Assembly (NCBI GenBank): GCA_965637545.1
Contig: OZ281495.1
Location: 3,224,001-3,288,000 of the forward strand
Reading direction: 5' to 3'
Source: Phallusia mammillata
Taxonomy: Eukaryota
DNA length: 64,000 nucleotides
The notes under the pieces are model-generated. The model did no database searches. It worked only from the letters and a program-made list of their open reading frames with translations, and had not been told where the DNA came from. Numbering within the stretch: position 1 is the stretch's first letter; every line of letters begins with the position of its first letter. A program made the translations under genes and the position numbers. Of the stretch, positions 1 through 64,000 are shown one piece after another.

Positions 1-301
1 ATAGCAACTGCTTCGTTGAAGCAAACACTCAAGTTGTGACGACAAAGCATTGTAGATGTTACGACACAATTTGGTGCCAAAATAACAATTGTTACGCAAC
101 AAAGAAAGTGTCAATTACATAATTATTGTCCGATTGCACATTTGTGCGTTGTGTCAAAATGTCAGAAGTGCTGTTTTATATTATTTAGTTTGTTTTTCAA
201 CTAATAAGCTTTTGATAAGTTGTGGAGAATTTAGTGGCGATCGACCAGTCAAAAGCAGGCGATCGACCAGTCGATCGCGATCGACGTGTTGGCCACACCT
301 G
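1..301. mobile_element. Right end of a hAT (Charlie-like) MITE
   Basis: Ends GTTGGCCACACCTG (rc CAGGTGTGGCCAAC, Charlie-type TIR), with GATCGAC subterminal repeats, followed by cactagga. Confidence 0.6.
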
Positions 302-3283
302 CACTAGGAGATTTGTCCTGCATTCGCGTATCCATTCCCAAAAAGTATTCCCTACAACAACAACTAACATCGTGAGATAGTACTGTTTGTTGTATCATAA
401 ACGCCTTCAATGCGAGTGGTATCGTGGTGGCTAGAATGCGCAGGTTTATATTTTCAACGAGTTTAAACTAATTACACGATTTTATCTTTAAATGATTAGA
501 TTTTTCAATATTTTTATACTAAGCTTGTGTGCCACATAAAAATCATTTGTGTTCCACACTTAAATAACCACTGGTCTGGTGGCTAAACACAGCAGAAGGT
601 TGTGGATGTAAGATTTTCTTACACAGCGAATTCTAAAAATATATAATAACACAAACAAAGCGCACATAAGTGCACTAAAAACATCGTTACGCATCAGTAA
701 TTTCATAAGTAATGTTATGCATCAGTAGTATCACGTGATCTGAAAAGAAACTGCAGTGGGTTTTAAGTTTTTGTTGGTCATGGAATGAAATGCATGAAAA
801 ACATGTTTTCAGGAACTGTCAGTCCACAAACGAAGCTACAACTGACCGTAATAAGATTTTAAAATCCAGTAAGGTAAGATTTTCGGTCTGATTGGGCAAT
901 TGTGTTGTGATGTCACAAGTTTTTACTGTATGATTGTGACGTCATACTTTAAGTGCATACAAATATTAGAAGTTTAGTTTTTTTCTGGGTGCATTATTTT
1001 TCTGGTCACCGTGGCTTTGTCTAAAATATATTTTTTAAATAGAGTTATACTAAAGATGATATAAACTGGAGGTTTCTAAAATCAGTGGTTACAACCACCT
1101 TAAGAAAAATGGTGAAAAATAGTCGACTGTCATCTATACAGAATTTAAAAGTAATTGACAGAATGAATAACACTAAGTTGTAAGTAGAAGGTATTTACAT
1201 TGGGGTTGTGTTAACTTGTGTATGGACTGACAAAAGCATAATAAAATATCTGCAAATAGACCAGTGTATCTGTGTTTAAAAGTGCACCACACATTTACCT
1301 AATTTTTCTTGTTTGTTGTACCTTATAGTTTATACCATTGTTACAATAAAAATTATCAAGTGTCAAGATATGCTTGTGACTAAAGCATGGCATAGAGGTG
1401 GATTTAATTATCATAATATTTGATGTTGGGTCATTACGTTTTGAAGTGCTTGATCTTTCTTCTAAGGTTAATATGTGTTTTATTTTGCTTTATGCAGTGG
1501 TAAGATGAAGCTCTTGATCCACAGCGACAAAAACAAATTGAAACACAAGGAATGATCTCAAGCAAATATCAATATAATAAGGTATACAAAATACCTTTCC
1601 ATCCAAGACAAGTACATTGATCCTTCAAAGAAATTTATTTTTTAGCATTAAAGGTTTGCAACCCTTGATTGGTTCAATTACTTGTCTTTCTATGATAAAA
1701 TTTTATTCAAAACTCACTCGCACTCACTTCTAACCATGATTATAGAAATCCATGCTTATTTTTTACTCGCAAGAGATATTAGTCCTTTCACTCTCTTATT
1801 CACGTCGTGCAGAGGTCACCAAACTACTGCCCGTGGGCTGGATTTGGCCCATGAGGTCATTTCCTCTGCCTTGCGATTATATTTTTGATTTGCCTAATGG
1901 TATTGATACCTTTGTAACATTACAAAGTAATCTACTGCTTGCAAAAGTTTTCCTGTCACGATATGTAGAATTGATACCTAGTTTTATAGGATTATGGGAT
2001 CACAGTGCCCAGGATTGATCCAAAGCCAATCCGTTACATCACAGACAAGACTAAAAGTGTTAATTGTGTGCAAACAATTTTGTTTTGATTGTGATGTAAT
2101 ATACAAGCATTGCTCGTAAGATGAGACTAACTAGTTTAACAGTCGCTTAACCAGATTTTAAATTGGATTGGAGAAAGACCATATCTTGGTGACCCTACAA
2201 AATCCCTTTGCAAGCTAAATTGTGAATGGGGTAAAAACCATGTGGCCCGTGCGAATCATTTTTAAACATATCCGGCTTGAGGGATTAATCCTAAATTTAC
2301 TTTTTCAGGATCCATGATTGAGATTGATGACAAATGTGATTATATCTGAGCTTCTGGCAATCAAAATAGAGTTGCAGTTTACTTGTGGAAACTCGCTGGT
2401 TTGTGAAAATGCACAGATGGTTGTGTTTGGTCCGATGCAACTTATAAAGGTGTGTTGTTTCTTGATATTAACTAAAAATTATGGTAATCCTGAACGGCAG
2501 TCCTAATGGCAAAGTTCAGAACCACATTGGATTTTATGGCACATTTCGCCGAGATCTCGGGTGTGCACGAATTTTCAGGTGTGCAAGTGTGCATGACCAA
2601 ATATTAAGGTGTGCAAGAACCAGTTAAGTGTGCACCTCATCAAGAAAAAGCTAACCGATTTACAAATATTTAACAAAATCCCAAAATAGCCTTGCAATGC
2701 AATTGCGCCACTGGTTAACTAATATAAAACGAAAATTTCGAAGGCGGATTTTTTTTAAAGAAAACAAACACACAAGGTGTCACAAACCTAAATAAAGTCT
2801 CAAGTGTGCAATCAAACTTGAAAAAAATAGTCTCAGGTGTGCAGCTGCCATACTATCCATACTGGGTTCAGAATACATCAGAAGTTTTGAAAACTAATAT
2901 AAATACAATTGTAACCCAGTACATCTGGAGTTTTTTATTTTCACACCCAAGCCTCATCACTTCAACAAATGCTTTTTGAGTTTTTTATTAATTAAAAAAA
3001 AATGTCAAACCTGCAACTTTCTTACCAAAAATTCTTTGTTTTTTTAGATTTGATCTGGGAAATGATGCTCTGTGAAATATCTCTTGAAATTTTTGAATTC
3101 TCATCAAATTTTTGAAAAGTAAGTTTTATTTTTACATTTGTACCAAAAATCGTCACTAAAATACAGCAATTGTGCACATAGATGAGAAAATGAAATAGTA
3201 ATTTTATTTACAGTAAAAAAGTGAACTTCTTCCACAATAATTCTGTCACTGACAAAACTTTCGTTGTTTTGTAACAAACTTAA

Positions 3284-4044
3284 TCACTTGGTCAACTTCG
3301 CTTTGCTGTTTTGCAATTTCCTTTCACTTATTGCAATCAATTTTTCTCGTTGTTCCTCAGTTATATCCTCCGCTGTTTTGTAAACTTCGATCGCTTTTGT
3401 GTAACATTCGATTGCTTCTTTGATTCGTGAAGTTGTCTCACAAACAGCACCAAGATTGTTCAACAAGTGACCGTAGATGTAATACTTTGAACTTTCATTC
3501 CCGAACTTTGTTTCCATAAGTTCAAGTCCAAGTTTTATTGTTGTTTCACTCGATGCAAAATCACCGATGTGATGTTGACTCACTTCAATGTGATGCAAAC
3601 ACCGAACCTCCTTTTTACATCGAATTTTTTCATTTATTTGAAGGTCACGGATTTGCTGAACCATGTCACGCATCAGTGGGATCACGTGATCGCGCACGAT
3701 TTCTATGTTTCTCGACTCCGAAGATGAATCGGAATTTTTCATCAAATGTTCGATTGTTTTTCGAATTTCCATCGCACAACCCACTACACTTTTCGCTACA
3801 GCGGAGTCGGGATTTTTGTTTGCATAGAAATCTGCGGCAACGCTAAACAACAAAATGGCTTCCAAATATTCGCCGTCATCTCTAAATTTTGTGGCTTTTT
3901 CTTTCAGGTTTTCTGCAGTGACCCCTGGTTGACCAGTGATTGACCTTGAAAGTTGTTGTTTTGTCGTTTTTGCTTCGTCATATTTTTTTGTTTTTAATAA
4001 ATCAACATAATTATCAATACGTTGATTGAATTCGTCAGTTTGAT
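3284..4044 (-). CDS. Terminal exon encoding an all-helical TPR-like domain (253 codons including stop)
   Basis: The listed ORF 3284-3865 extends upstream without a stop to a strong acceptor (ttttttgtttctctgcag| at 4045), starting in phase 1 with DQTDEFNQRIDNY...KYDEAK...GQPGVTAENLKEKA...EYLEAILLFSVAADFY. The C-terminal part GHLLNNLGAVCETTSRIKEAIECYTKAIEV is a TPR motif. Confidence 0.85.
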
Positions 4045-5220
4045 CTGCAGAGAAACAAAAAAATAATGTTTTTTTTTAGTTTCATGAAAAAAACAGTCTA
4101 TTATACTTTGACATCGGTTCATGTAAATCAAAAGTGTTTTGAAAATAAATGTGTTTTTGAGTGTTACGGTAAGGAACAATTATTTTAGTAATTAATTTAT
4201 TTTAAAATCTAATCATTAAAAAACGATTGCGTGTTAAAATTTAAATCAAAACGTACGCTGTTAGTCTGTGTGACGTAATAACTAGGTTGTGACGACAAAT
4301 GCTAAGTAACGATGCAGTTGTATGTTTGTTTTTATTTTGAATTGGGGATTTTTTTTCTCCAACCTGATATCTGATTTCAAAGAAAATTGGATTTGCGTAC
4401 AAAATAAACTTGTCATTTTTTTTAATTTAAGCTGTTTAATTGGTTTTGGCATTGATTTTATCTTGGACCGCGGAAAATTACAAAACGTCTGTTGTGTAAA
4501 TGAAACTGTTTGAAAACCACTGGCCTACAGGTATTTGAAAAAGTCAGTAGGCCCGACATAAGTGTCAATATAATGTTGGTTGGCCTTCACAAAATTAAAC
4601 GTTCCCTATCCCTAAGCTAAACAAATAAAGTGTACAAAAAACTTAACAGATTTTGAACTTTACCTTTTGGTGGTCAGATTAAGTTCGCATTGTTTCATCA
4701 CAATAATAATAATGTATCACACTTTGAGGGTGAATAAAACAAAAAACTTTATATTTTACAAGATATTAATATTTTATCTGCTAATAACGCTGTGGGCCAC
4801 GGAACATTGTGGACCGCGGGCAGCGTGTTAGAGACCTGTTGTCGAGGAGCGCGCAGAACAATTTGCATGTGAACCTGAAGCGCCAGACTGCTTCGTACCA
4901 AGCTGTGAGATAGAGGAGTCCTAGTAGGGCAACGACCTTTCTCTTGTTTCGGTGTTGATTTGCCGTGTCTGAATACAGTTAGCTGATACAAATTGGTTTG
5001 ATGCCTTAATTTCCGTCGTTGCTATACAGGTTTCCCGGAGTGCAGTTTTGGCAAATATCTTTACGGATTTTTATTGCCCGATACTTTGTCGCGTTTTCAT
5101 GGTAGAAAGTGTGAGTTGGACAACGGTCACGGCCTTTTTCGAATGAGAAGAGGTAAATTTGAAAGAAAACGCATCTGACTCATTATAGAGCAAAATGTCA
5201 TATTATTTGGGACATCGTAT

Positions 5221-5530
5221 CAGAGTTGCAAACGGGCCTGAAATTTCAGCCCGAAACCGGCCCGAACCCGAATCGTTTTTTAGAAACCCGTTTAGGCCCG
5301 AAAGTTTAATTGACAGGCCTATACATTAACAAACAAACACAATCAACAATTGGTCTTGAACAAGGCGATTTAGGGTTGTTTGGCAATAGGCCAGGACCAG
5401 CAGCTGGCTACTCAGCTAGTCAAACTAAAAAAAATGGCACAGAGTGTAAAGTCAGGTCCGAATCAAGCCCGTTAATTTTAAGAAACCTAAAACCGAACAC
5501 GTCCCGAACCCAGACCGAAACGCAAAAATT
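5221..5530. mobile_element. Dispersed MITE family with CAGAGTTG(C/T)AAA terminus and CCCGAA repeats (relatives at 41074-41196 and 42425-42595)
   Basis: GTGT.AAGTCAGGTCCGAATCAAGCCCG is shared with the rc of 42450-42485. The copy at 41074-41196 has both TIRs. Confidence 0.6.
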
Positions 5531-6534
5531 TACAGTCGTTATTGAAAAGAGTGGTCATACTCAGGCACAATAAAAGCTCCACCACTTTGCAGCCTTGCCT
5601 ACACTAGAAAAAATGTTGGCTTATATTAGGCCAAAGCGGCTTGTCTTAAGCCAATTTGGCTTATAATACGCCAAAAAGTACAATTGGCTAAATTTTAGCC
5701 TTGAAAATGGCTTATTTTAAGGTGGCCAGATCCAAGACACTTGATTGGCTCGAAACAAGCATTCTTGGCTTAAAGACGTGTTGCTTAAATCTGTTGGCTT
5801 GAAATAAGTCGCAAACCAAAACAAGCCGGCTAACTGTTAGCTAAAATTGGCTTGTTTTGCCCATGACAGATTTAAGCCACTTGGTTGGCTAGAAATTAGT
5901 CAAACAATATTCTGCTTAAATTCGTTGGCTTGTAATGGGCCGTATTCCAAAAAGGCATCATTCAAGCTTAAAAAACCGCCCGAATTTAGTCCCGGATGTA
6001 TAGCTAAAGCTAATGATGAACACAAATATGTGGCATCAAATATTCTGTCTGAGTTTTTAAGGAATACAGACCTTCGTTGATTTTTTTTCGCATGCAAATC
6101 ATCGGCATTAACCCGATATATTTTTTGTGGGGATTTTATTTTATAGTATAATTGGTATAATAGTATAATTTTTTTGAACCTAAGAAAAATACCACAGAAA
6201 AATGTTTTATTTTAGTTTGCATCAGAATCACCATTTTTAAAAATCTACTTTTAATCGTGTTGGTCCGGATTTACAATTATCGGGGTATTGCGCAACGTTG
6301 CGTCATCTGCCTCGTGCTGATGGCTGTTTTAAGTTCGCACTTTGTTCGTGTTTTTAAAGGAGTTAGGGTTTGTTAATATTTTGGAAAAAAGTCATAATAA
6401 GTATAAATAGATTTAATAAGTATAATAGATGTGTATGTTAAAAAATAAAAATGGAATTGGCCAGAAACGGAACGTGGTTGCGAAAGCTGGGAATACAGTG
6501 AAGACTGTTTGCGTCAACTAAAAGGTAAATTTTT

Positions 6535-6926
6535 GGGTGACACTAAAACGCTGAATGGGCGGGATGGGCGGGACGTCGCGGAAACCGCTCAATATCGGGT
6601 AAATTGCTGACGGTTAGTGCTATTAGGGTTAGGTTGAGGTTTTATAATAGTATATGAATCAAAAAATGTCCCTGCTTAAAACTTATTCAACTATTTCCTG
6701 ACATTAGGCAAAAATGCTATGGCGGGACGTCGCGGGAGATGGCGGGACGTTTCGGGCGCGGAATGTAGTGTTCGGCGGAATTTTTTTTAATGATTTTCTA
6801 TTATAAAACCTTATCCCAACCTTAATAGCTCCAACCGTCAGCAATTTAACCCGATATTTAGCGGTTTTCACGACGTCCCGCCCTCCATTCCGCCCGTCCC
6901 GCCCATTCAGCGTTTTAGTGTCACCC
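6535..6926. mobile_element. MITE with ~130-bp TIRs and 8-bp TSD AAATTTTT
   Basis: Left GGGTGACACTAAAACGCTGAATGGGCGGGA, right TCCCGCCCATTCAGCGTTTTAGTGTCACCC. AAATTTTT at 6527-6534 and 6927-6934. Confidence 0.92.
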
Positions 6927-8472
6927 AAATTTTTCATTCAGGCTTTGAGAAGAATGAACATATTTTTAGCCAGTTGTTTTGTTATTTGTAGGATGTGGAT
7001 TAACTGCAAAGGACCGACTTGTATGATGAATATAAAAGTGAGTTTGCAAAGGTGGCTTTCTGTTTGAGAAGAAAGTGTTTTGACACGTGCATTTTTCTGG
7101 TATGTATGTTCATTTAACCTAGTTGTTCTGTGATACATATCTAGGATAACGGTAATTGGTGATTCTGTTCATTTTTTAGATTTATTGGAGATTATTTCCA
7201 AATATTACAGTCTATACAGCTCCAAATTGAAACACAAATATTATCAATTAATTCTAGGATAATAAAGTACAAAATGCAAGCCAGTTCTAAAGAGTGTCCC
7301 TTGTCATTGTAAAAATATTCAGTCACAATCTTCCAACTTTACTTTTTAATAAAAAACTGAAACTGTAATTTGTTTTATTTTAAACACAGGAAAAAAGAGA
7401 AGCAAAAGAAATTTTCTTTAGAGAAAGTGTTTTGACATGGAAAGTCCTTTGTATGGATTGTAGAACTTTTGTACAGTTGCTTTATATCACATGTTTTATT
7501 TGGAATACCCATTTTTATGCATATCCCTGTATGTTGCCCAGCTTAGTACATCACACAATGTTTAGTAAACTACAAATGCAGGTGATTTACTCAATTTGTC
7601 ATAAGCGTCTGATATGCCATTTTTTGTGTGCACATCCTCCACCAATTCTTACACATATAACCAAATTTTGTTGTTGTTGTTTTTATGTATACCATTGTTT
7701 CAACATGTCATTTTCATTTCACCTTTTTATTACTACACAAGTTTTTAGTGTTTGTCATGAATTTTAATGTACTTTAACAATTACATTAACATCTGTGATT
7801 ACCAGCATTATTTTAAATAAAACAAAAACAATGTTGTTACTTATGTCAGTGTTTGCTTGTATGTTACATCGAGCCTGTATATAAGTCACTATTAATTTCA
7901 ACTTTGTGTATGTCACCTTTACACAATCCCATAACCATTCACCATGGCTGTCATGTTTTGATTTTTATGTTGAATCTGTCCACATGTTTGCATATCTTTA
8001 ACTTTATCACTTCTTTTTGAGCACAACCCAAACCATTACACTTTATATATATGGTTGACCCTTGGTTCAAAGCTTGAAGCACAAATCACAACTGATTTCA
8101 TTTCAGTTGTGTATTTTTGCAAGTAGACAACCAAGTACCAACTAAAGATAAAGAGTAATGTTTGGGTTTGGTCCTAAAAGAAGTGTTTAAGACAAACAAA
8201 CCTAAAACCACAATTTAATTGAACATAATGTGTCAAAACATCCGCTATCTGTGGTTTCACCTAGGTTGAATTGTGTGCCATAAGTCAAATTAACTTACAA
8301 GATTGAAATTCTTTGTCCAGATAGTATTAAATTATTTCTAAAGTAATAACTAACACCAACGATTTTGTGACAAACTGCCCTTTTACTATGTGAAATATTT
8401 TGAGGTGTTGGTTGTCGCTACACAAGTATTGGCTTTCCAGCAAACTGGTAGCGGACGCTTACGGCTTACACT

Positions 8473-11400
8473 TCATTGCCCACCTTAGAAAAATAACGTT
8501 TTTGCTCGTCTTGACATGTGGAATCATCGACTTCTTGAGGGAAAAAGTGGGGTCCCCAATTATAACGGTTTAAGGCTTAAATAGGGGTAACATGATTAAA
8601 ACTCAATTTCTATTCGACCTCTGTGATAAACGAGTTATTGTGGAATACAAATTGCTCGCGAACAAAAAAGTTCCCCACCCTGGCATTATTTAACAGAAGT
8701 TAAAGGTTCAATGCAAAAATTTATAACAAACGTTACCGGCATAACTACGCAATGTAACGGTTCAATGTATCTCATACCTGGTTGTTGCTGGTTGCTAGAG
8801 GTGGGGATTTCCCCTTGTTGGATAGAAGTTTGTTCTGCCTCATGTGCACCCTCTGTTGGTTCGGTTGATCGTTCCTCGGTGTTGTTTAAAGTGAAAGGCA
8901 CTAAAATATAAGTGGTTTCACAAATGTACATTAATTTATCCTACAGTCGTGTTTAGTTATTCTATCAACGTGACAAAGACACAGAAACATTTTGTTACAA
9001 ACTGTCCAGTTACCGAGTGTAATTATGGACAAACAACTATTTGTGAGCTTAATTTATTGGCTACTTTTTAACGACTTGAATTTGTTTTCACAAAATGATT
9101 TGCAGCTTAGCAATGTGTGATATGACGTAATATTTTGCCAAACTGTTGAAATACGATTTTTAACTATAGGGTGAATACGAAAACTTTTTTATATTACTAT
9201 GTCAGATGCAAAAACCGGCTTTTTATTGCAGAACTGGTTGAGGCTTAAGTATGATAACGAAAAATCGTGATTTGAGAAGTCAAGCGCTAAATGTCAAGCA
9301 CGATTTGCAATCATTTTGTGCATAATGTGATTAGTTTACCTGTTGGTGGTTGTGGTGATTTTCTGTTCAAACGTGAGATAAACTTTCGTACCGTCGTAAA
9401 CAGTCCTTTGGAACCACGTCTGGTGGGATCTAAACAAAATCAAATTTATTTTTGATTTTGTAATTGTTCTTTGAAAAAGGGTGAAAACTTTCAACAATGT
9501 AACTTAGGTATACGATTTGTTATACGATTGATAGAAGTTACAACCAATCAATGCATGTTATACCCAGTTGCTGCGGTCTGCTGCTGGTGGAAGTCTCCCC
9601 TTGTTGAGGAAATGACTGTACATGCTCTTTTGCGCCATCTGCTGGTTCGGTTGATCGTTCCTCGGTGTCACCTGATGTGGAGGGCACTAAAATATTGGTG
9701 GTTTACTACTAGACACTTTTATACTGTATTGTTTCGTTTTGTAACAGAAGAATATTACTTATAAACATAGGTTATTTGCTAACGAAGTGCCGGATTGATT
9801 TTGTTTGAGTTGTCAAATATTAACTTTCCACTAAAATATAGTGCGTAAGACTCCACATATTAAACAGTTGCAAGTGCAGTTGAGAGTTGGCTGCGTAAGC
9901 TTCAAAACAGCGAAAAGGCCAACCTACGCTGACGGGTTACTGTATGTTTAAAAACGTTTACAAATTATAAAGGCGAGTTAAAGTTCGGTAAGCCCTGGAA
10001 TAAAACCAATAGATATAAATCGACTAGTTTATGTTGTTGCTATTTTCTCGTCTAATCTACTTTCAGCAAAACATTAAAGTTTGAAATTTTCATCAGAAAT
10101 GGAATAATGCTGTAGGAAGATTCGTCGCACTTAAAAATTGATAAGGGCCTCGTTTATCCTGTTGAAAGGCTTTGTAGTTTATAAAAGTAAGAAAATCAAA
10201 TAGTTGTCAAGTTGTGTTATATCAAAATGTCAATCAGGCGACGATACGAAAACTGTACACCAACATTCTACTCGTTTGGAAATTATTCGTTTTCTCATGA
10301 ACGCTTTCGTTCATTTCTATCCATACATCTCTTACACTTACCTGTATTTTTCACTTCCTTGATTTCCAATATCTGGGTATAAAATTATATATTACAACAA
10401 AAGTTTTCCCACATCTTTTTTTAAGTTCACTTTATAAGTAAGCATTAAGTTACATGCAATGGAACAAATGTAATCTAACCGGTGTCCACGACTGACCTTA
10501 AAACACTTCACACTGCGCTATCTGGTTTAACCCCTAAAAAAGTCCACAGCTTTATAGGATTGAACGAAAATATTTAATAAACAGCAATACTTATAAGGAC
10601 ACGGTGAAGCTTTCTTCCTACAGAAGCAATCAGGCTTTTTAACAGAATTTGAAACTATAGGACCCAATGTAAATGGCACAGTTAATAAACTTCCAAACAA
10701 GATTACAGTTTTAAGATAAAAAGCCCGTTGTAGGTTTCCAATCTACAATCCAACATACGGATTTAACTTTAGTAAATTACTTGCCTTTTTCGTTTCTCCT
10801 TGAGCTGATTCTTCAGCTTTTTGAGATGCTGCTGATGTTGTTGGTGAGTCAAGTTCCTCAAGTGTGGTCGCGAAGTTTGTTGGGAAAACTCCTTCCTTTC
10901 CGTTGCATCGACCCCTGGCCCAACCTTCCTCCTCCTGTGTAATTGCAAGCAGCAAAATTTTGGCACAAAAGCTTTATAACCTATCTAAAGTTTATTTATT
11001 ACCAATTTCCCCAAGAAATTTGAGGGCCATATTCATGATACTGGTAAACATTTTTTGATTAACATTCTTTCGAATACTTGACCAATCACTTGACTGGTAA
11101 AAAAGACATACAATGTTGCATCAATCTGAAATGATTGTTCCCCCATAGTGTAACCGTTTTGTAGAAACTGGTCTTGTGGACTCATTAATCGCTTTATTAC
11201 AAAACAGGTGTAACGTTGTACATTACAACATGGTATTTCACATTTTTCTTTGTTTATTGTTTATTTTTTTAGTGAAAATAACATTGGGATCCAATAAATA
11301 CAAAACCATAGGTACCCACATCATTATACACGTCGATTATGTCACCAACTTTCAATTGTAGTTCGTCGAAGATTTCAGGTTCGTAGGCAAAAGTAACTTC

Positions 11401-14400
11401 CATTCGTCGTAACACCTCCACATCTGCTCACAATAAAGACGAATATTTTTAAGTCGATTTGCCATTAAACGATAAACGAAAAGTGCGTTGTTTAAATATA
11501 TTCCAAGTAAAACAAAATAGTTTAACAAAAAATGTTTTTTTGGAAGACAGATTTTTCACGAATTCCACTTTAACATCTCGATCAATAGCAAATGGCAAGA
11601 CCAAATTTTTAAATTATAATTTTTGTTTGTAGAGTTTTGAATCATAATGAGGATATTGATTGTGGAACCATGTGCAGCCAATATCTAGTGGACATGAACA
11701 ATCTTCTATGGGCCAAACGGGTTGGGGCACCAACAATTGTGGAAAACGATGGCAAAACAAACTGACTTCGGAGGTAAAAACCTTTTTTAGAAAATTTAAT
11801 TTTTTGGTCTTTTTTTGAATATTAGCTCATGATAAACGTTAAAGTTTGTTACTACGCAATAAGACATGATGTTAAGTTGAGTTTTATCATAAACAATAAT
11901 ACACAGGTGGTTAGATTGTAGAGCCCCGCGACTGGTTCCTCCATCGAGCCCCCTGACCCCTTTCAGTCGTGTGATTCCCACTCTGCGCCACATTCACTTT
12001 CCTGTGAGCCTGTCACATAACACCTCATAATACAGTGTAGATACAATGCATAATGCCACTATCCACTAACTGTACCCGACACTTTTTAGCGCCATGTAAC
12101 GTGTTAACTGGAGATGTACCGAATATTCGGTTTGTCGAATTTATTCAACCGAATCGGCTACTTTTGCAAAGATTCGGTTTCGGCCGAATAATTTTTTGCG
12201 ATTCGTCCGAAACCGAGTCTTTTACGAACACCCATTTAAAGCGTTAACGCTTTTCTTCTGCTTAGTACCTACTAAAATCCCGTCAATCATTATATTTTTA
12301 ACACAATATCGCTTTTCCTACTGCAACAGCAATGCATTGTCGGGCTGCAAATATTGTTTAAGGCACTGTCAAACCCCACAGAACTAAAATGAGGACGAAA
12401 CATTAATTGCCTGGTAAATAACTTATGTTTTCATGTCAAACGCGTAGGGCACGACTTTATCTGTGATTGGTTTACCTGTAGGTTGCTGTGGTGATGAGCT
12501 GCTGGAAGTAGGACGGTTTTCTGTAGGTAACCTTCCAATGTGTTTTCCTTATGTTACCTTTTCAGCGCTACATCTTTATTTATTTCTCTCAATTGCAGAT
12601 TTTCACGTAATATTGTCTTATTTGATTTATTTCACTGTTCGTTCTAGTTGCGTGCTTTGTTTCGCATTACCTCGCTGGATTTTTTGCATAAATAGTTGTC
12701 GCTCTCGGATGTGCCCAGTAACCTTCATAAATTGTTTTGGCCTATGATTGGTCAACCTCCGGTCGGCAGACAGCAGTGTTTTGAGGGACGTTTAGTAAAA
12801 GGTCGATTTGCTATATCGATTTGACTTTACGTCGTGGTTATTTTTTATATATAGAGTATATTTAACTTGATACAATGTTGTACGTATTAGCCTATGGAAA
12901 AGTTAGGAAGAATCGCAGGGCTTCGTTTACAGAATTGGAAGGGGGCATAGAATATATTAGATTAGCAGGTTCTTTAAAGCGTTTTTGGTCCAGGTAACAT
13001 GTGCATCTCATATCCTGGTACTTCTAACACAATGGACCAGAAAAACTTTTTTAGGAAAGTAATCACTATCACCTGTTTGAATGTTCGCGATTTACTTCAT
13101 TTATTATTTTTTGGATCTCTGGACTCTTTGTGGAATAATATGAACCAACTGAACTTCACAAGTTCAGCGGTAAGCCCGTCAAATATCGAAACAAGCACTG
13201 TTGCCTGCAAGTCCAAGAACGACTTTGTCGTGGGTTCGAGTCCCATCAGAGCCCTTGCCATTTGGAATGATCAGCTGATTTGGTATACCGCGTTTAAAAG
13301 ACTGATCCTAGTGATTTAGTTATAACTACGCCGTTATCACTGATCTGAATAAACGCTTGAGGGTTGATCCCAGTTACGAAATTACGTGCATCCTAACTGC
13401 TTAGCTGTCAGGTTGTTGCTTAATTAAAGCTAAGTTTATTGATGTTACGAGAAATAACTTTAAACCGGCTCAGGCATAATCGCGGTCGTTCACACACATT
13501 TGCGTTAGTCAGGTCATAAACTTCAAAACAAGCACACAAGTCCCAATTATTTGATTCTACGTGTCCATGATTGGTTACCTGCAGATTGCTGTGGTGATAT
13601 GCTGTTGAAACGGGCGATCAGCTTTTGTTCGGACGGGTTGGATTTTTCGTCATCGTTTCTAATGGCGTCTGAACAAACAAATGGGTGAAATGTGTTTTTT
13701 TTTCTCACTGCCTATAAGTATTCTTGGTAACAATACGTTTATCAATAACTAGAAGTTCCTACGAGCCAACGTATCTCATACCCGATTGCTGTTCATTGCT
13801 GCTAGTTGGAGTTTCTTCTTGTTCATAAGAAGGCAATTGTTTGTTTTTCTGTGAGGTGCCGGCTGATGCTAATGACAATAAATCATTGTTGGTTAAGTAT
13901 TGGTGCTATTGTGTTACCTACAATGATTTTTGTTTTCGCCTATACATATTTTAATAAATATATAACTTATTTTCGGACCTATTTCCTCGTAAAGTTATAC
14001 GAGTTGCCGCTAAACCAATATTGACTTTCCACCATACTGGCAACGTATGTTTGCTGTCGTTTAAGGCGGTGATTTTCAAAGTTTAACACAAATGGCAGAA
14101 ATAGCTTTTCTTTCATAAAAGTAATTCTCCGCTATCACCAGTTTGAATGTTTCTTTGTGATTTACATCATTTATTTTTGTGTAACAAACAGATTCGTCGT
14201 GAAATATTAAAAATATAATTGCGTGGGTCCGTTATCAATTGGTTGAGTGTGACCTTGATTTTAATATGCGCCAAGTGTTTCGCGACTTGAAGTAGGTAAA
14301 ACAAAAACTGGTAAATTTATAACGATTTCCTAAATTATCGGAATTTCCATTATCGTTTTGTCCACCCCATACCTAGTTGCTGCGGTTTCCTGGATGTAGG

Positions 14401-17400
14401 AGTTTCCCCTTGTTGAGAAGAAGATGGTGACCGATCCACTTGTGCTTCATATATCGGTTTAATTGTCTTTTTTATTGCCGCACTCGGTGTAGAGGAACCT
14501 GAAAGTTGATTGCTCATAGATATCTTTATTTAGTGAAGACATTTGCATTGCTTTCCGAGAGAAATAAAACCAAGATTTATTTGAAACATCGTCTGTGCAC
14601 CGAGTGAAATTGTTTGGTTGCCAAAAGACGAATATTGACTTTACAACAAACTGGCAGAGGGCTGTTACGGCTTTACATTGACCTTTTTTAAATCTCAAAA
14701 GTTTTAAAAAGCGATCGAACAAACAGCAATGTTACGACCAATAAAACAAAGTTTAATCAATGAAGAATAGTTTTGATTGATCAGATCGGAAATGGAAGAC
14801 CTGCGGACATTTAGCTCTAAAAGTGCGCTCTGTATAGTTTTGCCGTTGTAAGAACCAAACCTTGGGATTACATTACACAAAATTGTTAGTGCGGCCTCGC
14901 GAGTAGTCAGGTGGCTTCATAAACTGAGCATCTCACCCTAGTTCTAGTACGGCAGGCCTGCACAACATACGGCCCGCGAAAGCTTTTAGTGCGGCCCGCA
15001 AGAAGATTTTAAAATACTTTGCATGGAACCAAAAAAACGTTATGCCGCCATGCATTCGATGTTGTGTAATAATAACGTATTGGACTTCTAAATGAGTGTT
15101 TTATTCATTACGAAACAATCCCATCTTTGTTTCACACGCAAGGCTTGGTTATAGCGTTTAGTATCTATAGTAGAGCCTAGTCCAATCTTATGTGCGCGGG
15201 CAAGCAGGCTATTTTAGGATTGTCCAGAATGGCTGAAACACTTAAAGAAAGATTGAAAGTAAGGTCAGAGTGTTTAATTCGGAATGGACGAGCAAAAACA
15301 TATTTGCAGTGGTGAAGACAAAAATAATGTGTCTTGTTTGTCGAAACAAACTTTCGCTGTATTAAACTTTAATAAAAACAAGCAGCGGTCTTCATTTGCT
15401 GATGGACATTTGGAGGATATTCTAAAAATTTCAAGTTCCAGCCTCGTGCCTGATTACGACGCGCTTGTTGACAACAAAAGATGCAACATCTCTCATTGAA
15501 TTTTGGTTATTATACAAATTGTGTTCTTTGGGTTGTTGTTGATGCTTAAGAAAATTTATTCGTTCATGTGATATTGTTTGTCGGCAAAGAAAGAAAGCTT
15601 TTCAGATTTCAAATTTTGCCTGGGTTATAGCACTTATATCCAACTTCAATGGAGTTATTATAGACTTATACGGGGACATTTAAAATACGTAATTAGCATG
15701 CGGCCCGCGACACATTTATGTGTTCCGTTGTGGCCCTTGCGTTGTTTTGAGTTGTGCAGGCCTGTAGTACGGGGATGCTGTAGGTTTTATACAAAAAAAA
15801 ACAATTGACATCGTTAAATCCCACCAGTTTTTTTTACTTTGGGAGGATTTTTTTACCTTGCTGAGAAGAAGGCAACTCTTGTACGCCCTCCGCTGTTTCG
15901 CTTAACCGTCCTTCGGTTCCACCCGATGTGAAGGGCACTGAAATATAGATGGGTGATATGACAAAACGACTTAATACCTTTAGATTTTTTTATGTTACTG
16001 TGTAACTTCTGAACCGCCAAGGAATATAACAGATCACATTGTCACATTATCTCTCAACTTAATTGTTTTGACTACCAGTTCCAAAGCGTCTCGGGCAAGG
16101 AAATCTGCTTCTGCTCGGGGTTACTTCTTATCATAATAAATTTATATGTATTGACCGATTAATTTACCGTGAAAATTTCCGGACCGGGGTGAAAAATAGT
16201 GAAGAGGGACGCGTTGACTTTCGCTGACTTGCGGTTGCTCGTCCAAATTCATTTTAGTCAGAGTCGTCAAAACTTGAGAAAGTAGCTTGGTGGTTTGTTG
16301 CTTATCCAAACGCGTTTTCAATTCTTCTTTTATTTCAGTCATTGTAGGACGTTTTGTGGGATCTTGATCCCAGCATCGCTTCATCAGTAGTTGGAGTTGC
16401 TCTGCGATTTCTTTGTCTTCACCGACCAAAGTTTGTATCCAATCCTGTATTTCCTGGCAGTCTGGTCTTTTTCCTTTCTTGATTTCCTCTAATAACTCTC
16501 TTCGCTCTTCCTGAGTCAGACGTGGATAAGGAGCTTTACGATTTAGTGCCCAATGGATGATCATTGAAAATGCGTAAACATCATGTTGCTTCCTAGGCTT
16601 CATGGTGAGGTCCTTCAGTTTTTCCGGAGCGGTGTAGTAGGGAGTAAATTGGGGTTTTTCTTTCTTGGTTCGTGCCAAAGGATTCACATTTGCCGAAATA
16701 CTATAGGTTGCCAGTTCGGCCCCGCCAAAATCGATTATTTTGCAATGGAGCTCTTTAGAAAACATAACATTTTCGGGTTTTAAGTCCTGATGAATTAAAC
16801 GTTTGTCAGGTAAATTGTGACAGAAAGCCATTGCTGATGCTATTTCGTATAAAATGCGAACGCGCACAGCAAGGCCCAGTTCTTTTGATGTATCCTGAAG
16901 TAGCTCTTTGAGATTCCCGCCTTTGTAATATTCCATTACAATTCCTATTGCAAACGACCACTTGACATAGCCAAAAACCCGAACGACATTTTCATGATCT
17001 GCTTTCTGCAAGTGTTCCATTTCTTCTTTGATTCTAAAAAGAGAGTTTTTTTTCAGCTGCATGTTACGTTTTGTGCATGTAATAACGCAGAGCAAAGATC
17101 TCGTTAGGACAGGTGAGGTGGTATGTCCCCTCAACAAAATGATTGAAAACAATTTATCAAACGTCACACAACCCGCATTCCTCGCTTTTTAATCTTCGGT
17201 TTTTAGCAATGATTAAAAATGTCGCATCTCGCACCACACATCAGGAAATCAAGCAGGCCAACCAAGATTAGCAGTCACGATGGCTGGCGCGCTTTGCTGT
17301 TTAATTTGTCTGAGATTGCGCAGTAGTTTGTCATTATCGTGTAGTCCATGGAATTAATGCCTCTGGATGAAGCTTTTGAGGTATAACTAGTTTTGTAAGT

Positions 17401-18475
17401 CCACACATATACCAGGTAAATTCGGATCTAATAAACTGTCAGTCGATGCAACTTTTCTTTGAACCAGTCATGGTCTAAAATGTTATCATAAACCCGAAAA
17501 AAATAAGGCTGAACCAGCAAATGGGCACAATATATAAAATTAGCAAATGTTTTCAAAATTGCCATTTTCAAAAATTTACTTATGATTTGTTACCTCACTA
17601 TCATATTTTACAAATTGTTGTGACGCCATCAACACAAAATTACTCTTAAATATGTTAAAATACGTCCCTTCCATATTTGCGATAGATTTGCACCGCTCTA
17701 TATAACAAATCGTATAATTTACGTTTTTTCAAGCCGCGCCTTTTCTTGGGTTCCACCAGATACTTCAAACACTTTGATAGCTACTTCTTGCTTTAACCCA
17801 TTGTGATATCCGAATATAACATCCCCGAAACCTCCTGAACCGGCCACGAACTTGCCAAGGTTACAAGTGATGTCACTACAGTCCAGTTCTCGTAGCTGTG
17901 ACACAAAAAGTGTAAATCCCTGATGTCCAACGTATATTTTTTTGAGTTCCAACCAAGCCATACAACTAACTTAACCAATGTTATTCAAAACTTTGTTCAA
18001 CCCGTTTACAAACGAAACTTTTAGATTCAAATTCCGTCGGGCTTTAGTAATTTAAAACGGAGTTATTTACTTTGCAAGGTTTGTTTTCAAAACACTATTA
18101 GGGTTGGTCTGATGTTTCATAATAACAATAAAATCAACCTAAAAACCCAGTTTATCATGCTAAATTCCTTCCTTTAACCCTGCCCAAGACGCAATAGCAA
18201 TTTAAAAAACTGCGCTCTTTTCGCCATCTATCAGTATCCAAGAAACTTTTTGTGGTGTGAGTTTCTGTGTTAGTAGATCCACCCAAAAGAGGAAGGAATG
18301 AAAATACTTGAGGATTGAAGTAAAAATTTAAAACAAATTTAATTAAAATCTCGGCATGCTAATTTGAAACTACACTTTTTCATACGGTGGAAAAATAAAG
18401 CCTGTTTAGTGTAATGAACAAACAAACAAAAGAAAAACAATTGTAGATGTTGCTTACCTCTTTTGGCGAAGTCAT
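8473..18475 (-). CDS. Gene 1: multi-exon RIPK-like Ser/Thr kinase with low-complexity cassette linker and SH3 domain (~700 aa; ~950 aa if spliced to the TPR exon at 3284-4044)
   Basis: Hand-spliced, phase-consistent exons: 18458-18475 (MTSPKE|gtaagc), 17723-17895, 16168-17033, 15857-15937, 14373-14498, 13782-13862, 13579-13668, 12476-12520, 11320-11423, 10785-10934, 10342-10372, 9564-9686, 9340-9429, 8778-8900, and tentative last exon 8473-8483 (GGQ*). Kinase motifs GSGGFGDV, VAIK, HQDLKPEN, DFG, YTAPE, DVYAF, GKRP, CW..P..RP. Confidence 0.75.
10785..11423 (-). CDS. SH3 domain (CIN85/CD2AP-like) split over two exons
   Basis: 11320-11423 gives RRMEVTFAYEPEIFDELQLKVGDIIDVYND and 10785-10934 gives EEEGWARGRCNGKEGVFPTNF, joined at a phase-0 GT-AG intron. 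Together they form the full SH3 consensus (AY..DEL.LKVGD.I...EEGW.G...GK.G.FP.NF). Confidence 0.92.
11920..11997 (-). mobile_element. Degenerate tRNA-derived SINE head
   Basis: The rc shows an A-box-like GTGGCGCAGAGTGG, a GACTGAA loop and a B-box-like GGCTCGAT. It does not fold as a complete tRNA. Confidence 0.35.
12108..12460. mobile_element. CCGAAT/ATTCGG-rich MITE family (copies also at ~28203-28660, ~41990-42300, ~43150-43290)
   Basis: Shared CCGAATATTCGGTTTG.CGAATTTA and CTTATGTTT.ATGTCAAA blocks in all copies. Confidence 0.65.
13161..13400 (+). mobile_element. tRNA-derived SINE-like sequence
   Basis: A-box-like AGTTCAGCGGTAAG (13161) and canonical B-box GGGTTCGAGTCCC (13232-13244). 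The spacing is too long for a true tRNA. Confidence 0.45.
14953..15764 (+). mobile_element. Non-autonomous hAT (Charlie/GTF2IRD2-type) internal-deletion derivative in a gene 1 intron
   Basis: TIRs CAGGCCTGCACAAC / GTTGTGCAGGCCTG; perfect TSD TAGTACGG. Transposase N-terminus (RKIESKVRVFNSEWT..F....KIMCLVC) and C-terminus (KQRSSFADGHLEDILKISSSSLVPDYDALVDNKRCNISH) are retained. Confidence 0.95.
16168..17895 (-). CDS. Kinase domain exons of gene 1 (RIPK/TKL family)
   Basis: Exon 17723-17895 (G-loop, VAIK; ends phase 2) joins exon 16168-17033 (IKEEMEHL...HQDLKPEN...DFG...YTAPE). The non-Arg HxD motif and the C-lobe IKKGKRP/LMKRCW motifs match the RIPK family. Confidence 0.93.
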
Positions 18476-18999
18476 GTTTCAGACAGTTTAAAAAAAAAAT
18501 TTTAGCAAAGAATGAATCTAACTGCAGAAGCTCTTGCTGCATAAAAACAAATTGATGCTTTTTATGTGTTTATTGATAGCCTCGCCCTACAAGTGGGGTA
18601 TGCAGTCGCAACACCAGTGCCAATAAATATCATACTTAAAGATTCTTTAACAAATAAGCATCAATATTCTATTGTTGCTATGAAATATTACCCTTGTCGA
18701 ATATACGTGTAAGATCTCCAACTTTCGATAAATTTTTTTGGCTACATATAGGTTCCAACGGGGACCAAACAATGTATCGCACCAGCAAATTTGTTTTGTT
18801 ACTTTTTGACTCTGACAGCCACACATTTATCTTGTCACTGACTGAAACAAGTTTCTGCATCTCCGACTCCAATCCTTCGCAATACACGTTTCTCAAGTGA
18901 CAATTTTTTTGAATAGCAAGTAAATTCTGATGACCAAAACGCTTTCTTTTCTATTTCACGGCTTTCATTTATTCAAACTAGATCGCAACTACATGTGAC

Positions 19000-21900
19000 T
19001 GTTTAAACCAAAATAACTCATATAAATAAAATGCGATTTATTGACTGCACTCGGAAAAGATAAAAGGTGCTTTTACACTTACGTACCGAGACCGCCGCGT
19101 TATTAGTTGTCACCAGACCATACAAGGGTTAGGTTTAAAGCAAAAAAACGCCTCTTCGAAAACAGCGATTGTGTTTGCGTTGAAACTCGGTTTTGTTTCT
19201 TGTTTTATTGTTTTTTTTTCTGTGGAAATACCATTGTTTCGACAGCTTCTACTCCAATATGGGACAACAGGCAATACATATACATTTTATTGAGGTCCTC
19301 GCGCACCAACAAACAGAGTAACTCGTTTCACTAATCTTATTTGTGTTAAAAATGGAATAAATTTCAAAATTGTTGTTTGAGTTTGTGTTTTAAATGCTGC
19401 CAAACATAGGATTGCAGCAAAACATTTCACACAAATAAGAAATTGTTTAAACTGTAAAAAGCGTCTGAACTAACATATTATATGTTGCAAAGCTTTTAGC
19501 GTGTAAATCGTAGCATTCGCCAGCTTTGCCACGTTTCTTTATTGAAACTCAGCTGCGTAACGTACCTCAAGCATATGAAGCAGCGTTTTCCATACTATAG
19601 TTCAACGTATAAGTCAAAAGATATTACCGGCGAATTTATTTGGGACTGAACCAAAGGTTAAAAATAGGTGGAGGCAAAAAAACAGCTTTAGTCCAGTCTC
19701 GCCACGTCACTTAGCAACAATAAAGCTGGTTTGGTTGGGATAGAACGCCACTGAGGTGTGACGGGTAACCAACGTAGGCGCCCCAGTATCCTCTCACAAC
19801 GATTGAAACGCGACTATTTACAGGGCGCAAGTGTTTGTGTCAATCTACGTGATTCTGAAGTTATTGTGTTCGCTTTGTGCTGGCTCATCGTAACCACAAC
19901 CCTAGAATTTCAAACTAATGTGGAATGGTGATTCTTCACCACGACTAATCACTTCCTTCTAAGTTACATGTTGTCAATTTCACTCATTATTTCGTAATAA
20001 TTATCCACAATAACAACAACATTTTGTTGCCAACCAACATATTGATAAGCAGGCAAATCATTTTTCGCAAAGCATTTCTAAGGCAGTTGTCACGTGACTA
20101 CTACGCTTCTTTGAAACCTTCTGGATTAAAACGTTTTTAAGACATTGCAATTTTAAATTTAGAATGTTCCACGTTTCTAAAAATCCTAGTTTATTGTAAT
20201 CAGTTTATTTAGCAACCACATCATATACTAAATTACCAGTTGAGCACAAATGATAGTTTATAAGCTATTCCTGTCAACAATGCTACATGTATTCTGAGAC
20301 TTTTATCCATGAAAATGTTCGATATTGGACATTTGGGCTATCTATAGTGCATGGGTCTAGTGGAATCACCAATCTAATCTGAAACACGACCTTATGCGGC
20401 ACTAACTATTGCGTAACAAATAGTAAGTGTTGATGTTTCAGATACAAATATTTCACTGGTATCATCACATTTGTCGACTTCATTACTTCATTCAGCTCTT
20501 AACCTAATTTTCATTACTTTCGTTTGTATGATTTCTTGCATCTTTTCTATGTTCCACCTCTCATTTATGCTGTTGTCTTAGACCAGACGTTTAAAATGCA
20601 GCACACGTCAATGCTTTTGAATTGTGATGCACGTGACCCACCAAGAGATGAATTAAGCAATGTGACTTAAGGCAAAAGCTTTTCATATGACTTTAAGAAC
20701 AAGATAACAACAACGGTATATATTATATAGTGGTAAACTGCATAGAAGAAATCCGGTAGGTGGTGCACCAGAGTTATAATTTGTCATGTGTTGCTTGGTA
20801 TTCTCATTGAGAAAAAAATGTCTGTGTTTTTAAACTCGATTACCACAGCGTGGGATAGCGGACTGATTTTTCGAAGGACTCTAACGTAGTTTCTTATTCT
20901 ATGACTTATTCGAAAACCTGCTGTCATTTGAGATACCGTCATTTAAAATCAAGTAGACTCGCCAAACTTATCAAAAACACAACCTTATGTAGTACTATGC
21001 TTAACAAATAGTAACTGTTCTGTCAGACATAAATATTTCACCGACATCATCACATTTATCGTCTCCACCACTTCATTGACCTTTTTATACATTCGTTTCT
21101 GTGGTAGCCAACACTTGCCCAGACAAAAGACTTAAAATGTCAAGCTAGGGAAAGGACAAGCTTTTTTAAAAGTATTGCCGCTCGTCACAAAGTCCTTTAG
21201 TAAAAATAACATTTTGTAAATAACAAAATCCAATGCCCAAAACACTTCAAATTCAAGTCTACTCTACTTCTACTGCGTAAGAGCAGTCGCCTAAATAAAG
21301 AATGGACCGGCAACACGACTCGTATGAATGAATGCGACTTATGTGCAGCAGCTGTACAGAGGAACGGTCTTTTTCACGTACGTGCCGAGACCGCTGCGTT
21401 TTTGGTCGTCACCAGACCGTACAAGGGTAGGGACTGAAGGCAAAACATTTCCGCTTACATAAACGACGAACCTGCTCAAAAACAAGCATAATTGTTGTTG
21501 CGTAAAAACTTAGTCTTGGATCAAACTGAACAACAAAAACATGAAAAGTGCGGTTTCTCAAACTTCATGGCTGTATGTTGACCTAAGGAAGTTCCTCAAT
21601 GATAAGTATAAGCGTTTCAATATCCGACATACATTTAATTGCAAGAAGCGTTTGAACTGAAAAGTTACACATTTCCAAGCTTATTTCAGAATGAGAACCG
21701 TAGCATTTACCAACTTTGCCACGTTCTCTATTTCAACTCTGCCACGTAACGTATCTGCAGCATACAAAGCAGCGTTTCCGATATTATAGGGTAGTAAATC
21801 AAAGACAGAAATCCACCGGCAAATTAGTTGGTATAGAACTAAAGGCTAAAGATATGTGTGAATGCATAAATATAGCCTCTCGGTCGAGTCTCGCCACGTC

Positions 21901-24900
21901 ACATAGCCACAATAAAGCTAGTAGGTTGGGTAAAACGCCACTAAAGCATGACGGGTAACTTACGTAGGGGCTCAAGTATCATCACAACGATTGAAACGCG
22001 GCTGTTCACGAGGCGCAAGTGTTTGTATCAGTCTGAGTGATTCTGATGTTGGTGTTTTCTGTGTGCTGCCTGCCGCAAACACAACTCAAAAGCTGTTGCC
22101 AATCGGTGATTTTTATACTCTAACCTTAATTATTCGTTCTACGGATTATAGTCTGTATCAATGTTTTTGCATGTTGGTAGTTTTTGTGGTTATAATGTGG
22201 ACCGACAACACGACTCGTATGAATGCATGCGACTTTTTTACTACAGCTTGAAGAAGAAAAAAGATATTTTTTACAAACTCGCCTAAACCGCCGCGTTCTT
22301 AGTTGCCACCAGTCCGTACAAGGAAAGGGCTAAATGTAAAAACGTTTTCCGGCTGAAAGAAACGAAAAACCTGCTCGAAAACAAGATCAATTGTTGTTGC
22401 GTTGAAACTTGGCCTTGAGTCAAACCGAGCAACTTAAATATGGAAAGTGTGGTTTGTGAAACTTCATGGATGTTGGGCTAGGAATTTCAACAATGATAAG
22501 TATCAATATCCAACATACATTGGTTATAAAAGAGACAAATATTATGTCCTAGTATAGACGTCACCACACCAATAAACATGACAGCACGTTTAATCAATCT
22601 TGGATGCGTTGATAATACACTTAGGTCTAAACTGGTCAGCTGGGTTTGTGTAGTTAATATTGCCAAACATACGACGAAATTGTTCAAATACCAAACGCCT
22701 TCAGAATGATATTTATATCTGCAAAGCATATTCCATAATCAGAACGGCAGCATTAACCACGGAAAGTACCTCAAGCATACAAAGCAACGTTTCCAAAATT
22801 TTGGGGCAACGTGTAAGTCGAAAACAAAAGTCTACCGGCAGATTTAAATGATACTGAACTTAAGGCTAAAGTTAGGTGTGGAGGCATAAATAGGCTTTCA
22901 GTCAAGTCTCTTCACGTCCCTTTGCACCAATAAAGCTGGTGGGTTGAACGAAAACGAAGAAGAACGAAAACACGATACTGCCACAAATCCATTACGGCTC
23001 AGCATTTAGTGCAGTAAACACAGAAAGAAAAACAATGGTATTTATAATATGGTGGTAAACTGCTTAGGCTAAATCCGCTAGGCGGTGCACCACAGTTATT
23101 ATTTGTCACGTTGTACTCGGTGCATTGGAGGAGAAAAAATGTCTGCGTTGTCAAACTCGATTACAGCAGCGTGGAATGGTAAACTGAACAATTGTTCGGA
23201 CAATTCTAACGCAGTTATTTTTCTATGGATTTTTTGCCGAAAATTTGCAGTCATTGAGATACCGTTATTTTAAATCTAGCAGACTTGCAGAGCTTGTCAA
23301 ATACACCTTATGTAGCACTACGCTCAAGTAACTGTTCTGTATCAGATATAAATGTTTCACTGACATCATCATATTTATCGTCTGCACCACTTCATTCAAC
23401 TTTTTATACATCAGTCTGTTTGGTCGCCACCACTGCTTATGACAAAAGACCTAAAATTTCGAGCTAGGGAGAGGACGACTTATTTTAAAAGTGTTACCGC
23501 TCGTCAAAAAGTCCTTTCGTAATACACATTTTGTAAATAAAAAATATATTGCGCATAACTCTTAGATTTATGGTCTATATATTTCTACTGCGCAAGTGCA
23601 GTCGCCCAAATATAGGTTGACCGACAACACGACTCGTATCAATGCATGCGACTTATTTACTGCAGCGTAAAGAAAAAAAGTTTTTCACAAACTCGTCGAA
23701 ACTGCCGCGTTCTTGGTTGTCATCAGACCGTAGAAGGGAAGGGGCTAAACGTAAAACGTTTTTTTTTTCAACGGTAAAAGAAATGACGAACCTGCTCGAA
23801 AACAAGATCAATTGTTGTTGCGTTAAAACTTGGCCTTGAGTCAAACCGAACAACTTAAACATGTGAAGTTTGGTTTCTTAAACTTCATGGCTGTATGTTG
23901 GGCTATGGAAGTTCCTCAATGATAGGTATAAGCGTTGCAATATCCAACATACATTGGTTATATACAGGGTTGCCATACCGTCCTTATTTCTAAGATTTGT
24001 CCTTATTTTGAAGGGCTGTGTCTTAGAAAACTTCATTGTCCTTATTTCTAAGAAATGTCCTTATTTTTGACTGTAGTCCTTATTTTGTCTTATTTTCAAC
24101 AATTAGTGTAGTCAAATCCCTGCTACAGGGAAAACTAAACCTAGGCCTGGCCTGTTGTGAGATGCACTTAGTGTTTCTGGCCAAAATATTGCAAATATGA
24201 TGTCATGGCTCGTATAAATGCAAAGATTTGTTTAAAAATGTTTGTTTCGTTTCGCATAAAAATTTAATTTTTCGGTTGTCCTTATTTTTGGTTTCAAGTC
24301 GATGGCAACCCTGGTTATATAAGATACCAATACTATTCCCAAGTATAGAGGTCACAACACCAATAAACATGACAACATGGTTATTCAATCTTGGATGCGT
24401 TAATAATACATTTACTCTAAACTGGTCAGCTGGGTTTGTGTGGTAACTATTGGCAAACACATAACGAAATAGTTTAAATACCAAACGCCTTAAGAATGAC
24501 ATTTCTTTCTGCAAAGCATATTCCATAGCCAGAACAGCAGCATTACTTAACTTTGCCACATTCGTTTATCAAGCTTTGCCACGTAAGGTATCTCAAGCAT
24601 ACAAAGCCCCGTTTCTAAAATTTTTGGGCTACGTGTAAGTCGTAAACGAAAGTCTACCGGCAGATTTAAATGATATTGAACTAAAGGCTAAAGTTAGGCG
24701 CGAAGGCATAAATAAGCTTATAGTCAAGTCTCGTCACGTGCCTTTGCTACAATAAAGCTGGTGGGTTGGGGTAGAACGTCACTAAGGCGTGACGGGTAAC
24801 CAATGTAGGGTCGTCTCACACCGATCGAAACTCGACGTGACCGCCGCGTTCTTAGTTGTCACCAGACCGCACAAGAGAAGGCTGAAGACGATTGTGGTTG

Positions 24901-25600
24901 CGTTGAAACTTGACCTTGTGTCTTCAACTGAACGACTTAAATTTCTAATATGTTATGCGTGATTTGTAAAACACCGTTATGACAACACTATGCTGTGCTG
25001 CTGTGAAAATACAACGTTCATTAGTAATAAAATCATGTGTTGTTTCAAAATTTTTAAAAACGTGTTTAAACAAACATCTGATGTATTTCTTTTGTCAGAG
25101 TGTTACCAACCTTGCCACGTTCGTTTATCAGACTCTTTTTCGTAACGTATCCCAAGCATGCAAAGCAACGTTTCTCATATTTGCAGGAGCAACGTGTAAA
25201 TAAAAAAAGCCTACCTGCAATATTTGTTCAAAACTAAAGGTTAAAAATAAGTGTGGAGGCATAAATAGGCTTTCAGTCGAGTTTTACCACGTCACTTTGC
25301 AACAATAAAGCTGGTTGGTTGGGGTAGAACGGCGCTAAAGCGTGACGGGTAACTAACGTAGGGGCTCAAGTGTCGTCACAACGATGACGAAACGCAATTG
25401 TTCACATGGCGCATTTGTTTGTACGAATCTGAGTGATTCTCTGGTGCTGGCTGCTGCAACTGCAAACACAACATAACATTTGTGAATCGATGATATTTAT
25501 ACCCAGACCCTAATTATTCGTTCTGCACAAATTCTTTCTGCAGGTTATTACTTTTTTGCATACTGCTAATCTTTGTGATTGTAATTTGTAAGCTACAAAA
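19000..25600. repeat. Degenerate, nested tandem duplication array (~5 partial copies of a 1-2.4 kb unit)
   Basis: CCGCCGCGTT.TT.GTTGTCACCAGACCG at ~19090, 21388, 22288, 23703, 24840; CCACGTCAC..CAATAAAGCTGG at ~19700, 21895, 22915, 24735, 25287; 20720-21330 duplicates 23040-23645. Confidence 0.9.
23965..24313. mobile_element. hAT MITE (GTCCTTATTT subterminal repeats)
   Basis: TIRs CAGGGTTGCCA / TGGCAACCCTG; perfect TSD GTTATATA. Same family as 52941-53479. Confidence 0.95.
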
Positions 25601-27760
25601 ACTACATTTTGTTGCCAAGCAACATACCAATGAGTAGAAAAAACTAAACGTTGCCTATATGTTGTGGGTTGTATTGTATTTTGTTTACAAGTACATTAGC
25701 AAGGCAAAGGAAGTATAAGATATAATCGGTAATTTGGCACGAAAGCCACCTAACACAGCTGCAAAAAATCACCAGTTGTGAAAGGAAACAATTTAAGGTT
25801 TTGTGCAATTTTTTGTGTTTTGTGCAAATTGGGATAATAGCTTTTCCGATACGCTGGACTGGTGCTTATGCAATTTGGGGCATACATTCGATCTCTATGG
25901 TACAAGCGGTATCCGCAGTGAGCCAATGTCATGAAATTAGATTTCCTGGGTTCACCACAAATACTACACCGAACTTTTTCTGGGATATAACCAACTTCTG
26001 GGTTTTCTCTTCCCAGTAAAGTCTATTGTGTACGTAAAACTAATGAACAAATCTAACGAAAGCACCAAGCAATGCAAAAAATACAAAATCCGCCGATACA
26101 CTGTTTACTGTTTAGTCCAACTTCGTGACTTTACCCGTTCCCTCATGGGATGTTTTTAAATACACTGAAAAGTTGCAAAATAGTAAAAAAATTAAAAATA
26201 TTTTTGCAGAACTACAAAATAATTAAAACGCAATCAGAAATGCTCAGGGTATAACTTGTGTTGAGACTTGAGTGGTTAAACCATTAAAATTCCACTGTTG
26301 CAAGTTTGCACTCTGCAGGCTCTAAGTCATCGTATTTGTTGAATGGGTAATTCTTTATTCATACAATTGTGATGTCACAAGTACACACTGTATGAATGTG
26401 ATGTCATACTTAAAGTGCATACAAACCAGGAGCGATTTTCTGAAAATCACAGGCATTTTTCAGCTATCAAACCTATTTATTTCTTGTTTTAGAGCTATTT
26501 TATCTCTTTGGTTTGTAGTTTGTACTTTCTACTTTGTTCAGTTGTGTGGTTTAGTCTGGTTTTATTACTTGTGTTACCCCTGAATCATGAATGTTTGAAA
26601 TTGTAAATTGTTTTTCGGAGTGTTACAATATGGAGAAATTCAAGTGTTTTGTACGTGTGCTAGCTGCTAAGGCTTTGCTTATTTGATCTGTTATGCACCT
26701 AACAAAACCTGACTGTTATTTTTTGTACTTTTTAAGTTTCTGAGCAAACAAGGAAGATTTGTATTGTCCACCTTTTGGAACTTACTTCCTAAATTCCTCT
26801 TTCAAGTAGAGACTTTTGGCTGAGGTTTGTTCTTCACCAGTTATATTATGCTGATAATAGATATTATTTTATATCTTGTGCTAAGCATATCCTTTATAAA
26901 TGACACTTTTTATTTGGTTTACCCTTTTTGGGGCTTTCTGCATTTAATTTTGGAACATTGTGGGTTGAATATGAGTTTGTGTACTCAATGTATTATTTCT
27001 TCTCTAATAGGACCAACAAACATTACCACTCAGTGATGTAACAATCCAGATCATTGATAACATGACAATACCCCACTCACTAAAGAGCAGAAAAAGCATG
27101 AATTGGCCAAACAAATTATAGGTGGGAACAAGATTCCAAATGACCCTTTTGGATACAAATTTAAGGATGAAATCTTTCCTGTTAACAGAAGTAGGTTAAT
27201 AATTTTGTTGTTTTGCATTGATACTTGTGTTACTTTGCAAATGTTTATTTAAAACTTTTGAATTTTAGTATCAGACTAGAGAGCTGGGATTCTAACTTCT
27301 CCAACAGGTTTGACTGATGATGACCAGAGTGGACATGCTGTTGCGATAATAATCACTCATTTGCAAGATTTCGTTCAGATACAAAAAATTATCATTGCTG
27401 TTTGCAGGTTTGCATTTTTTTTACTTCAACTTGTGCAAAAGTATAAATTATACTGTCTTTTTTACAGATGCAATATTGTGTATTTTTTATTTATTTACCA
27501 ATTACCTATTTTGTACACCTCGTGTTTATTTAATACATTTAATTCATATTAGTCTGTGAAGGGATTCGCTCTTAAGTTTAATTTAATTGTTTTTGTCTAT
27601 TTTAACTTAAGGGTGTGCAATTTCAATTCTTAATGTGTGAATGACTTAAACAGTTTACTTATTGGAGCGTTAAATGTTTACTTAACAACTTATATTGCGA
27701 TTTCATTTCCCCTACAGCCCTACCTTCCTATACAACTATCAACTATGAGAAATCACTTAA
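25340..27760. repeat. Segmental duplication, direct copy of ~55160-57670
   Basis: Colinear shared blocks, e.g. GGGAT.ATAGCTTTTCC..AGCTGGACTGGTGCTT (25831/55844), CCCGTTCCCTCATGGGATGTTT (26134/56104), ACATTACCACTCAGTGA (27020/56881), AGTCTGTGA.GGGATTC (27551/57472). Confidence 0.9.
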
Positions 27761-30268
27761 GTGGGACGGCACTTAATAAATGGGTCAAGGACAAATTTTT
27801 CAGCCAACATCCAACGGGAAATCCCCCACTGATACTAAAACTTAAATCAATTGCGCTCACTGGCGGATTTGTTGTCGCGAATCGACTTGCCACTGAAGCC
27901 GGAACTTCACCACTCATGAAGGTACGTCACATTGGTAGATAAACTGGAAAATGTCAGGCGTATCAAAAGTGTGTATTTTACGATTACAAAAACACTTGTC
28001 GGTTTTACGCCACTGTTTACACCCAGGTTAAACTTACCACTATTTGTTACAACATCAAGAAGATAAAACAGTCGCAGTTCCCCAAACATCTGACTTCAAC
28101 TAGGGAAGAAATACCACAAGCTTTCGGTTTTGTAAGTTATTTGGCCCTCGCGCATCATTACCAAATTTTTATATTAAAAAATTTACTCACCTCTGGTTTA
28201 TACTGGAGACCGAATATTCGGTTTGCCGAATTTACTCTGCCGAATCTTTTTTTGCACAGATTCGTTTTCAGTCAAATAATTTGTTGCTATTCCAAAAACC
28301 AATCGTTTACCTATACAAATCTAAACAGTAAAACCTGTCGTTTCTGCTTATCACACAATCTTTCAAACTACGCCATAACAAAAATCGCATCAATTTTTAT
28401 TATTAGTTTAAAACTTTATCGTTTTTCCCACTCCAGACAAAAAGTCAGTAATTCATTGGCAGGCTGGCAACCAAAGCCCTGGCCCCTTGTCCACTGAAAT
28501 AAAACGATCATGAAACAGAACTATTCTGTTCTGCAACACCACTCTTTGCCCGATAGAAAAACGTATGTTTTAATGTCAAACCCGTGGCGTGCGACGATTT
28601 TGATACGAAATTTTTCTATTCATTCAGCCGATCCCAAATTGCCGATTCGGTGAATCTCTAGTTTGTACCACTACTTCACATACTGAGATACGTCTTAATT
28701 AATTTTCGTCATCGTAATTGTGGCGATTATTAGACCTAACATTAACTGCGTGCCAAACCTTAGTTTCAGGCTGGTAAAGTTTTGTGAGAGATTGCGTGTC
28801 ATTTTCAAATACGTCGCATACCACGTGTTGGACACCCCGTTGATAATATATTGTCTCGTCTCGTAGGACCAAACCGAAACGTCGTAAGATGTCACATCAC
28901 AAATATTTAACGTTCATCGTAAACGCTTCTCGCAATGACGTCACCAAGTCTTCTTTTTAGACAACTCACCGTACATCGCGCCACCAAGTGGCCAGTTATT
29001 CCCGGTTGAAACGTGTGACGATTTAAAAATTGTCCATCGCATCATGGTTCATAGATATCACGTTACGAATTTTACATTTTTCTCTTTAGTATCAAGCGGC
29101 ACAACATGTACCGTCTGGGACGAGGAACGCCTTACAACGACAACCGGGCGTAGTGTTTGTTCTGGTGCAAATCTGACTCCAGGACCGCAAGCAATTTTCA
29201 TCAACACGACAATCAACTCAGTGGTCGCTGACATTCTGTCTCACGCTGTGAGTGAGTTTGGCACGACTGCTGCATCCAGCGTGTCCATCTTCACAGAGAC
29301 GAAATCGCCTTCCATAAGATGTTGGTTATTTCAGATCCGATAGTAAACAATGCGTCACTTTCCCGTTTGTCTCGATGTTCAATTAAACTTTGTCGCTTAT
29401 CTGATCAAAATCTAAAAAGGCGTTAGGTTTTTCAACATGTTTCTGATCTACGGGATATTTAATTGTAGGATTGTTTCCACAGACAGGTGCACGTGCTTTA
29501 GGGTGCAAGACATGCGCTGTGAGTATGTGACATGGGAACGAGTTTTAACCTGACAGATACGCAAACACTTCGTGGAAATAGAACTTGTGGAAATTGATAA
29601 AAAGTTGTCCTTATTGTGTATATTTGTTTATTATTCTCCAATAAACAAGCGCTCCAAACATGCAAACGAATGAAAAACAACGAGATCATCAAGTCGATGA
29701 TGTGCCGTTACTTTTTGGGGTTGGTGTCGGAACTTCCGGAAACAGAAGAAACAAAACGTTTTCGAGAAACAAAACAAAGTGACCTTCCAAAACGAGGGTC
29801 TACAGGAGGTCGCACAATTGACCGGCTGTAGTTATTTAACGTGTCAACCGATCGTATCACTGGGGGCAGTTACATTCTCACACATACACACGACTAGGAG
29901 CAGTATGAAACAGAGTGAGCGACGTACGAAAAGGGGCGGGTCATTTACGAAAGCGGTATAAAGGCACACCGGGAACGATATGGAGGCGGCAAACTACGGG
30001 GACATAAATAGTAAAACAAAAAGTTGTTCTTATGGTGATGAGTTTGGCTCAATCATCTGGGTTGTCTATCACAGGTTTGCGAATTTTGTTTATAAGCTTC
30101 ATAATTAAACAACACATCACACTTTAAAGTTCTGTCTTTTGAAAACTGCTGATACTCAACTACTTTGTTCCACTAGGTGATGCACCAGAGTTATAATGCG
30201 TGCTGCTGTGCGTACCGCATTCGAAGGTATTTATTCGATTGTAACGTATTTATTTGTGATTGGTTTAC

Positions 30269-30340
30269 CTGCAGGTTGCTGTGGTGATGTGACGGAATGG
30301 GGAATATGCTCAGTGAGGGTTCTTGCGGGTCTAGTTTGGT
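30269..30340 (-). CDS. Orphan phase 1-1 exon (DQTRPARTLTEHIPHSVTSPQQPA), paralogous to the gene 1 SPQQ cassette exons
   Basis: Acceptor gtgcttag| and donor cag|gtaaaccaatcac, nearly identical to the donor region at 12460-12476. Length is 72 nt and stop-free. Confidence 0.55.
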
Positions 30341-32603
30341 CTAAGCACATGATTTATACTGATATTTATATATTTAAATTTATTTATATGTACTCTCTGC
30401 AAAAGTTAGTTGAACATTACTAAATACTAAATTATATTGAGATCAGCTCATGACAATCCAGCGTATTTAACCAACAACTTCTAATACTGGATCAACTTGC
30501 TTTGTACATTCTGTGCTTTTTGTCAAAGCAGCATGATTCTAACTTTTAATAGTTCATCTCATTTAACTATTGACTTTTCATACGACGCAAGCTTCCAGTC
30601 TAATCAACAAACACAAAAATATTTTACTAATTACTCAAAAAGTAAAAACAACTACATTGCTTCCACTTTGCCACTCGATGTATCGCACTCGATTAGCTGA
30701 AAAATCAGGTGCTGGTTCAATTTCCCTGACCTCAGAAACCCGCATGACACCAAAATACATCTTTTGTTACCGCAAGCCCCAGTTGCATGACGATGATCGG
30801 CAGCAAAACAATGACAAAGTTGTTGTATGCTCGTTCGGACATTGCATTATGACATTTCTTTGGAAATTCGACCAACTATACCTCAACCTCACTGCGCCGT
30901 TCTGTTGTTAAGCAAAAATATTTAAAACCAAATTCTGTGGAAAATTGTCTGGCGCGCCTGTGCTCTTTACGCCATTTATCAATATTGCGGTGAACCCTTT
31001 GTGTGCGAGTTTCGAAAGTTTCAGTGTTTTTGTGTATGTTCAGCTATTGTATTACTTGCGATTTTTTTCAAAAAAAAAAAATTTAATAGACTTTACTTGC
31101 ACTTAACTGCACCCAAAGATAACGTTTTAGGTTTGTTTAAACCGGTAGTGGATTTTGAAAAACAACTGTTTAAAAAAATGACTTTTTACGTTGCAACGGA
31201 TGTCTACCTATTGTTTCAAAAGTTCTGTTGTTGTATGGCCTTATTTGGTTGTTGGTGAAATTTAGAAGGCTTATGGTAACAGAATGTGGAGGTTACTATT
31301 GTGCACTTGAGTGCCATTTAAACGATAAATAGTAATAAAAAACACTCTTGCTGAAAATAATGCAAAACTTCAATATGGGTAATTTTTATGACTTCAATTA
31401 TGTAAAGTACAAACGATTTCAACGGAGTCTGAATATTCATATTTCAAATTGACAAATAGAAAAAAGGGGAAACAAAATCTGCATGACAACACACATTTTT
31501 ACAATATAGCTACAATAGCTACAATACAATATGTATAAATAGTCAAAAAACGAATAAAAAAACACTTTTGCTGAAAAAAAAATGCAAAACTACAATATAG
31601 CTACAATACAATATGTGCTGAAGTGTGACATGACGACAAGCAAAAATAAAACATTTTACTGATAAACAAGATCTTTAGCGTATAACACTGAAAATCGTTG
31701 AACGTCGCCAATGAACGTCGATAACGTGACATGAATGTGACCTCAGAGTCGTTTTGTTACCCTGGACAGCGTTTACAACACACTTTTCATATGACTGCCA
31801 TGCTGCTTTGAAACGTGTTGCTAATTTGTTGATACTCGGATGGGTAAAATGTTTGTTCGAGCACAAACTCTCAAGTTCAATTTTAGAGGCCCGTGTTTCC
31901 CTGACCAAGAAACTTGAGAGACATCGCTTCAACGCAGTGGCTAATCATTCGCCGGACTTGAAAAAAGATACAGGCTGCCCGACGGCGGACTAGTTTTAGC
32001 ACAACGCATTCAGGCGTTGCCAGCCCACCGAGGATTGAAATGAAACAAACAAACCAACAAGCAATCTGTGGCTCGTTGTCTATTTCTGCATTTTTAAAAC
32101 ACGGGTGCCTCACACACTTGCGTCAACCAACTCTCTGATCATATACACTTTATCAGTTTGCCATTTATAACTTTAACTGTTTGTTTAAAATGCTTTGTTG
32201 AGTGCAGCGTGCGTTAGGGGAATATGAGTAGCAACAATAGTTCGTAGTTGGTTGAAAGAAGCCGCAATTGCAAACGTATTTCGAAATTCCGCCATTATGG
32301 AATATCGTTTCGTGGAGACCATTTCTTCTAAAAAATCACCGAACCGTTTCTCGCATCAATGTTTGTTACTTGAATCGGTCCAGTTGGAGCTAGAGATAGA
32401 AATTAAAGTTCATCACATGGGCATAAACTTATCAAAAACTTATGAATGCATCGGTAATTTTGTGTTGCAAACTAGAGGGGATACCCAAGACAGAACTCAA
32501 GTTAGACATCAACTTAGCAAGTTTAAAACGAAACAAAATTATGTTTTAATGAAGGCTAGAAAAATACTGATGTGCTGGTCGATGTGACTGAGATGCTTTA
32601 AAG

Positions 32604-32922
32604 CAGGGGTGGGCAACCTTTTTTACTGAAGGGCCAATTATAAATGTCAAAATTGGATCGAGGGCCGCACATGAGCATAACACAAAGTGATTTTGCTTTG
32701 TTTCTTACCAAATATGCTTAACTACAAGTATAATTCGTATTTGATTCTAACCACATATTGACAGATCGCAGAAAACTAGCATCAGGCGCATTAATCAGCT
32801 CAAAAATATGTAATAATTGAAATCGTTTGCCAGTACTTTTGAAATCCAAGCGTCTCTGCGGGCCGCACAACCTTTAATGAAGGGCCGCATGCGGCCCGCG
32901 GGCCGCAGGTTGCCCACCCCTG
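32604..32922. mobile_element. hAT (Charlie-like) MITE
   Basis: TIRs CAGGGGTGGGCAACC / GGTTGCCCACCCCTG; perfect TSD CTTTAAAG; GCGGCCCGC subterminal motifs. Confidence 0.96.
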
Positions 32923-33102
32923 CTTTAAAGTGTGATATACAAACTTTATTTTGTGAATTAAGACAACACGAGTTACAACGATATATCAGTAACAACAAAC
33001 TGAGATGTGTTGCGTTTTGTACAATTGTGCAATGTTTTCTTAATGCTGACTTTTAACTGGACAAGTTCACAGTTTTCAAAACAAGCAAAGACTTTTACTT
33101 AC

Positions 33103-36100
33103 TTAAGTGACGATTCTCTAAGAAAAGAGACTTGACGATATCTCGTAGATTTGGATTCTTAAACCTGATCTCCAGTTTTATCTCCTTAAATCCGTGTTTC
33201 CAGTTTTCGCCGTCCGTCCTTCTCAGGCGAAACTGCCAGGAATCTCTGATGCCCTCCAGTATAGCAATATGTTCATCAGGGTTTGCTACCGCGTTTCCAG
33301 CACTAACTTGGATTTGAACATCTTGTCTTTGGTTTCTGCATTTAGAAAATTACAAAGAAAATGATCTATGTTGTTGGATAAGTTTAGTTAAAGTTTCGAT
33401 TCAAACCAAATTCTTTCATATAAATGAGGGAGTGACCACTAGACGACGGTATCCATGCAGTATAATGCAAGAGATGTTGATTTGTGCTTCATAATAACAT
33501 CTTGGGTTGCTGTGGTCGGTGATTGTAGGCTAATTTTAAATACTTCATCTTCAAATATTTTACCATTAACAACGAAAAGACCCTCACCAGACTACGTATT
33601 ACAGGCTAATGCTAAATACGTTTTAACAAAACACAGTTTTTGATTTAAGTACTAACCCCAACAGAATAATCTTGTCAAAAACCAGGTTAAGCGACGTCAC
33701 ATCTTTTGCTGACTCAATGTTGTCGCAAATAAACACATGTGCGATGATTTCGGATACGATGTCTTCTTCGCAAGGAGAAACTGCCAGGATGATTGCCGTC
33801 TCTTTCATCAGACCAAAAAACTTTCCGACAACGTCATAGCTATATACAAATTGTTTCAATTGGTAATGTAAACCTTTTCGTATTATACTGAACAGTGTGT
33901 AATGCCATACATGCTAAAGTGGTCGGTTTTGAAGGTGAATGATCGGGTGGTTTGGTCCATCAAGCATTGTGTCAGAACTTCCCAGTCGGAATCGTTTGTT
34001 TTGTGGCGAATCTTGGCCAAATAGGAAGACAACTTGAATAAGTTGTTTATGAGTTCAATTATGATTATTATAACAGTTTGTGAAAATAGTTAAAAATGCC
34101 TTGCCAGGACAAACAAAACTCAATCACTCAATAACAAGTTAACTTACTTTTACGGCAACAGGAGATGCTTCGACATTCCGGTAGCAGGTAGGGAGTATGA
34201 TTTCTATAGGTTTCCGAAACTTGAAACCTTCTGGCTCACATTTCAACATCGGAGTGAGTCGGTCAACGATGGGATTGTCAACGCCGAATAACGAAGTCTT
34301 AAAAAATACAATTATTTTTCTTTGAGGACTTAAAAACCATAGATGCAACATAGAGCTGTGGTTTTTAAACTTGTTAAGCTTGTGGCCATAGAAATTAAAC
34401 ATTTATTCCCTACCCAGGGCTTGCTTAAAAGTGTTTTGAAATTAATTTGTTACTCTAATACGATGGACGAGACTTTCTTTGGTGTCATGCACATACACAT
34501 TTTGTTGTAAGTCTTAAAACATGAAATGGGACATGAACTCGGATATTTCTCGGCTTTATATTGGGTAGAGCTACTAACACCATACCTCAATGCAGCTTCA
34601 CATTGAGCTAAATTTGGATAGGTGACACAAAGAGCCGAATTATTAATTTACAAGCTAAAGAGGGGTAGAGTTGAGTAGTAAGTTTTTGACGCATTTACGT
34701 TACAAAATATAGTTTATACACATACTTTTATATAGTTCATACAAATTATATACTTATAATTTTTTTTAAGTTAGACTGATGCGACTGATTGTTATTTAAA
34801 AGTTGTAGTTTTAAGACCTTTCGGTTTGTGGATCCATACTTGGAAGTGATTACAATTTGCACCTCATCATCACAAGCACCTTGGGGAATTTTAACTTGAC
34901 AGCCACCCGCTCTTAGCGTTCCTCCTTCCAAACCCACGCGTTGCGAATCGGTGTGATAGATATAGTTCTGTTTGAACAAGATAAAATAGGTTAAAAACTT
35001 ATTTCAACGCTTTCAACCGCCAAAGCATAGAGGTACACGAAAATGCTGCAGTTGTGAATAGGTAACGTTGCAGTAGAGAGCTACAGTGTATGTGCATGTT
35101 TTTACATGGTACAAACCAATATAATAAAAAAGCCACTTTACATTTTGTATAACTTTCATAGCAGTTGTTCTAATTGTTATTACCCCTGCTAATAGAACAA
35201 CAAATTGAGTTTTATTCACCATTTTATCATAAAACTAAATAGCCAATGATCACGTCACATAAGGATAAAGTAAAAGAAAGATCTATTTCTATGTAAATAA
35301 CTAACCCCTGCAATGACCCCTCTTCGGGGGTAATTATCCACAAGTTAACCAACCTCAGGTTTGCGTGTAAATACCGACCTGTTGAGATGTTACTTTTGAC
35401 CCAGTTGAGCGAAAGAAAACTGAAACTATTTCTTCCAAATGTGTAGAAACTTTTACACTGGTTGCAGGTGGTGGTGTATGAGACTTTACATCCTGGTCTT
35501 GGATACTTGATACGTCATTGCCTTCCTTTTTCTGAATCTGTTGTTCACCGTTAAAATTACTAGCAATTTTGAAGAACAGCAGTGCTTTGCGATATTCCCG
35601 TTGATCCATGTGCGTTTTGGCGATTTCCCTTACATCAGCTGCAGTAAATTTGCGTTGACCTTGAAAAAGTAAAATTATCGTGTCGATCTTGTATCCAGAG
35701 TTGCACAGCCATATATAAATCATTGCACTTTAACTAAAATACATTTAAATGACTTCCAACTACATCGTTGCAATAAACACTTCAGGGGAAACGTTTTGTT
35801 TGTTTACGTTTTTTTGTACCCAGTGTAGGGGCAACTTTGAATGCTAACAATGTGTATGCTGTCTTAGGTTTCTTGCTCTATGGAACGCAATGCGGTTAAG
35901 ACAAAATTATACCCTATAACCGTGTAAATACAAGGCGGTTAAAGACAATCCACAAAATGTTAGATTATTTTTTTTTGTAAACTCACGTTTGAGTAACTTT
36001 GTGAATTTCTGTCTTATCAATGACGCTTCTTTATAGTTTTTTTCTTTTAAACTGTTATGGTATTTCTGAATCAGCTGGTCTTCAAGTAAACGTTTGTTTT

Positions 36101-36436
36101 CATCTGAAAGTAAGTGAGTATGCAAATAGTTGTTTTCTTTGCGTTCACTAATAATATGTTCTGGTTGTCGTTATTAGTATCTTTGTTTCTAAAAAAAGTA
36201 GTTATTAGTTAAAGTTATTGTGAACAGTTAGCATTGTGGAAATGCAACAGCATTGCTATGTTAACAGAATTTGGTCAAAAAAAAAGGTTCTAAATTGTAC
36301 CTCACATCGAACTTAAACTTACTTTTAAGAAATTCAAATAGTTCCTGATCAACTGCTTTTGCTTCGTCATATTTCCTTGTTAGAAAATTAATAAAATTTT
36401 GAATCGTCTCATTCAGGCTTATATTATTATATTCAC
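33103..36436 (-). CDS. Module A: second copy of helical/TPR-like + ZU5(HFS) + UPA-like module
   Basis: Exons 36323-36436, 35987-36103, 35379-35659, 34818-34967, 34148-34297, 33911-34011 (..FKTDHFS), 33657-33839, 33103-33335. Four exon lengths (281,150,150,101) are identical to module B, and intron positions are conserved. Confidence 0.8.
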
Positions 36437-37953
36437 CTGAAGATACAAAAATTGATAAAAACAGCCGTGAAACACTTAAACTGTATTGTTGTATGTGTTT
36501 ATCAGTTGTACAATGGTTTATTAGTGCACGTAGATATTTAGCATAAAGGGCTTGTTTCGAATGCAATACGGATGAAGTTAGAAAGGTGGCTTTCTAATAT
36601 ACTTTCATTTTATATATTCTATATCATATTCACCAATTTAATATACACATCATTTGATTTACAAATATGATTGTTTTTGCAAACAAAAACGAATGGGTCC
36701 CCACACGCGTGTTTGTGCGGATTTACGGAAAGAAAATCTTGCGGTTATTTTTAAAATTCTTAAGGACAAATTATTAGAAAGCACTAACCCAAAGTATTTA
36801 TTTTGCATGTCCGTATTCTTTTTGCATCATTATTGTCACATAAATTTATTGTTCTTCAGTAGCCTATTGCGGTGTAGTTGCCGAACGACCGTTTAAAAAT
36901 CTTTTGACATGGTTTTAAATAGCACACAGTCCTTAGTAATTAACAATAATGTTTCTCTCAATATATATTTGACTTACGTATTGTTTCTGGAGTATATGTG
37001 TAAAAATTAAAGAAGCTACGTTGTGACAAAAAAATCATTCTCAACTGTGTTCTGCGTTTCCTACAAGTTGACCTTCAGTCGTCATAAGACGGCCAACTTG
37101 TCAATTACCGTTTAATAACTTTTTATTGGATCTTTAGAAAACATGTAGGTTTTTACCTTCATGTTAATCAACAACGTTTGCCTGAAATGTACAAAACCGA
37201 AATATCGTTTTAATCACTTCTAAGATACAAAACTTTGGCCTAAGCTGAAAATACGCGTGCTAACGTAATAAAACCACATAGCATTACTGCGCTGATGTCT
37301 ACTAATCAAAAAGACTGCCTCTTAAAACGTCCGTCCACGCGTTCAGTTGCGATTTCCCGCTATGCATTAATTTGCCGCAATTGTAAACCAGTGAATTACT
37401 CCCTTGGGCTTTCCAGTGTACACATATTATGGGCTGTAACGACAACCATTAGGCCATTGGGCCGAAATTTTGATCACCAAATGAGTAACCCACTGCAAAC
37501 ATTTTTTTCCTAAAAATTTAACTTTTAGCAAATATAAAACGGGCTTGCATTTCTGACCTAAGGGACTGGAAAAAGTGAAGCCAATTATTTCGGGGTTAAA
37601 GGGGTGCAAAATGGGTAAATCCAATAAAAAGTTAGAATATTTAGAATAGCTTACATTGCACCAACCAACAAAGCATGAAACTCCTAGATCATGTACTTAG
37701 GTCAGTACAGCTGTTTTAAAGAAATTACGTTTTGGGGACCTGTTGTTGAACCCTTGGATCATTTTGGGTCAAACTTTAAGAGGAATAAATATGGATAAAT
37801 AATTAACATCTGTGTAAATTTGAATAAATTTAAAGCACGCTTTCTTGACCAAACGCGTATAACAAACCAGCGTTGGACAGAAAAAAGAAAAAAATACGGA
37901 CAAAAACAATATGTGTCACGGAAACGGGACCCCTAACAAGCAAAAACTTTTAC

Positions 37954-40900
37954 TTATGCCCAAGTGACGTTTCTCCAAGAAAACAGACTTGACGATATCC
38001 CGTAGATTTGGATTGTTAAAACTGATCTCCAGTTTGATCTCCTTAATCCCTTGTTTCCAGTTTTCGCCGTCCGTCCTTGTCAGGCAAAACTGCCACGAAT
38101 CTCTGATGCTCTCCAGTGTAGCAATATGTTCATCAGGGTTTGCTACTGTGTTTTCAGCACTTACTCGGATGTGGACATCTTGTTTTTGGTTTCTGTATTG
38201 GGTTTTACTTACATAAGACCGGTGATTTTGCATGTACAAACTTACAAAAATATAAATAAACCAATACATAGCCGTCTATGGAAGTGCATGTTTGGGGAAT
38301 TACAAACCATAGTATGCGTGATTTATTTTACCTGTTTTTTTTTATTTTATGAAATTTTGCTTGGCATTTTTTGCGTAATATTTATTTGGTAACGTCAGTC
38401 CACTATAAATGCTACCGCAATGATGCAAAGCCATATTTGTCAGAACTTGTTATTCAGAATTATTTAGGCTGCTGGAAAACATGTTTCAACAAAACACCAC
38501 AGTTTTTAACCTTAGAACTAACCGCAGTAGCACGATCATATCCAAAGCTGAATTAAGGGGCTTCTCATTTTTCGTTGACTCAATGTTGTCACAAACAAAC
38601 ACATGAGTCACAATTTCGGATACGATGTCTTCCTCATAAGAAGAAACTTCCAAGGTGATTGCCGTCTCTTTCATTAAATCGACAAAATCGCCAGCAGTGC
38701 AGATTCCGTCAAAGCTTTGAACAATAATTTTGGAATTTGAAATAATTACTAGAATGCATAAACATAACAGTATGAGAACATACATGCTAAAGTGGTCAGT
38801 TTGGAAGGTGAATGATTGAGTTGTTTGGTCCATTAGGCATTGCGTCAGAACCTCCCAGGTAGAACTGTTGGTTTTGTCACAAATCTGCGCAATACATGGT
38901 TGATAGCTATAGAACGATAGGTTAACAGGAAACGCACACCGTTTTGAAACTTTTGGAGGCAGACCTGTATGTCATGGGTTATACGTTGGTTTAAGAAATA
39001 CCTTTTAAGCTAATTTAAAGTATTTACCGAATCACAGGTGAGTATAAACAGCAGCGTATGATATTTTTACTGGTAAACAGCACTTAATTGTTTTAGTTAT
39101 TACTCGTCTGTTTGAATTAAAAAATAAATATTTAAATCGGTGGAGCTGTAAAAGTAAGAACTAAAATCACAAAATTCCGTATACATTAGATATTAAGTTC
39201 GCACGTTAATAGCTCCACCAATAACCTAAGCAGCAGAGACATAATTTGGTAGAAATATACAAAGGCAAAGCTGTGCTTGTCCTTGACTGTCGTTTTCAGC
39301 ACTTACTGCGACAGAAACAGGAAATTCTTTGACATTCCGGTAACATGTAGGGAGTGTGATTTCTTTTGGTTTCCTAAACTTGAAACCTTCTGGTTCACAT
39401 TTCAAAATCGAAGTGAGTCGGGCAACAAAACCATTCTCAATGTCTAACGGCGAAACCTTAAATAATAAAATTATTAAACATTAAAGTTTAGTGATTAGAG
39501 ATAGTACGTATATACCACTGTGTTTTTCCTATTTTGATCATGGGGTTCACCGAGAAACTAGATGTTTTGCCACCCTTGATCCCCAGTTGTTCTTTTTGTG
39601 TTACGACACACAGTTTAAGAATTACGGACACATTGACTATGAATAAGCCAGTAATGGGGACCCATGAAAAAATAATAAAAAAAATCTAAACATAACATGA
39701 CAAAAAATAGTAAATGTGAGGTTCGCGAGAGCTTTTTGAACAAACTGAACCTTCCTTTTAATTTTCTTATTGAAAATCGCGTTTTTTCACACATGTACAA
39801 ACTTTTATCACGCTAACATGTAACATTATCTGCAATAACCTCTTTGCCTCGCTGTAGTAACGTATTGTACTCTACTCTTCATTACCTTTCCCACGGTTAT
39901 ACAACATATGTTTAGCCATCCAATTCAAATCTAGCCCTGTACTTTTTCTTGGCCAAATAAAAAACAAATCAAAAAACTAAACATAAACCAATTGTGTCTG
40001 TTGTTTTTTAACATAAATTCTAGTTTTAGGTGAAGACCTTTCCGTTTGAGGATCCATATTGTGAAGTGATTACAATTTCCACCTCATCATCACAAGCACC
40101 TTCAGGGATTTTAACTTGACAGCAACCCGCTCTTAGCGTTCCACCTTTCGCACCCACGCGTTGTGAATCGATGTGAACGAAATATCTCTGCATGCGAAAG
40201 GATAACAAAAGTTGAAAACAGTAATATTACTCAAATTTCGGCACTCTTCAACCAAACTGCATCACAGCATAAAAGTGCACCATAAAAAAATATTGAGTAA
40301 ACGTTGCCGAAAAGAGGTACAGTGTGTGTTTATGTATGGTACCCCTATTCAAATACATTTTGCAGTGGTTCCTAACCGGGTATGAATTCGTCTCAAGGGA
40401 GCATATTCTTAAACTTCAGGGAGGCATTTATTTTATCTACATGTGGTTTGTAAATAGACATTACAGCTCTGGGAATATAACCTGTGAAGTTAATAAAAGG
40501 CCTAATTTTATCTTGGTATGGTGTAACATCTGCTATGCAGTCTATTGGGTAGGAATGAAATTATTTTTTGTGAAGTGAAGAATTTTTCAAAATAGGTTGG
40601 AAATCATTGTTTTAAAAGCAAAACAAGGGCGATGGATAGGCACAAACCTGTTGAGATGTTACTTTTGACCGAGTTGAGCGAGAGGAACACGAAACTTTTT
40701 CTTCCAAATGTGTAGAAACCTTTACACTGGCTGCAGGTGGTGGTGTATGAGACTTTACATTGTGATCTTGGACACTCGATGCCTGATTGCCTTCCTCTTT
40801 CTGAATCTGATGTTCCCCGTAAAAATTTCTTGCGATTGCAAAGAACAACAGTGCTTTGCAATATTCTTGGTCTTTCACGTGCTTTTTGGCGATTGCTCTC

Positions 40901-42915
40901 ATATCCTCTGCAGTGTAATTGCGTTGACCTTAAAAAACAAAATTACTGCGTCGATATTGTGTCTTAAGCTTCTTATTTTATTGCAAGCCTGTTGAATCAG
41001 TTATATTTGATTCATTTCTCTCTACTCAACAGGTTCCACAATGTTGTAGAGCAATACTGCTTCAGTTTCTCGCCAGAGTTGTAAACGAGCCTGAAATTGG
41101 ATCCCGTACCCGAAAGTACAAGCCCCAAACCCGGCCTGTACCCGAATCGTTTGTGAGAAGACAGTTAAGGCCTGAAAGGTCCGATTTACAACTCTGACTT
41201 AAGCACAAGACCGCGCCCACCACTCGGTCTATTTTTATTAAGTTTGTGTGTTCTAATCCTATTTCGATCGCTTGTGTTTCCCTGAGCAAATATTTTGAGT
41301 GACATTGCTCCAACCCAGTGGTACCCGATGAGTAGAACTAATAAGCTCACCAAATCACTGCAAGCCGTAAAAGTCGAATAAAAAAATAATTAATCTGACT
41401 TGCAATATAACAGGAAGCTCGATGGTAGACTAATTGTGAGTATAACGCATATAGGCGTTCTCCCCACTCTAGAGATGGACCGAGCCGAGCCAGACCCCTG
41501 TACACGGTACCGAGCATCGCTGTTTTGATGCTCAGTGCTCACAATTTGATCTGAGCATTATATTTTCATGTTAATGCCCAGCTAATATACGAAACTGGTG
41601 TTCGAAAGAGTATAAAAGTACAAAAATGACCGTTTTTAAAGCGTTAGATAGTAAAATAACGCGTACATTTTGAGGCCTGTACAGCTTATAATACACCGCG
41701 GATAACGCAAGTGACATGTTAAAAATACGAAACTATCGTTTTATTTTAGAACAAATGTTGGCCGGCTAGAACAAATGTAAAACGTAATTAGCCTCCAGAT
41801 AAAGTTTGCAGACTGACTAATCGTTTTTTAACAAACTCACTTTTGAGCAGCTTCGTAAGTTCCAGTATTGTCGATTTTGCTTCGTCATGTTCAAGGAATT
41901 TTTGAATCAACTTCTCTTCACGTGGACATTTGTTCTCATCTTAAAACAAAATGTTTTTTGAGGCTAACTATTCACTCCAGAATTATTTAAATTGCACAAA
42001 AATTAACAGTGTAAAAACGAGTATCATTAATAAACAATATCATTTTGCCCACAGACAAAATCAGTAACTCATTACCAGGCTGACAACCATGACAGAGGCA
42101 ACCTTACATCCACAGAACTGTAATGATAATAAAATACAACTATTCTGTTGTGTTACACAATTGTTTGCACGGTGGTAAAACTTATGTTTCATTTCAAAAG
42201 CGTAGCGTACGACTTCGCGTGACGTCGTCAATGTTTCAATTGATTCGGCCGAATTTATTTGGCAAAACTGTCGAATATTCGGTTCCTGTTAGAACCCTAT
42301 TTAGCCGATTTGGTGCATTCTAGTTTTACAAATCCCACTTGGATCTAAACAGCAAATATCTTAATTACACTTTGTGATGTTTTTTACCAGTTGCAGCTTG
42401 TTAGTGCACCGGAGTTGAAAAGTGTGATTCGGGTTCGGGCTAAGTTTTTATACTCGGGCTTGATTCGGACCTGACTTCACACTTAGCATCATTTTTGCTG
42501 AATTTTCACCGACTTTCGGGCTTGATTTAATTTAATAGATTTAATATTCAAGGTCAGGTTCGGATCGGATCGGGTTTCAGGCCCTAATTGCAGGTCCACA
42601 ACTCCTAGTGAGACACCGAACCGACTTTTAGATCATTTGAATGTTGATCGACTTTCTCGGATGCATGTTTCGGAATTGCGTATCATTTTGGCCAAAATAG
42701 TTTTTTTCACAAACTATCCTGTTATTCTAGAACAAATGTTGGCCGGCTAGAACAAATGTGTAATTAGCCTCCAGATAAAGTTTGCAGACTGACTAATCGT
42801 TTTTTAAGAAACTCACTTTTGAGCAGCTTCGTAAGTTCCAGTATTGTCGATTTTGCTTCGTGATGTTCAAGAAATTTCTGAATCAACTGCTCTTCCCGTG
42901 AAGGTTTGTTCTCAT
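37954..42915 (-). CDS. Module B: helical/TPR-like exons + ZU5 domain (ending in HFS) + UPA-like domain
   Basis: Exons 42817-42915, 41841-41939, 40648-40928, 40038-40187 (GAKGGTLRAGCCQVKIPEGA), 39307-39456 (LKCEPEGFKFRKPKEITLP), 38784-38884 (..FQTDHFS), 38523-38714, 37954-38192. All are phase-compatible and stop-free. Confidence 0.8.
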
Positions 42916-42920
42916 CTTAA
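41743..42920. repeat. Recent duplication of a 99-nt exon and its downstream intron (41743-41945 vs 42722-42920)
   Basis: Near-identical ~200-nt blocks (DENK..EE.LIQKFLEH.EAKSTILELTKLLK). Confidence 0.92.
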
Positions 42921-43322
42921 AGTAATTGTGTTTGAAAAACTAACTAGTGTATGAGCAAGTCAGACTAAAGAAAATATTACGCTTGTTTACGTTTTATTTA
43001 ATGATGTGTCGGCTTTGTTTACCACATCGCACAAAACTTTAGGCGACGTGCAGTGTCAGTCATGCGTAACCAAAATAAGCAGGATAACAAAAGAAACGGG
43101 AGGAAAAGAGGAGCTGGACTACCATGTTAGTATACTATAGTAACATCACTGTTTGCCTGGCGGTAAATCTTATGTTTCATGTCAAAAACGTAGAGTACGA
43201 CTTCGCGTGACGTCGCAAATGTTTTGATAAATTCGGCCGAATTTAGTTGGCAAAACAGTCGAATATGCTGTTTTCGCTTTGAACCCTAGCCTATTCGATA
43301 CAGTATGTCATCTTATAATACT

Positions 43323-46300
43323 TTAATAATCTTCTAACTTAGATCTTAATTGTTCTTCACGAAAGCTGTACCATGGGCACACAGAAACACGAAATAGCTT
43401 TTGTGTTATTTCATGTACAAGAGAGTAGCCTGTAAAGTGACCGCTAGTCAAATAATTTTTCTTTGGGGCGGATTGGTTTGCGACGCCTAATTTAAGTTTT
43501 TTTTTGTCAGCAGCCAGGAACAAGGAAAAAAAATATATGTCACCTTGAGGTGGATTTGGAGATATATAACCGGAAACTGCTCTCTGTGACGTGGGTGGAA
43601 GCTCCTTGGTGGCTTTATTTGACGCCAAATCTGAAAAGCCAGTGTTCGTTAAGATCAGCGGTTCTCTAGTTATACGCCGGTGCTTTTTAGGTGGTTTGCA
43701 AGTAGCTTTCAGCTAAACTTCGGATCAAGATTTGCAACCCAACTGATCACCCCTGTTTTGGGGCGAACTTTGTGTGCATTTATTTCTGGAAAATATCATT
43801 TAAGTTTCGCGTTGTTTTTAGCATATTGGTTGGATCAAAAAATACAAAAACTTTCAACAGAATTATAGCAATATATGAGTAAACTCAAACGCTTTTGTAG
43901 AAATCTTATTGATGCAATACTTTGGAAATCCGTTGTAACCATTTGATATAATTTCAAAATACACAAATCGCCCGACAAGCAAAATCATCCGGTATACAGC
44001 CCTGTTAGAAAGGCATGTATGATGTCCTTTGTCTCAGCGCTTGTGTCGATAACAAGTGAATACAAATAACTTTATTCTAGCTGTGTTTCAAGTACTCATA
44101 AATTGATTTAAATTTGAGATAATATACAGTAAATGGCTTCGCATTATTAATAACTACCCATTGCGATCCACTGTTAATTTCCTGATCTTGGATTTGGCCT
44201 GCCGCATTTAAAAAGTGGACAAATAAAAGCAGGGCGTAAATCGTAGCTTTGGCTTGTGTTTAAAATCTCTTGATCATCAAAAAGTTTTGCAGTTTTACAA
44301 AGTTGATTTTGAACTCTCATTCAAACAAAATCGATAGTTCGCGTAGCGTCGCTTTTTCTATAATAAATCATAATACGCTATTAAAATGAAGCCGATCTTC
44401 AAAGCATGTCATATAAAAATCTAGCCAACATCTAGATTTGAACGCACCACAGGACTTTATCTAAAAACAACTGGATAACTTTTATATTTCCGTATTACGG
44501 ACCCGGTGTTGACTCTTTTTGGAGTCTCTTCGTCGGCTGTGTTGAGGTTATACTGGTTTTGCCTCGAACTGCGACGTTATCAGTGGCACTTTTGCTTTCC
44601 GAAGTCAAACCCCGTTCGTCTCTTAAACGTTGGAAACCAGGAGCCTTTAGGTCTTGGGTCAATCCCAGTGGTGACGTATGTGTAAAGGTTTTGGTGCTTT
44701 TACGCGTTTCTGTTAAATCTATAAATGTTAAATCAAATGTCAAACAACTATGTGTAAAGAAACAACAAACACACAATGTATATTTCAGAATCGCGATGTT
44801 AATTGTGCAAAACATCTTTGCAAAATAGCAAAACAGAATACACAGTGGTTTTGTTCCAGACTTGTAAGTTACACCTTTCAACCTTACAACGAGATGGTTT
44901 GTACAGAAAACCGATCCCAGGTCGGTTACAAGGAACAACACGGTTGGAAATTTACAACAATGCCAGTCAAAACTCACAAATTGAATAAGGTGAAACCAAC
45001 GTTAAGTTGGGATACAATGAGAAATTTTAGATACGCAGCTTGCTCGTAGACCTAGTTTACCTCAACATTTGCACCCATTTAAAACACTAAATCGTTAACA
45101 GAAAGAAAGCAATGCGTGAGCTCTTACGTTTGGGTAGAAATCGATACAAAAACATTTGATCATAATTCATAATATTTCAAAAAGTATTTTTTGTAGACGT
45201 GCATTACTCCAATGGGTCGGAAACGTACGTCCGCCAACCAACTTATCCGGCCCGCGGTCCTCTTATATAAACAAGTCGGGTTATAAAAACTCACTTTTTG
45301 GGAGGAATAAAGCCATATTTTCATTTGTATTTAGAGTTCTTCCTGTATAACACGTTCAAAAATCCTGGATAAATGTAGGTTATATTTCCGTATCACTGAC
45401 CTGGTGTTGACTCTTTCAAAGGTGTTTTCGTCATCTGTGTTGAGGTTACGTTGGTTTTGCCCTGGACAGTGACGTCATAAATGGCGCCTTTACTTTTCGA
45501 AGTCAAACCCCGATCGTCTCTTAAACGTTGAAAATCTGAAGCCTTTAGGTCTTTGGCCATCCCCAGTTGTGACGTATGTGTAAGGTTTTTGGTGCTTTCA
45601 CGTGTTTTAGTTAAATCTATAAATGTCACACCAGCAATTAAACAGATGTGTATAAAACAGAAAAAACGCGATGGTGACTGTGAAAAACACTTTTACAATG
45701 TAGCAAACAAGAATGACGCAGCGCTTTTGTTTCAGACTTGTAAGTTAAACCTTTCAACCTTACGAAGGGAACGGCGTGAACAGAAAACCGATCCCTGGGT
45801 TACAAAGGACAGCATGGCCGGGAATTTACAACAATGAAAGTCAAAACTCACAAAGCCGCAAATTAAATAAGGTGAAGCAGACGTTCAGTTGGGATATCAA
45901 AAAAAATATTTGATAGCGATATCAGATTGCTGCTTGTATTTGATTGGCACGTGTTGCATTATCTCGCAATGTTTACTTGTTAATGCTGGTGATCCCGAAA
46001 ATGTTACTGCTTGTATATTTTGGATTGTTTTAGGAAAACCTGGGGTTTGTATTATGATCATGCTTTAACTCAGGAAGTTTTAAACCACATGCGGCCTGTG
46101 AACACTTTTTTGGACAAACCACTTTACCTGACGTTAAATCGATCGCATCTATTTTCTCATCTTTCGCACTGCTCTGATTTTTAGTCGAATCGAATAATTT
46201 TTTTTCCTTGGCAATTGTTTTTGTTCCTGGAAAAAAAGGGGTTGTCAGTATTAAGTTTCTGCTGACAGTCACCGTTAAAAAAAACTTAATTATGTCACCT

Positions 46301-49300
46301 TTATGTGGGATTGGAGTTTAAATGCAGTTTTCAATGTTTCTGTGGCTTGTAGATTGCTCAAAGGCGTTTTTTGCCTCAACATTTGCACCCATTTATTTTG
46401 TTATTTTATCGTTGTATTGTTGAAATTGCACATTATTTCAACATATAAAGTCTCATTCTGGCTACACTAGACAATACGGCTGATCTCTTGTCACCAGCTG
46501 CACTGACGAGACCTTACAGGTCGAAACAGTGGTGTGCAATGTCTGCAGTCTACATGTCATTTATTGGCTTGACAGTTCAATGTTATTCTCAACATTTAGG
46601 AATAAACAAACAACTGTAACTGCACATTACCTGACGGTGCCGTGGGGTCGGAATTGTCAGAACCACTCCATTGTGTCGTATAACGAAGTTTTATCGGGAC
46701 CTTGCGTGCAGTAAAATCTAAAAAACATCATTTGTTTTATAATTTTCTAATGCACTATGGCGAAAAGATCCCTCAAACTAATTTAATGATCTAACACTAT
46801 AACGTTGCAATTAGTTTGAGTCGAGTTGACACTTTTAAGATGAGGCATTTACGTTTGATTTGCATCTTAAGCGAGGTAATACCTGATGCCCAAGGAGGCA
46901 AGTCTTGCCTTTTTTCTGTGGGTTTAGTTGGACGTTTCAACGTTTCGCCTGTCTGTGGTTTCGGGTTAAGTTTTGCACCACCTAATTAGCAAATTGTTTG
47001 TCGTTACTAAGAAGGCTTAACTAGCAAAGAACAGTTATATAATAGCAAATGTCATTAATGTGTACATACACAATGGTTTTAACAAAAACAGACACTTATT
47101 TTACTTGAACCTTCATGTGCATCGAAGCGTGTCGTTTTAGTATCTCGTTTATTAGGGACAGTTTTAAGTTAACGGTCTATTAAAGGTCCCTGTACACGAA
47201 CTTAATGCTCAATTAACAAAACACACAAATTTATCGATAATGCAGGTTTTTTGCTTTTTAAACAATGTACGAATTGCCACATAAGTACCTGGGTTCCCCT
47301 CTCTTGACAGGTCGATTGCTGCTTTGGTTGATTGTTTCAGCCTCTCATTGAAAGTTTCGTTCACGTCTGAAAATTTACCGTATTTGAATTGAGTTTAAGT
47401 TTATCTCGCTTGGTGAAAGAACACATAGCTTTATAATTTAATGAAGAAATCACCAAAATTTACGAAACTGACATTAAACAACTAACAGGTACTTCTGACC
47501 TATTCCTAGCTATGTACTGGCCTATTCCTAACAGGTACTAGCCTATTCCAACTAGCAGGTGCTTCTGGCCTAGTCCCAGCTAAGTGACAAAGCTGGAAGT
47601 TCGGTTTGATTCGATGTAACGCCTTCAAAGCTTCAGTGTGCCTGGTGTCCTACGATATATATATGAGTGTGCCGTGAGCGCTGGTCTGCATGAAGGGTTG
47701 GTCCAATTATGCTTAACTCAGCATTAATTACATTGTTCAAATTTATTATAAGTTATGATGGCTGATCAGTGCGGGCGGAAACTACACATAAAGGTCTCGA
47801 TTCATTTACCTGGTTTTGACTCCACTGAGGGCGGAACAACCTTTGCCGATCGTTGAAAAGTTTCTTTGCTTTTGTGTTGGATTTCAGTTGCCTTTGTTTT
47901 AACGGGAAGCTTATCGTGTACATGAAGTGGAGGTTTTTCAGTGCTTTTAAGCGTTTTGGTTGAATCTGAAAATTGACACATAGTTTTTGCAATGTAACAG
48001 CATTCAATGAAGAATTAAGCTGTTCGGGTTTCAAGGCTGTCAACCTCATAAAATAATTGCGTGTACAGCAAACCGACCCGTTATCAGGTTACAAGGATCA
48101 ACAGGGTCGTGAATTTCAACAAAAGTGAAAAGTCAAAAGGTGAAACTAAAGTCGAGCTGATAAACAAAACTAACATTTACACCAGCTAGAAATTAGTTTC
48201 CGATATTGGATAGCAATTTCAACGAGCAACTGTTTATATATAGAGCAACCATTTTGCGTTTATTTCACTTTTAAGTAAAGTCATTACTTCGTTTTCATTG
48301 GGTTTTTGAGAGCATGGCTTACCTGATGTAAATGGTGTTGCCCCTTTTCTTTCTTTTACCGCTTCTGTCTGATGTTTAGCAATTTCAAACATCTGTGGAT
48401 TCTGGGCGAAGTTTGTTTTTCCTTAACAATATATTGTTGTTATTTCACTAATAAAATGCAACATCAAAAATCTAAAATCACGTTACCTTGAACTGGAAAG
48501 GAACTATTCTCATGGGAAATACCTTCCTGTGACGTATGCGGAAGCTCTTCTATGGTTGATCTAGCTGTCAAATCTGAAAGTTTATATTTCAACTGTGTAA
48601 GTCTTTCATTGTTACGTTTATTAATTAGTTCTAAAACTGTTAAAGCTATTGTTAACAGATGGTGATTGGTAAGAAAAATTTATCACCAATTCAGATTCAA
48701 GGTTATAACTGCTGTATATGTAAGTTTCTTTGTAAGCCATTACCAACAACAAGCAATCAACAATAACGTAAGCACCGTCGTGTGGAGTGGTAATGAGAGT
48801 AAAACGCCTCTTGTCTTGTTTATGCGGAAAATCTTCGATGCTTTGATCTGCCGTTGGATCTACGAAATTTCATTGTAAGTTTGCTTCAAATCAAAGCTGT
48901 TTGTACATTTAAGACTGAATGGTGGCGACAAAAACGTTTTTCTTTACCAACTTCCTTGTTGTAACACAAACAACGAACACAAATGCAAATATGAATTCAT
49001 CTACTTTACCCGAATCTCGCGGTAATGTCTTGGCGTCTGTTGTTAGAGTAGACCAGTTTTCTTCGGTTCTTGCTGGTTTGGTGGTTTGTTTGAGAATTTG
49101 AAGGGTCGATGGGTCTAAATGCAAAACGGTTGTTTTAAGTCGGTTTTCTTGAAAAAGTATTTTCGGATTAACGTCATATAAAACCGATTGATTCTGTTTA
49201 AACCAATGAAATGTATGTCCATTGGTTTCACTGTTTTATAGTTAAAAAAGACAATAATCGTCAGCCTTGCTGTTGATGGTTTTGAATCATTATTGAAACT

Positions 49301-50829
49301 GTCGTTTCAAATTTACCGATAAATGCTCTGGCTCTAGATGAAAACTGGTGAAGTTGAACGCACTCGTCCTCATTGAACGTTGACTGTTCATCTAGGTCCA
49401 TTTCCTTTAGAGCTTTTGTGGCTTGTGAAAGTAGATGAGCGGATTTTTGCTTGGCAAGCAATTGATTTAGAATGCGTGTTACTTCATTCATGTTGGGACG
49501 TTTAGTAGGTTTTTGATCCCAGCATCGTTTCATCAGTTTTTCCAATTCTGAGACCATTTTCTTCTCTTCGCTCTTCAAAGTTTCCATCAGTTTGCGTATT
49601 TTGCCACAGTCTGGTCTTTTTCCTTTTATAATAGCATTTATTAAATCTGTTAAATTTACACTTGGATAGGCAGAATTACGCGTGAGGACTTCGTATATCA
49701 AAATAGCAAATGAATACACGTCGAATTCTTTCCTGGGCTTCATTGTTTTATCCTGCAGTTTTTCGGGAGCTGTGTACTGGGGCGTGTATTGTGCTTTCTC
49801 CTTCGTGCTTCTTGCTGAAGAATCTGCAGGTGCTTGGCCAGTCAAAGTTGCCAGCTCTGCCCCGCCGAAGTCGCCAATTTTGCAGTGGAGCTCTTCATTG
49901 AGAAAAACGTTTCCCGGTTTCAAGTCCAAATGCAGCAAACGTTTGTCAGGTAGATTGTGGCAGAACTGAATTCCTTTTGATATTTCGGATAAAATTCGAA
50001 GACGCAGGCCAAATCCCAAAGGAATGTGTCGGTTGAAAAGGAGACTGTTAAGGTCTCCGCCTTTGTAGTATTCCATCACAATTCCCATTGTAAATGGCCA
50101 TTTAACATAGCCAAGGACCCGGACGATATTTTGATGGTTTGCTTTCTCCAAATGCTGCATTTCTTCATGTATTCTGTTAAAATCAGAGGTATATTTTCTA
50201 GTAAAGTTCTTACTCACTCTTCTGTAGTAAATAGGACAGCATACCTTTTCACCAAAGGTTTTCGATCCTTGTCACTGGCTACAGTGAACACTTTGATAGC
50301 AACGATCTCTTGCTTCAGTTTATGGTAGCCATATACAACGTCTCCGAAACCACCCGACCCAGCGACGAACTTCTCGGGATCGCATATGATGTCCTTCGGC
50401 TTAAACTCAGGTAGCTGTGGTCAAAATTGTTTAATCACAAACCGTAACTAACAGCAAAGATGACATTTTGTGCGTTACTTGCCACATGGGCCAAACTATA
50501 GTAAATTAAAACCACGGCAGAAACACTATCCTGACACGATAGATTTCCAAAGATGGGGCGAAATATCAGTTTACATGTAGAATGCAACTACTATCTTATG
50601 TTTTACAGCTATAACTGCATTTTGATCTCATATTACCAAATGCAGTCTCTCGAATAACAATAATGTTGCAAAATCACCTTAACTCCAAACAATTGTCAAG
50701 CGCGAGAAACTTTTAATTAACGCACTTAACATAAGGCTAGTGTGAATGTGATAATCACACTTTGTTAGTTTTCTTCTGCATTTAGTCAAAAAACAGATAG
50801 TAGTAACTTACGTCAGTTGTGCTTGTCAT
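43323..50829 (-). CDS. Gene 2 5' part: RIPK-like kinase + 12 low-complexity cassette exons, with a possible terminal exon 43323-43429 (~850 aa short form)
   Basis: Exons: 50812-50829 (MTSTTD|gtaagt), 50245-50414, 49317-50173, 49010-49114, 48776-48859, 48487-48573, 48323-48421, 47810-47965, 47289-47366, 46883-46981, 46631-46717, 46128-46226, 45401-45616, 44503-44718, 43544-43630, 43323-43429. The 12 linker exons are all phase 1-1 with lengths divisible by 3. Confidence 0.75.
44430..45900. repeat. Tandem duplication (~900-bp unit) carrying the two 216-nt linker exons; third diverged copy around 47810-48150
   Basis: Exons 44503-44718 and 45401-45616 are paralogous, and intron blocks 44860-45020 vs 45730-45900 match. 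A related ACAG.AAACCGA.CC..GGTTACAAGGA block lies at ~48065. Confidence 0.9.
49317..50414 (-). CDS. Kinase domain exons of gene 2 (RIPK/TKL family)
   Basis: GSGGFGDVVYG, VAIK, HLDLKPGN, DFG, YTAPE, DVYSFAIL, IIKGKRP, LMKRCWDQ.P..RP. A 71-nt intron (50174-50244) sits at the same position and phase as in gene 1. Confidence 0.93.
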
Positions 50830-52335
50830 GTTTAATTGCTATTGTCACATTACAAAAGTTTACAAACTATTCTGTAAAATCAAAAACAAAACAAAAACTC
50901 ATTAAGCTTTCAATGCAACAGAGTTTAAACGACACAGAATGCTAGTAGTGCTCTGCTATTCCATAAACAATAGTAACATATGACTGTGTGTTGCTGAATA
51001 ACAGGTGCTGGTTCAGAATTGGAAATCTAAAACCAAAAACTTCTTTTGTTTCAGGAATCCACAGCTGACTGCTGTTGGTTGTAAGTGATGCCTAAACAGA
51101 AAACATGACAGGTACAAAACAATGGCAAAGTTCTAATGTATTGTTTGCTTTCTGCCGTCATGACACGGGAATATAATCTCATAATTCCTGTCGCACTGTG
51201 TCCTTGAATTGTCAGCTACGTTAACTTGGCTTTCGCAAGCCACAAAATCTAATTTATCAGGAGCGAACACATGAAGCAATTTCAAAAATTAACAAAGTGC
51301 AGGCTATTTCTGCAGTGTTTGTGCACGCATGGGTTCTGGAATATTTTAATGCCTAGAAACAGTGTTATGTGGCGTATAATTAAAGTTCTCGTTGCCCACA
51401 TATATTTCCGAAATGTCGATTAGGTTCTGCGATAACTAGCTTTTTGTCTGTTGAAGACGGATTGAAAAAACAGCAATGAAAACCTCATTTTTTTGTAACG
51501 GGACAATCAGGTTTTGTCCATGTCATCCCAAAATTGCTTTTGTTACGTGAAACAAAACAAAACTGTAAGCTGGGTGACATTAACACCACAACAAACGAGA
51601 TTTTGAGGAGATGAAGATTATCAAAGTTGATTTAATACAGGCGCTACCTGCAGTCCTCTTTTGCTTGAAAGCAATTGTTATTTTACCCAAACGGTGGATT
51701 TTCAGGTCCCAGTAAAAATTTAAACCTTCTACTTTGTTGTGTTATGGACAAAGTTTTTCTACTTTGTTCGTTTGAAGCGAACCAAACATTGGAGCAAAGC
51801 AATGCAAAAATTACGGAATCCGTCCCTTGAGACCACTGATCTCTATAAACACTGGATTGCGCTACTGGCCGTCACGGTTGAAGCAAATTGAAGCGTAATG
51901 GCGGCTGAAAAGGAAGCCCCAAAAATGCATTGCGGACAATGGGGAAAGAGTGGAAAAATGACGATAATTTTTGTTTTAAGCATTTGTACAGCGATTTTTT
52001 TTTCGAGTGTGTAATAACCAATAAATATGCGTAGATTGACTGTGATGTGTATTAGTGTAGGTGTACTGGATATACGTTATTAAGTGAGTGTTAAATTAAA
52101 TCATTATTAAGTGGAAATAAATGTTTTATTGTGCAATATAAGTAGTTTTCGTGCTTTTTTAAGTATTTTAGATATGAATTCAACAAGATGGCTACTTCCT
52201 TCACACACATTACATTGTGCTAATCCAAACTGCTGTTTTTGACTGTTATCAAACTTCAGGAAATTCTGACCAACATGTGGAATAACGTTTTAATTAAAAT
52301 CACAAAACCTAAACTAATATTTCAACTATTTTAAC

Positions 52336-53705
52336 CAAGGATGGCAGTACGGTACGGTACGATAGTACGGTACGGTACGCAGCAAATTTCATCAAAAAGT
52401 ACGGTACGTAGGTACGGTACGCAAAGAAAGCTTAGGTCCTGGTACGGTACGTGGTACGGTCCTTCACTAGAGCGTACCACCGTACCAAAAGCGTACCGTA
52501 CCTCCGTACTGGTACGCTTAATAAATGTTGATCAAACGGTCATTTTTGCATCATTACTATTTGCAGATAATATCAAAATTGTTCAAAACTGGAATTTAAG
52601 TTGTTTATTATATGATTTTATCACAATGTCCTTGTACCAAAATAGTGCTAAGTCTAAAAAAGTTTATGACGTCACTGCTAAATATATTGTGCTTACGGGC
52701 TGACGCTATGCAATAGGAGGGTTACAAAAACGCGCACATGACAAAAACTGAGATCAACTCGGCATTTGTAATTGATTTTCATGTAAGTTAAAAAAAGCTA
52801 GGTACAGTGTTGTTGTCTCTTTCGTAGCAATGATTTTAAGAAACATGATGTTGAAAATAATACATTGTCTCTGCACGAGCCCATCGTAGAAAACACATCA
52901 ACCCTTTCGAATAAGCTGGTTGTAGTGGGGTAGCTTGAGTTATGGTTGCCATATCGCCCCTATTTTCTAAAATTTGTCCTTATTTTGAAGGGCGATGTCT
53001 TAAAAAAGTTCATTGTCCTTATTTCTAAGAAATGTTCTTATTTTTGACTTACGTCCTTATTTTGTCTTATTTTCCACGATTACTAGTCAAATCCCTGCTA
53101 CAAGTAAAAGCAAACCTAGACCTGAGCTGTTGTGAGATGAACGAAGTATTTTCTACGAACAAGGAGTTGCTGGAACAGATTGTTCCTGGGCAAAAAAATA
53201 TGACATGTGATAGCTATGTATGGGGCGCCGTTGACGAATAAATTAAGTTGCTGCAAGATAGCTAACCTGCAGCGAAACATAGCTAACTTGCAGCAATTTA
53301 GCGTTGCAAGTCAGCTAACTTGCCGCAAGTTAGGTTATCTTGCGGCAACTTAATAGTTAACTACTTGATAGTTAACTGCATTTGTTCAAAAACGTTTGTT
53401 TCGTTTCGTATGAAAATTAGATTTTTTAGATTGTCCTTATTTTTGGTTTCAATTGAAACTTAAGTCGAAGGCAACTCTGTGAGTTTAGACACCTCTCCAT
53501 TAAGTGCATGTCATAAAATGTATCCAACTTAATCCCGATTGGTTTATTTGAAGGTACGGTACGCAAATTTTCGTACCGTACTCGAGGTGGTACGGTACGT
53601 CTCGATTTTTGACATTTGGTACGGTACGGTGGTACGGTACGCTCTACGTAACGAGGTACGTGGTACGATCAATCGAATACGTACCGTACCGTACTGCCAT
53701 CCTTG
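52336..53705. mobile_element. hAT-type MITE with GTACG repeats, nested in the long-TIR element
   Basis: TIRs CAAGGATGGCAGTACGGTACGGTACG / CGTACCGTACCGTACTGCCATCCTTG; perfect TSD ATTTTAAC. Confidence 0.95.
52941..53479. mobile_element. hAT MITE of the 23965-24313 family, nested inside 52336-53705
   Basis: Colinear similarity with 23965-24313 (GTCCTTATTTTGAAGGGC..., GTCAAATCCCTGCTACA); degenerate TIRs; extra GCTAACTTGC-rich insert at ~53215-53378. Confidence 0.85.
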
Positions 53706-55159
53706 ATTTTAACACTATTTGACTTTTTTCTCTCGATTGAGTGCATTTAGTTTGGGTGTTTATTATCTTGCCATGGTGATATTATGAAGTTTTGCAATTC
53801 CATTTTACATTTATTTGTTTCCAAACATTTCAGACATAATAGGGTTTATATTTCTCCAATAAGCTACCTTTATTGTCTTTGGTAAAATTCCACTGGAATG
53901 TTTCAGTCTCCTCCCAAACCCTCAAGCTTTATGACACTGCAAGATTACAATTCAGCATTTTTTCGACAACAAATACACTACAGAAGGGTTGGAATCAGAT
54001 TAAACATTTTTTGTGTGTATACTGTTCTACTTCCACTGTGTATGTTTTGTAATTATTTCTGACACTGCCTGTAACATGATATTCTGCACATTTTGAACTT
54101 AAACTACTTTGAGTTGTTGTTTTTTTTATTTTGTGAATGCACCATCTGTTACAATGGTGATCATCTGACAAAAAATACAGGATATCTGTATGAACTTGTC
54201 TGGTGTATTTGTTGCCTTCAGTCCTATTTAGCAAGAATTTAAATGTTGGTGATAATTGGTGTGCAGGTGTGTTTTTGCAGAAAATTGCATATTAAAAAGA
54301 ATAAAAACAATATTTTATGATTCTGACTGGAATAGTACATAAATAGGCAATTCATTTGGGTAGTTAAACTTGTCCACCCTAACTGCTATAAAGTCTTAAA
54401 TGCATTTATATGCACATGTATCCCTTTGAGATATTAGAATTTTGTTAAGAGTTTGTTGTTTGAGAATTCACAACATTAGAAAAAATTTATTCAACACATG
54501 TTGTTTGCAAACTGAAAAGGCTAGATTAAATGAGCTAATTGTGAGCTTACTAGATTCATGGTTTATAACATAAAAGCAAAATAATGTTGAACCTACTACA
54601 AAAAAAACTTTTAAATATTTTAAACTTTAAAAAACTTTTCATATTTTAGCTCCAAGATTTTGCTGACAATCAAAAACAGCAGTTTGGATCAGCACAAGGT
54701 GATGCTAAATAAAGTATCACATCGTCTTGTGTGAAGAAAATAGCCATCCTTGTTGGATTTGTGTCTTAAATATTAATAAATGCATGTAAACAACTTATAT
54801 TCCACAATAAAACATTTATTACCACTTAATAATAATTTATTTCAACATTAACTGAATAATGTATTCCCAGTACACAAACACTAATACACATCACAATCAA
54901 TCTACGCATATTTATTGGTTATTACACACTGGAATACATGCGTCCTATTAATCTACAAATCATGTCTTAAAAAATCGCTACACAAATGCCTAAAATAAAA
55001 ATTATCGTCATTTTTCCACTCTCCCCCATTGCCCGCAATGCATTTTTGGGGCTTCCTTTTCAGCCCCCATTACGCTTCAATTTGCTTCAGAAATCACCCA
55101 ACCGTTCAACGGAGTAGCGCAATCCAGTGTTTATAGAGATCAGTGCGGGTATCCAGCAG

Positions 55160-57670
55160 AGCCTAGGGATTCAAGTATCGTCTCACAACGATAAAAACGC
55201 TATTATTAACATGGGGCAAGTGTTTGTATCAATCTGAGTGATTCTGCGGTTAGTTTGTTTGCTGTGTGCTGACTGCTACAAACTTAAAAGCTGTTGCCAA
55301 TCGGTGATTTTTATACTCTAACCTTAATTATTCGTTCTACGCACTATAGGCTGTATCATTGATTTTGCATGTTGGTAATTTTTGTGGTTATAAGTTGTCC
55401 GCTACAACAACTACAGTTCGTTACTATGCAACATATCAATAAAAAATCCGAAACTTTGCCGCTACTTTGTGGGCTGTATTGTATTTTGTTTACGTATGCA
55501 ACAAATAAAGTATAATACATCATAGTTATATGGCACGTCATGGTTATATGTTGTATTATTAACAGTAAAACGAACTTGACAGGATTATAAAACGCATTAG
55601 CTGCACCTGGTAAGGAGAAATGCGACTTAAAAGGTTAAAATCTTGTTTGAGAGAGAATCAAATAGTATTAAAGGCCGCGCATCTGCGTTGTGCAACATGG
55701 CTTGATTACACCCGGTTAAAAAACGATGGTAAACAACAACAACTATATCAAAAAATCTAACAAACTTTTTCGAATCCTTATTGCCCCTAATGTCTCAACC
55801 GAACAGTCATTTTTCGCAAGTCATGTTATTGAACACATATTGGGATGATAGCTTTTCCAACAGCTGGACTGGTGCTTGTGTAATTAATGTGGCGCACTTT
55901 CGACCTATTTCGCACAAGCGGTATCCGATGTAAGCAAAGGTAATCGTCCCAATAAAAATATTAACCCTTCTACTATGTTTTTGTGTTATTTTGTGCAAAA
56001 GAAAGTATTTTGTGTTGATGGAAGGCAAACCTAATGGCCGAACAAAAACGAATTAATGCAAAAAGTACCACATCCGTCCCTTTAGTGAAAATGCGTGACT
56101 GTGCCCGTTCCCTCATGGGATGTTTGCAGTCTTCACTGATAATAAGTTGCAAATGAAAAGACTTTTGCAAGAACCAATCAGAAAAAAATGTTCTATTTTA
56201 TTAAAGTGTTGCTCAGGGAAATACTTGTGTTGGCAGGTAATACAATTTTTACAATTACAGCTACAACTCATCGTAGCTAATTCTTTAATCACACAATTGT
56301 GATGTCACACATATGCACTGTTTGATTGTGATGTAATACTTAAAGTGCATACAAGGTATTTGCGAATTTCTAAAAATTACTGGCATTTGTCAGCTTAATC
56401 GAATCCACTCATTCTATTTTTAACAGTTATCCTCTCTGCTACATGGTTTGTTCAGTGTGTTGTTTAGGTTTTATTAAATGTGTTAAACCTGATCCTTAAA
56501 AGTTTGAAAATGTAAACTGTTTATTTTCCAGGATTTTACAACATAAAAAATGCATAAAAATGTGTCAAATTGTCAGTCTAACACTTTGATTAGTTGATCC
56601 ATTCCGTATTATGTTCCAAACAGATCCTTGCTGTTATTTTCATACTTCATTAAATTGTTCACATACTTAAATCTGTACTTCCTATTTCCAGAATATAATT
56701 TGCTGATATTAGACATTTATTTTTCATCTTGTAATAAGCTGAATATCACTTCTTTGTAGTTTTATTTGGTTTAAATCTGCTAAAGTTCTCTGCATTTAAT
56801 TTTGGACCATAGCAGATTGAATATATAGAGTATGTCTACTCAATGTAATATTATGTTGTTTCTCTTAAACAGCACCAACAACATTACCACTCAGTGAGGG
56901 AATAACCCAGATTATGGATTACATGACAATGCCCCACTTACCAGAGAAAAAGCTTAAATTGGCCAAATGTACTATCTTTGTATGGGATTAAACTTCCAAA
57001 ATGGACATGTTGGAACAAATTAGGTATATATAAGTTTTTGTGTTTTTACATTGATATAGCTGTTAATTTGTGAATGTTTATTTAAAACTTTTGCCTTTTA
57101 GTATCACACTAGAGAGCTGGGCTGAACATAATGGTATGCTGTTTTGATAATAATCACTGAATAGCAGATGTGATTGGGTTAAAAAAGCCACCATGACTGT
57201 TTGCAGGTTTGTATTTCATTTTTCTCCTTATCCTGTGCAAAATACAAATCAAAAGCACTATTCACTTAACATTCCAATGCCAAAACTACATGTATTATGT
57301 TCTTTTATAGATTCTATGGTTCATGTTTTGTGGTTCTGAGAAGTTTTGTGTGTACCATGACTTAAATTGAACATACATAATTAGTTAATTTGACATTAAT
57401 TTGAGTTACTGATGTTTAGCAATGACCTATTTTTTACACCTGTTGTTTATTTAATACATTTATTTCATAACAGTCTGTGAGGGGATTCATTCTGACTTGA
57501 ATTTAATTGTTTGTGTCTATTTTAATTCTCGGTATGTGCATGGAATGTCATAAATACTGCTTTCTTTGTTAAGCTTTGAATGCTTACTTGAAAACTTACT
57601 GTTACGCTTTTTCTCTCACAGTCCTATCTTTGTATACAACTACCAACTAATTTAAGGAATCACTGAAATC
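55160..57670. repeat. Segmental duplication, direct copy of ~25340-27760
   Basis: See the paralogous block. Homology ends where the MULE-like element begins. Confidence 0.9.
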
Positions 57671-57804
57671 ACTGAACGACATTTGCTGCTCACAGAGGAA
57701 TGTACCATTGTCATTCTGCCAGAATAAAAACGAAAAAAGGAATGCGAAACGAGAGAACGTCACGGAAGGATGCGCAAAGAACGTTTTGGCCAAATCGAAA
57801 TATT

Positions 57805-59397
57805 GACAAAATACGCTAAATTTAATAGAATTTTTGAAATCTTTTCGGGCCCATTATTTTCTTTAAATTCGCCTCATTGACTCATCTTTTAGTCTATTTT
57901 AATAATCCGTTTTCAAAAAAGTGAACGCGACTCGATAATTACAGCAAAATGCAATTAACTATCACCCACTTTGGGCCTAGTGCCAATAGTGACGAAATGC
58001 GCTAACTTGAATACAATATTTGAAATCTTTTCGGGCCCATTATTTTCTTTAAATTCGCCTCATTGACTCATCTTTTAGTCTATTTTAATAATCCGTTTTC
58101 AAAAAAGTGAACCCGACTCGATAATTACAGCAAAATGCAATTAACTATCACCCACTTTGGGCCAAGTGCCAATAGTGACGAAATGCGCTAACTTGAATAC
58201 AATTTTTGAAATCTTTTCGGGCCCATTATTTTCTTTAAATTCGCCTCATTGACTCATCTTTTAGTCTATTTTAATAATCCGTTTTCAAAAAAGTGAACCC
58301 GACTCGATAATTACAGCAAAATGCAATTAACTATCACCCACTTTGGGCCAAGTGCCAATAGTGACGAAATGCGCTAACTTGAATACAATATTTGAAATCT
58401 TTTCGGGCCCATTATTTTCTTTAAATTCGCCACATTGACTCATATTTTAGTCTGTTTTAATAATCCGTTTTTAAAAAGGTGAACCCGACTCGATAATTAC
58501 AGCAAAATGCAATTAACTATCACCCACTTTGGGCCAAGTGCCAATAGTGACGAAATGCGCTAACTTGAATACAATATTTGAAATCTTTTCGGGCCCATTA
58601 TTTTCTTTAAATTCGCCACATTGACTCATATTTTAGTCTGTTTTAATAATCCGTTTTTAAAAAGGTGAACCCGACTCGATAATTACAGCAAAATGCAATT
58701 AACTATCACCCACTTTGGGCCAAGTGCCAATAGTGACGAAATGCGCTAACTTGAATACAATATTTGAAATCTTTTCGGGCCCATTATTTTCTTTAAATTC
58801 GCAACATTGACTCATCTTTTAGTCTATTTTAATAATCCGTTTTCAAAAAAGTGAACCCGACTCGATAATTACAGCAAAATGCAATTAACTATCACCCACT
58901 TTGGGCCAAGTGCCAATAGTGACGAAATACGCTAAGTTCAATGCAATTTTTGAAATCTTTTCGGGCCCATTATTTTCTTTAAATTCGCCTCATTGACTCA
59001 TCTTTTAGTCTATTTTAATAATCCGTTTTCAAAAAAGTGAACGCGACTCGATAATTACAGCAAAATGCAATTAACTATCACCCACTTTGGGCCAAGTGCC
59101 AATAGTGACGAAATGCGCTAACTTGAATACAATATTTGAAATCTTTTCGGGCCCATTAGTTTCTTTAAATTCGCCACATTGACTCATATTTTACTCTGTT
59201 TTAATAATCCGTTTTCAAAAAAGTGAACCCGACTCGATAATTACAGCAAAATGCAATTAACTATCACCCACTTTGGGCCAAGTGCCAATAGTGACGAAAT
59301 GCGCTAACTTGAATACAATATTTGAAATCTTTTCGGGCCCATTATTTTCTTTAAATTCGCCACATTGACTCATCTTTTGGTATGTTTTAATAATCCG
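57805..59397. repeat. Tandem array, 186-bp unit, ~8.6 near-identical copies, non-coding
   Basis: CTTTTCGGGCCCATT recurs at 57841, 58027, 58213, 58399, 58585, 58771, 58957, 59143, 59329 (period exactly 186). No long ORF spans the unit. Confidence 0.98.
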
Positions 59398-61992
59398 TCA
59401 ACTGCCTTAAATGATGATGTTCAGTCGCCTACAGAAGTTTTAAGCGATTTAGATGAAAGCGTTCGCAGTGTGACAGAGGTTTTAGTAAAAACAGTCGCTT
59501 TGAATCAACCGCTATCGTATTTGTCAACTGCATTAAATGATGATGTTCAGTCGCCTACAGAAGTTTTAAGCGATTTCGATGAAAGCGTTCGTAGTGTGAC
59601 AGAGGTTTCCGAACAAACCGTTGTTTCGGATGACCAAAATTCGAATTTGTCCTCTGAAAACCTTGAAGTGCCTATGGATGTTTTATCCGAAAAAGATAAC
59701 GAAATATGCGACTCTAACCCGTTTTATGATGTGTCGGTATTAGATACCACAACCATTGAAGACCTTGGTGGGGTTGGTGACAAAACCAAAAAAAAAGCAT
59801 CGGCATGTAGACATGGTCAGGGTTGAGGATGTCATAAATTTTCGCTAGAAGATTGGAGAAACATGGTGGCAGATCGTACAAGAAATCGTTTTGGTACCGA
59901 CTTATATCGTGAGCTGGTTTTAGACAAAATTCGAAAGGTGTATTGCTCGTGCGTTCCAAACTTTTCAAACAATTACTTGGTTGATGTTGATGGTGTTGCA
60001 ACAATTACAAACCAAGACGATTGTTACAAAGAAGGTTGGGTAAATTTGTATTGCAGCCCTAGAAACTGCAAAAACTGTAAATGTGAGGTAAAATATTCAA
60101 TTACATTCGTGTCATATGTTGATAAAGTGGAAGTGCACGTAAAGGTGAGTGGATATCGAAATCATCAACCTGGGTGTAAAAGGCGAAGAAGAGTTACTGG
60201 TTCGTTTAGGAATACCCTGCGCAAAAGCATGCAAACGAAGACCGCTGTTAAAGAGTACAGAGAACTTTACGACCAAATGGAACCGGAAGAACGTTGGTTA
60301 GGTGCGCACACATATCTGCCGTCCCAATCTGTATTGAATAATAGTAGAAGTGAAGGAAGTCTAGGTCGCCGAATAAGCAAATTGTGGTACATTAATCTAA
60401 ATACTTTACGCTTAGAAATGGAAAAGGAAAGCCAATACTTTATCAGACACATTTCTGTTCATCCGCCAATGGTGGTAATGTATTCCGAAGCGCAGGTAAA
60501 AACTTTCAATCAAATTTGTGTGTTTGATATTGCGTACTTAGATTCGACAGGAAGCATTTTGCGACGATTTGAAAATTATTCCGATTTTCAGGTGTACACC
60601 TTATTGATTAGAAACCCAACACAAGGTGGAACTCCCCTTCCCGTAGCAACATGTGTCAGTTGTTTACATGATGCAAATACAATTAGTCATTTTCTGGAAA
60701 ACTTTTTGTTCGACGTGGCTAAAATTTGTGGTCGTGCTAAAAGACCATCGCTAATTATAATTGATGGGTCAATGGCGATGTGGAACGTTGCATTGAAAGC
60801 GATATTGCATGAAACGCGATTAGACTTTTACAACCGCTGTTTCAAAATTGTGACCGGGAGATTTGACGAGGTTGACTTGACCAAAACTATCTTTCATAAT
60901 TGCTACAGTCATGCCATGAAAGCTGCCAAGTGTTTATGCCATAAATACAGCAATAAACGTAAAATCGTTACAACTTACTTGTTTTGGATTAACGTAATGT
61001 TTTCATGCACGACGCTACCTGAACTAGATGAGGTCGTAGAAAGTTTTTACATTTTGACAAACTGTAAAAAAACCTCTGCGTTGGTTTGCGACGAAAATGT
61101 TTATTGCAACCCTCAGTTGTGTGAGAAGGTACTGGAAATTATTTTAAGTAGAATTTGCGCATCCTCGCAGTTAATGCTGGGAGATTTAACTCGGCATGAC
61201 ACAAAAGGCAATCAATCAAGCGAACAACTCGATGCGTACGAAGCATTTTTCAAAAAGTGTGAAATTTTGCAACAAGCTGGTCACCAAACTATTATGTTAA
61301 ACAATCAAACTCAAGGTATAATTGAAGAACATTTCGGAGACATGAAAGTTAATTTTATTGATGGCAAGCGTGTAGGGCGAATTGACGACTTTGTGGTAAA
61401 ATACTTCAACGCCATAAAGGTTTTACAAAAACAGTTCGCCGACTCTGTGCAACACCTTACAACAACTCCTAAAAAAGTCTCGAAAACACAATTTGTTCCG
61501 TTTGCAACTTCGACGCCTATGGTTGTGTCTAAGTTTAAGAAAAGAAAACGCAATGCGACCAGTTTTTACTCGTCACAAGGTTTCGTGAAACAGCTAAAAT
61601 ATCAAAATAAGGCAACTTCGTTACAGGACAGTACCGAAGTGACTGACACGCCTGTTATTCCTGCTTTCATATTTTGTCCCAATAATGACGATGTTGTTGC
61701 AACGTGCAAACCCGTAGCAGATCTCGTTTGGAATAAGGTTCCTTTAAACCCAGTAACAATTGCAAATTCGGCTCTTGTTATGCCATGTAACCAAACGTTA
61801 TCATGGCTGGATTTGTGCTCTATTTGTCCTAAGCCAATTGGTTCTACATACAAAGCTTTGACGCAAAACGCATACAAGTCCCACTCCGATCAAACGCTTG
61901 GTTGGTTAACAGACAAGGCTGTTGATCATTATATTGCACGAGTTGTTCGTCTTTGTAACTATTTACGTGCTGATCAATTTCTGATTTTCTGA
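59365..61992 (+). CDS. Mutator/NOF-FB-like DDE transposase, interrupted by one in-frame TGA (59824-59826); C-terminus starts a Ulp1-like domain
   Basis: ORFs 59365-59826 and 59863-61992 are in the same frame. Motifs: YLDSTGS (D 60541), IIIDGS (D 60763), CYSH (MULE CxxH, 60901), IIEEHFGDMK (E ~61324), KFKKRKR basic stretch, then GWLTDKAVDHYI (Ulp1 N-motif). Confidence 0.82.
59398..59608 (+). repeat. In-frame 126-nt-offset coding duplication (STALNDDVQSPTEVLSD.DESVRSVTEV x2)
   Basis: Near-identical ~85-nt blocks at 59398 and 59524. Confidence 0.95.
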
Positions 61993-62017
61993 TGCCAATA
62001 ACGTGGAGATGTAGTGC

Positions 62018-63694
62018 GTGCAACAGAACAACGGTTCAAGTTGTGGGGTATGTGTTTGCTACACCGTTGATTTAATTGCAGCAGAAACCCTGGGTATGAG
62101 CGTTTTTCCGTTTGACGAATTTAGTTTTCGACAATGGCAGACTTATGCATTAATTGAGAATTCGTGCAAATGTAATGTTCAAATTAAAGCAGGAATGGAA
62201 AACGATTTTTTAACTACTTGTGGTCTTCCAAATGATTTTAATAATTGCTGGATGAATTCAACTTTGCAAGCGGTTCAAAGTCTTGTTGTTGAGCTGCCTA
62301 AAAGTTTTGTTCAGAACATACAAGGAAAGCTAGCTGGTTACATTTGCAGTTTAGTGCAGAAAAAAGTTGAAGTTGACTCATACACCGCATTAATCGAAGA
62401 AGTTTGCAGATACAAAACATGGAAAGTAGGAGAGGACCAAGATGTTAGTGAGTTTTTCACACTTTGCGACTTTGAACTGGTTTTGCAGCATTGCAAATTA
62501 AATACGCGTTTTCAACTTAAGACATCAAATACGTGTGTGGTTTGTGGTACGGTGTCAAGAACAGTGAATAATCAAAGCATTATATTTCTGTCAATGTTTC
62601 AAAATATACCCGACAACCAACTTCTATCCGAGTATTTTAATGCAGAACTTAATGATACTGTCGCTGCCCACTGCTCAGTTTGCGGTGAACATACGGAATC
62701 ATCTGTGGCATCACAAGTAGACAACGCTTCGGAAATATTTTGCTTGGCATTAAAGCGGAACGTTTTGCAAAAGAAGTGTTGTACTTCAGTAAACCCTGAT
62801 AGAACTCTATCCTTACAATGTTTTTCGCAAACGTATCCCTACAAGTTAGTTTCTGTGGTAGTTCATATGGGATCTAACGTTGCATCTGGTCATTATGTGT
62901 GCTATAGATTTGATGAACTAGGATTAACCCTCTTCAATGATAAAATGGTAAAACGGACATTATTTGAATGCGAAAAAGAAAACATTCTGACTGGAAGTTG
63001 CCTGTTTTTTTACAAACGAATCGGCGGAGATGTTGACGCCATTGCCAAAACTGTAACTCCAACGACGTCAGTTAAAGTAATAGTTAGACGGCGACGTCAC
63101 GTCAACTTGTCATCTGTTACAACGAAAGACATTGTTGTCAGCAAAGACATAGATCTACACCAATCAGTTGACGATAATTTAATTCTGATTTCGGACTTTG
63201 AAAACCTACACTCAGAAACAAAAGAAACGTACAAATATATTGCTCACAATCTGCATACAATTCTTTCCAAAACGTTTAATGAAGCCAAATGCTTACCCGA
63301 GTGTTATCGTATGTGTTTATTTCATGAAAAGCGCAGAAGTGAACTGATTGGCATAAATCAAGAATTTAGGTTTTGTAAGGGTTTAAATAAAGAATGCCTT
63401 GAGAATGTTGTGCGCTTTGTTGATCACAAATTCTGTCGTTCTCGCGTGCGTCAGCGTTTTATTGGACAACAAATATTTAGAGAATCTTATGTGGGAAAAG
63501 AACTGAAATCTGAATATTCGCCGACAGGAAGTTTGATTTCTTCCGCGCTTGAAAATACTCCTTTTGATATCAACTTGTTTCTAACCCACGTACTAAATTT
63601 GGAAGCTTATATACATTGCGCCATGAAGGTGAAGAATATGTCGTACGTAGATGCTTCTAGAGAAATGGGTATGTCGGCAAAAACTTTTCAATGA
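62018..63694 (+). CDS. Ulp1 Cys motif + ubiquitin-specific protease (USP/peptidase C19) domain + unknown C-terminal region; transposon cargo
   Basis: QQNNGSSCG (Ulp1 Gln/Cys); Cys box GLPNDFNNCWMNSTLQ (C 62246); QDVSEF; two CxxC (CVVCG, CSVCG); His box YKLVSVVVHMGSNVASGHYVCY (H 62891); FND (62933-62941); CLFFYKR. Confidence 0.88.
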   Translation: MQQNNGSSCGVCVCYTVDLIAAETLGMSVFPFDEFSFRQWQTYALIENSCKCNVQIKAGMENDFLTTCGLPNDFNNCWMNSTLQAVQSLVVELPKSFVQNIQGKLAGYICSLVQKKVEVDSYTALIEEVCRYKTWKVGEDQDVSEFFTLCDFELVLQHCKLNTRFQLKTSNTCVVCGTVSRTVNNQSIIFLSMFQNIPDNQLLSEYFNAELNDTVAAHCSVCGEHTESSVASQVDNASEIFCLALKRNVLQKKCCTSVNPDRTLSLQCFSQTYPYKLVSVVVHMGSNVASGHYVCYRFDELGLTLFNDKMVKRTLFECEKENILTGSCLFFYKRIGGDVDAIAKTVTPTTSVKVIVRRRRHVNLSSVTTKDIVVSKDIDLHQSVDDNLILISDFENLHSETKETYKYIAHNLHTILSKTFNEAKCLPECYRMCLFHEKRRSELIGINQEFRFCKGLNKECLENVVRFVDHKFCRSRVRQRFIGQQIFRESYVGKELKSEYSPTGSLISSALENTPFDINLFLTHVLNLEAYIHCAMKVKNMSYVDASREMGMSAKTFQ

Positions 63695-64000
63695 TATTAA
63701 AAACGTATAAAAATGTTGATCTTCGTATTAAATGAATCCATCAAAAAATTGCATGAAAAAAAATCGCATTGCATGAAAAAATTGCATTTCCATGTTACAA
63801 TGTTGCGCTATGTGCATGCACTGCATGAAAGCTAGCAGTTTTTTTTCTTTGTTTGGACAAATAATTTATCAGGAAATTGTAACCATTGCCCAAAGAATAA
63901 CACTACATTGTAATGGTTAAACTATTAAATTTGTTCAAACAAAGATTTTATCTGCAAAAAATAAAACCACTACTGTTGTCGGAACCTTGACATTGGTGTA

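Follow-up and report, generated by a model that had tools for sequence, protein, structure and literature searches.

A probable fusion of a RIPK-like kinase to two tandem ZU5-UPA-like modules in the sea squirt Phallusia mammillata

The window, a 64,000-nucleotide stretch of the Phallusia mammillata genome (contig OZ281495.1), harbors on its minus strand a real, selection-maintained sea-squirt gene, with its ATG at 50829 and its stop at 32327. We think it probable that 50829-32327 constitutes a single protein-coding gene, in which a kinase, a linker, two modules and a tail are joined into one polypeptide that would cleave itself. Its spliced chain comprises 31 exons and predicts 1725 aa, with canonical GT-AG borders at all 30 introns; in the rebuilt chain, every phase is compatible and no internal stop occurs. 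The domains follow in the order RIPK-like kinase, 11 disordered phase-1 cassettes, two rounds of TPR-remnant helices, linker, ZU5 domain ending in DHF/S and UPA-like region, and finally the tail:

50812-50829, minus strand: first coding exon, ATG plus 5 codons (MTSTTD) with phase-0 donor GTAAGT, part of the ORF chain
49317-50414, minus strand: RIPK-like Ser/Thr kinase in two exons (50414-50245 and 50173-49317), with Pfam and PDB matches; the second exon ends in phase 1
43544-49114, minus strand: 11 symmetric phase-1 cassettes forming a disordered linker of ~477 aa, each taken as the best-scoring phase-1/phase-1 AG..GT pair of its open frame
Cassettes 1-6, minus strand: 49114-49010, 48645-48487, 48421-48323, 47965-47810, 47366-47289, 46981-46853
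Cassettes 7-11, minus strand: 46717-46631, 46226-46128, 45616-45401, 44718-44503, 43630-43544
41841-42915, minus strand: helical exons hA1 (42915-42817) and hA2 (41939-41841), each phase 1-1
40648-40928, minus strand: linker exon A, a TPR-like helix pair and then a disordered linker, entering in phase 1 and exiting in phase 0
38784-40187, minus strand: ZU5 domain A (exons 40187-40038, 39456-39307 and 38884-38784), ending in FQTDHF/S
37954-38714, minus strand: UPA-like region A (exons 38714-38523 and 38192-37954), with a phase-1 donor at its end and no tail exon behind it
35987-36436, minus strand: helical exons h0B (36436-36323) and hB (36103-35987), each phase 1-1
35379-35659, minus strand: linker exon B
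33911-34967, minus strand: ZU5 domain B (exons 34967-34818, 34297-34148 and 34011-33911), ending in FKTDHF/S
33103-33839, minus strand: UPA-like region B (exons 33839-33657 and 33335-33103), with a conserved phase-1 donor, TTA A/GTAAGT, at its end
32327-32389, minus strand: terminal exon of 63 nt, encoding the 20-aa tail TPTGPIQVTNIDARNGSVIF and the stop, aligned in 8 paralogues

The initial annotation had proposed that 16 exons chain in frame behind the cassettes without a stop, and the rebuilt model contains exactly that number with AG/GT borders: hA1, hA2, linker A and five ZU5-UPA exons, followed by h0B, hB, linker B and another five. Its 12 cassettes, however, become 11 under the splice criteria of the follow-up, and the end that it placed at 33103 is a conserved phase-1 donor, beyond which the terminal exon (32389-32327) adds the tail and stop. 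A 23-nt gap within the kinase, suggested by overlapping open frames, is also wrong, the solved intron being 71 nt long (50244-50174). The N-terminus encoded by the first exon is similar to P0068, a transcript-derived protein of P. mammillata. Most cassettes are conserved at the protein level in the paralogue P3842 (15% diverged; kinase 85% identical), and all have the same lengths and splice sites in an inverted copy of the gene; some of their borders score weakly as splice sites, the exact 5′ borders of some being uncertain, and donors 40038 (GTCTTC) and 37954 (GTAAAA) are weak. Exons hA1 and hA2, copies from a 976-bp tandem duplication, share homology with the opening TPR helices of the kinase-TPR family, and h0B and hB with those of gene 1 in the window and of the paralogues. 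Linker exon A, whose conservation with copy B and P3842 ends at its donor, is homologous to the start of the paralogues' TPR exon together with their small linker exon.

The open frames are not due to chance. The inverted copy, located at C2:3354001-3380000 and differing at 131 CDS positions, preserves the length of each of the 31 exons, every AG/GT site and the whole ORF; none of the 57 alignment gaps is exonic, all of them falling in introns, with exons occupying ~28% of the span. No stop was seen where 6.2 were expected (P of none = 0.002), and dN/dS is 0.47 overall and 0.22 for the kinase. Among module A, module B and P3842, which stand at dS ~0.4, the ZU5-UPA dN/dS is 0.24-0.38, and therefore both modules remained under selection. 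As a whole, the original observation is thus confirmed, as a canonical exon chain preserved in an inverted copy that is 2.5% diverged.

A search of the kinase exons against Pfam returned Pkinase at 1.7e-38, and the top PDB sequence matches, all 29 with E <= 1e-20, are to RIPK4, RIPK2, RIPK1 or RIPK3 (E = 4e-28 to 2e-23 for RIPK1-4), in agreement with the earlier assignment of a RIPK-like kinase. The spliced model contains GSGGFG at residue 25, VAIK at 44, HLDLKPGN at 144, DFG at 164 and APE at 198. The catalytic-residue set (G-loop, VAIK Lys, αC Glu, catalytic Asp, DFG, APE) is present, and the HLD motif marks the kinase as non-RD. Judged by these motifs, it is apparently an active, non-RD, RIPK-like kinase.

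This kinase belongs to a lineage-specific family of at least 324 kinase loci, in which SH3-TPR, Kelch and TSP1 modules occur as further fusion partners. Many members appear to share the layout kinase, mini-exon linker, (SH3), TPR, linker, ZU5, UPA and tail, and the published "kinase-TPR" gene models in the family are probably truncated. Kinase exons adjoin ZU5 exons in 23 of 29 cases, which is weak evidence because kinase genes are very dense on this chromosome arm. A transcript-level precedent is P0088 (CAB3265603.1; A0A6F9DRI0), a "RIPK1-like" protein of P. mammillata whose transcript-derived model comprises kinase, ZU5 (FQTDHFT), UPA and tail and maps to C1:6108353-6111143 at 99% identity in spliced blocks; the model probably stems from the de novo mRNA assembly of PMC7237864. 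As a distant paralogue, P0088 demonstrates this kind of fusion, not the two-module fusion itself. Another model, P0077, comprises a kinase and then the start of a ZU5.

Pfam ZU5 (PF00791) is matched by 12 of 41 exon-level fragments (best 6.7e-5) and by P0088 (9.3e-4), and no other family recurs; each exon-level match scores under the gathering threshold because the domain is spread over three exons. A family HMM matches P0088 at 2.6e-21, and P0088 in turn matches the ZU5 of ankyrin-2/3 in the PDB (E = 0.0075). By Atlas features, P0088 reaches 0.95 to ZU5/UPA/FIIND clusters, and its Atlas model aligns to UNC5, PIDD1 and ankyrin, the alignment to UNC5/PIDD1 ZU5-UPA covering residues 318-594 with TM 0.41-0.49; AlphaFold2 on P0088 alone, without an alignment, failed (pLDDT 34). 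Both modules contain DHFS (F1117/S1118 and F1565/S1566 in the 1725-aa model), and HFS recurs in 8 of 8 spliced paralogue modules. PIDD cleaves itself at an HF/S behind each ZU5, where Ser acts as nucleophile and Phe serves as anchor (PMC3210808). Both ZU5 domains of the Phallusia gene have this PIDD-type motif at the boundary with the UPA-like region, where the autoproteolytic ZU5s of PIDD1, UNC5CL, NLRP1 and CARD8 carry H/S-F-S, and self-cleavage is predicted. The exons gave zero matches to Pfam UPA (PF17217, PF17809, PF23679), and an Atlas search with the last UPA exon returned no match; position, size and the partial match of P0088 suggest a UPA-like identity. Thus, of the two ZU5-UPA modules initially proposed, the ZU5 part stands, on the Pfam fragments and the HFS motif, with a UPA-sized region behind it, but the UPA part finds no profile match.

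The terminal exon is the most conserved of the family, with 93% mean nucleotide identity across 8 paralogues as compared to 74-87% for the ZU5 and UPA exons, and it is present in a single copy per locus, always behind the last module. Its tail has an invariant P-x-Q-V-T, which reads PIQVT in the gene under study. PxQxT is a minor TRAF1/2/3/5-binding motif, found in TANK as PIQCT (PMC6125299).

It is likely that one transcript spans the whole chain. The collinearity of P3842, which runs from start exon to tail exon with one module, and the occurrence of just one start exon (with ATG) and one tail exon at each locus, with no ATG belonging to the modules themselves, favor one gene. Unlikely, in our view, is an arrangement of two or three units, namely a kinase-linker gene that ends soon after 43544 (e.g., by read-through to 43323) and one or more internally promoted ZU5-UPA-tail genes, in which case the in-frame chain would be a by-product of the uniform exon phases of the family. 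No run joins 43544 to 42915, as would be expected of separate units: comparison of four runs with 37900-43650 yielded paralogue contigs and repeats only. Furthermore, two paralogue RNA contigs from independent runs both end ~245 nt upstream of ZU5a, which could be the true 5′ end of ZU5-UPA-only transcripts or an assembly break, and internal Met codons exist in the linker exons. However, the helical and ZU5 exons begin in phase 1 or phase 0 with no in-frame ATG upstream of them, and a tail exon is missing behind module A in 4 of 4 two-module copies. The open frame between 43544 and the stop at 43323, most likely intron past donor 43544, is absent in P3842 and, in the inverted copy, less conserved than the true exons. 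In four more distant paralogues, the TPR exon, small linker exon and ZU5a are separated by introns of just ~65-330 nt with conserved phase-0 sites, leaving no space for a separate promoter, and P0088 unites kinase and ZU5-UPA in one transcript model.

No RNA of the gene itself was found in the public RNA runs searched, which would also suit a recently duplicated, unexpressed or decaying copy whose ORF is intact only through its youth. Damage is already visible in neighboring paralogues, with a stop in the UPA exon of P3734 and ZU5b missing from P3779, and three copies are 100% identical in the tested exons, in a region that is duplication-rich and possibly mis-assembled. Against the inverted copy, however, the absence of stops, the purely intronic indels and the constrained dN/dS make decay highly improbable, as does the ZU5-UPA constraint at deeper divergence, where all splice sites are kept. 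It is very unlikely, too, that the one gene acts mainly through shorter isoforms that skip module A or B and so resemble the single-module P3842. The exon phases would permit such skipping, given 15 symmetric phase-1 exons and phase-1 donors at the ends of both UPA regions, so that UPAc-A (37954) could be joined to the tail exon (32389), or c11 (43544) to h0B (36436), both in frame; the single-module layout is also the family norm. Yet both modules are under purifying selection.

For the single gene that we favor, the two-module form most likely arose through a deletion that fused two neighboring tandem-array genes in frame, at junction exons that are each phase 1; the event would have removed the tail exon of the first gene along with the kinase of the second. 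By analogy with PIDD1, each ZU5 may self-cleave at HF/S (NLRP1 and CARD8 cleave at SF/S), generating three fragments held together non-covalently: ~126 kDa (kinase to ZU5-A), ~52 kDa (UPA-A to ZU5-B) and ~18 kDa (UPA-B plus tail). If a signal then caused the N-terminal parts to be lost or rearranged, a UPA-tail fragment could be released, self-associate and signal via its tail. The single transcript, autoproteolysis, the UPA fold and any signaling role are all predictions. A more specific idea, which we consider quite unlikely, is that of a self-cleaving guard class, in which the kinase or the disordered linker serves as pathogen-effector bait or stress sensor and the freed UPA-tail recruits TRAF adaptors via P-x-Q-V-T. 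After HF/S cleavage, the non-covalent ZU5-UPA contact alone would tether the N-terminal part to the UPA-tail; destruction or modification of the former, in the style of the "functional degradation" of NLRP1/CARD8, would allow UPA-tail fragments to oligomerize. A short linear motif would thereby stand in for the death-fold output domain, and two serial modules may provide a two-step release like that of PIDD-C and PIDD-CC.

The initial annotation had further interpreted the gene as a Rosetta-stone fusion of a PIDDosome-like scaffold to its RIP kinase, with no death domain. The latter point is upheld, as none belongs to the gene, which ends in its 20-aa tail and stop. The former is only partly sustained: the RIPK-like kinase, the PIDD-type HFS ZU5 and the transcript-level precedent of P0088 speak for it, but a death domain is missing and the C-terminal modules of the kinase family are many and varied. 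PIDD1 contacts RIPK1 through death domains; since these are missing, the fusion does not reproduce the PIDD1-RIPK1 interface, and it looks more like domain shuffling, in a lineage-specific family of immune type that has expanded, than like a Rosetta stone specific to the PIDDosome.

To our knowledge, no one has described the combination of a RIP-type kinase, two ZU5-UPA modules and a short tail, and self-cleaving ZU5-UPA (FIIND) modules are known from a few vertebrate proteins of cell death and inflammasomes, in each of which a death-fold domain follows. Should the proteins be produced and cleave themselves, ZU5-UPA would serve an invertebrate chordate as a general "break-to-signal" cassette whose output is a linear motif. 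This would widen the known wiring range of autoproteolytic immune sensors and, with many natural variants in one genome, provide a tractable system for the role of UPA apart from any CARD or death domain.

Several known systems share parts of this architecture. RIPK1-4 possess the nearest solved kinase domains, and the non-RD catalytic motif is also that of RIPK1 and RIPK2; unlike them, the 1725-aa model contains no RHIM, death domain, CARD or ankyrin repeats (nor did the scanned exons give a Pfam death-fold match), and the kinase shows only modest RIPK identity and belongs to an ascidian-specific expansion. CAB3265603.1, from the same species and kinase family, likewise unites kinase, ZU5, UPA and short tail in one transcript-derived model, but its kinase shares 43% identity, a single module is present without the TPR remnant or the long cassette linker, and the locus is a compact 3-kb one on another chromosome; its public record names the kinase only.

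PIDD1 (LRR, ZU5, ZU5, UPA, death domain) also has two ZU5s with an HF/S site after each, giving three fragments (PMC3210808), and its Atlas cluster is among the structural neighbors of P0088. In contrast, the Phallusia gene begins with a kinase rather than LRR, has a UPA-like region for each ZU5 and ends in a 20-aa tail in place of the death domain, and therefore cannot recruit RAIDD or RIPK1 through DD-DD contact. Like the FIIND of NLRP1 and CARD8, clusters of which are among the feature neighbors of P0088, it places a ZU5-UPA, predicted to be autoproteolytic, behind a long N-terminal part and ahead of a C-terminal output, and as in CARD8 a disordered N-terminal region lies ahead of the ZU5; it differs in having HFS instead of SFS and two modules, and in lacking CARD and NACHT/LRR. 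Finally, UNC5CL, UNC5 and ankyrin share the ZU5 fold, P0088 matching the ZU5 of ankyrin-2/3 and neighboring the UNC5 clusters over residues 318-594, whereas these proteins end in a death domain and carry no kinase, and the ZU5 domains of UNC5 and ankyrin are without HFS cleavage.

The assembled gene reads on the minus strand from an ATG at 50829 to a TAG at 32329-32327, and its 31 exons (5179 nt, 1725 aa) contain no internal stop and are joined by GT-AG introns throughout, so that the in-frame exon chain proposed in the initial annotation stands. Stop-free frames and splice-site scans place the kinase at 50420-49264, then many short open frames as far as 43326, and then two look-alike exon sets, at 42916-37919 and 36593-33098, of which the second, in a comparison of direct repeats, duplicates the first exon for exon at 76-90% nucleotide identity. 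The cassettes are of the symmetric phase-1 type as had been claimed, although only 11 of the supposed 12 could be defined. The position 33103, previously taken as the gene end, turns out to be a phase-1 donor (TTA A/GTAAGT, the slash marking the exon border) that is kept in nearly all paralogues, whereas the stop after it is unconserved; a tail exon with its own stop lies further on.

Several candidate features were discarded in arriving at this model. Between overlapping kinase frames, a 23-nt GT..AG gap, implying a frameshift or an impossible micro-intron, was dropped; a 71-nt intron (50244-50174) fits, remaining in frame and reading ...KPLVKR/IHEEMQHL..., with the spacing seen in P0068 (CAB3265595.1), a related transcript-derived kinase-SH3 protein of P. 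mammillata. Two conserved ORF-like pieces, 43285-43130 and 42288-42064, were rejected as exons because their amino-acid identity, 61%, is lower than expected from 84% nucleotide identity if coding, and the segment 42187-42284 within them behaves as a repeat that many RNA contigs match. An open frame from 43544 to a stop at 43323, considered as an alternative 3′ end, is unconserved in the single-module paralogue P3842 and falls below exon conservation in the inverted copy of the locus; it would play this part only under the rival reading of separate transcription units. In the introns, short elements at 40438-40511 (within the enlarged intron from the linker exon to ZU5a, the first ZU5 exon), 41089-41341, 42187-42284 and 43058-43127 match many contigs of RNA runs at 85-90% identity and high depth, and are probably dispersed repeats or transposon fragments transcribed elsewhere. 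A 976-bp tandem duplication (41784-41970, 42760-42946) made the two helical exons of module A, hA1 and hA2, which are 90% identical as protein; since both keep intact phase-1 splice sites, they are candidates for alternative inclusion.

The identity of the kinase as RIPK-like was upheld. Its large exon matches the Pfam Pkinase profile at 1.7e-38 and keeps the G-loop, VAIK, DFG and APE motifs, with HLD where HRD would be, and its 29 top matches among all PDB sequences are RIPK4, RIPK2, RIPK1 and RIPK3 without exception, which justifies the label. A protein homologue search in a restricted length window, with the kinase exon as query, gave no close relative below 588 aa.

Each spliced module comprises a 93-aa linker exon, ~132 aa leading to (Q/K)TDHF/S, and then about 140-145 aa; of eight paralogue modules, 272-277 aa long when spliced, all except one are open. 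In Pfam, 12 of 41 single-exon fragments matched ZU5 (best 6.7e-5) and no other family recurred, and the UPA profile gave no match on the exons of the gene. A local HMM of the spliced modules recognizes the C-terminal half of P0088 (CAB3265603.1), another public P. mammillata kinase protein, at 2.6e-21, the match running from ZU5 through HF(S/T) into the initial part of the following domain. The same half of P0088 matches the ankyrin-2/3 ZU5 in the PDB (E = 0.0075); its nearest ESM Atlas feature clusters are ZU5, UPA and FIIND (score 0.95), and residues 318-594 of its Atlas model align to the ZU5-UPA of UNC5, PIDD1 and ankyrin with TM 0.41-0.49. Folding P0088:318-595 without an alignment in AlphaFold2 gave a pLDDT of 34, the ESM Atlas search returned no usable match for the last UPA exon by itself, and in protein homologue searches of restricted length window the P0088 C-terminus matched only itself and an alignment of exon fragments, misaligned to P0088, matched nothing. 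In PIDD1, the HF/S after each ZU5 is the autocleavage site, with Ser as the nucleophile and Phe as a buried anchor, and SF/S is used by CARD8 and NLRP1 (PMC3210808). At the level of sequence, a ZU5 with a putative PIDD-type cleavage motif is thus well supported, and the ZU5 part of the proposed ZU5-UPA modules is backed by the Pfam fragments, the HMM and the PDB; the UPA part found no profile match, and the UPA-like identity of the region after ZU5 is supported only indirectly, by position, size and the Atlas and HMM chain through P0088.

The entire locus is present four times on the contig that holds the window (C2), the four copies of the 18.5-kb gene lying within about 360 kb, three direct and one inverted.

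Copies of the locus on contig C2
near 3.014-3.031 Mb, direct copy
near 3.128-3.146 Mb, direct copy
near 3.256-3.274 Mb, direct copy, in the window
near 3.356-3.375 Mb, inverted copy

The exons tested (kinase, linker, UPA, tail) are 100% identical among the three direct copies, and the inverted copy, 67 kb past the window, is 97-98% identical in exons and introns alike. Compared with the gene, the inverted copy has the same 31 exon lengths, retains 60 of 60 splice dinucleotides and carries all 57 alignment gaps in introns; its ORF is unbroken with 131 substitutions, from which 6.2 stops would be expected had substitution been random (P of none = 0.002), and dN/dS comes to 0.47 for the full ORF and 0.22 for the kinase. 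Modules A and B and the single module of P3842 differ from one another at dS ~0.4, with dN/dS of 0.24-0.38 in the ZU5-UPA exons and about 0.7-1 in the disordered linker. Low ZU5-UPA ratios at this dS argue that both modules are long maintained as protein. The fourfold locus, together with the small contig C28, which repeats kinase genes neighbouring it, is explained either by a segmental duplication of very recent date or by redundancy in the assembly. The array contains decaying members beside intact ones, since two neighbouring paralogues look broken: L045 has an in-frame stop in the UPA exon (5136-5144 region), and L038 has no recognisable second ZU5 exon (ZU5b).

The weak link in the model is the claim that the locus gives rise to one transcript. 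Among public sequencing runs, the sequence words of the gene were matched by two DNA runs only, and hardly at all by runs labelled as RNA, a blank that does not show the gene to be silent. When contigs of four RNA-labelled runs were compared with 37900-43650 at 82% likeness, no kinase-to-module joint, including 43544->42915, was found; these contigs represent paralogue transcripts (85-90% alike) joining ZU5a to ZU5b, plus repeats. Paralogue contigs from two different runs both stop ~245 nt upstream of ZU5a, and this stop may be a true 5′ end, as expected if the modules were transcribed separately, or an assembly break in sequence common to many paralogues. A single gene is favoured by the collinearity of P3842 (kinase 85% identical), which has the start exon, cassettes, one helical exon, linker, ZU5, UPA and tail exon in the same order, by the presence of one start exon and one tail exon per locus, by the lack of an in-frame ATG upstream of the helical, linker and ZU5 exons, and by P0088 and P0077, both kinase-to-ZU5 transcript models of P. 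mammillata. P0088 is annotated “RIPK1-like”, and its probable source is the developmental mRNA assembly that Sladitschek et al. built de novo (PMC7237864); its spliced blocks map at 99% identity to another chromosome (C1:6108353-6111143). On this evidence, a full 31-exon transcript is somewhat probable.

The kinase belongs to a family of at least 324 candidate loci, and in Ciona and Clavelina relatives and other P. mammillata transcript models the modules after the kinase are SH3, TPR-like, Kelch or TSP1. In six more distant C2 paralogues, ZU5a is preceded at 0.3-2 kb by a single TPR exon of about 275 aa, and four of the six were examined base by base for TPR-linker-ZU5a joints.

TPR exons at paralogue loci (220-280 aa)
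L036:6336-7178, minus strand, TPR exon
L040:6695-7363, minus strand, TPR exon
L047:7049-7873, minus strand, TPR exon
L050:6653-7480, minus strand, TPR exon

In these four paralogues, 150-330 nt separate the phase-0 donor of the TPR exon from a small linker exon of phase 0-0, and an intron of ~65 nt separates that exon from ZU5a; an SH3 exon was seen in one of the distant paralogues. The layout of the family seems to run kinase, mini-exons, (SH3), TPR, linker, ZU5, UPA and tail. With TPR exon, linker exon and ZU5a so close together and all compatible in phase (0), the kinase-(SH3)-TPR genes probably extend further than they seem, into ZU5-UPA-tail, and separate “hidden” ZU5-UPA genes interleaved with them are the less likely reading. 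The first helices of the paralogue TPR exon have homologues in the helical exons hA1 and hA2 of module A, in h0B and hB of module B and in the first half of both linker exons; these pieces are also homologous to the 3′ exons of a kinase-SH3-TPR gene at window 3284-18475, and the remainder of the TPR domain is deleted in the 50829-32327 gene. The neighbour at 3284-18475, on the minus strand, also encodes a RIPK-like kinase, which shares 53% identity with the one studied; the homology of its 3′ exons (4027-3821) is to h0B and to the first half of the linker exon, and the window contains no ZU5-UPA exon after this gene. The last ~90 residues of P0068 resemble a linker mini-exon of L050 read in another frame, which hints at a splice form that is frame-shifted and truncated in this embryonic transcript.

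The 63-nt terminal exon (32389-32327, minus strand) recurs in every paralogue 0.3-1.2 kb downstream of the UPA-end donor; its acceptor is invariant, and it codes for T-P-T-G-P-x-Q-V-T-x-I-D-A-R-x-G-S followed by three further residues and the stop. Across window 32327-32389 and L031, L036, L038, L040, L042, L045 and L050, it is the best-conserved exon, at 93% mean nucleotide identity vs 74-87% for ZU5/UPA exons. The conservation extends to synonymous sites, which might reflect gene conversion, a splicing signal or an RNA element. Genome-wide, 14 tail exons each follow a last module, and none follows module A in the four two-module copies. The P-(N/I/S)-Q-V-T of the tail fits PxQxT, a minor TRAF-binding motif (PMC6125299); as a post hoc match, this candidate TRAF-type motif is only a lead. 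The tail of P0088 is without P-x-Q-V-T, and the tail of the 50829-32327 gene is without the RHIM core I/V-Q-I/V-G.

Modules A, B and that of P3842 are about equally diverged from one another, and module B opens with h0B, the very first TPR helix, absent from module A and P3842. The simplest history would be a deletion in a tandem array that joined the phase-1 donor at the UPA end of one gene to the TPR exons, likewise phase 1, of the following gene, losing in the same event the tail exon of the first and the kinase of the second. If the product were cleaved at F1117/S1118 and F1565/S1566, fragments of about 126, 52 and 18 kDa are predicted, which might be held together as in PIDD1, NLRP1 and CARD8.

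The locus had been interpreted as a PIDDosome-RIPK “Rosetta stone” without a death domain. That domain is indeed absent from the 1725-aa gene, and output cannot be via a death-fold interaction; this absence and the promiscuity of both partners, the kinase joining many other modules, weaken the Rosetta-stone idea. In the literature found, no protein uniting a kinase with ZU5-UPA is described, and the sole precedent for kinase-ZU5-UPA is a public entry, uncharacterised, whose annotation names just the kinase. The component parts, by comparison, are already known: the RIPK-like kinase, the ZU5 with HFS and the UPA-like region.

What the first reader, a model, noticed from the sequence alone, without database searches (positions are those of the whole stretch)
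33911..38884. Both ZU5 domains keep the HFS autoproteolysis motif
Seen: F(Q/K)TDHFS-I at the end of each ZU5 (38784-38800 and 33911-33927), directly before a conserved phase-2 intron. Established: PIDD1 and Nup98 self-cleave at the F/S bond of HFS by an intein-like N-O acyl shift. Inference: the long protein would be processed at two sites, releasing or priming an N-terminal kinase fragment, which would act as a self-cleaving kinase switch.
Basis: partly seen in the sequence, partly recalled or inferred. Interest (0 to 1): 0.72.

Follow-up and report, generated by a model that had tools for sequence, protein, structure and literature searches.

The report
Self-cleavage motif kept in both ZU5 domains
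A sea-squirt gene for an immune-type RIP-like kinase carries two copies of a ZU5-UPA module, and both keep the His-Phe-Ser self-cleavage motif of PIDD1 and UNC5CL; the motif looks functional, but cleavage, expression and the one-protein reading are untested.

Summary
On the minus strand two paralogous exons (38884-38784 and 34011-33911) end in T-D-H-F-S plus AT|GTATG. This is a phase-2 intron one codon after the Ser, and the split codon gives Ile.

These exons close two ZU5 domains, each followed directly by a UPA-like domain. They line up, without gaps at the junctions, with two cDNA-derived Phallusia mammillata proteins.

The genome, almost certainly P. mammillata, holds at least 25 distinct modules of this kind.
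- In 26 distinct sequences H is kept in 25, F in 25 and S in 24 (plus one Thr).
- The codons vary synonymously, including AGC/AGT versus TCA for Ser.
- The residue just before H varies freely.

This pattern points to selection on the nucleophile, so self-cleavage is likely but unproven.

The gene reads as RIPK-like kinase, phase-1 mini-exons, two [helical exon + ZU5|UPA] cassettes, and a newly found 20-residue terminal exon. There is no death-fold domain. A collinear paralog has a single module, so this gene arose by internal cassette duplication. One-module and two-module isoforms are all in frame.

No RNA supports any isoform. "Release" of the kinase is not supported by precedent, because ZU5 and UPA halves normally stay associated after cleavage.

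The scan had already noted the same gene on its inverted copy about 67 kb beyond this window (s1-368985).

The parts
50245..50414 (-). RIPK-like kinase, first kinase-domain exon (Gly loop GSGGFG, VAIK lysine); a 47-nt intron follows
   Evidence: Pfam Pkinase 1.7e-38 on the adjoining exon
49317..50197 (-). RIPK-like kinase, main exon (HLDLKPGN, DFG, APE all present); ends with a phase-1 donor G|gtaaat
   Evidence: (best solved relatives RIPK4 2e-28, then RIPK2/1/3)
42817..42915 (-). helical mini-exon, 99 nt, phase 1-1
41841..41939 (-). helical mini-exon, 99 nt, phase 1-1 (88% identical copy of the previous one)
40648..40928 (-). module A exon 1: helical stretch plus Ser/Thr/Pro-rich stretch; phase-1 acceptor, phase-0 donor
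40038..40187 (-). module A, ZU5 exon 1
39307..39456 (-). module A, ZU5 exon 2 (the LKCEPEGFKFRKP..LPTCY core)
   Evidence: Pfam ZU5 E=0.016; ZO-1 ZU5 E=0.0021
38784..38884 (-). module A, ZU5 exon 3, ending T-D-H-F-S + AT|gt (predicted scissile bond F|S)
38523..38714 (-). module A, UPA exon 1 (begins (I)FDGIC...)
37954..38192 (-). module A, UPA exon 2; phase-1 donor A|gtaaaag (if unspliced, a stop follows 12 codons later)
36323..36436 (-). linker mini-exon, phase 1-1; no start codon; homologous to part of the paralog's long exon at 4075-3287
35987..36103 (-). linker mini-exon, phase 1-1
35379..35659 (-). module B exon 1 (helical + S/T/P-rich)
34818..34967 (-). module B, ZU5 exon 1
34148..34297 (-). 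module B, ZU5 exon 2
33911..34011 (-). module B, ZU5 exon 3, ending T-D-H-F-S + AT|gt (predicted scissile bond F|S)
33657..33839 (-). module B, UPA exon 1 (begins (I)YDVVG...)
33103..33335 (-). module B, UPA exon 2; canonical family donor TTAA|gtaagt, phase 1
32328..32389 (-). terminal coding exon, phase-1 acceptor; encodes a 20-residue tail containing VTNIDA, then a TAG stop
   Evidence: ORF and stop are kept in the single-module paralog; the tail resembles that of the P0002 cDNA protein

Best explanation
The two HFS tripeptides are the conserved self-cleavage sites of two paralogous ZU5-UPA modules. They belong to one internally duplicated member of a large family specific to Phallusia mammillata.

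The gene reads, on the minus strand: RIPK-like kinase with all catalytic motifs, phase-1 helical mini-exons, [helical exon + ZU5|UPA] A, two mini-exons, [helical exon + ZU5|UPA] B, and a 20-residue tail. There is no death domain or CARD.

By homology with PIDD1, UNC5CL and the NLRP1/CARD8 FIIND, each folded ZU5-UPA would cut its own chain between Phe and Ser. The Ser hydroxyl attacks the preceding peptide bond (an N-O acyl shift), and the Phe is buried as an anchor.

Shown here:
- the motif, its place at the ZU5/UPA boundary, and the conserved phase-2 intron;
- selection on H, F and S across the family;
- an intact kinase upstream;
- one uninterrupted reading frame from module A to a conserved stop.

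Inferred:
- that cleavage occurs;
- that both modules sit in one protein with the kinase (my odds are about even; A-only and B-only isoforms are equally in frame);
- that the cut halves stay together, so that the cut arms the protein for later removal or unfolding of one part, rather than freeing the kinase by itself.
For: - **Motif and splice sites:**
- **Colinear with cDNA-derived proteins:** P0001 keeps EHFS|EF, and P0002 has RFG at that spot.
- **ZU5 membership:** Pfam ZU5 scores 35.5 and 34.3 bits against a cut-off of 21 in P0001 and P0002, which are 53-55% identical to modules A and B. A profile that includes the window exons hits the ZO-1 ZU5 domain at 9.8e-07.
- **ZU5-UPA fold:** the Atlas model of P0001 residues 52-335 matches the UNC5CL cluster at TM 0.77 over 273 residues, UNC5 at 0.75, and SH3BP4/MACC1.
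- **Motif conservation:** in 26 distinct exon sequences H is kept in 25, F in 25 and S in 24 (plus 1 T). The residue before H is the most variable column. Codons are CAC/CAT, TTT/TTC and AGC/AGT/TCA.
- **Selection on both copies:** A versus B gives dN/dS 0.43 (ZU5 0.43, UPA 0.33) at dS 0.36. Exons are 74-89% identical, while introns are at most 68% identical or cannot be aligned.
- **Kinase:** Pkinase 1.7e-38; closest solved relatives are RIPK4/2/1/3; catalytic motifs are intact.
- **Reading frame:** module A through the terminal exon is one 833-codon frame with a single stop.
- **UPA donor is real:** the phase-1 donor at the end of UPA is conserved in paralogs and is used in the P0001 cDNA.
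- **Origin by duplication:** the single-module paralog is collinear, and its downstream block aligns after module B.
- **Recurrent architecture:** roughly half of about 30 distinct ZU5 modules have a same-strand RIPK-like kinase exon 4.8-20 kb upstream.
- **Precedent for HF|S and SF|S cleavage:** PMC3210808 and PMC10084454.
Against: - There is no biochemical evidence of cleavage.
- There is no transcript evidence. Contigs from four RNA-type runs covered only the repeat between the modules, plus trace depth in three bins that overlap exons.
- Pfam UPA, FIIND and Peptidase_S68 (the PIDD site model) do not match, even at E <= 10.
- My AlphaFold model of the homolog is poor (pLDDT 56, and under 50 around the motif). 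The PIDD-equivalent position is therefore shown at the level of the domain boundary, not residue by residue.
- Family members can lose the motif: P0002 has RFG and one paralog has HYS.
- dN/dS of 0.43 is only moderate constraint.
- The locus is present in several near-identical copies, not all of which need be expressed.
Confidence: 0.6

Rival explanations
1. The two modules are alternative cassettes. Because every cassette junction is phase 1, the kinase exons may splice to module A and then straight to the terminal exon, or skip A and use B. Each protein would then carry one ZU5-UPA and be cut once, not twice.
For: - The phase-1 donors and acceptors are all interchangeable, and the A-only product is in frame and ends at the same stop.
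- The closest paralog and most other family members have a single module.
- Module A's UPA donor has drifted from the family consensus TTAA|GTRAGT to A|GTAAAAG.
Against: - The A-then-B order with its linker exons is kept in all four copies, including the inverted copy at 96-98% identity. That copy is too recent to be a strong test.
- Both modules are under purifying selection, which fits either reading.
- No RNA data decide between them.
Confidence: 0.3
2. HFS is kept for folding only and the modules do not cleave. This would resemble UNC5A-D and the ankyrins, whose ZU5 domains have the same fold without self-processing.
For: - The buried Phe is a structural anchor in uncleaved ZU5 domains too (PMC3210808).
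- There is no match to the PIDD site model Peptidase_S68.
- P0002 shows that the fold tolerates RFG.
Against: - The nucleophile Ser (or Thr) is kept in 25 of 26 sequences and His in 25 of 26.
- Ser uses both AGY and TCA codons, while the neighbouring position varies freely.
- Non-cleaving ZU5 domains do not keep H and S at this spot: UNC5B has Leu at the position of the Phe.
Confidence: 0.2
3. This copy is an unexpressed or decaying duplicate in a fast-turnover gene cluster, and the motif is merely inherited.
For: - There is almost no exon coverage in four RNA-type runs.
- Three near-identical direct copies plus an inverted one exist.
- A repeat has inserted between the modules.
- dN/dS is 0.43.
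Against: - All 19 exons listed have open frames and GT/AG sites, and the kinase motifs are intact.
- Exons are conserved well above introns between A and B.
- The runs examined are small contig sets of unknown tissue, so absence there is weak evidence.
Confidence: 0.12

Closest known systems
PIDD1 (p53-induced death-domain protein 1)
   Same: It has two HF|S self-cleavage sites, each at the C-terminal end of a ZU5 domain, and processing yields three fragments. It signals together with a RIP kinase (RIPK1).
   Different: PIDD1 is LRR-ZU5-ZU5-UPA-DD. Here the order is kinase-(ZU5-UPA)x2 with helical linkers, no LRR and no death domain. The kinase is fused rather than recruited. Pfam Peptidase_S68, the PIDD site model, does not match.
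UNC5CL
   Same: It has a single ZU5-UPA that self-cleaves, and it is the best structural neighbour of the homolog P0001 (TM 0.77). It signals to a death-domain kinase pathway (IRAK), according to the title of the Heinz 2012 reference listed in PMC10084454.
   Different: UNC5CL has a transmembrane helix and a C-terminal death domain, and no kinase.
FIIND of NLRP1 and CARD8
   Same: It is a ZU5-UPA pair cut at (S)F|S. The halves stay associated, and activation follows removal of the N-terminal part.
   Different: The motif is SFS rather than HFS. The effector (CARD) is C-terminal to UPA. Here nothing but a 20-residue tail follows the last UPA, and the enzymatic domain is N-terminal.
Amphioxus RIPK-like proteins with a ZU5 domain (for example the LRR-ZU5-kinase protein listed in PMC9573974)
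   Same: A RIP-type kinase and a ZU5 domain occur in one invertebrate-chordate protein.
   Different: The order is LRR-ZU5-...-kinase with a single ZU5. That paper reports neither UPA nor an HFS motif.
Nup98 autoproteolytic domain
   Same: It uses an HF|S cut by an N-O acyl shift, with the Phe buried as an anchor.
   Different: It has a different domain context (nucleoporin) and is only distantly related in fold.

Membership tests
ZU5 domain (Pfam PF00791) | Sequence match to the ZU5 profile above the curated cut-off | tested here: met
   The homologs P0001 and P0002 (53-55% identical to modules A and B) score 35.5 and 34.3 bits against a cut-off of 21. The window's ZU5 exon 2 alone gives E=0.016 and matches the ZO-1 ZU5 domain at 0.0021. 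A profile that includes the window exons matches ZO-1 ZU5 at 9.8e-07.
ZU5-UPA supramodule | A UPA beta-sandwich directly after ZU5 | tested here: inconclusive
   No Pfam UPA, UPA_2 or FIIND match, even at E <= 10. At fold level, the Atlas model of P0001 residues 52-335 matches UNC5CL at TM 0.77 and UNC5 at 0.75. My own model is poor; VIA-align gives only Z 4.6 to the rat NLRP1 FIIND UPA chain, among many generic sandwiches.
Self-cleaving ZU5 (PIDD1 / UNC5CL type) | H-F-S at the C-terminal end of ZU5, immediately before the first UPA strand | tested here: met
   Both modules have it. It is kept in 24-25 of 26 distinct family sequences, with synonymous codon variation.
Self-cleaving ZU5 (PIDD1 / UNC5CL type) | Match to the curated PIDD processing-site model (Pfam Peptidase_S68) | tested here: not met
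   No hit at E <= 10 for the exons or for P0001/P0002. The model is short and built on vertebrate PIDD.
Self-cleaving ZU5 (PIDD1 / UNC5CL type) | Cleavage at F|S that is abolished by S->A | not testable with these tools
   This needs expression of the module.
Self-cleaving ZU5 (PIDD1 / UNC5CL type) | Phe buried in the ZU5 core, with a strained loop at the scissile bond | tested here: inconclusive
   The AlphaFold2 model has pLDDT below 50 over residues 122-199, which include the motif.
PIDD1 ortholog | LRR - ZU5 - ZU5 - UPA - death domain | tested here: not met
   No LRR or death domain was found in the exons scanned. The modules are ZU5-UPA twice, and the protein ends 20 residues after the last UPA.
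FIIND (NLRP1/CARD8) | SF|S motif, and a CARD after UPA | tested here: not met
   The motif is HFS, no Pfam FIIND match was found, and no CARD follows; the terminal exon encodes 20 residues.
RIP kinase family | Kinase domain closest to RIPK1-4, with catalytic residues intact | tested here: met
   The best solved relatives are RIPK4 at 2e-28, then RIPK2, RIPK1 and RIPK3, and then TAK1. GxGxxG, VAIK, HxDLKxxN, DFG and APE are all present. RHIM, DD, CARD and ANK were not seen in the exons scanned.

The most novel reading that the evidence does not exclude
The P. mammillata cluster would be a chordate-invertebrate 'tripwire' family in which a RIP-type kinase is covalently fused to self-cleaving ZU5|UPA modules. 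That would make it a natural fusion of the partners that vertebrates keep apart (PIDD1 with RIPK1, UNC5CL with IRAK). The layout would be reversed relative to NLRP1/CARD8: the effector is N-terminal and no death-fold domain is present. This internally duplicated gene would give a three-piece protein whose assembly state controls the kinase.
Probability: 0.2. Interest if true: 0.75.

Novelty: new variant of a known kind. Interest (0 to 1): 0.5.

Why it matters
Self-cleaving ZU5-UPA modules are the core of the NLRP1 and CARD8 'functional degradation' sensors and of PIDD1. They are known mainly from vertebrate proteins that end in a death-fold domain.

This locus belongs to a large family in the sister group of vertebrates. 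The genome holds at least 25 ZU5-UPA modules and at least 134 RIPK-like kinase exons. In this family the cleavage motif is clearly under selection, the enzymatic partner (a RIP-like kinase) appears to be fused in the same gene, and there is no death-fold output.

If cleavage and the fusion are confirmed, this would be a natural experiment on how ZU5-UPA autoproteolysis can regulate a kinase. It would also give an evolutionary link between PIDD/UNC5CL-type modules and RIP/IRAK-type kinases. If not, it remains an ordinary, lineage-specific expansion of a known domain pair.

Tried and rejected
- **RNA support.** The only holders of the stretch were two runs of unknown type, probably genomic. Contigs from four runs guessed to be RNA covered only the interspersed repeat at about 36.55-37.93 kb, plus trace depth in three bins that overlap exons. 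No splice joints were seen.
- **Sequence search of solved structures.** The HFS exon plus UPA exon gave nothing at E <= 10. Only the ZO-1 ZU5 domain is reached, by ZU5 exon 2 and by the profile.
- **Pfam on the C-terminal halves.** No UPA, FIIND or Peptidase_S68 match.
- **Exhaustive representative search** with the HFS exon plus UPA exon 1 gave three hits. Two are real (P0001, P0002); P0003 is a low-complexity false hit.
- **Word-based searches** with P0001 and with profile A3 returned only the queries themselves.
- **Structure.** AlphaFold2 on P0001:50-335 with the shallow alignment A1 gave pLDDT 56. Foldseek puts ankyrin ZU5(-UPA) entries on top, but with poor TM-scores. The wide VIA-align search gives Z <= 5.9, mostly generic sandwiches.
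- **Deeper alignments.** Four attempts to deepen the alignment with paralog exon fragments (A2, A4, A5, A6) were misaligned by MAFFT, so I did not fold them. The spliced window protein itself could not be handed to the tools, because it has no single reference.
- **Complex prediction.** The predicted complex of the two would-be cleavage halves of P0001 (residues 50-183 and 184-335) gave no verdict: score 0.00 and the partner's fold uncertain. This is evidence neither way.
- **Papers.** Tinel 2007, Heinz 2012 and Liao 2014 are not held in the library.
- **Death domain or CARD downstream of module B.** I considered and dropped this. The conserved terminal exon ends the frame after 20 residues.

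Full report
**What is there.** The window has no N and about 36-38% G+C. The finding lies in a minus-strand, intron-rich gene.

Reading the minus strand and fixing exon ends by their AG/GT sites gives two paralogous 101-nt exons, 38884-38784 (module A) and 34011-33911 (module B). Both end ...F-T-F-(Q/K)-T-D-H-F-S, followed by AT|GTATG. The next exons start with C, so the split codon is ATC (Ile). The sequence across the junction is HFS-I-F-D-G in A and HFS-I-Y-D-V in B.

The introns are 69 nt in A (in frame, no stop) and 71 nt in B (contains a stop and shifts the frame).

**Are these ZU5 ends?** Each module has five domain exons: three for ZU5 (50 + 50 + 33 residues) and two for a 140-residue C-terminal domain.

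An exhaustive HMMER search of 1.84 billion representatives, using the open frame that spans the HFS exon and the next exon, found only two true relatives. Both are cDNA-derived Phallusia mammillata proteins.
- P0001 (603 aa) keeps E-H-F-S|E-F.
- P0002 (521 aa, named 'NLRC3-like', LRR-ZU5-UPA) has K-R-F-G at that spot.

The window exons align to them without gaps at every exon junction. This validates the splice model, including the intron after HFS.

Pfam ZU5 is significant in both proteins (35.5 and 34.3 bits against a cut-off of 21), and they are 53-55% identical to modules A and B. The window's ZU5 exon 2 alone matches the ZO-1 ZU5 domain (E=0.0021), and the profile including the window exons reaches 9.8e-07.

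The C-terminal half has no Pfam match to UPA, FIIND or Peptidase_S68. At fold level, however, the ESM Atlas model of P0001 residues 52-335 superposes on the UNC5CL cluster (TM 0.77, 273 residues), on UNC5 (0.75) and on SH3BP4/MACC1, all of which are ZU5-UPA proteins.

My own AlphaFold2 model is poor (pLDDT 56, under 50 around the motif). It gives only weak matches to ankyrin/ZO-1 ZU5 and to the NLRP1 UPA chain.

So HFS sits at the boundary between ZU5 and UPA, where PIDD1 and UNC5CL have HF|S and CARD8/NLRP1 have SF|S (PMC3210808; PMC10084454).

**Is the motif under selection?** The whole genome (240 Mb) encodes P0001 at 100% identity over four exons on C5:21.908-21.913 Mb. It is therefore almost certainly P. 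mammillata.

It holds at least 164 exon matches to the module, mostly on contig C2 between 0.8 and 4.05 Mb. I collected the HFS exon from 25 distinct genomic modules and added P0002.
- H is kept in 25 of 26, F in 25 of 26 and S in 24 of 26, plus one Thr.
- Only one Phe (five residues before the motif's His) and one Trp are as conserved as these.
- The residue just before H is the most variable column.
- Three very divergent members, which share little else in this exon, still end in N-H-F-S, Y-H-F-S and R-H-F-T.
- The phase-2 intron, one codon after the Ser, is in the same place throughout.
- The codons vary: CAC/CAT, TTT/TTC, and AGC/AGT/TCA for Ser.

This is constraint on the amino acids, not lack of time to diverge. 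The exceptions are one paralog with H-Y-S and P0002 with R-F-G.

Between A and B, exons are 74-89% identical while introns are at most 68% identical or cannot be aligned. dN/dS is 0.43 at dS 0.36. Both copies are maintained, under moderate constraint.

**The gene around it.** Upstream on the same strand lies a kinase domain (exons 50414-50245 and 50197-49317).
- Pfam Pkinase scores 1.7e-38.
- The closest solved relatives are RIPK4, RIPK2, RIPK1 and RIPK3.
- The Gly loop, VAIK, HxDLKxxN, DFG and APE motifs are all present.

The kinase ends with a phase-1 donor. Two 99-nt helical mini-exons (42915-42817 and 41939-41841) are phase 1-1, and module exon 1 has a phase-1 acceptor.

UPA exon 2 ends with a phase-1 donor. 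That donor (TTAA|GTRAGT) is conserved across paralogs and is the one used in the P0001 cDNA.

After module A come two more phase 1-1 mini-exons without a start codon (36436-36323 and 36103-35987). The first of these is homologous to a stretch that is contiguous with the module-exon-1-like sequence in the neighbouring paralog's long exon. Module B follows.

Comparison with the closest paralog (kinase 87% identical, C2:3.8427-3.8556 Mb) is informative. That paralog is collinear from upstream of the kinase through a single module, and its downstream block then aligns to window 32438-32122, after module B. In that block I found a terminal exon (32389-32328). It has a good acceptor in phase 1 and encodes a 20-residue tail and a stop. 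Both frame and stop are kept in the paralog, and the tail resembles that of P0002.

From module A exon 1 to this stop the frame is open for 833 codons. The gene therefore arose by tandem duplication of a [mini-exons + exon 1 + ZU5 + UPA] cassette inside a kinase-ZU5-UPA gene. It has no death-fold domain.

Because all cassette borders are phase 1, A+B, A-only and B-only products are all in frame. The sequence cannot tell which of them is made.

**Is kinase-plus-module a real architecture?** The genome has at least 134 RIPK-like kinase exons. Roughly half of about 30 distinct ZU5 modules have such an exon 4.8-20 kb upstream on the same strand with no other module between them. These span kinase identities of about 42-87% to the window kinase.

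Kinase exons are dense on C2, so this is supportive but not conclusive. No protein joining kinase and module is in the searched libraries, and the RNA-type runs gave no usable coverage.

The locus itself occurs in three near-identical direct copies (C2 3.02, 3.13 and 3.26 Mb). There is also an inverted copy at 96-98% identity (C2:3355272-3375287). The scan had already noted that inverted copy and read it the same way (s1-368985).

**How it most likely works.** By homology, each folded ZU5-UPA would cut itself between Phe and Ser through an N-O acyl shift. With both modules in one chain, this gives three pieces:
- kinase-linker-ZU5(A);
- UPA(A)-linker-ZU5(B);
- UPA(B)-tail.

In the known systems the halves stay bound after the cut (PMC3210808). 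The cut would therefore prime the protein rather than release the kinase. Any switch would need later degradation, unfolding or displacement of a piece.

My attempt to score the association of the two halves of P0001 gave no verdict.

My odds:
- the motif is the homolog of the PIDD/UNC5CL site: about 0.85;
- it cleaves: about 0.6;
- kinase and both modules are in one protein: about 0.5;
- cleavage by itself frees an active kinase: about 0.2.

**Comparison and novelty.** This is not a PIDD1 ortholog (no LRR, no ZU5-ZU5, no DD) and not a FIIND (HFS rather than SFS, no CARD).

It works like UNC5CL/PIDD1-type ZU5-UPA modules, but in a new context: an N-terminal RIP-like kinase, two modules, and no death-fold output.

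A ZU5 next to a RIP-like kinase has been listed for amphioxus, in a different order (PMC9573974). I found no paper that mentions ZU5 together with ascidian terms among the top results.

I rate it a new variant of a known kind, of moderate interest, pending RNA and cleavage tests.

Noticed in passing
G000:C2:3018056-3031794, 3127751-3146346 and window 33103-50414; inverted copy at G000:C2:3355272-3375287: The whole kinase-A-B gene is present in three near-identical direct copies about 115 and 128 kb apart. One copy differs by one residue in ZU5 exon 2. There is also an inverted copy at 96-98% identity, introns included. These could be recent segmental duplications or an assembly effect.
   Followed up: partly
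whole genome G000, mostly C2 0.69-4.04 Mb, also C1, C3, C4, C6: At least 134 exons encode RIPK-like kinase domains, 35-100% identical to the window's, and most have open frames. This is a very large lineage-specific kinase expansion.
   Followed up: partly
window 36550-37930: The stretch between module A and the linker mini-exons is an interspersed repeat. It is very abundant in contigs of the RNA-type runs (summed depth up to about 1,900), while the flanking exons have almost none.
   Followed up: no
window 38715-38783 (-): The 69-nt intron right after the HFS codons of module A is in frame and has no stop. If retained, it would insert 23 mostly hydrophobic residues directly after the scissile Ser. 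The matching intron of module B has a stop.
   Followed up: no
P0002 (P. mammillata CAB3264355, 'NLRC3-like'): This is an LRR-ZU5-UPA protein, laid out like NLRP1 without a CARD, whose motif has changed to R-F-G. The closest genomic relative found (C5:20.85 Mb, L042) still has H-F-S.
   Followed up: partly
window 32328-32389 (-) and G000:C2:3842097-3842409: A short terminal exon encodes a tail with the conserved stretch VT(N/H)IDA, similar to VTNIEA in the P0002 tail. It may be a family-wide C-terminal motif of unknown role.
   Followed up: partly
window 3287-4075 and 16145-17970 (-): A second RIPK-like kinase gene lies in the window. Its long exon carries, contiguously, homologs of the mini-exon at 36436 and of module exon 1. 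No ZU5-UPA hit lies within the 87 kb downstream of it, so it has a different C-terminal architecture.
   Followed up: partly
window 50198-50244 (-): A 47-nt intron lies inside the kinase domain. The paralog at C2:3.854 Mb has about 370 nt more at the same place.
   Followed up: no
L027/L043 (G000:C5:21908302-21912932): The P0001 gene (ZU5-UPA plus a long Cys-rich tail with a weak P2RX7_C-like match) has no kinase exon on its contig among the hits listed. Stand-alone ZU5-UPA proteins with HFS therefore also exist.
   Followed up: no
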